IMG/VR virus record: IMGVR_UViG_3300045988_171666
Strand: one strand, 5' to 3'
Length of the DNA stretch: 49,666 bases
From: a virus
The notes beneath the pieces were generated by a model. That model saw only the letters and a list, made by a program, of their open reading frames with translations. It was not told the DNA's origin and made no database searches. The position numbers and the translations under genes were made by a program. Positions 1 through 49,666 of the stretch are shown here, piece by piece; position 1 is the first letter of the stretch, and each line of letters starts with the position of its first letter.

Positions 1-54
1 CTTGGTACCCCGACTTAGAAAAAGGGAAATGGTTGGTATTCAACTGTTTCCCTT
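1..54 (+). repeat. Terminal direct repeat, left copy (circular-assembly overlap, or att core if integrated)
   Basis: cttggtaccccgacttagaaaaagggaaatggttggtattcaactgtttccctt is identical to 49613-49666. Confidence 0.95.
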
Positions 55-73
55 TAACTGTTTTAATACCCCC

Positions 74-139
74 GGGACAGGAATGGGACATAAGTTATCA
101 AAGTGCCTCGTTTTAACATAACGGGACAATTTTGGGACA
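74..139 (+). promoter_or_regulatory. Four direct GGGACA repeats upstream of int (candidate integrase arm-type sites / attP arm)
   Basis: GGGACA at 74-79, 85-90, 123-128 and 134-139. The longer form GGGACAGGAA occurs at 74-83 and 134-143. Confidence 0.35.
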
Positions 140-211
140 GGAAATGTCTGTAAGATTTTTAGTGTAAATGTCTTAGCGTTGATTTTAATTTAAAATTGAC
201 GTTAAAAAAAA

Positions 212-1387
212 ATGCCTAAAAGGAAACAAAGTTCGAGTGTTTTGAGCATCGTAGCTTATACTCCGCCTCAATTATATGTCGGTGTGGAATGGTATATCGG
301 ATTTATGGCCTTCGATCCAGCAAAGGGAAAGATGCGCCGAAAAAAAATCAAGCTTAATCATATTTCGAAAATAGGAGAGAGGAGGATCTATGCGAAAGAT
401 TTGATCAATCGTCTTTCGGAACAACTTCGAAGAGGTTGGAACCCATGGATTGAACGGGAATCAGCATTATCTTATGTATTTATTGATGATGCCATAGAAC
501 ATTTCTTTCGGATACAGAAAAAATATTTGGATGATGACATTATCCGAGAAGCTACTTATGTGGAATATCAATCAAAGATTAGGAATCTCAAGAAATACAA
601 TGAGTCGTTGAAACAGTCGGCTACGTATATTTACCAAATTGATCAGCGCTTTTTGCAAGAGTTTTTGGATCATATATACATTGATCGCGGCAATACGGCC
701 AAAACTCATGATAACTACATAAGGGTTTTGAGTGTATTTTGTAAATTCCTAGTACGCTCTGGATATCACAAAACGAATATGGCCGAAGGTTTGCAAATTT
801 TAGGAAAGCGGCATTATCAAAAAAACAGGACAGTCTTGTCTATAAAAGATCTTGAGCGCTTACGGAACTACTTGATGGGGAATAATAAACATTTCTTGCT
901 AGCCTGTTACATTGAATATTATTGCCTTATTCGCCCTAAAGAGATGTCAATGCTGAAAATAAGGGATATATCGTTTAAGAATCAAACGATTTTAGTTAGT
1001 GGTGATATATCGAAGAACCGAAAAGATGCGGTGGTTACATTGAATAAAAAGGTTATTCAATTGATGATAGATTTGAAAATCTACCAATATCCGATGAATT
1101 ATTATCTTTTCTCAGATTCTTTCAAACCAGGAGAGAGTGGAAGAACCGAGAAACAGTTTAGGGATTATTGGTTATCCCATGTTATGAGAGATTTAAAGTT
1201 TTCGAAGGATTATAAGTTCTATTCCCTAAAAGATTCCGGAGTTACAATGATGCTTCGCCAAAATGTGGATGCTCTGTCTGTACGTGATCAAGCTAGGCAT
1301 TCCTCAATATCAATAACGGATATATATACGCCACATGATTTGAAGGAGGCGAATCCTTTGTTGACGGACTTTGATACGGGATTTTAA
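212..1387 (+). CDS. int: Tyrosine recombinase / phage integrase
   Basis: 391 aa. N-terminal arm-binding-like segment (EWYIGFMAFDPAKGKMRRKKIKL). C-terminal catalytic signature (LIRPKEM ... DQARHSSISITDIYT, giving HxxR plus a terminal Tyr). Lies next to the repeat junction. Confidence 0.9.
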   Translation: MPKRKQSSSVLSIVAYTPPQLYVGVEWYIGFMAFDPAKGKMRRKKIKLNHISKIGERRIYAKDLINRLSEQLRRGWNPWIERESALSYVFIDDAIEHFFRIQKKYLDDDIIREATYVEYQSKIRNLKKYNESLKQSATYIYQIDQRFLQEFLDHIYIDRGNTAKTHDNYIRVLSVFCKFLVRSGYHKTNMAEGLQILGKRHYQKNRTVLSIKDLERLRNYLMGNNKHFLLACYIEYYCLIRPKEMSMLKIRDISFKNQTILVSGDISKNRKDAVVTLNKKVIQLMIDLKIYQYPMNYYLFSDSFKPGESGRTEKQFRDYWLSHVMRDLKFSKDYKFYSLKDSGVTMMLRQNVDALSVRDQARHSSISITDIYTPHDLKEANPLLTDFDTGF

Positions 1388-1417
1388 TGAAAATATGATC
1401 TGGTCGTTGTTAATAGA

Positions 1418-1792
1418 TTACATTCCTAATAATTTCATCATCATCTCCACTTTCCTCTCCAAGGCACGATAATCGGCCAGTGTCACCCTTGGGGGTTCCG
1501 GGGGAAGATCGTCGGGAGGTTCGGGGGAGGCATCGGCGGCTATCATTGGCCTCACCGCTTCCTCCATGTCGGTATCCTCGTCAAGCAATACGGTCTCGGC
1601 GGCTACCGGATCGTCGATCTCCTCATAGTGCCCGGGGAGTTCTTCCAAGGGGGTATCCAGCCTCTCGCCGCCTAGGTGATAGGTCTTGCCCAGATAGATT
1701 TCCGGTCCAGCTATCCATCCGTCACTGATACGGCGGAAGACCTTGCCGTCCTCCGCTATCAGATGTTTGTTGTTTCGCTCGTCTGTTCTCAT
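1418..1792 (-). CDS. Hypothetical acidic/Pro-rich protein translationally coupled to the fibre gene (possible fibre chaperone)
   Basis: 124 aa. Its ATG overlaps the fibre stop codon (ATGA at 1789-1792). The DNA is visibly more GC-rich than the adjacent int gene. Confidence 0.5.
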   Translation of the reverse strand: MRTDERNNKHLIAEDGKVFRRISDGWIAGPEIYLGKTYHLGGERLDTPLEELPGHYEEIDDPVAAETVLLDEDTDMEEAVRPMIAADASPEPPDDLPPEPPRVTLADYRALERKVEMMMKLLGM

Positions 1793-4700
1793 GATGCTTT
1801 TTCTGATATGGGTTTGATACGACTTGCGTAAGCGGACCAGTTCGTAGCCGTCTTATAGGTATCTACGGCATCATCCGGAACGTAGATCGGACAGCTGTTG
1901 CCGTTCGTCAAGGCTCCGCTGGAGAGGGGAAAGGGGGTGGTGGATAAAACGCTGACGAAGGCCAAGGATCCGCAAGAACTGATAAGACCCGAGTTGTTCA
2001 TCATTTTAGTCCAATATGACAACGGGGTCAGATCCACGGAGGTAAGTCCATAGCACCCATTCAGCAAGCGATCGGCGTTCGTTACGTTCACCCATCCGGA
2101 CAACGGGGTCAGATCCACGGAGGTAAGTTTATTGCATCCACTCAGCAAGTAATAGGCGTTCGTTACGTTCACCCATCCGGACAACGGGGTCAGATCCACG
2201 GAGGTAAGTCCATAGCACCCATTCAGCAAGCTATCGGCGTTCGTTACGTTCACCCATCCGGACAACGGGGTCAGATCCACAGAGGTAAGTTTATCGCATC
2301 CACTCAGCAAGCCATAGGCGTTCGTTACGTTCACCCATCCGGACAACGGGGTCAGATCCACAGAGGTAAGGTTATAGCACCCATTCAGCAAGACACCGGC
2401 GTTCGTTACGTTCACCCATCCGGACAACGGGGTCAGATCCACAGAGGTAAGTCCATAGCACCCACTCAGCAAGCTATAGGCGCTCGTTACGTTCACCCAT
2501 CCGGACAACGGGGTCAGATCCACGGAGGTAAGTTTATTGCAGTTATACAGCAAGTAGTTTGCGGATGTTCTATTTATATCATTCTTAAATACGTCCTTAC
2601 CGAAGTAAATCAGATAGTAACATCCACTAAAAGTAATATCATAAACCTTACTTTCTCCAATGCTCCAGTACGCCACCAAGCAAGAGGTAGAGGCCATGCA
2701 GGAAGTGACATCCCCGCAGTTCCTTACCTCCACTTGATACAACCCGTCATCCCCATAGGTGTGTGGATAAGACTTGGATCCAGTACCCGAGGCGTTTTCC
2801 GTCATACCGTCGCCCCAGTCTATTATGTAATCTGCCGTAGTGGATTTTACGCTTATCGAGCAGGAGGGGCCCGTTAGCATCATCTGTATGTTGCCGTTCT
2901 CCTCGGGCTTTATGGCTATGGGGTTGATGTTCATATACACGTTCACGCTCATGGCTGACGTGCCAACGTTCACCGTTCCCTTGGCATCGTAATGATCCGG
3001 ATGGATCACCTCGTAATCGTACGATCCCTTCGTCAGTTGCAAGATACACTCGCCGTATAAATTGGTCTCCTTCGACTTGCCATCACAAGTTACGGTAGCC
3101 CCAGTGACAATCGCCCCAAACTGCCCCTTCACCACAAACTTCACATCCACCACCGCGTACACATCCAGCGTATGGCTCGTGTCATTCGTGATAGCTGGGA
3201 AATCAAACGTGTTGCTTCCGTAGCCCAACGCTGATACGGTTCCTTTCATCGCCTCGCCACCACGGATATAGACGTATCCGTTCGCGTCGGTCGTGTAGCT
3301 CTTGGTATCGGTGGTGATCATGGCTCCGGATAGATAGACGGATTGGCCGTAGACCTTTACCCTGATGGTACGCAAGGGGATGTATGTGATCGTATAGTCC
3401 TGCGTACGGGTTCCGGACACGAGATAATCGGCGGTGAAATCCTTGTGGTTGTCGCACTTGAAAACGATGGGGATCACGGAATCATCGTCCGCCGTCACCT
3501 TGTAGGTGTACTCGTTCACCTTCTCGTACTCATAATCCCCGCATTCGAACACGGCGTTGGTAATCGTCTTGGATTGGGAGGATCGGAACACGAATGTCGT
3601 GATAGTCGGCGGTAAGAGCGTCGTATAGGTAATCTCCAGTTCCGGAAAAGCCGCCCGGCACTTGGCTAGCTTATCGCTGGTAGCGGATATGGCGTGGAAT
3701 TTGCCCGTTATGACGGCGGTCTGTACGTTATTGCCGTTCTCGTCGATACCGCCGATCCTTATCAATTTATAGAGGTCGTTCAGGTTCGGGGCGGAGGCGT
3801 TGATGTCGATAAGACGGATACGGTTCAACACCGGGTTCTTGATGCCCAGACAGCGGGATATGAGATAGAACACGTTGATCCCCGTATCCTCGCAAACGAT
3901 CGTCGTAAGCCTCTCCACCCCCGCTATTTCGAAATAAGCGTCCGTAAGCTTGGATTGGTTACGGAGGGTTAAGCCCGTGAGGGTAGCCGGGAGATACAAC
4001 TTGGACAGGATACCGGCTGCCGGCAATACCACGGAGGTGATGGAAGTGCCTTGGGCATAGACCTCCTCCATGTTCTCGCATCCGGAGATATCCACCGCCT
4101 GCCTCAAATTTGGGCAGTTACGGATGTCCAGCTTGCGGAGCATGTTGTTCGTGCCGATCGAGAGCACGGTAAGGTTCGTGTTCTGATAGCCCGACATGCC
4201 GCTACCGATCAACAACTCTGAGAGGCGAGTAGCCTTGGATACGTCGATCGTACCGGCGTACAACCCCGACATATCCCCCAGTGACTTTACCCGGCTCGCC
4301 CCATAGATGATCGTCTCGGTGTCATTGAACACGATGTCGGGGGCCTCGATCAATACCGGCACGTCCTTGTAGGTACGTTGCCCCACCATGTAGGAACCGT
4401 ACTTTACACGGGTATACTGATCGGCGTACGGGATGATCGTCATGTTGGCCGACGGGGACACGCCCGTCCATTCCCGGGGCGTATAGAGACGCAAGGTCGC
4501 GAAATCCGAGAGGAAACTGCCAGCCGTATACTTACTGTCTATATAAAGGAAGCGGTTATACGTCCACCACTTACGGTTCTCGATACGGGAGCCTTGGGCG
4601 GCGTACAGGTAAGAGCCGTTGCCCTCCTCTATCAGCGGGTCGATATACTTGAAACGACCGTCGGCGTTGTAGATCGCCTCGCACCATTTGTCCGATTGCT

Positions 4701-7700
4701 CGCCGTTCAGCACGGACATGATCAAGTCGTACGAGAGCAATCCGCGGGTACGGATATCCTTGTACATCGCCTCGATCTCGGATGGGAAACATTTCTCTAG
4801 GTTGTTCCACAACACGCTACTCTCACCGTTCCAGACGTTTAGCGTGCCTATCTTGTCGTGATACTCTATATTGTATCCGAAAGCGATCAATCCCTCGTTG
4901 TTCAGGCCGAAACAGGTATCGTTGTCGTAAAAGATGAAGATCCATTTCCCCTCCTCATGGAAATAGGTAAGGAACATGTTCTTCGCCCGCTGGTCCACCA
5001 TACCGAACAACTCGGTGATAAGGTAGTAGGCGATCAGGTTATCGAGGTTGAAATGATTTCGAACCTCGTTCTTGAATTTCTCCAAGTTATCCTTGGTAGA
5101 TACGACCCATGAGGTAACGGCCATGAGCTTCTCCGGCTTGCGGGTGCCCGCCTCGTACTCGGCGTTGATAGCGTCATCGTCCGGATAGCGGGACTCGAAG
5201 TCGTTCATCCAGTCCGTCCCGGAGAAATCGGCGGACTTGAAGAGGCAACGATCGGAGGTATTGTTCGAGAACTCCCAGCTCTCGTCACCCTCGGAGAAAC
5301 CGAAGGTGTCGGCGGTGGACTTATCGTTATTGAAATTATATTTACCCACGAACTCCAGCGTATCACTTGCCGTCTCACGGTGGAAGATGGCTATCGGATA
5401 GCCGTCTACCGTGGTGCGGACCTCCTTGTTCGTCTTTTGGGGCGGGGTGGTAAGCCCCATTTCTATCAATAGGGAATTGATGACCTTGGCCATACCCGTG
5501 TTGTGCGTACCGGAAGACTCGGCGAAATCAGCCTTGACACAGAAGGCGTTTACGGGAATGCTATTCGCCCGTAGCGCGTATGTCGGCGATGTCCTTCCGC
5601 TCTCCGTGTAGGTAATGTCTGCCTTGAACTTGAACTTCCAGTTCTTCCTCGGATAATATTGGGAGGAGGTACCTTGCACGTCATTCTGGACGTTCTCGCA
5701 AGAGAAAGAGCGCCCGGGTTCTTGCAAGTCCGTAAAATAGACCTTGTTTGTTTTCTTATCGCCTTTATAAGTAGGCAACGGCCCCTCGAAGATCAAGCAA
5801 GGCAATCGCTCCAACACCTTTTGATAGGTGATATCCCCATAATCATTATATACTTGGTTCCGGTTGTAGATAGCCAGCGCCTTGTCGTAATCGTCCAGAT
5901 CGCCTATGAAGTTATCGAGCATCTGGTATTGGTTCAAGTCGTTATCGTAGACACGGATGTTATACAGGTCGATCGTACAGCCCTCGCTACCGATCATGAT
6001 ATCCTGCGGAACCTTCTGCTGGAAATTATCCTCCGACGGATATTGCGCCGCCCCGGACATGATGCCGTTGATATAGATGTATATCAAACGGTTTAGCGTG
6101 CGTTTCTCAACCACGAGGGAGATGCGAACCCTCTCCTCCTCCTTGAACCGGGTGTCGATCGTGGTCTGCTCAGATGAGAACACCGCTTTCTGGGAAGATA
6201 TCTGAAGGCCGATCCCCCCGTTCACACACTCGATAGCGATAGCCTCGTAATCGGTCACGTCACGGGTGTAGAACTCGAACTCGATGGTCTTACCCGTGGC
6301 CCGGAAGTCATCCTTGAATATCTTCAGCGGGATACGCACACGAGCGTCACCCGAGACACGGAGGGAGGTGCTATCCCGTTCCGAGATCCAGCCGTTCGTC
6401 TTGAAGTTGAAGCCGGTCAGATCCGCGGATATATCCCCGTATTTCCACTCGTTACGGTTATTGTCGTTGTTGCTCCGGTTCTGAGAGGTCAGCCAGAGTT
6501 GCAGGTTCGCCTTCTCCGGCTCCACGATAACCTCGGCGGGGGATACGGTGAGCGTAAAGGTCCGGGAGGCCGACCCGCTGGATATCTTCAGGGAGAGATC
6601 TCCCGACTGGGGAATACGGTAATTCCACTCGTGCAAGGTGCGGTCTACGCTCTGCGTGGATACCGTGGCGTTGTTCGCCGATAGCGTAACCTCCGATAGC
6701 GAGGAGTCCGGCGTATAGACCACGAAGGGGATCGTGAGCCGGTCGTATTGCCGCGCGGCGGTCTGGGCGAAAGAAGAGGCCACGATAGGCGTGTTATCCC
6801 CCTCCACGATACAGATAAGGTCGTTGGTAAGCGTGTTGCTCCGGATCAGCTCCTCGTTGATAAGGGCCGTCATGTAGACTTGGAGCGAGTGCGCCCCATG
6901 CGTCTGCCTAGGGATCACGTAGGTCAATTGCCGGTTCGAGGCACTGGTCTCCACCGTTCCCAACTCCTTCCCGTCCAGTACAAAATGCACCGTCTTGTTG
7001 ATAGCCCCCACGGGCGTATAGCGATACACGATCTCCCCGGAATAGACGAGCGCCGGGTCTATGGAGGAGGATATGGACATGGATATCACCTCAATCGTAT
7101 AGGATAGGGAACGTGACGATCCCGTGCTATCCTTCACGGTTACCCTTACCGTGTTGGAGCCGGTGATCAAGTGTTCCGTCGGATCGAAATAATTATTGCC
7201 CTGCGAGATGGATACCATGCCCACCTTCTGGCTGTTCACGGTGTAAGTGGCCGTTCCCGGCCCGGTCTCGGAACCGTCATCCTGATAGACGCTCGTGAAA
7301 TTGTATCCCACGGTGACGGCGGCCCCCTCTACCGTGGTGATGAGCGTATCGGTGACGCTCACGAGTTTCATGGTCACGCCGCCACCACCACCTCCACCTC
7401 CGATCTCGGAGAGGTTCTTCACCGTCCAGAGCGAGCTACCGGCCTCTTGCACCAGCACACGGGACTCGTCCGGATCTTGGTCTACGATATCATCCACGTT
7501 GGTAAGCTCGCCCAGCGAGCTAGCCCCGCCGCCGCCCCCGCTTCCGGAGCCTACCGGGATAGCGTCCGATACGACAATGCCCCCGGAGGTAAGATACAGA
7601 TTACCGTCTTTCGAGTAGCCGTTATCCACCTTCTTTTCCAGCAATTTCTTGATCGCCTCCAGCTCCTTGGCATAATCCCCGTCCAATTTACCGAGCAAGT

Positions 7701-7890
7701 CTTTCAGCCGGACCTTGACGTACGAGACGTTAAGACCTTTCTCCTCCAAGGCCGGCAAAGAGTTTACGAAATCCATGCTCTCCGCTACACGGAGATCCTC
7801 TACGCTAAGGGAACCCGCCTCTATAGCGTTCTTTACGATCGGGGTTAAAGTCTCGACCAGTTCTTTAATTTCTTCGAGAGTATATGCCAT
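1789..7890 (-). CDS. Giant multidomain tail fibre / receptor-binding protein
   Basis: 2033 aa, last gene of the tail module. Gly runs (GSGSGGGGG, GGGGGGGG). LamG-like stretch (LRVSGDARVRIPL...IYIYINGIMSG...IRVYDNDL). CotH-like core (RKNWKFKFKA, FCVKADFAESSGTHN, MVDQRAKNMFL..WIFIFYDNDTCFG). CarboxypepD_reg-like sandwiches (TDANGYVYIRG). PKD-like motif (DWGDGMTE..HTYGDDGLYQVEV). Seven C-terminal 27-aa BspA-type LRRs. Confidence 0.75.
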   Translation of the reverse strand: MAYTLEEIKELVETLTPIVKNAIEAGSLSVEDLRVAESMDFVNSLPALEEKGLNVSYVKVRLKDLLGKLDGDYAKELEAIKKLLEKKVDNGYSKDGNLYLTSGGIVVSDAIPVGSGSGGGGGASSLGELTNVDDIVDQDPDESRVLVQEAGSSLWTVKNLSEIGGGGGGGGVTMKLVSVTDTLITTVEGAAVTVGYNFTSVYQDDGSETGPGTATYTVNSQKVGMVSISQGNNYFDPTEHLITGSNTVRVTVKDSTGSSRSLSYTIEVISMSISSSIDPALVYSGEIVYRYTPVGAINKTVHFVLDGKELGTVETSASNRQLTYVIPRQTHGAHSLQVYMTALINEELIRSNTLTNDLICIVEGDNTPIVASSFAQTAARQYDRLTIPFVVYTPDSSLSEVTLSANNATVSTQSVDRTLHEWNYRIPQSGDLSLKISSGSASRTFTLTVSPAEVIVEPEKANLQLWLTSQNRSNNDNNRNEWKYGDISADLTGFNFKTNGWISERDSTSLRVSGDARVRIPLKIFKDDFRATGKTIEFEFYTRDVTDYEAIAIECVNGGIGLQISSQKAVFSSEQTTIDTRFKEEERVRISLVVEKRTLNRLIYIYINGIMSGAAQYPSEDNFQQKVPQDIMIGSEGCTIDLYNIRVYDNDLNQYQMLDNFIGDLDDYDKALAIYNRNQVYNDYGDITYQKVLERLPCLIFEGPLPTYKGDKKTNKVYFTDLQEPGRSFSCENVQNDVQGTSSQYYPRKNWKFKFKADITYTESGRTSPTYALRANSIPVNAFCVKADFAESSGTHNTGMAKVINSLLIEMGLTTPPQKTNKEVRTTVDGYPIAIFHRETASDTLEFVGKYNFNNDKSTADTFGFSEGDESWEFSNNTSDRCLFKSADFSGTDWMNDFESRYPDDDAINAEYEAGTRKPEKLMAVTSWVVSTKDNLEKFKNEVRNHFNLDNLIAYYLITELFGMVDQRAKNMFLTYFHEEGKWIFIFYDNDTCFGLNNEGLIAFGYNIEYHDKIGTLNVWNGESSVLWNNLEKCFPSEIEAMYKDIRTRGLLSYDLIMSVLNGEQSDKWCEAIYNADGRFKYIDPLIEEGNGSYLYAAQGSRIENRKWWTYNRFLYIDSKYTAGSFLSDFATLRLYTPREWTGVSPSANMTIIPYADQYTRVKYGSYMVGQRTYKDVPVLIEAPDIVFNDTETIIYGASRVKSLGDMSGLYAGTIDVSKATRLSELLIGSGMSGYQNTNLTVLSIGTNNMLRKLDIRNCPNLRQAVDISGCENMEEVYAQGTSITSVVLPAAGILSKLYLPATLTGLTLRNQSKLTDAYFEIAGVERLTTIVCEDTGINVFYLISRCLGIKNPVLNRIRLIDINASAPNLNDLYKLIRIGGIDENGNNVQTAVITGKFHAISATSDKLAKCRAAFPELEITYTTLLPPTITTFVFRSSQSKTITNAVFECGDYEYEKVNEYTYKVTADDDSVIPIVFKCDNHKDFTADYLVSGTRTQDYTITYIPLRTIRVKVYGQSVYLSGAMITTDTKSYTTDANGYVYIRGGEAMKGTVSALGYGSNTFDFPAITNDTSHTLDVYAVVDVKFVVKGQFGAIVTGATVTCDGKSKETNLYGECILQLTKGSYDYEVIHPDHYDAKGTVNVGTSAMSVNVYMNINPIAIKPEENGNIQMMLTGPSCSISVKSTTADYIIDWGDGMTENASGTGSKSYPHTYGDDGLYQVEVRNCGDVTSCMASTSCLVAYWSIGESKVYDITFSGCYYLIYFGKDVFKNDINRTSANYLLYNCNKLTSVDLTPLSGWVNVTSAYSLLSGCYGLTSVDLTPLSGWVNVTNAGVLLNGCYNLTSVDLTPLSGWVNVTNAYGLLSGCDKLTSVDLTPLSGWVNVTNADSLLNGCYGLTSVDLTPLSGWVNVTNAYYLLSGCNKLTSVDLTPLSGWVNVTNADRLLNGCYGLTSVDLTPLSYWTKMMNNSGLISSCGSLAFVSVLSTTPFPLSSGALTNGNSCPIYVPDDAVDTYKTATNWSAYASRIKPISEKAS
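2018..2607 (-). repeat. 81-bp tandem repeat array encoding the LRR units of the fibre
   Basis: ggtaag phase markers at 2041, 2122, 2203, 2284, 2365, 2446 and 2527, an exact 81-nt period. There are six near-identical units, with degenerate units on both sides. Confidence 0.95.
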
Positions 7891-7904
7891 GGGATCAAGA
7901 TTGC

Positions 7905-8186
7905 TTATAGGGTTACCGTCTCGTTAAATATCCTGTCGAAAGCGTTTTGCACCTTCGTATACGCGCTTATCCATTCCTCTCCGGTAAGGCTGTCCGGGGA
8001 TTCTTGGAAGAAAGAGAGCCTTTTGTTACGATCAGCGGACGCGTACCCGATACGGGTACCGGCATCGTATATGTAGGCATCTATATGCTGGAATGGCTCG
8101 CTTTCTTTACGGGACGCCTCTATCTTCACGAAACCCGTGGAAGATAGGGCTTCCGTCAAGGACTTATTGATTGTCGTTGTTTCCAT
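7905..8186 (-). CDS. Hypothetical tail-module protein
   Basis: 93-aa ORF, co-oriented and tightly packed between the large tail protein and the fibre. Confidence 0.45.
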   Translation of the reverse strand: METTTINKSLTEALSSTGFVKIEASRKESEPFQHIDAYIYDAGTRIGYASADRNKRLSFFQESPDSLTGEEWISAYTKVQNAFDRIFNETVTL

Positions 8187-8460
8187 TTTTCTTTGTTTTA
8201 GGGGTTAGTAACTCGTTCATGGCATTTTTCAAGGGGGCGATAAAGGATGATCCCATGATGATATCCTTGACGGACTCAGCCATAGGTCTCGGAACATCGA
8301 TAGCTTCCTTGCTGTAGTATATCTTCTTTCCGAAATCAGAGACAGCGATATCCGCCGTACGTCCATAGACCAAGTTTCCTACCTCTTTTGTCAAGTCTAT
8401 AACTACGGGATCGCCTTCTACCGTAGCGTTAATACTTACTTTACTGAAATCTACTTTCAT
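8164..8460 (-). CDS. Hypothetical tail-module protein
   Basis: 98-aa ORF, co-oriented, overlapping the next ORF by 23 nt. Confidence 0.45.
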   Translation of the reverse strand: MKVDFSKVSINATVEGDPVVIDLTKEVGNLVYGRTADIAVSDFGKKIYYSKEAIDVPRPMAESVKDIIMGSSFIAPLKNAMNELLTPKTKKNGNNDNQ

Positions 8461-8477
8461 GTTTTTATATATTAAAA

Positions 8478-11400
8478 TTAAACACCTTGCAATAAATGAC
8501 CATTATCATCGGTAACTCCAACGATTATTCCTCCTCTAACACGAATACGGACATTATCCAGATCATAAGTAGCAGGATCGAAACTTATGCCCTCATAATA
8601 ATTATAAGAATTACCAAGGCCGAGGTTATAAGCGAAACGAAACGCCCCAGCCGCCAACGTACCGGTAATGGTAGTGCCCGTGGTTTTAGTGCTTCCCGAG
8701 AAGTAGCCCGCAAACTTAGATCCTGTAGGAGGGAAATTCGATCCATAACCGTCTACAGATCCATATATGGCTACGCCAAAAGTGTTGCATATACCAGATA
8801 TACACGCATGGGTATCAGCGGAATTGCTCCAAGCCCCTACCATGGTTTTACAACTTGTTCCGGTATTGTATGTATATCCTCCCCCTACTGTCAGCCTAAA
8901 GGAGGTATTACCGAAATAGTCAGATCCAGTCCAGTTAAGACCATTATAACTATTCAAGGAGAACGCACCGATACTCAAGGTACTGCCTACGACAAGGTCT
9001 TTAACGTTTATCAAGTCCGCTTGAATATACCCTCCCGCTATAAGCGTCTGTCCGTTTATTATCACGCTCGCCAATTTGTTCGCTCCCACACTGGCGCTAC
9101 CTGTAAGTTTTCCTGTTAATTCCGCTTGAAGGGCTTTGGCCAGGTCTTCTTTTGTGATAGACCCACTTTTCGTATAACCTAAAAGAGTGTTGTTTAAGGT
9201 AGTCAGATTGACCTTGTTCGATATTTCTTGACTTAATGCCCAAGACAGATCATCGGATGAGACGCCGTCTTTCCACGCCATCGATCCTAGATCACCTGAG
9301 TTAACCTTGTTCTTGATCGTATTCTGGGTGCTTAGGTCAAACATGGAAAATGTCACGAAACCGTTCAAATTGAGTCGGCTAGCGTTTATCTTGATCGTCT
9401 CCGCCGTCTGGTTGATGCTCGATATGATACTATCCTTAGACACCTTCAAATTTATATTCTCCGCGTTCACCTTGATAGCCGCCTCCATTTCGGTTTTCAG
9501 CCCGGATACGTCGGTTTTCTTGGCGTACAGTGTCAAGCTCTCATCCACACCGTCCAGCTTTAAGCCTAGGCTTGTCACTGTCTGGTTTATGCTGTCGGTC
9601 TTGTCAACATACAAGGATAACGTGCTGGTCGTATTATCCAATACCACCCCAATGTCCGTCACCGTGCCGTTCAACGTGTCGATCTTTTGGGCGTACATGC
9701 CGATCTTCTCGTCCGTCTGCAGAAAGAGGGTGGACATCTCCAACCGTAGATCCTCCACGGGATGCGTGGACATCTGGACGTTGTAGATATATATTTCCCC
9801 CGTGAAATTCAAGATGAAATCACCGGTTCCGTTCCATTTGCCGGAAAATTCCTCTTGAACGAAGGTATCCGTAATCGCCAACGGTTTGCTTACGTAAAGC
9901 CCCTGTCCGGAGAATCCGGACGTTAACGTACCGGCGGTCTTTACCATGTACATGAACGATACGTAATAGCTAGGCCATACCTTCGTCCCGTCGGGCATCT
10001 CCAGTTGGCCGTCCGGTTTGTTCTTCAGGTAGGAGTTTAATTGCTTTACTCCCGAGTTCTTGATATAAAGGGCCTTGCGGCTGGATACCTCCACGATTCC
10101 TGTAACCTTATCCTTCTCAGCGTAGAAGGAATCGTTCACGGCCATGAAACGCTCCTTCACCGTGAATAGCGACACGTCGTTACCGAGTACCCATCCTACC
10201 GTATCAGCGGAGAAAGAGGCGTTCGTGAGGCAATTATCCTTCTCCGATAGCTCGTAGCGCACGGAAGACATCTCGCTGGAAAGCCTGCCTTCCACGATCT
10301 CGAACTTGGTCTTCACGTTCTCCCCCGTATCGAGCATGAACTGCCCACGGGCGTAAAGATTCTCCACGTACGCCCCGTCACCGTCCAACCTTCCGAAATA
10401 GGGCGTGACCAGACCGTTCATGTTCCCGATACGTACCTTCACGCAGTTTTCCGGATCGGTCTTCATCCCACGGATCACGTCCATGTAGGGCGTGCCGAAC
10501 TCATCCACCGTGGTGATCTTCATGATGCCGCTGCGGGTGGAGTTATCCGGATTGTCCACACGACAAAGGGTATCCCTTTTGGCTATGTCCGACAGATTTC
10601 CAACGAAATTCGTGAAACGGAGCCAGTCCAGACGGTTCTCGCCGTCGGAGAGGTCCCCTACGGCCACTTCCACCACCTTCAGCTCGTACGACTTGGTCAT
10701 CTTGTAGTCGTTCTGCAAGGTAGGATCGCCTTGAAACTGCTGTACCATGAGGATATCGCCTTCCCGGAACGGGTTGTACAACCTGCCTCCGTCGGTATCC
10801 AAGTAGATCCGACCGGTCTCCGGGTCATAATGATCCACCTCCATCATTCCGGCGAAGATGCGGTTATCATTCTCGCCAAGCAGTTGCGAGACCACGAACG
10901 TATATACTTTAAGCTCGTTACGTACCGAGATCGAATCGATCTCCAGCTTGTATTTAGTCTCCTCCACACCGGCGGCGTTCGTCACCTTGTAAGGCGCTAT
11001 CATGAATCCCGTCCCGTTCGGGAAACCGGAGGCGAATGTAGGAGAGGAAAGGGAACCGGCGAACATGGAGTCATGCTTCACCTTCAAGTCCTTCACCCAT
11101 GCCGTGCCGTCGGCGAACAGGCGGAAACCGTTCTCGTGCTTGAAACTATCTGCGTCACGGTCTGAGTAGATGGAGGATTCCAGCCCGCTTAAGATTATGT
11201 CTTTTTCGAAAGTGATGTTACCATGCGCCGTATCATCTATATCTTTTCTTAAAAAGCGATCATCAAGTGCGGATATAGGCTTTAGTATCTCCTTCAAGGC
11301 TCTAAGAGCCGTGAAAGCGTTCTCATCGGACGGCTCTGTCAGATCATCTAATTTTATATGATAGAAATCGTCTCCCTGTCCACCCGATCCTCCTGCTCCG

Positions 11401-12644
11401 TTGACGATAGCCCTCCAAGTCTCTCCAAGTTCGCTTATGATGCCGTTCCTTATCGTGTCATGTATTACACCAAAAGACGTAACGGATGCTTTCGGGTTAT
11501 GCGGATCAAAGGCCGGGAATAATACCCCCTCGCCAAGCTCTTGCCGTGGGAGCTCAGCTAAGCGAGGGGGAAAAATAAAATCCGGCGAGGAGAGGTTTGG
11601 AACCGTTAGATTATCCGGAAGCTCTTTCTCGTTACGGATAAGGTTCAGGTATCTCGAGATCTCCGAGAGTCGGTACGTGAACGTATAGGAGCTCGGGAGA
11701 TCGTTGGAGGTGTAGGTGGCGTCGCTCTCGGTGACGATTATTCTCCGGATCATGGACGCCTCGTATATATACTTGGCCCGGCTGGGGAAAAAATCCAGCA
11801 ACCAACGGCGGGAGTAATCATCGAGGAATCCCGTGTTCTTAACGAACTTACGATCGGTCTCCACGTCATACTCGGACAGGTTCTCGTCCAGTTCCGCTAT
11901 CAGGTGGCCATGCTCCGCCTGCAGACGGTTCACCCCATGGGCACGGAAGGTGTCCATACCGCCCAGACTGTTCTCGAAAAGGAACCATTGCTCGTCCTCG
12001 GAATGGATATCCGTGAATTTATAGAATTGCGATACGCTCAGTCTCGCTCCGCCGGCCTCGGCGTAAACCTCGAGATAGCTGGGGTACTTGTTCCCGAATA
12101 GCTTGGCTACGATTGCGTATTGGAGATTGAGTGTCACGCACTCGCCGGCGGTCATTCCCTTCAAGGAGGTCATGCTCGAAGATTTGTCCGGGAACGTGGC
12201 CTTGGCCTTCACCGTGCAGTCCGATATGGCGTAGTAGGTCAACCACTCCGGTGAGTAATAGGTCACCTCCTTGACCTTTGGCTGCCACGTGAGGAAGTGG
12301 GACTTCAACCAGTTTCCCGGCGTGTCCGCCAGATCCGCTATCCCGCACCGGATCGCCCGGAACGAGTGGGAGGTCCCGTCTATCGTGGCCGTGAAATCTG
12401 CGAATATGGTATTTTGGGAATAGATCTCTTGGGCCGTGTCCAAAGTATAGCTCAATTGGCTTTCCACCACCTCTCTCACGTCGATCGTGACCATCTTGTC
12501 CGGCCCGGGCTCGTAGCTTTGCTCGAGCAAGGTGGCCGTTCCTTTCTTCAAGATGAAAGAGACGGCCTCTTGTGCCCCCAATACAAATTTCCTCATGTTC
12601 CCGGACAGGCTCAGAGCGTCTGGTTTATCTATGATCGTTGCCAT
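8478..12644 (-). CDS. Large tail-tip / tail-fibre-like structural protein (Tal position)
   Basis: 1388 aa, second gene after the tape measure. C-terminal half has fibre-like repetitive segments (TLNGTVTDIGVVLDNTTSTLSLYVDKTDSINQTVTSLGLKLDG..., NLKVSKDSIISSINQTAETIKINASRLNLNG). Confidence 0.6.
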   Translation of the reverse strand: MATIIDKPDALSLSGNMRKFVLGAQEAVSFILKKGTATLLEQSYEPGPDKMVTIDVREVVESQLSYTLDTAQEIYSQNTIFADFTATIDGTSHSFRAIRCGIADLADTPGNWLKSHFLTWQPKVKEVTYYSPEWLTYYAISDCTVKAKATFPDKSSSMTSLKGMTAGECVTLNLQYAIVAKLFGNKYPSYLEVYAEAGGARLSVSQFYKFTDIHSEDEQWFLFENSLGGMDTFRAHGVNRLQAEHGHLIAELDENLSEYDVETDRKFVKNTGFLDDYSRRWLLDFFPSRAKYIYEASMIRRIIVTESDATYTSNDLPSSYTFTYRLSEISRYLNLIRNEKELPDNLTVPNLSSPDFIFPPRLAELPRQELGEGVLFPAFDPHNPKASVTSFGVIHDTIRNGIISELGETWRAIVNGAGGSGGQGDDFYHIKLDDLTEPSDENAFTALRALKEILKPISALDDRFLRKDIDDTAHGNITFEKDIILSGLESSIYSDRDADSFKHENGFRLFADGTAWVKDLKVKHDSMFAGSLSSPTFASGFPNGTGFMIAPYKVTNAAGVEETKYKLEIDSISVRNELKVYTFVVSQLLGENDNRIFAGMMEVDHYDPETGRIYLDTDGGRLYNPFREGDILMVQQFQGDPTLQNDYKMTKSYELKVVEVAVGDLSDGENRLDWLRFTNFVGNLSDIAKRDTLCRVDNPDNSTRSGIMKITTVDEFGTPYMDVIRGMKTDPENCVKVRIGNMNGLVTPYFGRLDGDGAYVENLYARGQFMLDTGENVKTKFEIVEGRLSSEMSSVRYELSEKDNCLTNASFSADTVGWVLGNDVSLFTVKERFMAVNDSFYAEKDKVTGIVEVSSRKALYIKNSGVKQLNSYLKNKPDGQLEMPDGTKVWPSYYVSFMYMVKTAGTLTSGFSGQGLYVSKPLAITDTFVQEEFSGKWNGTGDFILNFTGEIYIYNVQMSTHPVEDLRLEMSTLFLQTDEKIGMYAQKIDTLNGTVTDIGVVLDNTTSTLSLYVDKTDSINQTVTSLGLKLDGVDESLTLYAKKTDVSGLKTEMEAAIKVNAENINLKVSKDSIISSINQTAETIKINASRLNLNGFVTFSMFDLSTQNTIKNKVNSGDLGSMAWKDGVSSDDLSWALSQEISNKVNLTTLNNTLLGYTKSGSITKEDLAKALQAELTGKLTGSASVGANKLASVIINGQTLIAGGYIQADLINVKDLVVGSTLSIGAFSLNSYNGLNWTGSDYFGNTSFRLTVGGGYTYNTGTSCKTMVGAWSNSADTHACISGICNTFGVAIYGSVDGYGSNFPPTGSKFAGYFSGSTKTTGTTITGTLAAGAFRFAYNLGLGNSYNYYEGISFDPATYDLDNVRIRVRGGIIVGVTDDNGHLLQGV

Positions 12645-12699
12645 TTGCGATTATTTTACCCCCAAAAGTATGGCTGTCGGATGGTCCGATAAAGGACAG

Positions 12700-14727
12700 T
12701 TACCGGGTCACGGGCTCGAGCCACACGGTCAGGGTACCGTCCTCCGGATCGGTCGGCCCGGATGCGGAGCCACGGCTATAGAATTGCACGGGATAAGTGG
12801 CTTGATGGTATTTCCCGCCCTGCACGTATTGGTATGCGCTGGGCGGGGCGTAGTATATGGTCACGGGCTCCTCCTTGAACACCCATCTCCTTTTCACGCT
12901 GTCACTGGCGTTGGACCGGGAGTAGTTGACCTTCCATTTATATTTGGATACATGGGAGGCGAACCGCTCTGCCTCGGCCATGGCCGTGGATACCGGCTCG
13001 TAAAGCCTCGTGGTAAGGAACGTGGATTCCAAGGGTTCCCGGGAACCCGGGCTATATTGTATGGCGGAGGGAAGCAACTCCTGTCCCTCGATCGTCACCT
13101 TCCTGTACTCGGAGAGCGATACCTTTTGGATGTCACTGAGAAGCATGCTCGCTTTTATCTCGAGCAGAGAGTTCCGGAGCAGGGAATCGTAATTCCTCCA
13201 GAACCGTTCGAAAAGCCCGTCCGGGCCGTGGTAGGCGAGCGTATAGTTCCAGAGCTTGTTTCCATCCGCATCATGATTGAGGATCGTCCCGTAGTCCAGT
13301 TTCCCGGCATGGAATACGAACGCCGGCATGGGTTTCAACTCCTCGTTATCTTCCGCCTCGCCTACCACCTCAGACGTGGAGTCATTCACGGAATCCATGA
13401 TGATGGAGGAGTTCAACGATCTTCCGGTCCCTATATAAATCCCGAGATGCGGGATGGCCCCGGCTCCTCCGCTGCCAAAAGCAGGTGTATAGACCATCGC
13501 CGGTAGCACGTCCGGGGATTCCTTGCTCTCCGTCTCCAGTGTCCCGCCGGCGTAATAATCCATCGTGACCAGACCGATCCGTTGCGTGACCGGCGTGATC
13601 CCCTTGTAACCTCTCCGGACAAACTCACCCGATATCTGGTTATACTCCACGTCCGGGTATTTCTTTAATAGGTCTACCAAGGTACTGAACTCCTCGTTCT
13701 CGTTCCCCGTGGCTCTTCCCGTCGTTGGCATCGGGCGCTCGCTCTCCTGTTTCTCTTCCGGCGGCGTGAGCCGGTCACAGGTAAGCTTTAACTGCTTGAA
13801 GCTCGAGGGATGGTTGACTGTGTATTTACCGGCTACGCAATCCGTGAGGTCGCAGGAGGGTGTCTCGTTCAGGTTCTCATCGAATAGCACGATACGGATG
13901 GTCTTGCGGGTCTCGTCCGGGATGAACTCGCAGCAGAATTTATACCGGTATACGTCCAGTATCGTCTTGATCATGCAGTCCGGGACGATCTGGGAGTATC
14001 GGATCTCGCTCTTTACGATCGTATCGATCGTGTTGTTCAGAAAGACCATGTCCTTGAATGGGGTGGTGCGGGAAAAGAAGGAGTCCTCCAAGGTGTAGCC
14101 GAGATAGGCGAATATCTCCTCCAATAGATGCAATCCACGGATGAAGGGGGATATGTAGAATCCCGGAGCTAACCGGATCGTTTTCTCATCGACTACCTCC
14201 GTCCGCTCCACGTCGTTGTAAAGACGGGGATATCCGTCCGGTCCCGGATCACCGGTGGCGTTTAAAGAACCGGACTCTAGGATGGCCGGGAACAAGGCGA
14301 ATCGGTCGTCATGTGTAATGAACAGGTTCCGGCAGAAGGATATCGCCTCGCTGACAGACGCGAACTTGAGAACCTTGTCCTCAAAGACCGTGGATAACGG
14401 TACATCCTTGATCTTCTCGTAGAACGCTCCGGTATTCAAGTAAAAACTGGTCTCGATCCCGCTCTTCCGGTTCGCCGACAGGATGGCTTGACGGCAGGGA
14501 ATGGAGAATACCCCGTGTTGGATCATGGCGTTGATCCGCTGCGAGGCCTTGCTGATCCCGGCCATGTTATCCGGATAGATGAGTAGTTCCCTATTCCTGT
14601 CCGTGGGAGGGAGTGTTACCGGTAAGCTCTGCTCTCCGTAATCGTTAAAGAACGGGTTCATCCGGGATAAGGTCAATTGGATGTCTCCTAGGTCGTAAGC
14701 CTTGCCGGATTCGTGAATGATGTCCAT
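12700..14727 (-). CDS. Tail / baseplate structural protein (distal-tail position)
   Basis: 675 aa, immediately downstream of the tape measure gene (stop 14729, start 14727). Function inferred from synteny only. Confidence 0.5.
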   Translation of the reverse strand: MDIIHESGKAYDLGDIQLTLSRMNPFFNDYGEQSLPVTLPPTDRNRELLIYPDNMAGISKASQRINAMIQHGVFSIPCRQAILSANRKSGIETSFYLNTGAFYEKIKDVPLSTVFEDKVLKFASVSEAISFCRNLFITHDDRFALFPAILESGSLNATGDPGPDGYPRLYNDVERTEVVDEKTIRLAPGFYISPFIRGLHLLEEIFAYLGYTLEDSFFSRTTPFKDMVFLNNTIDTIVKSEIRYSQIVPDCMIKTILDVYRYKFCCEFIPDETRKTIRIVLFDENLNETPSCDLTDCVAGKYTVNHPSSFKQLKLTCDRLTPPEEKQESERPMPTTGRATGNENEEFSTLVDLLKKYPDVEYNQISGEFVRRGYKGITPVTQRIGLVTMDYYAGGTLETESKESPDVLPAMVYTPAFGSGGAGAIPHLGIYIGTGRSLNSSIIMDSVNDSTSEVVGEAEDNEELKPMPAFVFHAGKLDYGTILNHDADGNKLWNYTLAYHGPDGLFERFWRNYDSLLRNSLLEIKASMLLSDIQKVSLSEYRKVTIEGQELLPSAIQYSPGSREPLESTFLTTRLYEPVSTAMAEAERFASHVSKYKWKVNYSRSNASDSVKRRWVFKEEPVTIYYAPPSAYQYVQGGKYHQATYPVQFYSRGSASGPTDPEDGTLTVWLEPVTR

Positions 14728-14728
14728 C

Positions 14729-17700
14729 TTATTTGCCTCCTATCTTTTTGGATTTGTCCAATGTCTTCTGGGCGGCCTCGATATCGCTATAAACGATATA
14801 GGCCCTCATGCCTTTTGCTCTTAGTTCGGAAAATAGCATAAGTAGCTGTGTGAGTACTTTGAGTAATTCCGGATTATTACTTGAAACCATTACATTTTCT
14901 TCATCCGAGCGTCCATTGTATCCACCGTTGGCGAATCCGTTGACGGGAAGAGGATTTGTGCTTGTTCTTTGTCTTCGGATGGCATCCAAGGCTAGGATAT
15001 GGTTCATGGAAACCGGATCTTGTAATTGCCATGCCGGTGTAACGTATTCTTCTCGATGTACGGGACCAGCCACTTCAAGTATACCACCGTTGCCGGTGAA
15101 TCCTCCGTTGTACCAACCGGTGGAGTCTGATACAACCCGTTGTCCGGTTTGCGGCGTAGTGCTGTCATTAAGACCTGCATTTGCGGTAGATGTACTAGGT
15201 TTCTTGATAAGACCTTTCAAGGCACCGAAAGCGACGTTAATAAGTGCGATTTCACCTGCTGCTTTTGCCAATCCTAGAAAACCTAAGCTACCTATATCTT
15301 TAATGGTTCTTTCAGCGATAGCCATTACTGCAATCTGTCTTAATGTATCTAAGGTAAGAAGAAGAATATTATGCATAGCATCAGCAAATGTCGTTTCGGT
15401 ATCTGTTAAAGCTTGACCTAATATCATTCCTGCTTCACTACCAAAATCTTTCATTATGTTGAATTGCTTTTTTTTCTTTTCTTCCTCTTCTTCTCTAGCC
15501 TTCTCTTTTTCGTCCATTTCCTTTTTAACGAATCCTTGTAACAACTCATTCAATTTGTCATAGTGTTCTTTTGTCTGTTTTTCCTTCTTTTTGTTGATGT
15601 CTTTTTCTTTTTGGAGATTTTCCAGATAGGCTTGATACCCTTTGTCTAATAATTTGATCTTATAATCTAGTATTAATTGCTCTATTTTCTTTCTTTCGTC
15701 ACTGCCTATTTTATAGATAGCTAATTGTTTATTTAATTTTTCGAGTTCTAAAGCTTGAAGTTTTGTTTGATAATCATCATATAATCTTAGGCCCTCGGTA
15801 TAATCTTGTGTCAATTTTAGTTTCTTGGTTGCGATATAACGATCAACCTCTTTCAGCTTTGCGTCTGTGATTTTTTTCTCTTGCTCCACTGACAGTCCCG
15901 GGGTTATATCCGTTTTTTTTATTTTAGGGGCAATAACTTCTACTTCTGGCAACTCGTTTGCAGGTTTTTTAGGCAGAAGAGGAGAGTATTTCTGAGATAT
16001 CTTATCGAGGTTGGATGCTAATTGGTAAGTTTGCGTCATATAGCTCTGTAAACTTCCCCAGAAATCCTTATCGACCTTACCTCTGGCCCCATAGTAGTAG
16101 TCAATGTAAGAGATGACATCATCATATGTTTTTGTCCATGAGCGTCCGTTCTTTATCCCTTCATCTGTTATACGTTTTATGTCTCGAAGCATAGCGTCGG
16201 TAACGAATTGCCCCAGATTTGATTTTTCCCTCATTTGATCCATCAAATCGATTTGTTTATTTAAGGCGGTGGTCGTTACATCCTCCTTCTCTTTCTGCAT
16301 GGTTTTTAAAACTATGTTTTCATGCAACTTTTCATTAACTATTTCTAAAGCTTTTGCGATATCCTCGGTTGTACTTTGTTCTGTTAGTTGGTTTTCAAGA
16401 TATTTTCCATATCGAGAATTGATCTCATCGATTAATTCTTTTCGTTGCTTTGTTCCGGCGTTGCTTCGTTGGAGAGCGTCAAATAGGGTATAGGCTTCTG
16501 CCTGTTCAGTGGCGATCTCCTTGTTCATCTCTTTTAAAGCCCGGGCACTTTTTGTTGAATTATCCCATATTTTGTAAATGCCTACAGCTAAAGCGGTGAT
16601 TGCTACTCCAGCCGCAATAATTGGATTGAGTCCTAACGTCACTAAAAAACTACGCATGGCAATTGTCGCAGCTTTGATATTTCCTGTCAGTAGGGCTTTT
16701 GCCGCAGCTAGCGCATACTCGGAAGCTATGGAGGCACGGATAGCGATGGCGTTCGCTTTTTCTATCAATACAGCTTTTGAGGAGGCTTTACCTTTTAGTT
16801 CCGTCCAATATGTATTTAATTTTATGACCGCTGTATAAAGAGCTAGAGTTGAAGTTGAAAAAATAACTAATCCTGTATTCTTACTGATCCAGTCAGCCAT
16901 CAGAACTAGTTTTTTAGTCCAGTTCACGGTTTGATTCATTACGCTGATAATGGATGGATTGATCTTCTCCATTAACTCAATGCCAAGATCGTTAAGTTTG
17001 TTTTTTGCTTGTTGCATTTTAGCCGTGGCAGATTGGCTTTTTATCGTGGCCTGCTCTAAAGCGACGGATGTGCCGGTTACGGCTTTCGTATAATATTCTA
17101 CCTTATCCGCTTCATTGATAAGGACAGAGGCAACATTGTAGCCTTCCTCCCCGAACATCTTTTTGATAGCGGTAGCGTCCATTTGTTTTTTGCGTAGATT
17201 TTCCAGAGCCGTACTTAGCCCGACTATTTTGGGGTTTGTCTCGTCAGCTCCTGTTTGCAGGGTAAGGAAAAACTTTTTGAGTCCGGTACCGGCAATCTCA
17301 TCTTTGATACCTTTTTCTCCTAAAGTTTCAATGGTTCCAACTAGCTGCTCGATCGGGATCTTAGCGGAAGCGGCTGCGACACCACTTGTCTTTATAGCTT
17401 TGGTCTGGCTCTCTACGGCTGCTGCACCGAATTTACTTCCGGCGGCAAGTACATTTACATATCGAGCGGCTTGATCAGCTCCATCCCCATACTGGTTTAA
17501 TGCCAAGGTGACGGCATCTACCGCATCCGTAAGTTTCATGCCACTGGCAGAGGCGAGGATGAGCGTTTGCTCCGTCACTTCTGCTAAAGCCTCTTTATTT
17601 GCTAGCAATTCGGGTTTAGCGGAACCTACTAATTTATAAGCTTCCAGTATCTCATCAGCGGATTGGCGTATGCGGATACCTTCTTCGGTAACTGTAGTGG

Positions 17701-18325
17701 AAAGACGTTTTGCTTGATCTGTAAGCCACTCTATACTTTCATCATCTAGGCCTGTAAGAGCTTTTACATCGGCCTTGCTTTCTTCCAGTTTATTGCGGGC
17801 TTCACGGAATTTATTGAAAGTAAGAGTAATACCCGTAATGGCTGCCACTGCGGTACCAATGATTCCCATATATTTATTTACGAAATCTGTGGCACGTCCC
17901 CAGACCGAGGCTTGGCAACCGATCTCTACACGCATCTCTTGTTGGGCTAGTGCGGTTTCTTTGGAGATGCGTTTCAGCATTTCTAGCTTAGTGTTATATT
18001 CAGCGGTACCACGAGTTACTTTTTTCAGCTCCGTTGAAATTTTATTCTTTGTCTTTGTTAAGTCATTATAAGTGGCTCCACTTAGGTTCTTCAATACTCT
18101 TTCCGTATCAGCGACCTCTTGCTTATACTTTTGCATCTTCTGGGTTTGGGCGGTCAACTCACGTTCTATTTTCTTAGCCGCCTTGCTGTTACCTTCTCCG
18201 GCCGTCCGGAGATCAAGTAGCTTTTTCTCCAGTTCCCCGATTTTCGTCTCTAACTCCGATGCGCTAGTCATTGCGTCGGAGTTATCCAAGTATATCTTGA
18301 TGCTCCTGTTTAAATCTCCTGCCAT
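14729..18325 (-). CDS. Tail tape measure protein
   Basis: 1198 aa. Long coiled-coil K/E-rich stretches and central hydrophobic segments (LVIFSTSTLALYTAVIKL, LNPIIAAGVAITALAVGIYKI). TMP-like core (LVGSAKPELL, AAGSKFGAAAVES). Sits ahead of the tail-tip genes. Confidence 0.85.
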   Translation of the reverse strand: MAGDLNRSIKIYLDNSDAMTSASELETKIGELEKKLLDLRTAGEGNSKAAKKIERELTAQTQKMQKYKQEVADTERVLKNLSGATYNDLTKTKNKISTELKKVTRGTAEYNTKLEMLKRISKETALAQQEMRVEIGCQASVWGRATDFVNKYMGIIGTAVAAITGITLTFNKFREARNKLEESKADVKALTGLDDESIEWLTDQAKRLSTTVTEEGIRIRQSADEILEAYKLVGSAKPELLANKEALAEVTEQTLILASASGMKLTDAVDAVTLALNQYGDGADQAARYVNVLAAGSKFGAAAVESQTKAIKTSGVAAASAKIPIEQLVGTIETLGEKGIKDEIAGTGLKKFFLTLQTGADETNPKIVGLSTALENLRKKQMDATAIKKMFGEEGYNVASVLINEADKVEYYTKAVTGTSVALEQATIKSQSATAKMQQAKNKLNDLGIELMEKINPSIISVMNQTVNWTKKLVLMADWISKNTGLVIFSTSTLALYTAVIKLNTYWTELKGKASSKAVLIEKANAIAIRASIASEYALAAAKALLTGNIKAATIAMRSFLVTLGLNPIIAAGVAITALAVGIYKIWDNSTKSARALKEMNKEIATEQAEAYTLFDALQRSNAGTKQRKELIDEINSRYGKYLENQLTEQSTTEDIAKALEIVNEKLHENIVLKTMQKEKEDVTTTALNKQIDLMDQMREKSNLGQFVTDAMLRDIKRITDEGIKNGRSWTKTYDDVISYIDYYYGARGKVDKDFWGSLQSYMTQTYQLASNLDKISQKYSPLLPKKPANELPEVEVIAPKIKKTDITPGLSVEQEKKITDAKLKEVDRYIATKKLKLTQDYTEGLRLYDDYQTKLQALELEKLNKQLAIYKIGSDERKKIEQLILDYKIKLLDKGYQAYLENLQKEKDINKKKEKQTKEHYDKLNELLQGFVKKEMDEKEKAREEEEEKKKKQFNIMKDFGSEAGMILGQALTDTETTFADAMHNILLLTLDTLRQIAVMAIAERTIKDIGSLGFLGLAKAAGEIALINVAFGALKGLIKKPSTSTANAGLNDSTTPQTGQRVVSDSTGWYNGGFTGNGGILEVAGPVHREEYVTPAWQLQDPVSMNHILALDAIRRQRTSTNPLPVNGFANGGYNGRSDEENVMVSSNNPELLKVLTQLLMLFSELRAKGMRAYIVYSDIEAAQKTLDKSKKIGGK

Positions 18326-18328
18326 ATC

Positions 18329-18907
18329 CTAATCTTTATCAATGAAAATTCGTGATGCGTCGATTTGCATATCGGCGGCGTAGTCCGCTACGATGTCTGC
18401 CAGTTTGGGAAGATTCTTTTCGATGATGGGATCGAACCAACGGATCGGTTGGCGGTTGCCGGTTCCCATCAGGTAGAAAGAATCCGGGTTGGTCTTTTTC
18501 AGCTTCCCGTATTTGTCCGTCCATTTAGAGCCGCCCCGGAAACCACCTTGGCCCCGTCCGGCTCCCCTATGGATATAGATACCTTCACGGGCGAAACTGA
18601 ATCCCACTCGTTCGGTCTCTCCTTTACTTTTGTAAATTCTGGGTTCTAGGGAGTCCGATAGGAACTCATCTTTCTGGACAAGCAAGGCGATATTCCCTTT
18701 CAAGTCTTGGATCACGTAGCCCATCCATTCCTTTACCTCAGAATTAAATTGTCTCAATTTCTCCTTATCCAGCCTACGTTCATACCGGGCGATCCGGCTG
18801 GTTGACTCTAGCGAGATCTCGAAGGGTAATCCTTCCCTCGCTCCGATCAGGGAGTTCCTGCGTTTAGGCGTGCGCATCTGCTCGCTCAATCTTTTCATGA
18901 CTCCCAT
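18329..18907 (-). CDS. Hypothetical tail-module protein
   Basis: 192-aa ORF directly upstream of the tape measure gene. Confidence 0.45.
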   Translation of the reverse strand: MGVMKRLSEQMRTPKRRNSLIGAREGLPFEISLESTSRIARYERRLDKEKLRQFNSEVKEWMGYVIQDLKGNIALLVQKDEFLSDSLEPRIYKSKGETERVGFSFAREGIYIHRGAGRGQGGFRGGSKWTDKYGKLKKTNPDSFYLMGTGNRQPIRWFDPIIEKNLPKLADIVADYAADMQIDASRIFIDKD

Positions 18908-18908
18908 A

Positions 18909-19415
18909 TCATACCCACATTGATTTGTCGATAGAGAAGGGGATAGGCTTTCTTAGGTTGAAGCCTAACATCACCCCATAGAAATTATCTCCCATGGGAC
19001 CTATGCCACGAAAGGTCATGCTGTTTAGCTCTAGGAACTGAAGCCCGTTACGTTCCTCGTTCCAGTCGAGCATCATCCGGCAGACGATCTGCATGAGAAG
19101 ATCCTTGCATTCCGCTTTCGCAAAGTGAATCCCGTCGATATTCCCGGCCTCGCATTGCTTTAATAGGGCGATAAAATATTGTGGGATATTTACGAGGTTG
19201 TCATTGCTAAGCCAAGAAAAATCCGAGTTAAGCCCGTCGATGGCGACTAATACATGATCCCGGATAGAGGAGATACGTTCTTCCAGATCAGAGATTTCCT
19301 CTACCTCGTCACTACGGAGGAAATGACATTCCCCGTCCGTATGACCGATAGCGGCTAGATGCCTAGCGATCCATTCCGAATACTCAAAGTGATTGTATAT
19401 GTCCATAACATCCAA
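18909..19415 (-). CDS. Hypothetical tail-module protein
   Basis: 168-aa ORF. The first codon in the ORF track is TTG; the first ATG is at 19406. Confidence 0.45.
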   Translation of the reverse strand: MDVMDIYNHFEYSEWIARHLAAIGHTDGECHFLRSDEVEEISDLEERISSIRDHVLVAIDGLNSDFSWLSNDNLVNIPQYFIALLKQCEAGNIDGIHFAKAECKDLLMQIVCRMMLDWNEERNGLQFLELNSMTFRGIGPMGDNFYGVMLGFNLRKPIPFSIDKSMWV

Positions 19416-19424
19416 TTTATAGAC

Positions 19425-19450
19425 ACAAAAAAAGCCCCCCGAAGGGAGCT
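19425..19450 (-). terminator. Intrinsic terminator closing the island-1 operon
   Basis: Minus strand reads GCTCCC-TTCG-GGGGGC followed by TTTTTTT, about 30 nt after the stop of 19477..19758. Confidence 0.75.
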
Positions 19451-19476
19451 TTTAAAGGACATATGAAAACTACTAA

Positions 19477-19758
19477 TCACCTTTTATACCTACTGATATA
19501 ATCAGTCAAGCGTTCAGCTTGCAATTTTGTTATCTTTGTAAATGAAATCTTCTTCTTAAGTGTCTCAAAACCAAATTCATCTATAAACTTACCAATTGAA
19601 ACATTTAAAAACATAGAAGGCAAAGAAGACACACCTTCCATATCGATGGTAATCTTGTCCGAAGAATTCATATTCTCTCTGATTATATCATAGAGACTAC
19701 TTCCTGCCATAGGAAAATCCTTTCCTTCCATCACGTCATAAAGTTTAATTGTACACAT
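19477..19758 (-). CDS. STAS-like (DUF4325-type) small protein
   Basis: 93 aa. The pattern KITIDMEGVSSLPSMFLNVSIGKFIDEFG resembles the STAS / anti-sigma-antagonist core. AGAGGA precedes the ATG, 20 nt after the GHKL gene stop. Confidence 0.6.
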   Translation of the reverse strand: MCTIKLYDVMEGKDFPMAGSSLYDIIRENMNSSDKITIDMEGVSSLPSMFLNVSIGKFIDEFGFETLKKKISFTKITKLQAERLTDYISRYKR

Positions 19759-19778
19759 AGTATCCTCTTTTTATTTAG

Positions 19779-20657
19779 TTAAAAATCAAACTCGTCTAAA
19801 ATTTCTTCTTCTTCCAAATTTCCTAAATATAATTCGAAATATATCAACGTCCCATTAAAATCAAAATCAATATTGTCAATTTTAACTTCATGCTTCTTTA
19901 ATAAACGAGCTGTATTGCAAATTATTCTTACTGCATCAGCGCACGATAATATATTATCTAGGCCTTTTCCTTTATTATGAACCTTAGATCCAACTGTAAA
20001 ATCAACCTCTATAGACTTTTTCAAAGCATCGCTATCTGATATTATAGTGGAATCAAAATTTCTGACAGATTTTGATATACCTTTCCCGAAATCACAAATA
20101 GCTACACGCAAGACTTCATCCTGTCCTTCATATTTAATAAATGAAAAAGCATTACCATTTGCATCAGCATGATCAAAAACATTATAAAATGCTTCTACTA
20201 TGCTAAGCGAAATTATACTTAAGTCTTTACCTCTAAAGAAATTCTTTTTAAAATATTGTTCTACCTCTATTGCATATGCGTCTTTTTGATTCTCAACTAT
20301 ACGCCATAAATTAAATATATTATCACTTTCAGAATCCACATGATCTTTACTGTAATTCCAATACTCTCTAAATTTAAGATCTTCAAAAAACAGCTTCTCT
20401 ATAGATTCATTTGATATCCGTATAGTATGTTCTTCTACATTAACTAAAAATTCAATCAAACATGCAATTGTAACAACATGAATAGGCTGAAATAATTCAG
20501 GAGACAATGTATCCTTAAAAACAAAAGTTATTTGTTTTTGATAATTTTCTTTTTTATATTCATTCCTGATAGTAGCGATTTGTCTCAGCCAATCCGCTCT
20601 TTTCAAAGAGTTAAAATATATGTTCGTATTATCCATGTTTTGAAGAACATTATTCAT
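19779..20657 (-). CDS. GHKL (HATPase_c-type) ATPase / Ser-protein-kinase-like protein with an unknown N-terminal domain
   Basis: 292 aa. Bergerat-fold motifs occur in order: N box EAFYNVFDHA, G1 DFGKGI, G2 NKGKGLDNI, then NGTLIYFEL. No DHp/His phosphotransfer region is visible. Confidence 0.7.
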   Translation of the reverse strand: MNNVLQNMDNTNIYFNSLKRADWLRQIATIRNEYKKENYQKQITFVFKDTLSPELFQPIHVVTIACLIEFLVNVEEHTIRISNESIEKLFFEDLKFREYWNYSKDHVDSESDNIFNLWRIVENQKDAYAIEVEQYFKKNFFRGKDLSIISLSIVEAFYNVFDHADANGNAFSFIKYEGQDEVLRVAICDFGKGISKSVRNFDSTIISDSDALKKSIEVDFTVGSKVHNKGKGLDNILSCADAVRIICNTARLLKKHEVKIDNIDFDFNGTLIYFELYLGNLEEEEILDEFDF

Positions 20658-20699
20658 ATATACAACAATTTTTATCTGCTGAATATTATCAGTTTCTAT

Positions 20700-20840
20700 T
20701 TAAAAAAGCAAAATAAATAATAGCAAAACAATCAACACACCAGCTATAACCTTGCTTATATGGTTTTTGCTGTGACGCACTTCATTCAGAGCCGCACCGA
20801 TCAGCATAACAAAACCTAATATAGCTACAAATGTCAGCAT
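20700..20840 (-). CDS. Small two-TM membrane protein (46 aa, below the ORF-track cutoff)
   Basis: Manual translation gives MLTFVAILGFVMLIGAALNEVRHSKNHISKVIAGVLIVLLLFILLF. Co-oriented within the operon. Confidence 0.35.
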   Translation of the reverse strand: MLTFVAILGFVMLIGAALNEVRHSKNHISKVIAGVLIVLLLFILLF

Positions 20841-20853
20841 ACTGCAAATATAA

Positions 20854-20985
20854 TCATTCTTTTGGAAGAAGCAAGCGTAACAGCTCCTCCAATCTCATGG
20901 CGGCATGCATTCGTTCTTCTTTACTATATTGTCCGTTTACATCGGTAACGATGTCGAGTAGGCGCAGGGCTTCTTGGAGTTTCAT
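20854..20985 (-). CDS. Small helical protein (43 aa, below the ORF-track cutoff)
   Basis: Manual translation gives MKLQEALRLLDIVTDVNGQYSKEERMHAAMRLEELLRLLLPKE. Its ATG overlaps the upstream stop (ATGA). Confidence 0.3.
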   Translation of the reverse strand: MKLQEALRLLDIVTDVNGQYSKEERMHAAMRLEELLRLLLPKE

Positions 20986-21227
20986 TTCGGTTCCTCCTTT
21001 CCTTCAAACAAACATAATCTTTTTTTCAGAAAACTTAGAGCCGCAATAAGCGACAATGATTCTTTTTCAGAAAGTACACCCGGGGCATCATGCTCGCATG
21101 CAATGAAAGTGATAGCGCTGTCAATGGCCTTAACATCTTCTTCTAACCCACCTTTATCATTTTCCTGCCAATATCTGATCGCATCCAGCATTAGGTTTGA
21201 TATACATATATCTTCCAGTCTAATCAT
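20982..21227 (-). CDS. Hypothetical 81-aa protein
   Basis: ORF overlaps the upstream gene by 8 nt and the downstream ORF by 4 nt, suggesting translational coupling. Confidence 0.45.
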   Translation of the reverse strand: MIRLEDICISNLMLDAIRYWQENDKGGLEEDVKAIDSAITFIACEHDAPGVLSEKESLSLIAALSFLKKRLCLFEGKEEPK

Positions 21228-21462
21228 TTGGGCCTCCTTTCTTCGCTGAGTTATAAACGAACCAAGCTACGATGACCAGTGGTAAGAACACTGGAGACAG
21301 CATAGCCAATAAAGCTACCGTGTACATTTTAGCCTCGTAAATGGATTTACAGGAGGCGATACCAAGAGGCAACAGGTTGTAGAACTTCTGGACGGTTGTC
21401 CAAGAAAAGAGATCATGTTCCCGGCTCCGGGAAGATGATACGGTTAATGAATTTGTTTTCAT
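21220..21462 (-). CDS. Small membrane protein, paralog A
   Basis: 80 aa with a hydrophobic core (MYTVALLAMLSPVFLPLVIVAWFVY). A close paralog lies at 30240..30512. Confidence 0.55.
   Translation of the reverse strand: MKTNSLTVSSSRSREHDLFSWTTVQKFYNLLPLGIASCKSIYEAKMYTVALLAMLSPVFLPLVIVAWFVYNSAKKGGPND
21233..21410 (-). repeat. Dispersed direct repeat, copy A (partner 30250-30427)
   Basis: 178 nt colinear with the partner, offset exactly 9,017 nt, no indels. My manual count gives about 21 mismatches. A 49-nt stretch is perfectly identical (21321-21369 = 30338-30386). Confidence 0.9.
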
Positions 21463-21532
21463 AACGTTGTGACTTTAGCGTATGGGCAGAAAAAAAGCGG
21501 CTGCCATTTCCACTCGCTAAAGTCACAACGTT
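21463..21532 (-). promoter_or_regulatory. Perfect 18-bp stem hairpin abutting the start codon of 21220..21462 (candidate translational sequestor)
   Basis: aacgttgtgactttagcg (21463-21480) is the exact reverse complement of cgctaaagtcacaacgtt (21515-21532). In the mRNA sense the 3' arm ends directly at the ATG (21462). Confidence 0.6.
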
Positions 21533-21662
21533 ACGTTCCCGAAGGTACGAAAATTGTAGGAAAGGCAACCGCCAATATTTTTATACAACAAAGTAAGGCA
21601 TAAAAAAGCCCTGACTATCAAAAATATGTCCGAGCAATAACCGATGCTCAACGAGAACGACA

Positions 21663-21680
21663 AACGTTCGTGACTTTAGC
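21663..21680 (-). promoter_or_regulatory. Third copy of the stem sequence (candidate anti-sequestor)
   Basis: aacgttcgtgactttagc matches the 21463-21480 arm except for one inserted c, so in the RNA it can pair with the same partner arm. Confidence 0.45.
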
Positions 21681-21684
21681 TGAT

Positions 21685-21718
21685 GCAAATATGGTAAAAG
21701 TTTTTGAGATGGCAATGC
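21685..21718. promoter_or_regulatory. Repeated promoter module, copy 1
   Basis: gcaaatatggtaaaagtttttgagatggcaatgc. The minus strand reads TTGCC..N..TATTTGC (Bacteroidetes -33/-7-like), upstream of the structured leader. Confidence 0.5.
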
Positions 21719-21732
21719 TAATTAAAAGAAAT

Positions 21733-22482
21733 CTACCAATCTTCCTCCTCTGTTTTTAGCTGAGACACTCCATTGAATATGTTATTTTCAATCTGATATA
21801 GCCTATATAGCTGTTCTAGTAGGACTTGTGTTCTTACATTTATGTAATGGGCATCTGTTCGTTTACTTTTAGTAAGTCCTAGTCCATCGGAAACAAACGA
21901 TGTTAAATAAAAATCCCTAGTCAAGTAAGTTTCTATAGGGGCTTCGGCTTCATTTAAATCTCCTTTCTCTACATAAATATCATATAAATCTATTTTGTAC
22001 CTATTATCTCGTACTTGGATTTTCAATGTAAAATGTATCGGTACACTTCCTACATATTTACCCATTAACCCCATACTGAAAATTAAATAACCTTCAGTCA
22101 TACCTTTGCAAACAAGGATACCTGTTTCTTTATCTTGCATTTGCAAAATATTTTTAGCACTAACGAAAACATCAACCAATGATTGATAGATATTGTCGTA
22201 TAGTGTTCCTTTACCAAGCCCTTCAACTTGTCTGACGTAAGAAATAGTAAAACTTCCATCATCATTAAAAGGTACTGAAGACAATATTTCAATCATATCT
22301 TCCTTTTTTAATTTGGGTAACTTCTTATCTTCTATCTTCCTTTTTTCAAAGTTTGAATATTTTTGGTAGATAAATTCTTTAAATTCTTCTTGCGACATAG
22401 GATTTCTTACAATTTCGAAATCTTGTGCAAAAGCGTTTGTGCTAAGTAGTGTAACAAATAAGATACAGATTAGGTGTTTCAT
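21733..22482 (-). CDS. Secreted protein, DUF4468-like
   Basis: ATG at 22482 gives the signal peptide MKHLICILFVTLLSTNAFAQ; the track start at 22515 is TTG. The core GSFTISYVRQVEGLGKGTLYDNIYQSLVDVFVSAKNILQMQDKETGILVCKG fits the DUF4468 pattern. Confidence 0.55.
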   Translation of the reverse strand: MKHLICILFVTLLSTNAFAQDFEIVRNPMSQEEFKEFIYQKYSNFEKRKIEDKKLPKLKKEDMIEILSSVPFNDDGSFTISYVRQVEGLGKGTLYDNIYQSLVDVFVSAKNILQMQDKETGILVCKGMTEGYLIFSMGLMGKYVGSVPIHFTLKIQVRDNRYKIDLYDIYVEKGDLNEAEAPIETYLTRDFYLTSFVSDGLGLTKSKRTDAHYINVRTQVLLEQLYRLYQIENNIFNGVSQLKTEEEDW

Positions 22483-22510
22483 GTTTAATTTTGTATTGAT
22501 TATTATGGAT

Positions 22511-22566
22511 CGCAAGTAGGGAAAAGTTTTTGATATGGCAAAGAAACCAAGTATCTTTGTGGAAAA
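22511..22566. promoter_or_regulatory. Repeated promoter module, copy 2 (apparently bidirectional)
   Basis: Plus strand has TTTG (22529-22532), N19, then TATCTTTG (22552-22559), 17 nt before the ATG at 22577. Minus strand has TTTGCC..TACTTGC ahead of the ATG at 22482. Confidence 0.6.
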
Positions 22567-22576
22567 GAATTGCGAT

Positions 22577-22750
22577 ATGAATACAACAGATTACGATATC
22601 TATAAAATCAGACAAGAGCAGCTGTCGTTAAGCCGTCGTATCACTCGCATAGAAAATATGATACACGCAATCAGACCTACTCGATTAATCTACGTATTAG
22701 GTTTCCTATCGGGTTTCCTGCTAAACTATCTACTACGGCACCTGTTATAG
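22577..22750 (+). CDS. Small protein with a C-terminal TM helix (57 aa)
   Basis: MNTTDYDIYKIRQEQL...LIYVLGFLSGFLLNYLL, preceded by a consensus-like promoter. Its 3' end overlaps 22677..23108 convergently by 74 nt. Confidence 0.35.
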   Translation: MNTTDYDIYKIRQEQLSLSRRITRIENMIHAIRPTRLIYVLGFLSGFLLNYLLRHLL

Positions 22751-23108
22751 CGGCCAAGACCCACCAAGCGAATTTAAACAAGGAGACCCAGCCGTTAGCC
22801 ACGTCAAGTTTTAATTTTTTATCTTCCAGTTCTTCTTTATCTGCTGACTTTTGCAGATGTTTTTTCAATCCAATAGTAGCAATACTTTCTCCTTCATTGG
22901 TTAGTATCAGCCAATATTCATCCTTTCCCATATATTCGATCGCATGATACCGCTTCATCAGCGTCTCCTTCATATACTCATAATCCATCGTGTGATTATC
23001 ATAGTCCGGAAGGCCATTATAAAATTGGTCTATATTACAGCGACCAGCATTTTGTTTCACCGTGGCAAGTATCTTATCCGCTATCTCGTATTGTTTTTCT
23101 GTAAACAT
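22677..23108 (-). CDS. Hypothetical protein with a C-terminal TM helix
   Basis: 143 aa from the ATG at 23108 (the track start at 23114 is TTG). C-terminal sequence is WVSLFKFAWWVLAAITGAVV. Confidence 0.5.
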   Translation of the reverse strand: MFTEKQYEIADKILATVKQNAGRCNIDQFYNGLPDYDNHTMDYEYMKETLMKRYHAIEYMGKDEYWLILTNEGESIATIGLKKHLQKSADKEELEDKKLKLDVANGWVSLFKFAWWVLAAITGAVVDSLAGNPIGNLIRRLIE

Positions 23109-23237
23109 TATCAAAAGAGAATAGCCTGTATTTCTGAGGGTGCATCCTCATACTCTACAGGCCATTAAAAAACCAATTGGCATATCTTTTCCGAAGGTCA
23201 CCGCATGCACTCGGTTCTACTCGGTTTCTAATCTTTT

Positions 23238-23295
23238 CGTAAAGATGGGGAAAGTTTTTGGTAACACAATGCTTTCCACGTATTTTTGTGGAAAA
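23238..23295. promoter_or_regulatory. Repeated promoter module, copy 3
   Basis: Plus strand has TTTG (23257-23260), N20, then TATTTTTG (23281-23288) followed by TGGAAAA, 17 nt before the ATG at 23306. This is the same layout as copy 2. Confidence 0.6.
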
Positions 23296-23305
23296 TGTTA
23301 TTCCT

Positions 23306-23488
23306 ATGAAATCAATAATCAATTATTTTCGCAAACGTAAAGAGGAACGTCTTCGTGAACGTTGTGTTAAGTATGCCATTAAAGCCCACGAAGGACGGGA
23401 TAAAGGTTTTACTGTCAGCGATTCAGCCCAAGACATTGAATTGTATATAAAAGACGGTATGACATCCCAAGGAAAAAGGCATCAATAA
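23306..23488 (+). CDS. Small basic protein (60 aa)
   Basis: MKSIINYFRKRKEERLRERCVKYAIKAHEG.... The ATG is at the conserved distance from the promoter module; the track start at 23258 is TTG and lies inside the promoter. Confidence 0.35.
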   Translation: MKSIINYFRKRKEERLRERCVKYAIKAHEGRDKGFTVSDSAQDIELYIKDGMTSQGKRHQ

Positions 23489-23823
23489 GGTTTCTTATAA
23501 GGCAAAACAACAGGTAACTTGAACCTTATTCGGTTCGCCTCATTTCCATTGCTTCCTTCTTTGGTTGAAGCGCCTATACCTACTACACTGGCTAATACAC
23601 CGATCTTTCCGCTATTTTCCTTTATTTCAGAGGTGCTGACTTGTAGATCAAACTCTACTGATGAAACAATAACACCTTCACTATTGTCTATCGTCTCAAA
23701 GTTTGTATTCTCTGCATAGCATGGATTTACCACTACTCCTTTATCTTTCAATTCATCATCTAATTCATAAACAGCTTCCGAAAGCTGGGTTATAGCGGAT
23801 TTAATAAATTCTTTTAGTTCCAT
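23482..23823 (-). CDS. trypco2-like (trypsin-co-occurring domain 2) small protein
   Basis: 113 aa from the MELKEF start. It follows the pattern N-terminal helix (MELKEFIKSAITQLSEAV), then VSSVEFDLQVS, a Gly-rich segment (GKIGVLASVVGIGAS), then RIRFKLPVVLP. Confidence 0.45.
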   Translation of the reverse strand: MELKEFIKSAITQLSEAVYELDDELKDKGVVVNPCYAENTNFETIDNSEGVIVSSVEFDLQVSTSEIKENSGKIGVLASVVGIGASTKEGSNGNEANRIRFKLPVVLPYKKPY

Positions 23824-24026
23824 AAACAACAAAGCCCGCATTTCAGACCGGCCATGATCCTACTTTGCGGGCTTTTCCTTCAATGAAGTTTATCTTTTTC
23901 AAATATCTCGCATGGCCTCAATATAGTACAAGAAAATACGGAATGGTTTAAAGATATACTTTTATTTTGAGTTAACAAAAAATCTTTGTAAGGATATTAC
24001 AGGGATTGGATTATTTTAATATACTT

Positions 24027-24440
24027 TTATACCAAGTTCAATTTAGTAATCCGGCGACTGATGTCTTTCAGCGCCATATCCAGAATAGCCAGTTCTTCCT
24101 GTGTGAATTTGCAAATTTTACCGTGTACGCTGTTCCCGTTTAATCGTTGGTAGAACCAAGAGGATGATTTCCCGAAATAATCTTTGGCTAGATTAGAGAC
24201 GGACAGGTATGGTAAAACGGGACTCAGTCGCTCACGAATAGTTAGCTGCTCCTTGATGTCCGCGATCTCTTTATGGATGTTTTCAAAGTCATTTTGCACA
24301 CCTGCGGTAAGCAGTTCGGTTTCCTTTTCATCCATGCTATCCAACAGATCGGTAATTTGTCGGTCTATGGTAGGGCGGTCATTCTCCGGGGATTTTTTCC
24401 AAAGTTCCTTTAGTTCAAAAAAACGCTTTACTTTATCCAT
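24027..24440 (-). CDS. DUF5053-like protein (Bacteroides mobile-element family)
   Basis: 137 aa. The C-terminal pattern LSVSNLAKDYFGKSSSWFYQRLNGNSVHGKICKFTQEELAILDMALKDISRRI is typical of that family as I recall it. Confidence 0.5.
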   Translation of the reverse strand: MDKVKRFFELKELWKKSPENDRPTIDRQITDLLDSMDEKETELLTAGVQNDFENIHKEIADIKEQLTIRERLSPVLPYLSVSNLAKDYFGKSSSWFYQRLNGNSVHGKICKFTQEELAILDMALKDISRRITKLNLV

Positions 24441-24477
24441 CTTATTCTGTTTTTTGAGTTACACATGAAAGGGAAAC

Positions 24478-24500
24478 TCCCCCTCTGGCCTGGAGGGGGA
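24478..24500 (-). terminator. 8-bp GC-rich hairpin after the 57-aa ORF (weak terminator candidate)
   Basis: tccccctc (24478-24485) pairs with gaggggga (24493-24500). The downstream minus-strand sequence is only moderately T-rich. Confidence 0.3.
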
Positions 24501-24512
24501 GAACCTTTCTGG

Positions 24513-24686
24513 TCAATAATACTTTCCAAGTTCCTTAAGTTCTTTCTCAAGTCTCTTGATCTCTTTATCAACCACCGCTTTCATGAATTTGCTTCTCGAA
24601 GTCAGTTCATGATACTTGCGGAGATAAAAAAGGAGATCTTTTTCTGCCTCTTCTATCCGGGCTTTTAGCCCATCGTCACTATGCAT
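24513..24686 (-). CDS. Small coiled-coil protein (57 aa, below the ORF-track cutoff)
   Basis: Manual translation gives MHSDDGLKARIEEAEKDLLFYLRKYHELTSRSKFMKAVVDKEIKRLEKELKELGKYY. A consensus promoter lies directly upstream. Confidence 0.4.
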   Translation of the reverse strand: MHSDDGLKARIEEAEKDLLFYLRKYHELTSRSKFMKAVVDKEIKRLEKELKELGKYY

Positions 24687-24710
24687 AGAGCTCTTGTCTT
24701 AATGACATCA

Positions 24711-24764
24711 CAAAGATAATAAAAATATTATCAATGGCAAACGTTTGGTAATATTTTTATTATC
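24711..24764 (-). promoter_or_regulatory. Consensus Bacteroidetes-type promoter embedded in a perfect 16-bp inverted repeat (operator candidate)
   Basis: Minus strand has TTTG, N19, then TATCTTTG (24711-24718), 24 nt before the ATG at 24686. The arms gataataaaaatatta (24715-24730) and taatatttttattatc (24749-24764) are exact complements. Confidence 0.6.
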
Positions 24765-24868
24765 ATAGTATCTGGATTGGAGATAATAACAAAACCGCTC
24801 CACCTTCACAGGCAAAGCGGCTGTCCATTACTAATCTAAAAATCTAATACCATGAAAAACACCTATTA

Positions 24869-25669
24869 CTACATATCTTGTTTCTTTTTCTCCTCTTTTT
24901 CGATCGCTACTTCTAGGGTATAGAGAGCGTCGTATAAAAGGGATTGTTTTACCTGTTCTTTCTTGGTCACGTCTCCGCTGGCCATCTCATCCACGATGCG
25001 TTGTTGCGTGTCGAATATATCCAAAGGGGCTTCATTCCCTCCGGAGGAGAATACCCGGGAGAACTTTGCTTGTATGAAATTCATGCTACCTAGGTAGTAC
25101 CAGAACATGACTGTCTTTACGATCGGCTCTACATTCCGGAACCAAGCCGGATCACCGTCCTCACGTATGGAGAATGAGCCGTCTTTCCAGATTATGGATA
25201 GGAAGTTATCCAATGCCTCGAAGAAATCCTGTCTCATCCGCTGTTGCCAAGTCTGTAGCATGATGAACTGTCCGTAGCTGATATTGGTCAGGCCGTCTTC
25301 CGGGCCGTATAACTCGATATCTTTGTCTTTGTAGACGGGGAATGGGTTACGGGTTAAGCGGATATCCAGCTCGATCCCTTTTTCTGTCTCTTGGAATAAG
25401 AAATCAAAGATGGTGCTCAACGCCGCCAGTTGCTCGGCCGTGATCCATATACGATTTTTGGGAAGGGAAACGGCGTAACCGGTTCCATTGGCTTTCTGGT
25501 ATCGCCGGATTCTCGCGGACAGGCAAAACAATAGCATCTTGACCTTGGCTTCTTGGGCCGTACTTTTCGAGTTCAAAATATTGGCGAGAAAGCAAAGCTG
25601 TTCCGTTGTCATCTCATCCCATGTGCCGGGCACGAGGTAATCGATATCTTTGATCGTTATTTTTCTCAT
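24869..25669 (-). CDS. Hypothetical virion-module protein
   Basis: 266-aa ORF, 4-nt overlap with the upstream gene, GC-rich like the structural genes. Confidence 0.5.
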   Translation of the reverse strand: MRKITIKDIDYLVPGTWDEMTTEQLCFLANILNSKSTAQEAKVKMLLFCLSARIRRYQKANGTGYAVSLPKNRIWITAEQLAALSTIFDFLFQETEKGIELDIRLTRNPFPVYKDKDIELYGPEDGLTNISYGQFIMLQTWQQRMRQDFFEALDNFLSIIWKDGSFSIREDGDPAWFRNVEPIVKTVMFWYYLGSMNFIQAKFSRVFSSGGNEAPLDIFDTQQRIVDEMASGDVTKKEQVKQSLLYDALYTLEVAIEKEEKKKQDM

Positions 25670-26601
25670 AATACGAAAATATGTTTGTCCTTGGAATTAA
25701 AGTCGTTCTTGATAGGAGCGGGGAGGCCTAGTTCCGGGGCGTAAACTTTCATGTAATCCTCGATTACCGCTTCTAGTGACGTTACCTGCTCGGCGTAGAA
25801 ATTACCGTTGTCCGTGGGATCGGAATACAGCGGATAGATCACGGGCTTAAACTCCAGCTGGCCGGCCGCCGTACGTTGTACCCGGGTGGTTTGGCTGGTA
25901 TGGAGCTTGGCTACGTACATGGCGAGCCATACCCGGATATAATCAATCAGCTTGATCCGGAGCGGATCATCCACGCCGGTTCTTAAGGTGTCTTTTAAGC
26001 TCTTGTCAAGAGTGGTCCCGATCCAGCGGCATAGCTTCATCTCCAGTGTATCGAGTAGGGGACGGAACTTTTCGAAGGTCAACCGGGAATAATCGATATT
26101 CACCTTACCGTAATATTGGAACTCCCGGGCGGAATTAAGGTAGTGGCCGTTGGCTTGGTTCTTGTAATAGCGGCTTTCTTTCCATTCCGGATAGTCGTTC
26201 TCGTGGCTTCCGAGATGGTCCAGTAGCTTATCCAAGTTATTCCATCCCCGTTCCTGCATGCTCTCTTCCGATCGGGCGATCTTTTGATCGCTGGCTACGG
26301 TGAACTTATCGTTCCGGCTTACCGTATGCCCGCTGTCACCGATCAAGACCCCTAGCTCCGGACTGGCTAGCGCTACGGCCAATGGTCCCAGTGTCCGGCT
26401 GGCGAGCGTCTTGATCGTAAGGATATCTTCCGTTAACGGCTCTCGATACAGCCGATCGACCAAGGCTTCCCCGAGGTAGGGGACGATATATCGATCGAAA
26501 GCGTCTTGAAGATAAGGCTCCAATATCTCGAACTTAAATGAGGCGTTTACCTTGACGGTATGCCTCAAATCATCTATCGTTTGTAGGAATGGCTGTGTCA
26601 T
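25666..26601 (-). CDS. Hypothetical virion-module protein
   Basis: 311-aa ORF immediately after the portal candidate. Confidence 0.5.
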   Translation of the reverse strand: MTQPFLQTIDDLRHTVKVNASFKFEILEPYLQDAFDRYIVPYLGEALVDRLYREPLTEDILTIKTLASRTLGPLAVALASPELGVLIGDSGHTVSRNDKFTVASDQKIARSEESMQERGWNNLDKLLDHLGSHENDYPEWKESRYYKNQANGHYLNSAREFQYYGKVNIDYSRLTFEKFRPLLDTLEMKLCRWIGTTLDKSLKDTLRTGVDDPLRIKLIDYIRVWLAMYVAKLHTSQTTRVQRTAAGQLEFKPVIYPLYSDPTDNGNFYAEQVTSLEAVIEDYMKVYAPELGLPAPIKNDFNSKDKHIFVL

Positions 26602-26603
26602 GA

Positions 26604-28025
26604 TTATACTTTTTCGTTACCGATACTCTTTTCCGATCCCGTGTTCTTATCGAGTGTCGTTAGCATGATATTGGGTATCACGAACTCGATGTCTTTTCCC
26701 CATCCGTTGATCTCCCGGGCTAGGTATAGCGGGAGAACCATCATGTCCCGGAGCGGCTTGAACAGCACTTGGGCGATAATGAATAACTCCCGGGCCTCGG
26801 TACCGTTGATGTTCTTCGATTTCCCGGGCGACGCTCCTTTCAAGGACGGATGTACGCCCATCGTGTTACAGATCACGTTTGTCGCTTCCTCCGAGTCCTC
26901 GATATACTCACCGCCCTTGATAAATGATTCCAAGGGCTTGATGATGATATCGTTCTCCTCGTATTTATTGATCTGATCATACCGGAAATGGGATACGAAG
27001 CTCTTGCCGGCGTTCTCCTCTCCGGAAAGGAAGTCGTTCAGTTGTTGTAGGAAAGCGTTCTTGCGCTCGTTCCGTTTCTTCTTGTCATCCTTGGGGATAC
27101 CTTCCGAGTCGTAAAGCTTGTCCCAAAATTTCATGTTGATGGAGACGTGATATTTCAAGACCATCTGGTTTTTCAGCAACGCCTTCTTGAATTTCGGGAT
27201 GGCGCAACTGAACTCGTACCAATCGAGGAAGATGGACCACCAATAAGGGCGGTTGTAATAAAAACGCCCCGGTACCGGCATATTGAGGCTTAACGTATAG
27301 CCATTCTCTTCCTCGTCCTTTTTCTCTCCGGTCTCCGGATCGGGTACGAGCCCGGTACGGACCTTGAGATCGTAAAGCGGGCTTCGGCGGTCTAGCAATC
27401 TCGTTACGATCACGTCGTCCGGAAATGATTCCTCTCCCCATTGCGAGGAATAACCATGATACTCGATGCGTTTCGTCTTCTCGTCTTGCTCGCTGATCCG
27501 GGAAAAGCACATCTCCCGGTGCCAGATCTGGACTACCTTCGGTCTCTCTCCGGCCTTCCGTTTGCCAAAAGCCAGATAGACGAAAGAGTCGGAGAATACG
27601 ACCAGATCGTTGGCCAGCTCGGACATTACCCGTAAGTAGTTGCTATCCGATATGAACTGGAATATCTCCGGAGCCTCTTCCGGGGTAAGTTCCTCCAGCT
27701 CGATCTTTTGGGTCTCCGGATTCTTCACCCTCCGGCAGACCATCAACCCATCGCCGTAGGCCATGTTCGCCTTGAACTCGATATTGCTGCCTACGATCGT
27801 GTTGTCGGCGATCTTTTTCATGATCCTTACGGGCAACTTGTCTTGGTGACCGAACGGGACAAACCTGACCTCTTTCTTGACGGAAGATCCTTTGGCCGGG
27901 GTAATGACCGTGGCCGTGAATTTTTTATCCTCCAGAAAACCTACGTCCTCGGTCATGACCACCGCCGCTTTTGCTCCGGGGAGGAAAGCGGTGTCACCCA
28001 TTAGAAATACGTTCTTGCGTCCCAT
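26604..28025 (-). CDS. Portal protein candidate
   Basis: 473 aa. It is the first large structural ORF after the large terminase once the inserted island and lysis cassette are ignored. Called on size and synteny only. Confidence 0.5.
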   Translation of the reverse strand: MGRKNVFLMGDTAFLPGAKAAVVMTEDVGFLEDKKFTATVITPAKGSSVKKEVRFVPFGHQDKLPVRIMKKIADNTIVGSNIEFKANMAYGDGLMVCRRVKNPETQKIELEELTPEEAPEIFQFISDSNYLRVMSELANDLVVFSDSFVYLAFGKRKAGERPKVVQIWHREMCFSRISEQDEKTKRIEYHGYSSQWGEESFPDDVIVTRLLDRRSPLYDLKVRTGLVPDPETGEKKDEEENGYTLSLNMPVPGRFYYNRPYWWSIFLDWYEFSCAIPKFKKALLKNQMVLKYHVSINMKFWDKLYDSEGIPKDDKKKRNERKNAFLQQLNDFLSGEENAGKSFVSHFRYDQINKYEENDIIIKPLESFIKGGEYIEDSEEATNVICNTMGVHPSLKGASPGKSKNINGTEARELFIIAQVLFKPLRDMMVLPLYLAREINGWGKDIEFVIPNIMLTTLDKNTGSEKSIGNEKV

Positions 28026-28303
28026 TATGCGTATATTTTTTTACCGTTAATCCGGATGATCATGCAGCGGATGAACTTCCGGGGGAACCGTTCGCCCCGA
28101 ATCCGGATGTTTACCGTGCTTCCCTTGGCGTGGATCGAGCTGAAGTAGGCTACCTCATAATCCTCGATCGAGCCGGGAGAGCCATTTCCCTCCCGGCTTT
28201 CATTCAACCGCACGTACGAGAACGAGAACATCTTGTATCGTCCCCGGTCATCCTTTTGCTGCATGACAGCCCAGACATCACTTTGTTTTATCCTTTTTTC
28301 CAT
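28025..28303 (-). CDS. Hypothetical 92-aa protein
   Basis: ORF whose stop overlaps the portal candidate start. Confidence 0.4.
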   Translation of the reverse strand: MEKRIKQSDVWAVMQQKDDRGRYKMFSFSYVRLNESREGNGSPGSIEDYEVAYFSSIHAKGSTVNIRIRGERFPRKFIRCMIIRINGKKIYA

Positions 28304-28796
28304 ATCTCCATCTTAAAAAGATTACCAAGGCCAGAACCATCGTTACGCCGAGCGCCCACCACCCGAGGGCGTTCTTGCCGACATCGGAGTTGAGCTCGGT
28401 ATCTCCGGACCGGTCTTCCTCATGGCTGGCTTCCGACCGGGCGAAAACGCTCTCGTTCTCCTCTTTCTTTTGGCTTTCCGCTTCTTCTTTTCGCTCGTTC
28501 TCATGTTCCTCGCCTTCGAGTGTCGTTTCCGCCTTGACCGGGTATCGACCGTTTTCGTCCGGCTGCCGCTCAAGGTCGAATTCCCTTCGTATGATCCGGA
28601 TGTTTCTCCACCGATCTCGCACGGTGTTGGAACTGGCAAGCCGTACATCCATAGAGGTATCCAAGCTCTCCAATACCTGTCGCTCTTGATCTCTGTAATG
28701 GCTATGATCAGAAGCGCTACGACGCACGGAGCAGCTAGCGCAAAGAGCCACCATTCCGGCCAAGACACACAATCTCTTATAAAGTCCATATTCCAT
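28278..28796 (-). CDS. Lipoprotein with a C-terminal TM anchor (unimolecular-spanin-like)
   Basis: 172 aa. N-terminal signal with Cys (LCVLAGMVALCASCS), a highly charged middle, and a C-terminal TM (LGWWALGVTMVLALVIFLRW). Lies directly after the endolysin candidate. Confidence 0.5.
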   Translation of the reverse strand: MEYGLYKRLCVLAGMVALCASCSVRRSASDHSHYRDQERQVLESLDTSMDVRLASSNTVRDRWRNIRIIRREFDLERQPDENGRYPVKAETTLEGEEHENERKEEAESQKKEENESVFARSEASHEEDRSGDTELNSDVGKNALGWWALGVTMVLALVIFLRWRYGKKDKTK

Positions 28797-28838
28797 GATT
28801 CGCTATCCAAAAGGGAGTTCGCATAAACAATACCACTC

Positions 28839-29252
28839 TCACATCAGTTCCCAGCCGGCCTCGATATCTTCCATAGGGATACGCTCGCCGTTCTCCATGT
28901 AGCACATGGCATCCACTAGGGCGCACATCGTTCCCTTGTCCGACAGGTCTAGCCGGCAACAGTCCGGCATCTGCATCTCCCGGCATACCCATCGTACGTA
29001 AGCCGCCGTGTCATTCTCATCGCGGGGTGCCCATCGTTCTATCAGTTCCTTTATGGAATGTAGGTTATACGATCGCTGGTATTTTAGCAAGAGCTTCATC
29101 ATGGCCCGTACCCCATGCGGTATATCCTCGAATTCCTCGAAAGCGTTGTCCTTTTTATCGGCTTTCGATACTTCTCCGGCCCAGTCGTTCCGCTCCGAGT
29201 TCCGGATATTACCGGGGTTGTTGTTTCGGATTCCCCTTGGTGTCGTTGTCAT
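28839..29252 (-). CDS. Endolysin candidate (P5-like cell-wall hydrolase family)
   Basis: 137 aa with the N-terminal motif GIRNNNPGNIRNS, which I associate with phage structural/lytic P5-like proteins. Lies between the holin and spanin candidates. Confidence 0.5.
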   Translation of the reverse strand: MTTTPRGIRNNNPGNIRNSERNDWAGEVSKADKKDNAFEEFEDIPHGVRAMMKLLLKYQRSYNLHSIKELIERWAPRDENDTAAYVRWVCREMQMPDCCRLDLSDKGTMCALVDAMCYMENGERIPMEDIEAGWELM

Positions 29253-29751
29253 TTTTACAATCCTCCTTATCTAATTGGTTACTAATATTCTTTCCTAGCT
29301 TAGACTCGATCTCTCCTTTGAGTTGTAGTTTAAGCAGCTTTGGAAACATCATGTTCGGCCAGATAATCAATGCGCTACCCAGCATGCTCCACAGCTCGCA
29401 CACACAGGCTAGGGTACATCCGGCCTTGGTGATTATGGCGTTATCTTGAGTGAATATCCGTTCCGTAACGAATACCACGAGCATGAAACCGAAATAGACG
29501 ATCACCTTGGCGGGGGTATCTCTTCCGCTTTGTGATAGGAAGAATTTACCTTGCTTCTTTGCCGAGAACATCCCGAATAGCAAGTCGGCCGTAATAGCCA
29601 CGCCCATAGCGGCGAAAGCGTATTTCACGGGCGAGATAAAATTCAATAAGAATATCATCCCGCTTATCATCCAGCCCCAAGAATGGTTCAATACCATCTG
29701 GAGCTTAATCAAGATCCTCTCTACGATCGGGCTAAATACCTGTGATATCAT
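29209..29751 (-). CDS. Holin-family membrane protein
   Basis: Multiple TM segments (WGWMISGMIFLLNFI, FAAMGVAITADLLFGMF, VIVYFGFMLVVFV, LACVCELWSMLGSALII). First gene of the lysis cassette. The ATG is at 29751; the track start at 29757 is TTG. Confidence 0.55.
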   Translation of the reverse strand: MISQVFSPIVERILIKLQMVLNHSWGWMISGMIFLLNFISPVKYAFAAMGVAITADLLFGMFSAKKQGKFFLSQSGRDTPAKVIVYFGFMLVVFVTERIFTQDNAIITKAGCTLACVCELWSMLGSALIIWPNMMFPKLLKLQLKGEIESKLGKNISNQLDKEDCKNDNDTKGNPKQQPR

Positions 29752-29803
29752 CTCCAAACATTTTTCACAAAGATGCTCGTAATCATACCTTCGGAAAAGG
29801 ACA

Positions 29804-29838
29804 TGAAAAAGCCCCGCGAGGATTTCTCCGGGCGGGGC
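29804..29838 (-). terminator. Intrinsic terminator closing the paralog cassette
   Basis: gccccgc (29811-29817) pairs with gcggggc (29832-29838). The minus strand continues CTTTTTC. Confidence 0.6.
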
Positions 29839-29891
29839 TTGATTGATGTGTTATTCTTCTGGCAATAGTAGCCGAAAGGCTCCGTCAAGTT

Positions 29892-30077
29892 TCATTTCAG
29901 TTCCTCCTTTTCCACTTCTTTGAAGAATGCGGCTATAGAATGATACAGTTCTATTAATTCTTCACGGCTTATATCGCGAATACAGTTCATGCTTTCTCCT
30001 ATATTTATATCGTAGGAGGCTGTCTCTTTGCCTCTTTTATAGAATGATTTTACACGTGATATATCAACCCTTGTCAT
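29892..30077 (-). CDS. Hypothetical 61-aa protein
   Basis: ATG at 30077 (MTRVDISRVKSF...); the track start at 30098 is TTG. The C-terminus loosely resembles that of 20982..21227. Confidence 0.4.
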   Translation of the reverse strand: MTRVDISRVKSFYKRGKETASYDINIGESMNCIRDISREELIELYHSIAAFFKEVEKEELK

Positions 30078-30216
30078 TTTCAGCCTCCTTTCTTTCAATA
30101 AATTGGTTTATGACAATTCCCATTTCTTTCAAAGAGTCATAGTCTATATCATCCGGAAAACGTTCATCTGTGTATACACCATAATTATAATGGACAGATG
30201 AATAGTTACTCCACAT
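30064..30216 (-). CDS. Hypothetical 50-aa protein (below the ORF-track cutoff)
   Basis: Manual translation gives MWSNYSSVHYNYGVYTDERFPDDIDYDSLKEMGIVINQFIERKEAENDKG. Overlaps the next ORF by 14 nt. Confidence 0.3.
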   Translation of the reverse strand: MWSNYSSVHYNYGVYTDERFPDDIDYDSLKEMGIVINQFIERKEAENDKG

Positions 30217-30239
30217 CACGCATTCCTGTACTACGCATC

Positions 30240-30512
30240 TCATCCTCTACCTCCTTTCTTCGCAGAGTTGTAAATGAACCAAGCTACCACCACTAGCGGT
30301 AAGAACGCCGGAGACAGCATGGCTAATAAGGCTACTGTGTACATTTTAGCCTCGTAAATGGATTTACAGGAGGCGATACCAAGAGGTAAGAGGTTGTAGA
30401 CCTTTTGGGCGGTAGCCCAAGAAAAGAAACCCGTTTCGTGGGTGGACGTTGATTGTAGGGTACTATTATTCCCCGGCAAACAAATGTTCGGTTGTTTGAG
30501 CATAACTAACAT
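30240..30512 (-). CDS. Small membrane protein, paralog B
   Basis: 90 aa. The C-terminal 60 residues are near-identical to 21220..21462 (FSWATAQKVYNLLPLGIASCKSIYEAKMYTVALLAMLSPAFLPLVVVAWFIYNSAKKGG). Confidence 0.55.
   Translation of the reverse strand: MLVMLKQPNICLPGNNSTLQSTSTHETGFFSWATAQKVYNLLPLGIASCKSIYEAKMYTVALLAMLSPAFLPLVVVAWFIYNSAKKGGRG
30250..30427 (-). repeat. Dispersed direct repeat, copy B (partner 21233-21410)
   Basis: See copy A. Same orientation, 9,017 nt apart. Confidence 0.9.
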
Positions 30513-30750
30513 TGTTTGTTTGGGGCAGGAAAAACAAAAAACGGTCTCGCCTGTCCCTTTGCTCTACACCAACCAGGCAGTTACGGCCATTAAGCCATAT
30601 CAAGGGGGTACGAAACCGCTATATTATATATACGTATAGTATGGACACAAAAAATGCCGATACAAATATGTTCGGCGGTTACCCGCCTGGTCGAAATAGA
30701 GCACTGCAAATATGGGGAATTCTCCCCACACTTGCAATACTTTCCCCTGA

Positions 30751-31329
30751 TTATTTCTTTTCTTCCTCAAATTTGATAATCATCTGCTTGTATTCTTTGA
30801 TCCGCTTTCCTAATTGGGAGAAGCGGCTTTTGGTTTCTTTCTTCTCTGTTTCTTCCAGTTGGAACAGCTCTTGTATTCTCTTATCTGCGTTCGGGTCTGT
30901 GGAAAGTTCATTTTTTAGTTTTTCTATTCTAAGTTTTCGATTTGCAGCCTCCTTTAGCTTTGCTTTAACTTGGATGTACTCACCAAAAAGAATTTCGTCA
31001 ATCGTTTTGTACACCCACACTTCAAACTTAGGACTTAGCCATGCCGCAAATTTTAGGGCAACGCTACGTTCCATCCATGTACCATTGTTGCGACCACCAT
31101 TTACGACTTTTACTAGTTTCCCTTCAGGTGAAAATTCATTTTCAGACCGCAGATCTGCGGTCTGACAGTAGGCTTGAATGTATGCTTTTGTACTGTCAAG
31201 ACGCAAAAAGCCAAATACGTCTTTTTCAAAAATCTTTGCCATCTCTGTTGCATTTACCATAACATTTTCATCTGCATTAATATCGAATGCAATTCGATTG
31301 TTCTCGAAATTTAATACCTTTGTTGCCAT
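30751..31329 (-). CDS. KilA-N domain protein (antirepressor/Bro-like)
   Basis: 192 aa. FENNRIAFDINADENVMVNATEMAKIF ... GTWMERSVALKFAAWLSPKFEVWVYKTI is the classic KilA-N/Bro-N pattern. The C-terminus is coiled-coil. Confidence 0.75.
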   Translation of the reverse strand: MATKVLNFENNRIAFDINADENVMVNATEMAKIFEKDVFGFLRLDSTKAYIQAYCQTADLRSENEFSPEGKLVKVVNGGRNNGTWMERSVALKFAAWLSPKFEVWVYKTIDEILFGEYIQVKAKLKEAANRKLRIEKLKNELSTDPNADKRIQELFQLEETEKKETKSRFSQLGKRIKEYKQMIIKFEEEKK

Positions 31330-31357
31330 AACCTTAACTTTTTAATTGTTTATGATT

Positions 31358-31390
31358 GGCGGGGAGGAAAATCCCCGCCTTTTGTTTTTG
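31358..31390 (+). terminator. Strong hairpin plus T-run, oriented for the plus strand
   Basis: ggcgggga (31358-31365) pairs with tccccgcc (31372-31379), then ttttgtttttg follows. It sits between two minus-strand ORFs, so it would stop antisense (plus-strand) transcription. Confidence 0.5.
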
Positions 31391-31393
31391 TAC

Positions 31394-31528
31394 TTATTGC
31401 TGATTTATCATTTCCTCCAATAGAACTTCTATTTCCTCTTCTTCCTCTCTTTCAAGTTCTTCCGTAACTTGTGCCCAATAAGCTTCATCATGAAGTCTGT
31501 TTTTCTTTGTGTTTAATTCTGTTTCCAT
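31394..31528 (-). CDS. Small acidic protein (44 aa, below the ORF-track cutoff)
   Basis: Manual translation gives METELNTKKNRLHDEAYWAQVTEELEREEEEEIEVLLEEMINQQ. Confidence 0.3.
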   Translation of the reverse strand: METELNTKKNRLHDEAYWAQVTEELEREEEEEIEVLLEEMINQQ

Positions 31529-31612
31529 ATTTTTAAACTGTTTATGATTGGTAATAAATATTAAATATTGTGCAAAGTAAAATATAATACTCTGATTATC
31601 AAATGTTTAAAT

Positions 31613-31649
31613 AAATATTTAACATTTTAATCGCAAATATTTAACATTT
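31613..31649. promoter_or_regulatory. Two 15-nt direct repeats spaced 22 nt start to start (operator candidate)
   Basis: aaatatttaacattt occurs at 31613-31627 and 31635-31649, upstream of the 44-aa ORF and the KilA-N gene. Confidence 0.4.
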
Positions 31650-31684
31650 CGGGCATAAAAAAGCCCCGCCGGGGATACCGACAG

Positions 31685-31724
31685 GGCATATAATGGGGGA
31701 AAGTTTTTGGATGGCAAAGAAAAA
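31685..31724. promoter_or_regulatory. Repeated promoter module, copy 4
   Basis: ggcatataatgggggaaagtttttggatggcaaagaaaaa. Confidence 0.4.
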
Positions 31725-31746
31725 GCCGGCTTTTATTGGGCCGGCT
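31715..31746 (-). terminator. Intrinsic terminator after the two small membrane ORFs
   Basis: agccggc (31724-31730) pairs with gccggct (31740-31746). The minus strand continues TTTTCTTTG. Confidence 0.55.
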
Positions 31747-31770
31747 GGGGAATATTCCAAAAAGAATTTA

Positions 31771-31875
31771 TCACATGTTCTCTATCCATCGTTTTCCGGA
31801 TGGTGTATAAGTATACGCTAATATGCCTACGGCAACAATAGCTACAACGGTAAAAAAAACAACTGCTATCTGCAT
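31771..31875 (-). CDS. Single-TM micro-protein (34 aa, below the ORF-track cutoff)
   Basis: Manual translation gives MQIAVVFFTVVAIVAVGILAYTYTPSGKRWIENM. Confidence 0.3.
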   Translation of the reverse strand: MQIAVVFFTVVAIVAVGILAYTYTPSGKRWIENM

Positions 31876-31883
31876 ATTATTTA

Positions 31884-32114
31884 TTATTTTAAGATTCTAT
31901 ATCCAATCATCGCAAAGGCAACCGTACCGATGAATCCCATCGCAAAAAGATAATTAGCCATGCTTGGTATCTCATCCTCTATCTCTCGGTTAAGTAATGA
32001 GGCTGCTACCCCTAGCACCAAAGCCGCAAAAGTCAACTTGGCCATATCAAAAAAGAACTTGGCGGTTGTTTCCTTTCTTACTTTACTTTTATCTAATTCA
32101 TTCTTGGTTGCCAT
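31884..32114 (-). CDS. Two-TM small membrane protein
   Basis: 76 aa with TM segments FAALVLGVAASLL and YLFAMGFIGTVAFAMIGYRIL. Its ATG lies only 4 nt after a -7-like TATTTG box. Confidence 0.5.
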   Translation of the reverse strand: MATKNELDKSKVRKETTAKFFFDMAKLTFAALVLGVAASLLNREIEDEIPSMANYLFAMGFIGTVAFAMIGYRILK

Positions 32115-32116
32115 GT

Positions 32117-32156
32117 CGCAAATATGGTGAAAGTTTTTGGGATGGCAAAGAAAAAA
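32117..32156. promoter_or_regulatory. Repeated promoter module, copy 5
   Basis: cgcaaatatggtgaaagtttttgggatggcaaagaaaaaa. The minus strand has TTTGCC, N.., then TATTTGCG directly before the ATG at 32114. Confidence 0.5.
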
Positions 32157-32284
32157 TCGTAATATCCTTATATAACTTTACACTGCTAGGTAATCCCTAA
32201 CATCCTATAATCACCATATCCCACCTTTACCCCCGTGATCACGACACAACTATCTATTATTCACTTCAAAACAATCAACAAACA

Positions 32285-32722
32285 ATGGCTACAACTTACA
32301 AATTAGTGCAGCGACGGGACATGCACAAGGGAGCGACTGAAGGCGATAAGCTTTATTACGCACAGGCGAAATCTACGGGTACTAGTGATATGGAGCGTCT
32401 TTGCTCCATGATTGGCGAGCGTTCTTGCGTATCCAGCGCAGACGTGAAAGCGGTGCTGGACTCGCTTATCTACGTGATGAAGCTGGAGATGTCGGACGGC
32501 AAGATCGTACAGCTGGGTGAGTTCGGTAATTTCCGTATCACGTTCGGTAGTGAGGGGACGAAGGTGGAGAAGGATTTCAACGCTACTAAGATTCGTCGTC
32601 CTAAGTATACCTTCTCTCCGGGTAAGGCGCTTCGCTCGCAAGCGAAGGTATTGCGATTCGAGAAGGTAAGCGTAGAAAAAGGCGAGGGAGGAAAAGACTC
32701 CGAGAGTCCAGACGAGATCTAG
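32285..32722 (+). CDS. HU-family (HU_HIG-type, Bacteroidetes histone-like) DNA-binding protein
   Basis: 145 aa. YKLVQRRDMHKG..KLYYAQAKSTGTSDMERLCSMIGERSCVSSADVKAVLDSLIYVMKLEMSDGKIVQLGEFGNFRITF matches that family's pattern. Confidence 0.7.
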   Translation: MATTYKLVQRRDMHKGATEGDKLYYAQAKSTGTSDMERLCSMIGERSCVSSADVKAVLDSLIYVMKLEMSDGKIVQLGEFGNFRITFGSEGTKVEKDFNATKIRRPKYTFSPGKALRSQAKVLRFEKVSVEKGEGGKDSESPDEI

Positions 32723-32836
32723 GCTAAAAGCACGCATCGTTTGAGGGAGAAGGGCGCATCGTTTTGGAAAAGAGGGTGCGTCCTTTTTTTATGAGGTTAG
32801 TATTCAGTATATTTGATAATTTATAAATAGAGAAGG

Positions 32837-33061
32837 ATGGACAATGAGAATTTTAAGATAAGGGCTTACGGGTTGCAGGAGCTAGGCATTCAATATTTCC
32901 CGAATAGCGCACCCGCTTCGGCCTCGATCCAGCTAAAGAGATGGATTAATCTAAACAAGGCGTTACTTTATGAGATTACCGAAGCCGGGTATCATTCCGG
33001 GCAACGCTTACTCACGCCACGGCAAGTACAAATCATAACAGCGCATTTAGGGCCTCCATAA
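32837..33061 (+). CDS. DUF4248 domain protein
   Basis: 74 aa. FKIRAYGLQELGIQYFPNS..LKRWINLNKALLYEITEAGYHSGQRLLTPRQVQIITAHLGPP. The family is commonly paired with HU_HIG genes in Bacteroides. Confidence 0.75.
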   Translation: MDNENFKIRAYGLQELGIQYFPNSAPASASIQLKRWINLNKALLYEITEAGYHSGQRLLTPRQVQIITAHLGPP

Positions 33062-33288
33062 CAGGGGCTCTTTTTTTGTCCCCGCATATTTCGCAACGGT
33101 TTCTCATTGTTGAAATGTTAATTTGTTGATACTTAATAGCTGCGCACCTCTCAAGTAGCGTTTTTTTCTCAAAGCATGCGAAAGTACCCCGCAGCGCCCT
33201 ACAAAAAAAATGCGGGCGCAAGTTCAATTTTTCACCTTATCTGCTGCCTCCCTTAGACAGATCACGCATGAAATGCGTCTACCGATTT

Positions 33289-35007
33289 TTAATGAAGGAA
33301 GATGATTCCGGATTCCGCGTACGCAAGTTCGGGCATAAAGAAATTCGCGCCGACAAACAATGTGTCCCATGCGTCGGTAATGTGTGTCTTGTACTCATCC
33401 GGGTTATCGGGGCTGTCTTCTGTAGCTTCCGGCGATTTGTCTTTCTCGAATCCGTTCTTGCCTACTTTCACCGCTGTTTGCTCCATGGCGAGTTTGAGGA
33501 ACTCGTTGTTGTATTTATTGAAAACAGGATAAAGGAGCGCCGGATCATGCTTTAAGGCCCGGTCTATTTGCTCGTGCCTCCAGTCGTGGCGGCTTACCTG
33601 TCCGATATAGATATCGGTGATATCCCAACCATATTCCTTGAAGATCCGGATGATGGTATCTTGATAGGACTCGGAGTTATTGCCGGTAGTCCACGTGAAG
33701 GTCTGGTCATAAAAGAAGATGATATCACGTTTGAGCTTGTATTTGTAGTATTCGCAAACCTGACGAGCCAATTCATCCAGCTTATCGGGGGTCTTGACAA
33801 AGAAGCTCTTTAGGGTACGTAATTGATGGCCTTGTACCTGTCCGATACATGCGGTATTGATTGCGGAGTTACTATCGAAACCGATTAGCAAGGGAGCGTC
33901 CATATCCAGATCCCCATCGGCTAGGCATCCGGCCAGTCGCAGCCGGTTCCAGTCCGCTCCCATGCTACCCATGTAGCGAGTATCGCCGGGGGTATAGAAA
34001 TGGTAATCGTTCAAGGCCGAATAGAAGCCATTAGCGACACGGAACAGGCGTTCGTTCATGAATGCGGTACGCCATATAAGGGAGGGAACGTTGCGGTACA
34101 TTTGCCAAATGTAATCCTTGCCTACGACTTCCATGTTATCGAAAATATCATACTCTCCGTAATATACCGTGTACTCCCGGGTCTTGCCACGCATAGGTTT
34201 GACAGGTGCTTGATACTTACGGGCTAACATCAAGTCATGGCGTAATTCTTTGTATTTGCGTTGGGTGTATGATGTTTGTTCCGGAAGGCGCTCGGTTAAT
34301 TTCATTTCCCGGTATAGGTTCCGGATCAAGTTGATATGAACCGGATTCATGTCGTTGATCTTATCCAATATCCAACGTCCGGCTTTTAAGGTTGGCATAT
34401 CCGTGGAATAGAGAACGGAATGATGCCAAGGGCATTGGTTGAAATCTTGCAAATTTCCCCGATTGGCGGGATCAACCTCGGATTTTATCTTATCGTAGTC
34501 TAGGAATTTCGCCTCCGGACCGATTACCCAATCTAAGGACATGGAGTTCGCTGACATCCCTTGACTGAAGGAGAGTACGACCAATACGGTGCCATTCCAG
34601 AAATGAATGCAATTGCCCCATGCGGTCTGAAGCGGCGGGCGTTTGGGCTTTCCGAAGTTGGCGGACAGGGGTGCCTTGCGGCCAACAAAGAAATGAATGC
34701 CCTCGATATAGCCCCATTCGGCGAGAGCGTGGATAATCGCCGGTAGCGTATTACCCCAAGCCTTGGCATAGGATGGAGAGATTAAAGCCCCGGTAGAACC
34801 CGGCATGGACCAAACATTCCGGATGATGAAGCGTGCGTCCAAACCCTCGGATTTACCGGTACCACGGCTACACACCCAATACTCGTCGTGGGCGGCGATC
34901 GCCATTCCCATGCGTTGCATCTTATTGAAAAACTTGCGTTGCGCCTCTTTCGCTTTACGGGTGAAAGGTTCAGTCATCAGTGCCATAGTCGTCTGTAATG
35001 GGTTCAA
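33289..35007 (-). CDS. terL: Terminase large subunit
   Basis: 572 aa. Walker-A-like VCSRGTGKSEG near the N-terminus and a C-terminal nuclease-like acidic motifs (HITDAWDTLF). The track start is TTG; the first ATG is at 34986. Confidence 0.85.
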   Translation of the reverse strand: MNPLQTTMALMTEPFTRKAKEAQRKFFNKMQRMGMAIAAHDEYWVCSRGTGKSEGLDARFIIRNVWSMPGSTGALISPSYAKAWGNTLPAIIHALAEWGYIEGIHFFVGRKAPLSANFGKPKRPPLQTAWGNCIHFWNGTVLVVLSFSQGMSANSMSLDWVIGPEAKFLDYDKIKSEVDPANRGNLQDFNQCPWHHSVLYSTDMPTLKAGRWILDKINDMNPVHINLIRNLYREMKLTERLPEQTSYTQRKYKELRHDLMLARKYQAPVKPMRGKTREYTVYYGEYDIFDNMEVVGKDYIWQMYRNVPSLIWRTAFMNERLFRVANGFYSALNDYHFYTPGDTRYMGSMGADWNRLRLAGCLADGDLDMDAPLLIGFDSNSAINTACIGQVQGHQLRTLKSFFVKTPDKLDELARQVCEYYKYKLKRDIIFFYDQTFTWTTGNNSESYQDTIIRIFKEYGWDITDIYIGQVSRHDWRHEQIDRALKHDPALLYPVFNKYNNEFLKLAMEQTAVKVGKNGFEKDKSPEATEDSPDNPDEYKTHITDAWDTLFVGANFFMPELAYAESGIIFLH

Positions 35008-35641
35008 TATCTACGATATCATGATCTTGCTTGAACAATGCCCGGAATGATTTCCTTTCTTCTTCAAGATTAGGGATAGGCTTGAAATCATCTCCCATTA
35101 ACGTGACATCATCGGATGGCTCAAAGCAGGGTGGTTCCCAAGCGCTTCGATCAATGTCATCGTCTTCTTTATCGGAGCGGGTGTATTTACCGATCTTGTC
35201 CGCGTTGGCGGCGATACCTTTGGGGTCTTTGGCTTCCCGGGCGATGCGGATACCTTCCTTGGCGGCCTCGATCACCATGTAACGATACCAGTTCTTGCCG
35301 GCTAACTGTACATTTCCTACGAGTCTCCGGATAGCGGCCAAATCACGGTAAGCGGTGGCTTGTGATACGGGCTCACAACTACCGTCGCAACCGGCCATCA
35401 GGAAAGCGATCAGGTCTTTGTCGGCTGTCATGGGGTCTTCCAATAACTTGGAAACACATAACATCCAGCGATCTTTTTGCATAAGCTCCCGGCAGGAGAG
35501 AAGGCTTGCCGCTTCTTCATGCCCTTTGAAAAGTACCGTGGCTATCTTGTCGTATGATGTTAGTTCCTTGTTCATTCTTTCTAAATAGGTTATGATAAAG
35601 GGGAACAGCCAATACCTTATGGATTGTCTATTCCCCTTCAT
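34970..35641 (-). CDS. Terminase small subunit candidate
   Basis: 223-aa ORF (alternative ATG at 35575) overlapping the terminase large subunit start. Called on position only. Confidence 0.4.
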   Translation of the reverse strand: MKGNRQSIRYWLFPFIITYLERMNKELTSYDKIATVLFKGHEEAASLLSCRELMQKDRWMLCVSKLLEDPMTADKDLIAFLMAGCDGSCEPVSQATAYRDLAAIRRLVGNVQLAGKNWYRYMVIEAAKEGIRIAREAKDPKGIAANADKIGKYTRSDKEDDDIDRSAWEPPCFEPSDDVTLMGDDFKPIPNLEEERKSFRALFKQDHDIVDIEPITDDYGTDD

Positions 35642-35655
35642 TATGGAAGCAAGAT

Positions 35656-36588
35656 TTATTTCAAGTTATCCAGTTCCGCCAGCTCACGTTTGTAATAAGC
35701 CAAGCGTTGCTCTGCTTTTTGCCGGAGGTTAAGCTTCCCGTTTTTCTCATGTTGGGCGATAGAGGTTTCCGTGCGCCGGATATTCTCCCTCAGTCGTTCG
35801 ATCCGGTTGGCGATCTGCATACCTTTCAGCAATTGATCGGCCGGGAGCTCCTCGGTTTTTTGAACCTCGGTTTTTAACTGGATCTGCTTACCCTCGGCCC
35901 AAGCGTCGATCTGGTCCCATAGCTTGGCACGGCGGCTCCAAAGCTCATGCACCTGATCGGCGATCGGCTTGCGTTGCTCCGGAGTAAGGGCCTCGTTCTG
36001 CATCTCCGTGAATAAGGCGGCGTACAAGGGGGTGATCTGGCGGACCTCGTCGAAGATCGTACGGATGTTATCCGGAAGGGAGGAGTACGTGGCGATCTTC
36101 GCTCCGGGCCGTAACAGGGCGAATTGATCTTGCAGTTCTTGCAACTCTTCCTGCGCTTCCTCCAGCTCGGCTTGCAATTGATCGATCTCTCCGGATTTAT
36201 CGTCATTGTCTTCCTCCAGCTCGGTGATCTTGTCTTGTAGCTTGAATAGCTCGGATTCTTTCACGAGGATTTCTTTTAAGACTTTATCGCCTTTTAGCTG
36301 ATCCGCTGTTTTCTCGATCGCCTTTGTTGCCGCGACCGCTGTTTTCAAGAGTATCGAACCCCGTTCGGAGATTGTTATCTGGGGTTGGGCCGACGATAGG
36401 CGCGCTACGGTTGTCAACTTATTCACCAATACGGTGAAATGGGAATCGAACTGCGGAACCTCCTTTACCTCGCTAAAGAAAGCGATATACTTCTTTCTCA
36501 TCTCCTCCGGAGCTAGAGCTTGAAAAAGCGCTAGACCGTCCGCGTATTTACGCTTACGGTCCGCTAACCAGTTTTGTAATGTTATCAT
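35656..36588 (-). CDS. Hypothetical coiled-coil protein
   Basis: 310 aa with a long acidic coiled-coil (ELEEDNDDKSGEIDQLQAELEEAQEELQELQDQ). Confidence 0.5.
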   Translation of the reverse strand: MITLQNWLADRKRKYADGLALFQALAPEEMRKKYIAFFSEVKEVPQFDSHFTVLVNKLTTVARLSSAQPQITISERGSILLKTAVAATKAIEKTADQLKGDKVLKEILVKESELFKLQDKITELEEDNDDKSGEIDQLQAELEEAQEELQELQDQFALLRPGAKIATYSSLPDNIRTIFDEVRQITPLYAALFTEMQNEALTPEQRKPIADQVHELWSRRAKLWDQIDAWAEGKQIQLKTEVQKTEELPADQLLKGMQIANRIERLRENIRRTETSIAQHEKNGKLNLRQKAEQRLAYYKRELAELDNLK

Positions 36589-37257
36589 TTAAGAACCTCC
36601 TTCCGGTGGAGTAGGAGCTACCCCGGTGAATAATGCGTCTATATCGATAGGCGTTCCCATGATAATCATAGGGGCGGGGTTATCGGCCTCGAAAGTGAAG
36701 GACCAACCTCTTTTGTCGGCCGCCGCCTTGCCGCCGTCGAAAGAGGCGGTAACCGTACAAGGATAGCCGGGCTGTCCGATAAGCTGCTGGCTCTCGTTGT
36801 CCTCGATGATCAAATAGCCGGGCGTATTGCAGATCTGCCGGGCGAAAGCGGCGGCTTCCACTTTCTTGCCGGGGTGGAAGAACTCGCCGCTGATCTTGTA
36901 ACTTTTACAATCTGTCTCGCCTTGAGACTCCGCTTTGTATCCTACGGTTGCCCGTGTCGCGTAAATAGGTGTCGGTTTACCTCCCGACTCTAAAAAGGTA
37001 AAAGCTCCTGTCGCCGTCACGAAATCGGCTGTGGCCTTGGCCTCTTTGGGGAGCGTGGGGACGACAGAGACTGAGGTTTCCGGAATAAAGGCGATACGAC
37101 CTTTATAACCCCCCATATTGTCCGCTCCGGCTGGCCATAAAACAGGGCCAAACGAGGCGCACATCACATAATCCGCCGGAACGTCCGCCCCCATGAAGAG
37201 GACGGATAGCACCGCTAGCAGAAACAATACGGACAAAACTTTTCTGAAATCTTTCAT
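36589..37257 (-). CDS. Hypothetical head/tail-module protein with a hydrophobic N-terminus
   Basis: 222-aa ORF directly after the capsid gene. The N-terminus LSVLFLLAVLSVLFMG looks like a signal or anchor sequence. Confidence 0.5.
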   Translation of the reverse strand: MKDFRKVLSVLFLLAVLSVLFMGADVPADYVMCASFGPVLWPAGADNMGGYKGRIAFIPETSVSVVPTLPKEAKATADFVTATGAFTFLESGGKPTPIYATRATVGYKAESQGETDCKSYKISGEFFHPGKKVEAAAFARQICNTPGYLIIEDNESQQLIGQPGYPCTVTASFDGGKAAADKRGWSFTFEADNPAPMIIMGTPIDIDALFTGVAPTPPEGGS

Positions 37258-37278
37258 CGTTTTATTTATTTACTGGTT

Positions 37279-38544
37279 TTACGATTTGGTATAAGTACCG
37301 GAAGCGGTGAAGTCCTCTCCATCGGCTACCGTGACTTTCACGTCTGCCGGCTTGGTATAACCGGCGATATCCTTGAAGGATACGGTTTGCTCACCTTTAG
37401 GTATGCCTAAAAGGGTAGCTCCGCTTCTCATCCACTCGCCGTTCTCGCCCACCTTCCAAGCGGCACCGGCTTCTATGGCCTCGTCGCTCTCGATCGTGAC
37501 GGTCAGGGCGGCACCGGTTACGTAGTCGCCCGCTAAATCAACGCCCTCATTGGTGAACTCGTTAATCTGGAATACCTTCGGATGGATATCCTGAAAGCGG
37601 GTACCGTACCCGGCTTGTAGCCAGAACTGAACCTCGTTCGGGTCCTCGAAGATATCGCGGATCTGGACGAACCGGGTCGCCTTCTTCGTATTCACGCCAA
37701 AATCCAGCATTCCGGGACGGATTAAGATCAAGGCCTGTCCTGTTCCGTATGCCTCATGGGTGACAGGTTCCAGTCCCGGGAACTTGGCGTCGTCCTTGAC
37801 CGCCTTCCAAAACTCCTCGGTGGATGGGCGGGCGAACGCTTTTGTCTTTTGCCGGTAAGCCTCCTTACAGATCAACTCGATCTCGTTGGCATAATACAGG
37901 ATCGCTTTACGGCGTAAGAAAGGATGTGCCGCACGTAAGAAGTTGACCAGACGATCGTAATCATCTACACCGTCACCACCGCCAAACGTACCGGTACGTA
38001 CTAGGTTACGATTCGCCATGGTGATATCCTTCGTTGTCTTGAAATGATCGATCCAAGGGAAAAATCCGGTGAAAGAACTCATCGGGCTATACACATTGTC
38101 GTTTCTCTCGGCGAAGAAAGCGGAGAAAGTGATATCCTCCGAATGGCTGATGATGTGATTATCCACCACGAATTTCTCCATGGGGTGTTTCTTTACCGTA
38201 TGGTCCACCTTCTCTCCGGCGTTGGAGAGAATACGTTTTTCCGTATAATTTAAGATGTTATCCTTCAAACGAGAAACGGTAAGTTCCGGTTTGATGGACA
38301 TCTCTACCAATTTACCGATCTCATCGGGATACTTAATCTCGGCCCCGGCTTTATATGGGCCGGTGTGTCCGGCTTTGCGGCGAGCGTTCACGATCACGTC
38401 CTCATTCTCGATCTCGATCACGTTGAGCTTCATGGCCGCGGCGAACTCCTGAAACGTGAAATAGGGAAGGGTACGCAACACGTTATCGTAATCCTTCGCG
38501 TAACGATTCAGTTTCTCAATATCTAAAATGCCTTGTTTTGCCAT
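37279..38544 (-). CDS. Major capsid protein
   Basis: 421 aa, immediately after the protease and scaffold-like genes. Called on size and synteny. Confidence 0.7.
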   Translation of the reverse strand: MAKQGILDIEKLNRYAKDYDNVLRTLPYFTFQEFAAAMKLNVIEIENEDVIVNARRKAGHTGPYKAGAEIKYPDEIGKLVEMSIKPELTVSRLKDNILNYTEKRILSNAGEKVDHTVKKHPMEKFVVDNHIISHSEDITFSAFFAERNDNVYSPMSSFTGFFPWIDHFKTTKDITMANRNLVRTGTFGGGDGVDDYDRLVNFLRAAHPFLRRKAILYYANEIELICKEAYRQKTKAFARPSTEEFWKAVKDDAKFPGLEPVTHEAYGTGQALILIRPGMLDFGVNTKKATRFVQIRDIFEDPNEVQFWLQAGYGTRFQDIHPKVFQINEFTNEGVDLAGDYVTGAALTVTIESDEAIEAGAAWKVGENGEWMRSGATLLGIPKGEQTVSFKDIAGYTKPADVKVTVADGEDFTASGTYTKS

Positions 38545-38549
38545 TGTTC

Positions 38550-38954
38550 TTAGTGTTTAAAAAATCCTGTTTTCTCAGCCTCGGCCATGATAGCGAGGGT
38601 ATCATCCTCATGCTTATCGGCGAAATCCTTGATATCTCCGGTCTCGGCGGTCGGCTCTTGCTTTACTTTTGCTTCCGGCTTTTTGCCTGCCGGTGTTCCC
38701 TTTAGCTCTGCCACGTCTGATTGAAGTTGCTCAATCAGTGTGTCTTTCTCTTTCAACTCTTCTTGGGCGGTCGATAATTGCTCCTGTAAGTCGGAGGTAT
38801 TACCGGTGCTCTCGATCGAATCGAGCAGCTGATCCACTGTTACGTCTTCCGCTTTCATGTCCGGGTTATCACCCAGTACCTTATTCAGAAGCTTGTCCCA
38901 GTTGTCGGCCGCTTGTTTCATCGCATTGTACGAATCATCTTTCAACCACTTCAT
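38550..38954 (-). CDS. Scaffolding protein candidate
   Basis: 134 aa, acidic and coiled-coil (LQEQLSTAQEELKEKDTLIEQLQSDVAELK), between the protease and capsid genes. Confidence 0.55.
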   Translation of the reverse strand: MKWLKDDSYNAMKQAADNWDKLLNKVLGDNPDMKAEDVTVDQLLDSIESTGNTSDLQEQLSTAQEELKEKDTLIEQLQSDVAELKGTPAGKKPEAKVKQEPTAETGDIKDFADKHEDDTLAIMAEAEKTGFFKH

Positions 38955-38960
38955 AAATCA

Positions 38961-39845
38961 CTATGTATTAAAATAATTAAGAACATTCTCGAAAGTATCT
39001 ATCTCATCGATCATACCGATGTCCATGGCCTCCGGAGCGAAAAACATCTTACCGGTGGCCCATTTACCTTGATCCTCATTGATCACGCCTACCCGGGCGT
39101 TAGCGATGCTGGAGATGAAATTCTCGTTATACGTATCGCATACTTTTTTTAGCGGTTCCGTATCTCCCTGCAGAGCCTTGTGAAATTCTTGGTTCTTGTC
39201 CGTGGATTTGGAGGCATAGATATCGATCAACTTGATTCCCATCTTGGCATAATACTCGCTGGTATCAACGATCGTCATATAGGTACCCACGCTTCCGATC
39301 CGGCAGACGTTGGAGTTCGCTACGATCTTGTCGCAACAGGAGGCGATGCCATAGGCGGCGGACGCTACGAAATCATTGCAGAAAGCTACGACAGGTTTGT
39401 TTCGGCTGTTAATCGCTTCCTGCATGATCCGGCATCCCATTCCCTCGCCTCCGCCGGAATCGATATTCAAGACGATCGCCTTGATATTATTCTCGTTGTA
39501 GCATCGGTTTAGGAGATTCGCCTTGGTAAGCATTCCGGATGGACCGCATTCTTGGTCGTATTTCGTGATCGCCCCGTTGATGTTCATTATGGCTACGGAG
39601 TTTTTGGGTGCGTCCTCGGGTGGAGACCATCCTCCATACTCGCTGATCTGGTATGCGCCATTTTTTAGGGAGGCGAAAAGCAAGGCGTTATCCTCGGTCG
39701 GCTCTTGTTCGGAAGAAGCGTTCCGGGGTTTCCCGAACATCGCTTCCGGCTTGGTAAGAAAAGATGCGATAAGGGGGAAATAATTCGCCGCGAAGTTTTC
39801 CTCGACGAACCATACTCCCCCCAGAATGTTGTGTAGATAAAGCAT
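38961..39845 (-). CDS. Prohead protease, S49 (SppA/ClpP-like) family
   Basis: 294 aa. IDSGGGEGMGCRIM..NKPVVAFCNDFVASAAYGIASCCDKIVANSNVCRIGSVGTYM matches the S49 active-site region. Confidence 0.8.
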   Translation of the reverse strand: MLYLHNILGGVWFVEENFAANYFPLIASFLTKPEAMFGKPRNASSEQEPTEDNALLFASLKNGAYQISEYGGWSPPEDAPKNSVAIMNINGAITKYDQECGPSGMLTKANLLNRCYNENNIKAIVLNIDSGGGEGMGCRIMQEAINSRNKPVVAFCNDFVASAAYGIASCCDKIVANSNVCRIGSVGTYMTIVDTSEYYAKMGIKLIDIYASKSTDKNQEFHKALQGDTEPLKKVCDTYNENFISSIANARVGVINEDQGKWATGKMFFAPEAMDIGMIDEIDTFENVLNYFNT

Positions 39846-39902
39846 ATCTTCCTTTTTGATGGCAAGGATATACTTATATATATGTATGGTAAAGGACTTC
39901 GG

Positions 39903-40460
39903 TCAATCGATCAGTTGAAGTTGCGGAACCAATTGCTTTCCGGATAACGAGATTTTGTATCCCGAGAAACCGCTAGGATCGCTGGGGTGCAACACCTCGA
40001 ATTTGCATTTTAGGGGAAAACGATCCGATCCGACCACGAATGTATCCCCACTAAAGTGTTTATACTTAAAGATCGCCGTGAGGTGGTTCAATCGTTCGCA
40101 TTTTTGCCATAGATCGCCGGTCATATATTGACGGGGTATTTGCAAGGAACCAGATACATTATATAGAGTGCCTGATTCACTTTCTTGTGGCTCAACCTTG
40201 ATAGAGGTTCCATATCTTCCCGGGTGAAGGTTGATCCAGTCTCCGGACTTGAGTCCAACTTTTACTTTGTCTGCCTCTTGAGACACGCTCGCTATTTGCC
40301 TCGAGAAAGCGAACCACGCATCGGAGATGCCTCCCATATTGTCTGCCATAACCTTAGTTTTTATTTGTTTATCAATAATATCTGATCGTAATGGATACAC
40401 TTGGAATTTTATTCCTCCCAAAAGGGACAAATCGATACGCTTGGTCGGAGTGAAAAACAC
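39903..40460 (-). CDS. Hypothetical protein
   Basis: 185-aa ORF with a GTG start in the track; the first ATG is at 40349 (MADNMGG...). Confidence 0.4.
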   Translation of the reverse strand: MFFTPTKRIDLSLLGGIKFQVYPLRSDIIDKQIKTKVMADNMGGISDAWFAFSRQIASVSQEADKVKVGLKSGDWINLHPGRYGTSIKVEPQESESGTLYNVSGSLQIPRQYMTGDLWQKCERLNHLTAIFKYKHFSGDTFVVGSDRFPLKCKFEVLHPSDPSGFSGYKISLSGKQLVPQLQLID

Positions 40461-40466
40461 TCGTAT

Positions 40467-40937
40467 TTAACTTTTATTGTACGAACGTTTCTCTTTTTGC
40501 TTCCTAGTTCGGTCCCTCCAGCGATAGTAGTTCTTTTTTAGAGCGTCCTCGCTGATCCCGTTGATATCGAATTTGCGCATAAAGGAAAAAATACTTTCGA
40601 TATACTGTATCCCATACATATGCTTGTTATAATCTATCCATTCGTGCAGCTCGGCCCAGAACATCAACTCTATCCGTCGCTCAAGGATTCGCTGCGAGCG
40701 TTCGCTAAGATAGTTGTAGTAAGACGGATCTTTTCCACATCGTCTGTCCGGCAAAGCTATTTCCAGCGTTCCTTGCTCCAAAGGGCAGGAGGCCGGGCGC
40801 TTGGATGTCAGATCAAACAGGGTATGATACAAATCTGTCTTGTCCGGAAGGGTTATCACTCCTTCCCGGCAATCATTGAATTTTCCACGCATGTACTCCT
40901 CCAAATGCTTTTTTATGCTTATCTTTACTGTCACCAT
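40467..40937 (-). CDS. Hypothetical protein (possible regulator between the origin and the head genes)
   Basis: 156 aa from the ATG at 40937 (MVTVKISIKKHLEEYM...). The longer track ORF to 41183 starts with TTG and runs through the iteron field. Confidence 0.5.
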   Translation of the reverse strand: MVTVKISIKKHLEEYMRGKFNDCREGVITLPDKTDLYHTLFDLTSKRPASCPLEQGTLEIALPDRRCGKDPSYYNYLSERSQRILERRIELMFWAELHEWIDYNKHMYGIQYIESIFSFMRKFDINGISEDALKKNYYRWRDRTRKQKEKRSYNKS

Positions 40938-40999
40938 ATCGATTTTCTCTCTTCTTATAGGCTTTTTTACTCTATTTTCCCTATGTGTATGTGTTATAT

Positions 41000-41335
41000 T
41001 TTGCGACCAACACGTCAACAGACCAACAGGAAATATAAAATATGATGCTAATTTACTATATTTCAATGATATAATCGGTAAAATACTAAGAAACATGCGA
41101 CCAACAAAAAATAGTGGTTGTTGGTCACCCCTACCAACCATCAACAGTACCTCATTTTTCCCCGAATTTAGAATTATCACCAACAGTGACCAACAAAAAG
41201 AAAACGATGACCAACAGGAAACAACAGCCTACTTCTATCTAATTAATATATATATTATTGATTATTATATATTTATCTTATATCTGTTTTGAAATGTTTC
41301 ATCTTTTGTTGGTCTGTTGGTCTGTTGACCACTTT
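41000..41335. other. Candidate replication origin: iterons flanking an AT-rich core
   Basis: GACCAACA at 41005, 41021, 41099, 41188 and 41209, plus CACCAACA at 41178. Inverted TGTTGGTC at 41119, 41307 and 41315, plus TGTTGACC at 41323. An almost pure A/T block lies at about 41237-41300. Confidence 0.6.
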
Positions 41336-41525
41336 TTCTATCCTTTATAGGGTTTCAAAACACGCAAAACTTGCTTATTTCTTTTTTTAATTTCAGGGGG
41401 TCCGGGGGAAATAGATGAATAAAGATAGAACCGGCTTCCCGGATGTGCTTGTTGCCCATGGCCTCCAATAGCCAAGCCATATCCTAGAAAGTCGGTTCTA
41501 TGCGATTTTAAAATACTATCAGTCG

Positions 41526-44500
41526 TTAAAAGCGGAATCCCGGCTCGGTCTCCGGAGTCTGATCGTAGTTTTGTACGTCTCTTTCGAAATCGACATCGAG
41601 CAAGTCTCTGAGAATATCGTAATTGAAACAAACTGCCGAGGTATTACTCTCTTTGTTCACCATAATACGTTTCATGCTGTTATCTATGGTGGGTTCTCCC
41701 GCCGGGTTTGCTAGAATGTCTCCTTTTGGGACTTCTTTCACCTCTTGCCATCGATAACGAGTGGAACGTACTTTGCCAATATAGGCCTCGTTACTTTCGA
41801 AATAGGTATTTAAGGATTGAAGAGAGAACGCCTCACCTTTTAGCTGTTGGGTATACATAGGATAGATATTTGTCATGTTTAGATATAAAACACGGGTATC
41901 TATGGGTTCTAGGGTTTTTATTTCCGTATCCCGGCCTTGTTTCTTAATTGTAACCTTTCCCGGTACTTCGATCTTATAGTCTCTACCTTGAACTAGACTT
42001 CCTGTATCGATCAAGAAGTTGAGTATACTGAAGAAGTTGAACATCTTATTTGAGGAACTAATCGATTCTACTTGTTTGATCACTTTCGCTATTGCGATTT
42101 CGAAGAACTGTTCTGCGGTAAAAGGTAGTTGCAAGGAGGTATGTTCTTCCACTATACGACAAACGGAAACGAACATAGATACTGTCTCGAGTATACGAGA
42201 GAGACCATCCGTGTTTTTAACGGATACCCGTACTTCGTCTTTTAAGGATTTAAAGACCTCGTCGTATACTTTCTTATAATGTTGCAAGATGCTATTTCTG
42301 CACGCCAATATCTCAAGGAGGACGCTATGCAGTCCGGATTCCTCGTATCCTTTCAACTCATTGAAGATTTCTTCTTCCAATTCCGATCGATCGTCACGTT
42401 TCGGTACCTCGCAAATGATACATCGATTTGCTAGAGAGTTGTCATCCTGTTGGGGACTTTCTTGGCCCATGATAACAAGAGCTGCGTTCACTTGGCTACT
42501 ATCGATCTCCTTACTTACCGCATCCTTACGTTTCTGCTTGCCTTCTCCATCATATACGGCGGATTTCAAGGCTTGGAAAATCACAGGGTTTATTTGCGTG
42601 TCGTTATACTCTTCGAGCATGATCGGGATATTCCGGTATCTCTCCAGCCAAGAGAACAAAGCGGCGGGGGTTCCGGAGTTTAGGTTGAATGCCGGTGCGT
42701 CCGGAGACATCGATAGAGAGCGGATGGAATAACCAACTTGTGATTTTCCGGAACCCGTCGGACCGATAAAGAATAAAGCCGTAAAGGTTCTCCTGACATT
42801 GTATATATCGCTACGGAAGGCACTCATGATCGAATATATGATCGCCCACATACCGTTATTGTTTAGCTTGTATACCTCGTTCATCAGTGAGGCCCACTTT
42901 TGGAAATTGATAGAACATCCCGCTTTGGGTTCCCGGTACTTGATAAAGCGATCCAGATAGTAGCGATCGCTATCCCGGCGCTCAGATGCGTAAATTTTAG
43001 AGAAAGCCGGGATATAGTAATATTTTTTGTTATGTTCGACTAATCCTAGATCAGTAACATATTGAAGCTCTTGTTTACCATCTATCTCATGTACGATTGC
43101 ATTACTGAAAGCAAAAAATCCTTCATCATACCAACCAAACATACGGAGTTCAAAGCATGTTTTAAATCTAGCGGCTATACTTTCAGATATAGAATCTAAA
43201 TGGTTTTGAGTTCCGTTACTAAAGAAAAATGCGCCTTCTTCCCATATTCTTTTTTTAAAAGTTTGAAGGGTGATCATATCTCCACTAATCCATTCCATGT
43301 AAATGGGATAATTATAGCAAGGAGAGGTTATTTGGACAACTCGTTTGTTGAACTGGCTTTCTTTATCATAGATATGAATAAGCGGTTCCATATAAAAGTT
43401 TCCTACTCTTATATATGAATTTTTCCCATTAGAGAACATATATGCTACCTTCCTTCCTGAGGAATCTATCAAGGGAAAATATTTATAAGCTTTCCACATT
43501 CGATTTATTTCCGGATCTTTTTCAACGTAATCAGGCAAACGATTGGGATCGAAGATTAGAGCGGTACCATCTATTTGCAATGCGTCGTTATTAAACTTAA
43601 CCTCAGATTTTCGAATTTCAAGGTAAGGTTTTAGAACGTGCTCAAGAGCTGTTTTTGTTACTCCTAACATTCGGGCATAATCTGTAGTTTGGAAAGCCCG
43701 GGTGGTAGCATCCGCGTAGGATATCACTTCAGAGCATCTTTCTAAGGCTATTTTCTTTATATTCTCGGGAGATTCCCGGAATGTACTGTATAATCCGATA
43801 TAGTATTCATTGAATCCAATCTCTTTCTCTGTGTCTACGAGTTTATAACGTTCTTCACCTTTCTCGTCTACATAACTTTCCCGCTCTCTTTTATATTTGC
43901 TCATGGAGACCGTGAAGCCGGTTCTTGTCAAGGAACGTAGAAATGAGAGCTCTTCCGGTTCGATCATGTTTTCTTTTACCTCGAATTTATCCCTGCAACG
44001 GATGATGGGAGATAGCCGGCGAAGCTCTTGGACCTCGGACACACCCGGGATACCTGTTATAAGGATGACCGGACAAACTCCCCATCCCTCGGAGAAACGA
44101 TTGATAGACCAAGTAAGGGTGACTTGTTTGTTCCCGGTTTTTACAAGTTCCTCCGCTTCTTCCACGCCGGTCAATCCCGGTTGGGTAGGTTGGGCTAGCA
44201 CGCTTTTCTTACCTACGGCTTGTAGCTCGGCAACTAGATTTGTTATCAATTCCCCATCTGCGTTAAATCGTTCGGCGAGGGATACGATATACGCTTGCCT
44301 TTGTAATTTATCCGGTACGACGGAGATACTTTGGGCGATAATCCGGAGAACCTCTGTTTTCCGGATCGGATCATCCATCTCGCTTTCGAATGCTTTATAA
44401 ATAAAGGAGATGAAGTCGGTCTCCTGCTTTTTCAAGAATTTGGCTAGTTTCTCAGTCCCCATCTTGCGGGCGAAACTGTCCGGATCTTCTCCTTCCGGAA

Positions 44501-45494
44501 GAAGAACGGCACGGACGTTCATGCCCTCGGCCAGCATGATATCCATGTTCCGGACGGAGGCTTTCATGCCGGCTGCGTCTCCATCATAAACAGCGGTGAC
44601 GTTTCGGGTAAATTTCTTGATGATCCGGACTTGATCTAGTGTAAGGGCGGTACCGCTACCGCAGACCGTATTGGGATAACCGGATTGAACGAAAGAGAGT
44701 ACATCAAATTGACCTTCCACCAAATAGCATTTATCGGATTTCGATATCTCTTGGCGAGCTTGGTATATACCGAATAACGTCTTTCCCTTATGAAAAAGGG
44801 GAGTCTCCGGAGAGTTTAGATATTTACATTGGGTATCCTTATCCAAGGAACGGCCCGTGAAACCGATCACTAGTCCTGATAAGGAATAAAACGGGAATGT
44901 GATCCTATTTACAAATCGATCGAAGATCTTTCCGTCCTCTTTCCTTGTAATCAAACCGGCCTTCTCCATAGCCGCCATGTCATAACCTTTTTGAGAGCCT
45001 AACTCGGTCAATGCGGTAAACATGGATGAAGAGTACCCCGCTCCATATTTAGACAGGATATTCGGGGTGATTCCTCGTGTTTCCAGATATTCAGCGGCCT
45101 CTTTCTTCTTGAGGAAAGCCGTAAACGTTTCTTGGGCGAATGTGAGGCAGATTTGTAGGGCCTCCCGCTCTTTCGTTTTCTTCCGTTCATCGTCGGTTAG
45201 TTCCCGTTCGGGCACTGTTATGTTGTATTTCGAGGCGACTAGCTTTACCGCCTCGAAGAAAGATATCCCTTCGTGCTCTTTTACGAAGGTTATCACGTTC
45301 CCGCCTTTACCACATCCAAAACATTTCCAGATATTCTTAGCGGGGGATACGACTAGGCTTGCGTCCTTGTCCCCATGGAATGGGCAAACTCCCTTGTAAT
45401 TTACTCCAGCTTTTTTTAGCTTAACATAATCACCTATCACGTCTACTATATTGGCCGTGTTGATGATATTATCGATCACGTCTTGAGGTATCAT
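41526..45494 (-). CDS. DNA primase (zf-CHC2 + TOPRIM) fused to a P-loop NTPase/helicase-like domain
   Basis: 1322 aa. CPFHGDKDASLVVSPAKNIWKCFGCGKGGNVITF (CHC2 zinc finger). YLVEGQFDVLS and VYDGDAAGMKA (TOPRIM). FFIGPTGSGKSQ (Walker A) and PIMLEEYND (Walker B-like). Confidence 0.85.
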   Translation of the reverse strand: MIPQDVIDNIINTANIVDVIGDYVKLKKAGVNYKGVCPFHGDKDASLVVSPAKNIWKCFGCGKGGNVITFVKEHEGISFFEAVKLVASKYNITVPERELTDDERKKTKEREALQICLTFAQETFTAFLKKKEAAEYLETRGITPNILSKYGAGYSSSMFTALTELGSQKGYDMAAMEKAGLITRKEDGKIFDRFVNRITFPFYSLSGLVIGFTGRSLDKDTQCKYLNSPETPLFHKGKTLFGIYQARQEISKSDKCYLVEGQFDVLSFVQSGYPNTVCGSGTALTLDQVRIIKKFTRNVTAVYDGDAAGMKASVRNMDIMLAEGMNVRAVLLPEGEDPDSFARKMGTEKLAKFLKKQETDFISFIYKAFESEMDDPIRKTEVLRIIAQSISVVPDKLQRQAYIVSLAERFNADGELITNLVAELQAVGKKSVLAQPTQPGLTGVEEAEELVKTGNKQVTLTWSINRFSEGWGVCPVILITGIPGVSEVQELRRLSPIIRCRDKFEVKENMIEPEELSFLRSLTRTGFTVSMSKYKRERESYVDEKGEERYKLVDTEKEIGFNEYYIGLYSTFRESPENIKKIALERCSEVISYADATTRAFQTTDYARMLGVTKTALEHVLKPYLEIRKSEVKFNNDALQIDGTALIFDPNRLPDYVEKDPEINRMWKAYKYFPLIDSSGRKVAYMFSNGKNSYIRVGNFYMEPLIHIYDKESQFNKRVVQITSPCYNYPIYMEWISGDMITLQTFKKRIWEEGAFFFSNGTQNHLDSISESIAARFKTCFELRMFGWYDEGFFAFSNAIVHEIDGKQELQYVTDLGLVEHNKKYYYIPAFSKIYASERRDSDRYYLDRFIKYREPKAGCSINFQKWASLMNEVYKLNNNGMWAIIYSIMSAFRSDIYNVRRTFTALFFIGPTGSGKSQVGYSIRSLSMSPDAPAFNLNSGTPAALFSWLERYRNIPIMLEEYNDTQINPVIFQALKSAVYDGEGKQKRKDAVSKEIDSSQVNAALVIMGQESPQQDDNSLANRCIICEVPKRDDRSELEEEIFNELKGYEESGLHSVLLEILACRNSILQHYKKVYDEVFKSLKDEVRVSVKNTDGLSRILETVSMFVSVCRIVEEHTSLQLPFTAEQFFEIAIAKVIKQVESISSSNKMFNFFSILNFLIDTGSLVQGRDYKIEVPGKVTIKKQGRDTEIKTLEPIDTRVLYLNMTNIYPMYTQQLKGEAFSLQSLNTYFESNEAYIGKVRSTRYRWQEVKEVPKGDILANPAGEPTIDNSMKRIMVNKESNTSAVCFNYDILRDLLDVDFERDVQNYDQTPETEPGFRF

Positions 45495-45895
45495 ATTTCA
45501 TCTTCTTTATTGTCGTTAAATAAATATAGTTGTCGGGCTTCGAAGGCCTCTTGTAAGGATACGCCTAGAGTTGTGGCTAGACGTAAATACTCTTGATCTG
45601 TGGGGCTTTCCTCTCCTCGGTATAATTTCCAAAACCGTACTTGGTTGATATTTACCGCATGCAGGAAAGCTGTTGTTACATTGAAATATTCCGGATTGAC
45701 CAATTTAATCCGGAACAATTCTAGCACAAGGTTCCGTTTTACGGAAGGACGGTAAACGATATGGTTCCTATGGATATATAGTTTAACGGCTAACTCGGTC
45801 TTTCCTAGAATCTTCCCTATTTCCTTGAGAGTTATCTTCCCCAGATTCTCCTTCAATATTTTTTCTTGGCTTTCTGACCAGCGTTGTCTTTTCAT
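45491..45895 (-). CDS. Putative HTH DNA-binding protein
   Basis: 134 aa. The N-terminus WSESQEKILKENLGKITLKEIGKILGKTELAVKLYIHRN is helix-turn-helix-like. 4-nt overlap with the primase start. Confidence 0.5.
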   Translation of the reverse strand: MKRQRWSESQEKILKENLGKITLKEIGKILGKTELAVKLYIHRNHIVYRPSVKRNLVLELFRIKLVNPEYFNVTTAFLHAVNINQVRFWKLYRGEESPTDQEYLRLATTLGVSLQEAFEARQLYLFNDNKEDEI

Positions 45896-46157
45896 GTCGT
45901 CTTATGAATTTATAATCTTGACTAAAATCATAGTCATAGTTTCCTTCTTGAATGAACATACAGACTATTTTTATAAAGAGTTCTCTGTTTTCCTCCTTAA
46001 CCGTAGCCTCGAGAGAGAATGAACAATCTACTTTCATATTTAGAAGTTCATTATATACGCCGTTCACATACTCCCGGAATTGATCTACTCCCATTTTCTC
46101 TTTATAGATGGCGATCCAGTTCCAATCTGTCATTCGATACCGGGCGTAACTATCCAT
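45783..46157 (-). CDS. Hypothetical early protein
   Basis: 124-aa ORF. Its last 113 nt overlap the next ORF in another frame. Confidence 0.4.
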   Translation of the reverse strand: MDSYARYRMTDWNWIAIYKEKMGVDQFREYVNGVYNELLNMKVDCSFSLEATVKEENRELFIKIVCMFIQEGNYDYDFSQDYKFIRRHEKTTLVRKPRKNIEGESGEDNSQGNREDSRKDRVSR

Positions 46158-46338
46158 CGATTACCTCAATATTGTCAAAATCTGCAGTGTCAAAATCCAA
46201 TGGTTCTCCAAAAAGAGGATTATCGGAGGTGACGCACGCTCCCGGAACATATAGGTTTAGTTCCAGCCATTTCAAAAAATCCTCCCGGTCGCAATTAACG
46301 GGAGGGCATTCTACTTCGTATATGATTCTAGCTTTCAT
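46150..46338 (-). CDS. Hypothetical early protein
   Basis: 62-aa ORF with 4-8-nt overlaps to its neighbours. Confidence 0.4.
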   Translation of the reverse strand: MKARIIYEVECPPVNCDREDFLKWLELNLYVPGACVTSDNPLFGEPLDFDTADFDNIEVIDG

Positions 46339-46541
46339 TGTATATTCTTTTCTAATTGTCTTTTCATGTCCATTACGATCCTATCGACACTTGATCTTTG
46401 ATCGATAGGTTTCGTTGCCAAGTAAATACATAAGCAATCATCTAGGATGACAGCTTCTTCCTGTGAGATATCCTGAATGATGATCTTGCCGTTTGAATCC
46501 GTTTCGATATACATGATCATTCCTCCTTTCTCTGTGCCCAT
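46335..46541 (-). CDS. Hypothetical early protein
   Basis: 68-aa ORF in the packed early array. Confidence 0.4.
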   Translation of the reverse strand: MGTEKGGMIMYIETDSNGKIIIQDISQEEAVILDDCLCIYLATKPIDQRSSVDRIVMDMKRQLEKNIQ

Positions 46542-46891
46542 ATGTTGTCCATCTTGGCTAACTTATTTTGCATGTAGCTGCGAAGTAAAGTGGAACATTC
46601 TTCTGTATAGTCCGCAAATTTGCAAGCGAACTGGTATTCACATGTCCGATCAACATCACGAACGAATTTGCCGGCATGATTGATTATGGCTTTTATGTGC
46701 ATCTTATCGGACTGGATAAATTGCTCGTCCTGCATTAATAGCTCTTGGATCTCCATAGCGGAGTTCTCTAGGATATCTGCCGCTATGAACATCATCCAAA
46801 TCGGTAAAGCGTATTCCTGCGGAGTAGTATGCGCCAACTTTTTTCTTTTGGCGGTGGCTACAGCCATCGCTAAATAATTCTTGTCATTCAT
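46517..46891 (-). CDS. Hypothetical early protein
   Basis: 124-aa ORF in the packed early array. Confidence 0.45.
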   Translation of the reverse strand: MNDKNYLAMAVATAKRKKLAHTTPQEYALPIWMMFIAADILENSAMEIQELLMQDEQFIQSDKMHIKAIINHAGKFVRDVDRTCEYQFACKFADYTEECSTLLRSYMQNKLAKMDNIWAQRKEE

Positions 46892-47090
46892 CTTTTTTCT
46901 TTCCTCCTAAAATTTCCATGGCATGATTACACATCTTGATGGCCAGATATTGGAATAGCTTGGGAGATTTGTTTTTTGCGGGAGGTAAAAAATTCACATT
47001 CAATTTAACCACATCCCCATGTTGCGTGATGGTAATCACTGCCTTTGCTTGCTTGATAGCCTTGTAGGTCTTTTTATTCAATCGTTTCAT
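46884..47090 (-). CDS. Hypothetical early protein
   Basis: 68-aa ORF in the packed early array. Confidence 0.4.
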   Translation of the reverse strand: MKRLNKKTYKAIKQAKAVITITQHGDVVKLNVNFLPPAKNKSPKLFQYLAIKMCNHAMEILGGKKKDE

Positions 47091-47100
47091 ATTTCTTTAG

Positions 47101-47358
47101 TTATGTAGTGTATACCATGAAATCTGATGGATCAGCAAACATTGATGCCCTTTTTTCTTGCCAATCTATAGTTACTACTATCCACTCTGAAGGAATATTC
47201 ATATAGTCGAGTCCAATATATTTAGTAACCCAATATATAGATATACACCCAGATTCATGTTGTACAATCTCAAGATCCTCTGGCTCACATTTTAAACGGC
47301 ATCGAATTTCACTCTTGAGATCCTCTAATTTTTCTTTTGCTTGTTCCAATGTTATCAT
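47101..47358 (-). CDS. Hypothetical early protein
   Basis: 85-aa ORF in the packed early array. Confidence 0.4.
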   Translation of the reverse strand: MITLEQAKEKLEDLKSEIRCRLKCEPEDLEIVQHESGCISIYWVTKYIGLDYMNIPSEWIVVTIDWQEKRASMFADPSDFMVYTT

Positions 47359-47380
47359 ATTCAGTATATTTTTTAGGTTA

Positions 47381-47728
47381 TTACAGAGAGTCTATCTGAC
47401 TTGAATGTTTACGATTAATCTTTTGAAGAAAATCTTTACGACACTTCTCAGGATCAGCGGTGTAGGGGATGAGAATAACCGTTCGACAATCTATCCGGAG
47501 AGGAATCTTTCCTTCATCGTTACCGTTTGGTACGATAGGAGTTGGATTCTTCCCCATATCAGCCTTCGGTTTAATTACGGGAGGAGGAAGTTGTTTTTTT
47601 AATCCTAATTCTTTTACCAGCGCATACACTTTCTCCGGGCGTATGCCTAACATCTTGGCCATAAATTGACCGGTCAGTTTTTTGTAATTGGTACGAATGT
47701 ACTCCTTTTGTTCTTCTAATGTTGCCAT
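47381..47728 (-). CDS. Hypothetical early protein with an HTH-like N-terminus
   Basis: 115 aa, with KKLTGQFMAKMLGIRPEKVYALVKELGL. Confidence 0.45.
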   Translation of the reverse strand: MATLEEQKEYIRTNYKKLTGQFMAKMLGIRPEKVYALVKELGLKKQLPPPVIKPKADMGKNPTPIVPNGNDEGKIPLRIDCRTVILIPYTADPEKCRKDFLQKINRKHSSQIDSL

Positions 47729-47737
47729 GGTATTGAT

Positions 47738-48322
47738 TTATTTTAAGTTATGTGTATGCCAATAGTCTACCAGATCTGCGATTGTCCGTGTAGAAGTTTT
47801 TTCGTGTATATTCCGGATATGATTTGCTACGGTATGCGGGCTGATATGGAGCAACTGTGCGATATCATCCACCTTATATCTTTCGATCACCAAACGGAGC
47901 ACGTTTGTTTCCCTGAACGACAAGGTCGTGTTAAATTCGGGTTTGCAAACAATCCCGGCAAATGGGCATTCATTTCGTATCGGACATTTTACTTCCTCAA
48001 AATGGAATCGTCCCCACACATCTATATCCGGGTTGTTTGCGTCATATTCGCCGAAATTACACCGGATAAAACGAGAAACGATCCAATACTCATAATTGAG
48101 TCGATTCGGTTCTTTTCTTGAATATAACAGGCTCAACGCTTCCCATGCTTTGGTATAAAAAGTCACCAGATGGGAGATAAAAGCAGAGATAAATACCCTG
48201 TTCTCCTTTCCTGTTTCGGCCAAAACCCTAACAGGGTCTCCCTTTGGCTTGATCATAACCTCGCAATCCGGGGTGTTATAGAACTCTATTTCTTGAAAGC
48301 GATTCATGTCTTTTATTTTCAC
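47738..48322 (-). CDS. LuxR/GerE-type HTH transcriptional regulator
   Basis: 194 aa. The C-terminus LSFRETNVLRLVIERYKVDDIAQLLHISPHTVANHIRNIHEKT is the LuxR-type HTH signature. Confidence 0.7.
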   Translation of the reverse strand: MKIKDMNRFQEIEFYNTPDCEVMIKPKGDPVRVLAETGKENRVFISAFISHLVTFYTKAWEALSLLYSRKEPNRLNYEYWIVSRFIRCNFGEYDANNPDIDVWGRFHFEEVKCPIRNECPFAGIVCKPEFNTTLSFRETNVLRLVIERYKVDDIAQLLHISPHTVANHIRNIHEKTSTRTIADLVDYWHTHNLK

Positions 48323-48558
48323 ATATCGTTAAATTCCCTAATACTTATGAGCCTACCGTCTTTTAGACTGAGCATTAAAACATATTCCGCCGTTGAAGTT
48401 TTTTCTCCTGTATTATCGTAATAGGAAAAGCCAGAACTCTCGTTCAAGCGACGTAATAACTCTGGGTTATTATTGATTTCAATCAAATGTCCTTTTACGG
48501 ATTCAATGAAAGCCAAGGCTTTCTCCACAGATCCTTTTGAAATTTCTTTTGTGCTCAT
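48319..48558 (-). CDS. Hypothetical early protein
   Basis: 79-aa ORF, 4-nt overlap with the LuxR-type gene. Confidence 0.4.
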   Translation of the reverse strand: MSTKEISKGSVEKALAFIESVKGHLIEINNNPELLRRLNESSGFSYYDNTGEKTSTAEYVLMLSLKDGRLISIREFNDM

Positions 48559-48562
48559 GATT

Positions 48563-48772
48563 TTACCATTTAAAAGTTGTTTGACATATTGTTTCTAAAG
48601 CTCTTCTTTCCAAAAGAGAATAGTTTTCCCGTGTTAGTTTTGAATAGAAAGTTGGATATGAGATACCGCTTGCTACTAAGAACTGATCTCTAACAGCTTT
48701 CTTCCTTTCTTCATCCAAGGACTGGTAATAGTCTTTAAATGTCATTTTTTCAATCTTTTCTGCATTTTCCAT
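48563..48772 (-). CDS. Cro-like small regulator candidate
   Basis: 69 aa, first gene of the early leftward operon, divergent from the cI-like gene. Has an HTH-like stretch (LVASGISYPTFYSKLTREN). Confidence 0.5.
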   Translation of the reverse strand: MENAEKIEKMTFKDYYQSLDEERKKAVRDQFLVASGISYPTFYSKLTRENYSLLERRALETICQTTFKW

Positions 48773-48818
48773 ACGTAAAACATATTTTAGTGTTATATTT
48801 ATAATGCAAACGTAAACT

Positions 48819-48861
48819 AAACTTTGATATTATACAAAGTTTTATGTGATATTTGTCACAT
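48819..48861. promoter_or_regulatory. Two adjacent palindromes in the divergent switch region (operator candidates)
   Basis: aaactttg (48819-48826) pairs with caaagttt (48835-48842). atgtga (48844-48849) pairs with tcacat (48856-48861). Confidence 0.5.
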
Positions 48862-48900
48862 GATTATATATGTTTAACAATGTTTACAAATAATACTTGA

Positions 48901-49278
48901 ATGTTTATACCAAGTAAAATAGAACAGCTTATTATTGATAACAAATTGACAAAGAAGTCTTTTTGTGAAAAAGTATCCATATCTGTACAAGGATTGGACA
49001 ATATTTTGAAAGGAGCAGATCTTGGTTCAAGTAAACTTGAACGAATAGCAGATTTTTTCAAATTACCCATTGATTACTTTTTCGATAGAGACATAAATGT
49101 AGATAACTCAATCGGTCATCATGTAAATGGAAATGGGAATAAGGTTTCTGGAGATATTACTCTAAGTGAATGTAAAAATGAACTTGAGAAGCTCAGATTA
49201 CTCATTAAGGAGAAGGAAGAGCGTATAAAAGATAAAGATGAAATGATTGCACTTTTAAAACAACAACTAAATAAGTAG
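48901..49278 (+). CDS. cI-like repressor (XRE-family HTH with a coiled-coil tail)
   Basis: 125 aa. IEQLIIDNKLTKKSFCEKVSISVQGLDNILKGADLGSSKLERIADFFKLPIDYFF is an XRE-type HTH. The C-terminus is coiled-coil (ELEKLRLLIKEKEERIKDKDEMIALLKQQL). Confidence 0.75.
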   Translation: MFIPSKIEQLIIDNKLTKKSFCEKVSISVQGLDNILKGADLGSSKLERIADFFKLPIDYFFDRDINVDNSIGHHVNGNGNKVSGDITLSECKNELEKLRLLIKEKEERIKDKDEMIALLKQQLNK

Positions 49279-49282
49279 TATT

Positions 49283-49513
49283 ATGGAAGAAAAAAAGGTT
49301 ATTCACAGTAATGAGTATCACTTGCTAAGGCAATCAGATATTCAAAAAGAAATGAAACAGGTGGTGGAAAACTTGCACATGGCTGCTGGATCTGTAGGGG
49401 GATTTGATCTCTATAAAGTCGTACAGACTTACATGCTTGATCTAGAAAAACGGCATGCAATTAATGAGCTTCTTCATATTCCGGAAGATGTTTCTTTTTA
49501 TTATGAGAAGTAA
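49283..49513 (+). CDS. Hypothetical protein co-transcribed with the repressor
   Basis: 76-aa ORF starting 4 nt after the cI-like stop. Confidence 0.45.
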   Translation: MEEKKVIHSNEYHLLRQSDIQKEMKQVVENLHMAAGSVGGFDLYKVVQTYMLDLEKRHAINELLHIPEDVSFYYEK

Positions 49514-49521
49514 TTTGTACC

Positions 49522-49538
49522 GGGACTATTTTAGGACA
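49522..49538 (+). promoter_or_regulatory. Two further GGGAC-type repeats on the other side of the junction
   Basis: GGGACT at 49522-49527 and AGGACA at 49533-49538, in the same orientation as the four copies at 74-139. Confidence 0.3.
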
Positions 49539-49612
49539 AAATAGTATTATAGTGATATTTGTAATATTTTGATAAACAGATAAATATATGCTAAGCGTTT
49601 ACACAAAAGGGT

Positions 49613-49666
49613 CTTGGTACCCCGACTTAGAAAAAGGGAAATGGTTGGTATTCAACTGTTTCCCTT
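49613..49666 (+). repeat. Terminal direct repeat, right copy
   Basis: Identical to 1-54. Confidence 0.95.

What the first reader, a model, noticed from the sequence alone, without database searches (positions are those of the whole stretch)
19477..20657. Phage-borne GHKL ATPase/kinase plus STAS-like (DUF4325-type) gene pair: candidate partner-switch or anti-phage module
Two tightly linked minus-strand genes sit in a visibly AT-rich insert within the virion/tail gene block. They are separated by 20 nt, with AGAGGA before the second ATG, and are followed by a strong intrinsic terminator (19425-19450). The 292-aa protein has an unrecognisable N-terminal half of about 140 aa. This is followed by all Bergerat-fold motifs in order (EAFYNVFDHA, DFGKGI, NKGKGLDNI, NGTLIYFEL). 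That is the SpoIIAB/RsbW/histidine-kinase ATP-binding domain, but no His-phosphotransfer domain is visible. The 93-aa protein fits the STAS-like pattern (KITIDMEGVSSLPSMFLNVSIGKFIDEFG). This resembles the phospho-acceptor loop of SpoIIAA/RsbV antagonists. No sigma factor, nuclease or other output domain is encoded nearby, so the output is unknown. As a moron in a temperate phage, the pair could be a superinfection-exclusion or abortive-infection switch. It could also be a device that rewires host sigma/anti-sigma signalling. I cannot match it to any named defence system.
Basis: partly seen in the sequence, partly recalled or inferred. Interest (0 to 1): 0.8.

Follow-up and report, generated by a model that had tools for sequence, protein, structure and literature searches.

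The report
Phage-borne CapK/VapK-like kinase–STAS switch
A Parabacteroides distasonis prophage carries an optional two-gene cassette, a Ser-kinase and its small STAS substrate, related to the recently described DNA-damage-sensing CapKS/VapKSC immune switches but lacking both of their known outputs, so what it controls is unknown.

Summary
In detail: two co-oriented genes of 292 aa and 93 aa, 20 nt apart, at about 30% GC in a roughly 50% GC phage. The small protein is a clear DUF4325/STAS protein (58 bits). The large one is a SpoIIAB-type GHKL kinase, shown by family-level Pfam hits and Foldseek top matches, with a degenerate STAS-like N-terminal domain.

Both proteins are homologous to VapK and VapS of VapKSC (hhalign 96.8% and 96.5%) and have the CapK/CapS architecture (Chambers et al., EMBO J 2026). 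Window Ser48 aligns with the VapS phospho-site Ser48.

The window pair differs from both systems. S has no wHTH or C-terminal inhibitory helix, there is no VapC or downstream immune operon, and no third gene is conserved across 87 loci. These "KS-only" kinases carry an acidic, aromatic-tipped C-terminal tail that VapK lacks.

The pair is a 1.33-kb presence/absence cassette in near-identical phages. In relatives lacking it, a neighbouring part of the same variable region carries Cas13b and a CRISPR array.

Verdict: a new variant of a known kind. It is probably a phospho-switch on Ser48, plausibly triggered by ssDNA, with an unidentified output. Interest is moderate (0.55).

The parts
19465..20793 (-). 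1.33-kb accessory cassette (5' leader, K gene, S gene). It is present or absent among near-identical phages.
   Evidence: blastn of the window against 'empty' relatives: window 20794 matches L143 5849 and window 19464 matches L143 5952, so 1329 bp are replaced by about 100 bp. Junctions were read. About half of 38 related IMG/VR contigs lack K and S. GC is about 0.30.
19779..20657 (-). K gene: 292-aa CapK/VapK-like Ser kinase (STAS-like domain, GHKL domain, acidic tail).
   Evidence: ORF. phrog_3364 E=3.5e-24. 29 of 37 family members hit HATPase_c_2. hhalign to Rahnella VapK: 96.8%, E=3e-10, over 225 columns. AF2 model pLDDT 86.6.
20292..20657 (-). K residues 1-122: degenerate STAS-like putative sensor domain (beta-alpha-beta-alpha-beta-alpha-beta). 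Invariant W23, P58-x-H60 at a helix N-terminus, and N116-L-W-R119.
   Evidence: Conservation. AF2 pLDDT 85.8. The best whole-domain superpositions are STAS proteins: 2ka5 at TM 0.51 and SpoIIAA 1h4y at 0.46-0.49, but the Foldseek E-values are not significant. Sub-threshold Pfam STAS hits in 4 of 9 distant homologs. From residue 40 on it aligns with the N-terminal region of Rahnella VapK; the published VapK family is described as STAS-GHKL.
19833..20291 (-). K residues 123-275: SpoIIAB-type GHKL (Bergerat-fold) kinase domain. N box E155/N159/H163, G1 D189xGxG, G2 N228xGxG, G269-T-L.
   Evidence: The Foldseek PDB top 5 are all SpoIIAB (E 1.4e-6 to 1.9e-4, TMt 0.70-0.73). Invariant motifs. Pfam HATPase_c_2 at family level.
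19782..19832 (-). K residues 276-292: acidic C-terminal tail tipped by aromatic residues (LGNLEEEEILDEFDF). It is a hallmark of KS-only kinases and is absent from VapK.
   Evidence: Net charge of the last 20 aa is -4 to -9 in all 37 family members. The tail is also present in Firmicutes and Proteobacteria homologs (EEEEEFEW, DEEEDFEW, EREVFEW). 91 of 113 full-length representatives have it. It is absent in the 3 VapK proteins of complete vapKSC loci. pLDDT is low there.
19477..19758 (-). S gene: 93-aa minimal STAS (DUF4325) protein, a CapS/VapS homolog without a wHTH domain or C-terminal extension.
   Evidence: Pfam PF14213 E=7.5e-16, 58 bits against a cutoff of 23. Family profile against PDB 9z7o 'Escherichia VapS': E=9.6e-10. 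hhalign to Rahnella VapS: 96.5%.
19615..19617 (-). Codon of Ser48 (TCT) in the invariant P47-S48-M49-F50-x-N52 motif: the predicted phospho-acceptor.
   Evidence: Invariant in 32 homologs, while S44 and S45 vary. It aligns with the Ser of VapS 'FASPFFNYSIG', taken to be the phospho-site Ser48 of PMC13373217. This assumes an 18-residue tag offset in the PDB chain, and Ser48 is also the position in native Rahnella VapS.
19763..19768 (-). AGAGGA ribosome-binding-site-like motif before the S start codon.
   Evidence: Read directly from the sequence.
19430..19453 (-). Intrinsic terminator-like hairpin plus T-run that ends the transcription unit. It belongs to the phage backbone and is shared with phages lacking the cassette.
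   Evidence: 10-bp stem. The same sequence is present in L143 about 5958-5990.
20700..20840 (-). 46-aa hydrophobic ORF immediately upstream. Its 3' end was replaced by the cassette insertion (left junction).
   Evidence: In empty phages this ORF has a different C-terminus and runs directly into the terminator.

Best explanation
The pair is an autonomous, horizontally mobile two-gene kinase-substrate switch of the CapK/CapS-VapK/VapS kind. It is carried as optional cargo in the accessory region of a temperate Parabacteroides distasonis phage.

Shown here:
- K is a STAS-like domain fused to a SpoIIAB-type GHKL Ser-kinase domain.
- S is a minimal DUF4325/STAS protein.
- Both are homologs of VapK and VapS.
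- The two genes are almost always adjacent and co-diverge.
- No third gene is conserved next to them.
- The cassette is dispensable for the phage.

Inferred from homology to the experimentally characterised CapKS and VapKSC systems:
- K phosphorylates S on the invariant Ser48 at the N-terminus of STAS helix 2.
- K is activated by a signal bound between its STAS-like and GHKL domains. ssDNA from DNA damage or phage replication is the precedent.
- Phosphorylation changes what S is bound to.

Because S has neither a DNA-binding domain nor a cis-encoded toxin partner, the output must be one of two things. It could be a host or phage protein bound in trans by unphosphorylated S, as with single-domain STAS regulators. 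Or it could be a property of K itself, for which the family-specific acidic, aromatic-tipped C-terminal tail is the best candidate element.

The most likely biological role is a prophage-encoded stress or superinfection response that benefits the lysogen.
For: - S: Pfam DUF4325, 58 bits.
- K: 29 of 37 family members hit HATPase_c_2. The Foldseek top 5 are all SpoIIAB, with TMt 0.70-0.73.
- Catalytic residues: invariant N-box, G1 and G2 residues.
- Homology to the named systems: the S-family profile hits PDB 9z7o VapS at E=9.6e-10. hhalign gives K family vs Rahnella VapK 96.8%, E=3e-10, over 225 columns spanning both domains, and S family vs VapS 96.5%.
- Phospho-site: Ser48 is invariant and aligns with VapS Ser48.
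- Published mechanism: CapK/VapK architecture and mechanism in PMC13373217.
- Adjacency: 130 of 137 loci have S, most immediately downstream on the same strand, and most exceptions lie at contig ends.
- No third gene: only K and S recur in 87 non-redundant loci.
- Co-divergence: K and S distances correlate at r=0.89, Mantel 0/2000.
- Optional cargo: presence/absence cassette with defined breakpoints.
- Context: related phages that lack the pair carry Cas13b and a CRISPR array in a nearby part of the same variable region. The window has a tyrosine recombinase. The host is P. distasonis.
- Spread: the same two-gene layout occurs at prophage ends in Firmicutes and Proteobacteria and in Francisella phage KIRK.
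Against: - Nothing here shows kinase activity, S phosphorylation, ssDNA binding, toxicity or phage protection.
- The window protein alone is below the Pfam HATPase_c_2 threshold (17.4 bits against 27.4).
- The STAS assignment of the N-terminal domain is weak: Foldseek E>=0.09, TM about 0.5, and sub-threshold Pfam hits.
- The aromatic residue that stacks on ssDNA in CapK (W68) and VapK (F54) could not be mapped to a conserved aromatic in this family (alignment).
- No PADLOC model matches either protein.
- Neighbours in bacterial genomes are only partly defence-like, and many are housekeeping genes.
- The output is unidentified.
Confidence: 0.6

Rival explanations
1. Classical partner-switching module. 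K is an anti-sigma factor/kinase like SpoIIAB or RsbW that holds a host or phage sigma factor. S is the anti-anti-sigma factor that releases it, so the phage rewires host transcription.
For: The best solved-structure matches of K are SpoIIAB. There is a weak NCBIfam spIIAB hit. JGI annotates homologs as 'anti-sigma regulatory factor (Ser/Thr protein kinase)'. Bacteroidota encode many ECF sigma factors (general knowledge).
Against: - The S family matches VapS at E~1e-9 but SpoIIAA only at E=1.1.
- K aligns with VapK across both domains, whereas SpoIIAB has no N-terminal STAS-like domain.
- Sigma-70 domains occur in only 2 of 148 nearest neighbours.
- No conserved third gene was found, so no sigma factor or PP2C phosphatase is linked.
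Confidence: 0.12
2. Kinase toxin with a STAS antitoxin, acting as an abortive-infection pair. Activated K phosphorylates essential host or phage proteins, and S acts as a buffering pseudo-substrate or inhibitor until it is exhausted.
For: The autonomous two-gene, overlapping or tightly spaced layout at variable loci and prophage ends is typical of toxin-antitoxin and abortive-infection modules. The relative VapKSC is a toxin-antitoxin-type defence. Some neighbours are defence or toxin-antitoxin genes such as Fic/SoFic, AriA-like and AbiEii-type AAA_21.
Against: No toxicity data exist. In the characterised relatives the kinase is the sensor, not the effector. SpoIIAB-type kinases are normally highly specific for their STAS partner (established knowledge).
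Confidence: 0.15
3. Phage counter-defence decoy. The phage-borne K/S pair interferes with host CapKS/VapKSC-type immunity, for example S soaking up a host kinase or K pre-phosphorylating a host STAS protein.
For: Phages often carry homologs of host immune components (general knowledge). The cassette sits in a phage accessory region.
Against: The same pair occurs at ordinary chromosomal sites with no phage genes among the called neighbours, for example P. chinchillae between an Nramp gene and a two-component system. K and S co-diverge as a matched pair, which argues for a self-contained function. No cognate host VapKSC or CapKS system was looked for or found.
Confidence: 0.06

Closest known systems
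VapKSC (VapK kinase, VapS STAS antitoxin, VapC PIN toxin; Chambers et al., EMBO J 2026, PMC13373217)
   Same: - K has the same length and STAS-like plus GHKL architecture, with no HTH domain, and is homologous to VapK (hhalign 96.8%).
- S is homologous to VapS, with the same S-x-F-x-N-x-S-I-G motif and an aligned phospho-serine.
- Gene order is K then S, tightly coupled.
   Different: - No vapC/PIN gene here or in any of 87 non-redundant KS-only loci.
- S is 91-103 aa and lacks the VapS C-terminal helix (residues 94-116) that inhibits VapC.
- K carries an acidic, aromatic-tipped tail that VapK lacks.
- VapK scores only 33.7 bits against the window family HMM, against 60-179 bits for other KS-only kinases.
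CapK/CapS (DNA-damage-activated kinase plus STAS-wHTH repressor upstream of CBASS, Bub, Thoeris and similar operons; same paper)
   Same: It is a GHKL kinase with an internal STAS domain, followed by a STAS substrate gene, and a conserved Ser at the N-terminus of STAS helix 2 is the switch.
   Different: - K has no N-terminal HTH domain and S has no wHTH domain (93 aa in total).
- No immune operon follows. The pair is followed by a terminator and then by two unannotated ORFs and the tape-measure gene.
- No CapK or CapS sequence was compared directly here.
SpoIIAB/SpoIIAA and RsbW/RsbV partner-switching modules
   Same: The kinase-domain fold is the same (top Foldseek hits), with the 'N-x-x-x-H' N box. 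S has a STAS fold with a Ser at the helix-2 N-cap.
   Different: K has an extra N-terminal STAS-like domain. No sigma factor or PP2C phosphatase is linked. S is only marginally similar to SpoIIAA in sequence (E=1.1).
PIN.4 VapC group 'transcriptionally coupled to DUF4325 genes' (Matelska et al., NAR 2017, PMC5499597)
   Same: It involves a DUF4325 STAS-like partner protein.
   Different: That group is presumably the vapSC part of VapKSC. No PIN gene is present here.

Membership tests
GHKL / HATPase_c_2 (SpoIIAB-type Ser kinases) | Passes the curated Pfam profile threshold | tested here: inconclusive
   The window protein scores 17.4 bits against a gathering score of 27.4. 29 of 37 family members hit at E<=0.01, best 6e-8, and several homologs carry a precomputed PF13581 assignment.
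GHKL / HATPase_c_2 (SpoIIAB-type Ser kinases) | Bergerat-fold motifs in order (N box E/N, G1 DxGxG, G2 GxG) and conserved | tested here: met
   E155, N159, D162, H163, D189, G191, N228 and G230 are invariant, and G193 and G232 at least 90% conserved, in 37 sequences.
GHKL / HATPase_c_2 (SpoIIAB-type Ser kinases) | Three-dimensional fold matches solved members | tested here: met
   AF2 model pLDDT 86.6. The Foldseek top 5 are SpoIIAB chains, E 1.4e-6 to 1.9e-4, TMt 0.70-0.73.
DUF4325 (PF14213, STAS-like) | Passes the curated Pfam threshold | tested here: met
   E=7.5e-16, 58 bits against 23. Nearly all listed homologs carry PF14213.
VapKSC | VapK-type kinase (STAS-GHKL, no HTH) homologous to VapK | tested here: met
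   hhalign 96.8%, E=3e-10, 225 columns over both domains against Rahnella VapK from a complete vapKSC locus. hmmsearch gives 33.7 bits.
VapKSC | VapS-type STAS protein with a conserved Ser/Thr phospho-site | tested here: met
   Profile against PDB 9z7o VapS: E=9.6e-10. hhalign 96.5%. Ser48 is invariant and aligns with VapS Ser48.
VapKSC | VapS C-terminal helix (residues 94-116) that blocks the VapC active site | tested here: not met
   S ends at residue 93, at the end of the STAS fold. In the hhalign alignment VapS continues for 20 more residues. KS-only S proteins are 91-103 aa, against 115-117 aa in vapKSC loci.
VapKSC | Adjacent vapC (PIN nuclease toxin) gene | tested here: not met
   The S gene is followed by a terminator, two unannotated ORFs and the tape-measure gene. 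No recurrent third gene in 87 loci. No PIN gene in distant KS-only loci, whereas L138, L139 and L141 show one.
CapKS | CapK N-terminal HTH domain | tested here: not met
   No HTH family was found in Pfam scans of K or of 37 homologs. The AF2 model starts directly with the beta-alpha-beta STAS-like domain at residue 10.
CapKS | CapS C-terminal wHTH DNA-binding domain | tested here: not met
   S is 93 aa, and the DUF4325 match covers residues 19-77. There is no room for a wHTH domain and no hit to one.
CapKS | Located immediately upstream of a regulated immune operon | tested here: not met
   A terminator directly follows S. The downstream genes are two unannotated ORFs and the tape-measure gene. 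Neighbours across loci are heterogeneous.
CapKS / VapKSC (mechanism) | Kinase activated by ssDNA through a conserved aromatic residue in the STAS/GHKL groove (CapK W68, VapK F54) | not testable with these tools
   The alignment to VapK does not place a conserved aromatic at the presumed equivalent position. The invariant residues W23, H60 and W118-R119 are candidates. This needs AF3 with ssDNA, or biochemistry.
SpoIIAB/SpoIIAA-type partner switch | Linked sigma factor target and PP2C phosphatase | tested here: not met
   No conserved third gene. Sigma70_r2/r4 domains occur in 2 of 148 neighbours, and no PP2C appears among the 25 most frequent neighbour families, which are all that one search lists.

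The most novel reading that the evidence does not exclude
KS-only modules are a third, effector-less output mode of the ssDNA-sensing K-S switch, in which the effector is built into the kinase. The acidic, aromatic-tipped C-terminal tail resembles the C-terminal tip of SSB (DDDIPF), a resemblance recalled from memory rather than tested. Under this reading the tail is held in K's own nucleic-acid-binding groove, or by unphosphorylated S. On activation it is released to dock onto replication or repair proteins of the host or of an invading phage, giving the lysogen superinfection exclusion without a dedicated toxin.
Probability: 0.12. Interest if true: 0.8.

Novelty: new variant of a known kind. 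Interest (0 to 1): 0.55.

Why it matters
CapKS and VapKSC were described only in 2026 as the first kinase-based DNA-damage sensors that control bacterial immunity. Each has an obvious output, either a wHTH repressor or a PIN toxin.

The family found here is large: at least 671 clusters at 50% identity with E<=1e-10. It spans Bacteroidota, Firmicutes and Proteobacteria and is frequently phage-borne, yet it has neither output. Finding its target would therefore reveal a new way in which this sensor module is wired.

The natural presence/absence polymorphism among near-identical P. distasonis prophages gives a ready-made isogenic comparison in an abundant human gut commensal. In relatives lacking the pair, the same variable region carries Cas13b, which marks this region as a phage-borne defence hotspot.

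Tried and rejected
- Megablast of window 14000-26000 against INPHARED phages: no match.
- PADLOC models on both proteins: only a spurious 12-bit DrmA hit, so this is not a system catalogued by 2023.
- K-family profile against PDB sequences: only insignificant hits such as cGMP-dependent kinase (E=0.03). Fold comparison was needed.
- hhalign of the K N-terminal domain against the DUF4325 family, to test whether the two STAS-like domains are detectably related: no signal (0.3%).
- Foldseek of the N-terminal domain alone: no significant E-value. STAS proteins appear only at TM about 0.5, so I treat this as weak support only.
- Search for a conserved third gene by all-vs-all clustering of neighbours in 87 loci: none. 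The 21-locus and 11-locus clusters appear, from their example members, to be antisense shadow ORFs inside K and S.
- PIN genes in distant KS-only loci: none.
- Exact 35-mer of the K gene in GTDB representative genomes: no match. The host was identified instead from cluster members.
- Sigma-70 promoter scan: not above shuffles (10 sites against 8.3 expected), and it does not cover Bacteroidota promoters. The cassette's promoter is undetermined.
- Mapping of CapK W68 / VapK F54 onto the window protein: ambiguous.
Full report
**Observation**

The two minus-strand ORFs are exactly where stated: 20657..19779 (292 aa, here K) and 19758..19477 (93 aa, here S). They are 20 nt apart, with AGAGGA 5 nt upstream of the S start codon. 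A 10-bp-stem hairpin with a T-run lies at 19453..19430. GC is 0.29-0.30 across 19501-20500, against 0.45-0.55 in the flanks. Two ORFs without family matches (168 and 192 aa) and then the tape-measure gene (phrog_28, E=4e-45) follow downstream. The window also encodes a tyrosine recombinase at 212-1387. Cluster members identical or near-identical to K and S are annotated in Parabacteroides distasonis and occur on at least 1000 contigs.

**What the proteins are**

S is an unambiguous DUF4325/STAS-like protein (PF14213, 58 bits against a cutoff of 23).

K alone is below threshold for HATPase_c_2 (17.4 against 27.4 bits), but three lines of evidence place it in that family:
- It belongs to a family of at least 181 detectable homologs, and 29 of 37 sampled members hit HATPase_c_2 (best E=6e-8).
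- The N-box (E155, N159, H163), G1 (D189xGxG) and G2 (N228xGxG) residues are invariant or nearly so.
- A confident AF2 model (pLDDT 86.6, pTM 0.87) has SpoIIAB chains as its five best PDB matches (E 1.4e-6 to 1.9e-4, TMt 0.70-0.73).

The N-terminal ~120 residues form a beta-alpha-beta-alpha-beta-alpha-beta domain with invariant W23, P58-x-H60 and N-L-W-R119.

**The link to a named system**

A profile of the S family hits one solved structure, 9z7o 'Escherichia VapS', at E=9.6e-10, while SpoIIAA scores only E=1.1. That led to Chambers et al., EMBO J 2026 (PMC13373217). The paper describes two systems:
- CapK (HTH-STAS-GHKL) is activated by ssDNA and phosphorylates Ser54 of the STAS-wHTH repressor CapS. 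This de-represses a downstream immune operon.
- VapK (STAS-GHKL) phosphorylates Ser48 of the STAS antitoxin VapS. This releases the PIN toxin VapC, and the system protects against phage Bas42.

I fetched a complete vapK-vapS-vapC operon from Rahnella bruchi (L138). The K family aligns to that VapK at 96.8% probability (E=3e-10, 225 columns, window residues 40-275 against VapK 37-282). The S family aligns to that VapS at 96.5% (E=8.5e-10). The only invariant serine of S, Ser48 in P-S-M-F-x-N, aligns with the VapS serine in 'ASPFFN'. That is taken to be the published phospho-site Ser48, given an 18-residue tag offset in the PDB chain, and it is also residue 48 of native Rahnella VapS.

Independent support for a STAS fold is weak but consistent. 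The best whole-domain superpositions are TM1081 (TM 0.51) and SpoIIAA (0.46-0.49), without a significant Foldseek E-value. Pfam STAS hits are sub-threshold in 4 of 9 distant homologs (best 20.5 bits against 22.6).

**What is different**

- S is a bare STAS domain. It has no wHTH domain, unlike CapS, and no C-terminal helix, unlike VapS, where residues 94-116 are required to inhibit VapC.
- No vapC gene and no immune operon follows.
- Across 137 fetched loci, 130 have S, and most of those have it immediately downstream on the same strand. Most exceptions lie at contig ends.
- After de-replication to 87 loci, K (84 loci) and S (79 loci) are the only recurrent genes.
- Distant versions in Firmicutes prophages, Sideroxydans, Paenibacillus and a betaproteobacterium have the same two overlapping genes and no PIN gene.
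- Francisella phage KIRK has a 293-aa protein plus a DUF4325 protein next to cI and the integrase.
- K and S divergences are tightly correlated (r=0.89; Mantel 0/2000).
- The 148 nearest neighbours in about 40 bacterial genomes are heterogeneous. Some are defence- or mobile-flavoured (Fic/SoFic, AriA-like, RhuM, NERD, integrases, PADLOC candidate families), many are housekeeping genes, and sigma-factor domains occur in only 2. No baseline was computed, so enrichment is not established.
- The family is large: 3,044 representatives at 50% identity with E<=1e-3 and 671 with E<=1e-10, almost all about 280-310 aa.
- VapK is a more distant relative (33.7 bits) than other KS-only kinases (60-179 bits).

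**A family-specific feature**

All 37 aligned K proteins, and the distant KS-only kinases, end in an acidic tail tipped by aromatic residues. Examples are EEEEILDEFDF, EEEEEFEW, DEEEDFEW and EREVFEW, and the net charge of the last 20 residues is -4 to -9. Of 113 full-length representatives, 91 have the tail.

The three kinases from complete vapKSC loci (L138, L139, L141) lack the tail, and their S proteins are 115-117 aa rather than 91-103 aa. The tail has low pLDDT. Its resemblance to the SSB C-terminal tip is a recollection, not a test. It suggests either auto-inhibition by ssDNA mimicry or partner docking.

**Phage context**

- Of 38 IMG/VR contigs carrying the downstream 168-aa gene (34 of them at 98-100% identity), about half lack K and S.
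- The breakpoints are sharp. Window 19465-20793 is replaced by about 100 bp, and in empty phages a small hydrophobic ORF runs straight into the same terminator.
- The pair is therefore a dispensable 1.33-kb moron inserted just upstream of a backbone terminator.
- Further upstream in the same low-GC region, window ~21730-24030 is also swapped out in relatives.
- In L143 and L163, phages that lack the pair, that swapped segment carries Cas13b (NF038190, 641.7 bits against a cutoff of 150) plus a CRISPR array of 36-nt repeats and 30-nt spacers.
- This marks the region as a defence-cargo hotspot and supports, by association only, a conflict-related role for the pair.

**Mechanism**

Shown: the architecture, the homology, the autonomy of the module, and its status as optional cargo.

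Inferred from the characterised relatives: K phosphorylates Ser48 of S when activated, with ssDNA as the precedent trigger, and this switches S between binding partners. Since neither known output is present, the target is either encoded in trans or intrinsic to K (the tail).

Rivals:
- An anti-sigma partner switch. Against it are the lack of a linked sigma factor or PP2C phosphatase and the much better match of S to VapS than to SpoIIAA.
- A kinase toxin with a STAS antitoxin. There are no data either way.
- An anti-defence decoy. Against it are the pair's occurrence at ordinary chromosomal sites and its matched co-divergence.

**Novelty and verdict**

The only paper in the searchable library that combines STAS, GHKL and anti-phage immunity is the CapKS/VapKSC paper and its preprint. 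A term search of its main text for 'prophage', 'two-gene' and 'phage-encoded' found no description of two-gene or phage-borne versions. Its vapKSC survey kept only loci that contain vapC. PADLOC 2.0 has no model for either protein.

This is a new variant of a known kind. The interpretation as a GHKL-STAS phospho-switch and moron is right, the sigma-rewiring idea is unlikely, and the system is no longer unnameable. Interest is 0.55.

Noticed in passing
L143:904-4250 and L163:513-3900 (IMG/VR relatives of the window phage). The corresponding window slot is about 21730-24030.: Near-identical phages that lack the K-S pair carry a 1003-aa Cas13b (NCBIfam VI_Cas13b, 641.7 bits against a cutoff of 150). 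It is followed by a CRISPR array of 4-6 repeats of 36 nt (GTTGTATTAGCCTTTAGTTTGAAAGGTAGAAACAAC) with 30-nt spacers. This is a phage-borne type VI-B system in a temperate Parabacteroides phage. Spacer targets were not examined.
   Followed up: partly
window 20794-24030: The whole low-GC stretch between the upstream phage genes (unannotated, presumed head module) and the tail genes is a mosaic accessory region. Window 21730-24030 encodes a 260-aa protein with a hydrophobic N-terminus (phrog_4002, unknown function) and 145-aa and 119-aa ORFs with no family match. Relatives carry different cargo in this segment.
   Followed up: partly
L082:8858-9691 (Paenibacillus ferrarius): The K gene is followed by two tandem paralogous S genes (101 and 109 aa), a duplicated STAS substrate.
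   Followed up: no
L057:8332-9165 (Rikenellaceae MAG) and L055:7612-8825 (Bacteroidales UBA1715): In L057 the C-terminal half of K and S lie in one open frame. This is either a K-S fusion or a frameshift or assembly artefact. In L055 the S gene lies upstream of K (reversed order).
   Followed up: no
Francisella phage vB_FhiM_KIRK, Fhv_0046/0047 (PMC7924643, table): A 293-aa hypothetical protein followed by a 112-aa DUF4325 protein sits between the cI repressor and the integrase. By size and order it looks like another KS-only pair in a gammaproteobacterial temperate phage.
   Followed up: no
cluster 2 (P0002, P0197 and others; P. distasonis): Many P. distasonis records hold 170-240-aa versions of K that are 98% identical over 77% of its length. 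These could be truncated alleles, alternative start calls or decaying copies of the cassette.
   Followed up: no
BFVD entry J7KH07: A single viral protein of 233 aa matches the full K model over 242 alignment columns, which must include part of the N-terminal domain as well as the GHKL domain (E=4e-10, TMt 0.73). It has no name in the tables at hand.
   Followed up: no
window 1789-14727: Very large ORFs (2033, 1388 and 675 aa) lie downstream of the tape-measure gene, presumably tail fibre or baseplate proteins. They were not annotated here.
   Followed up: no
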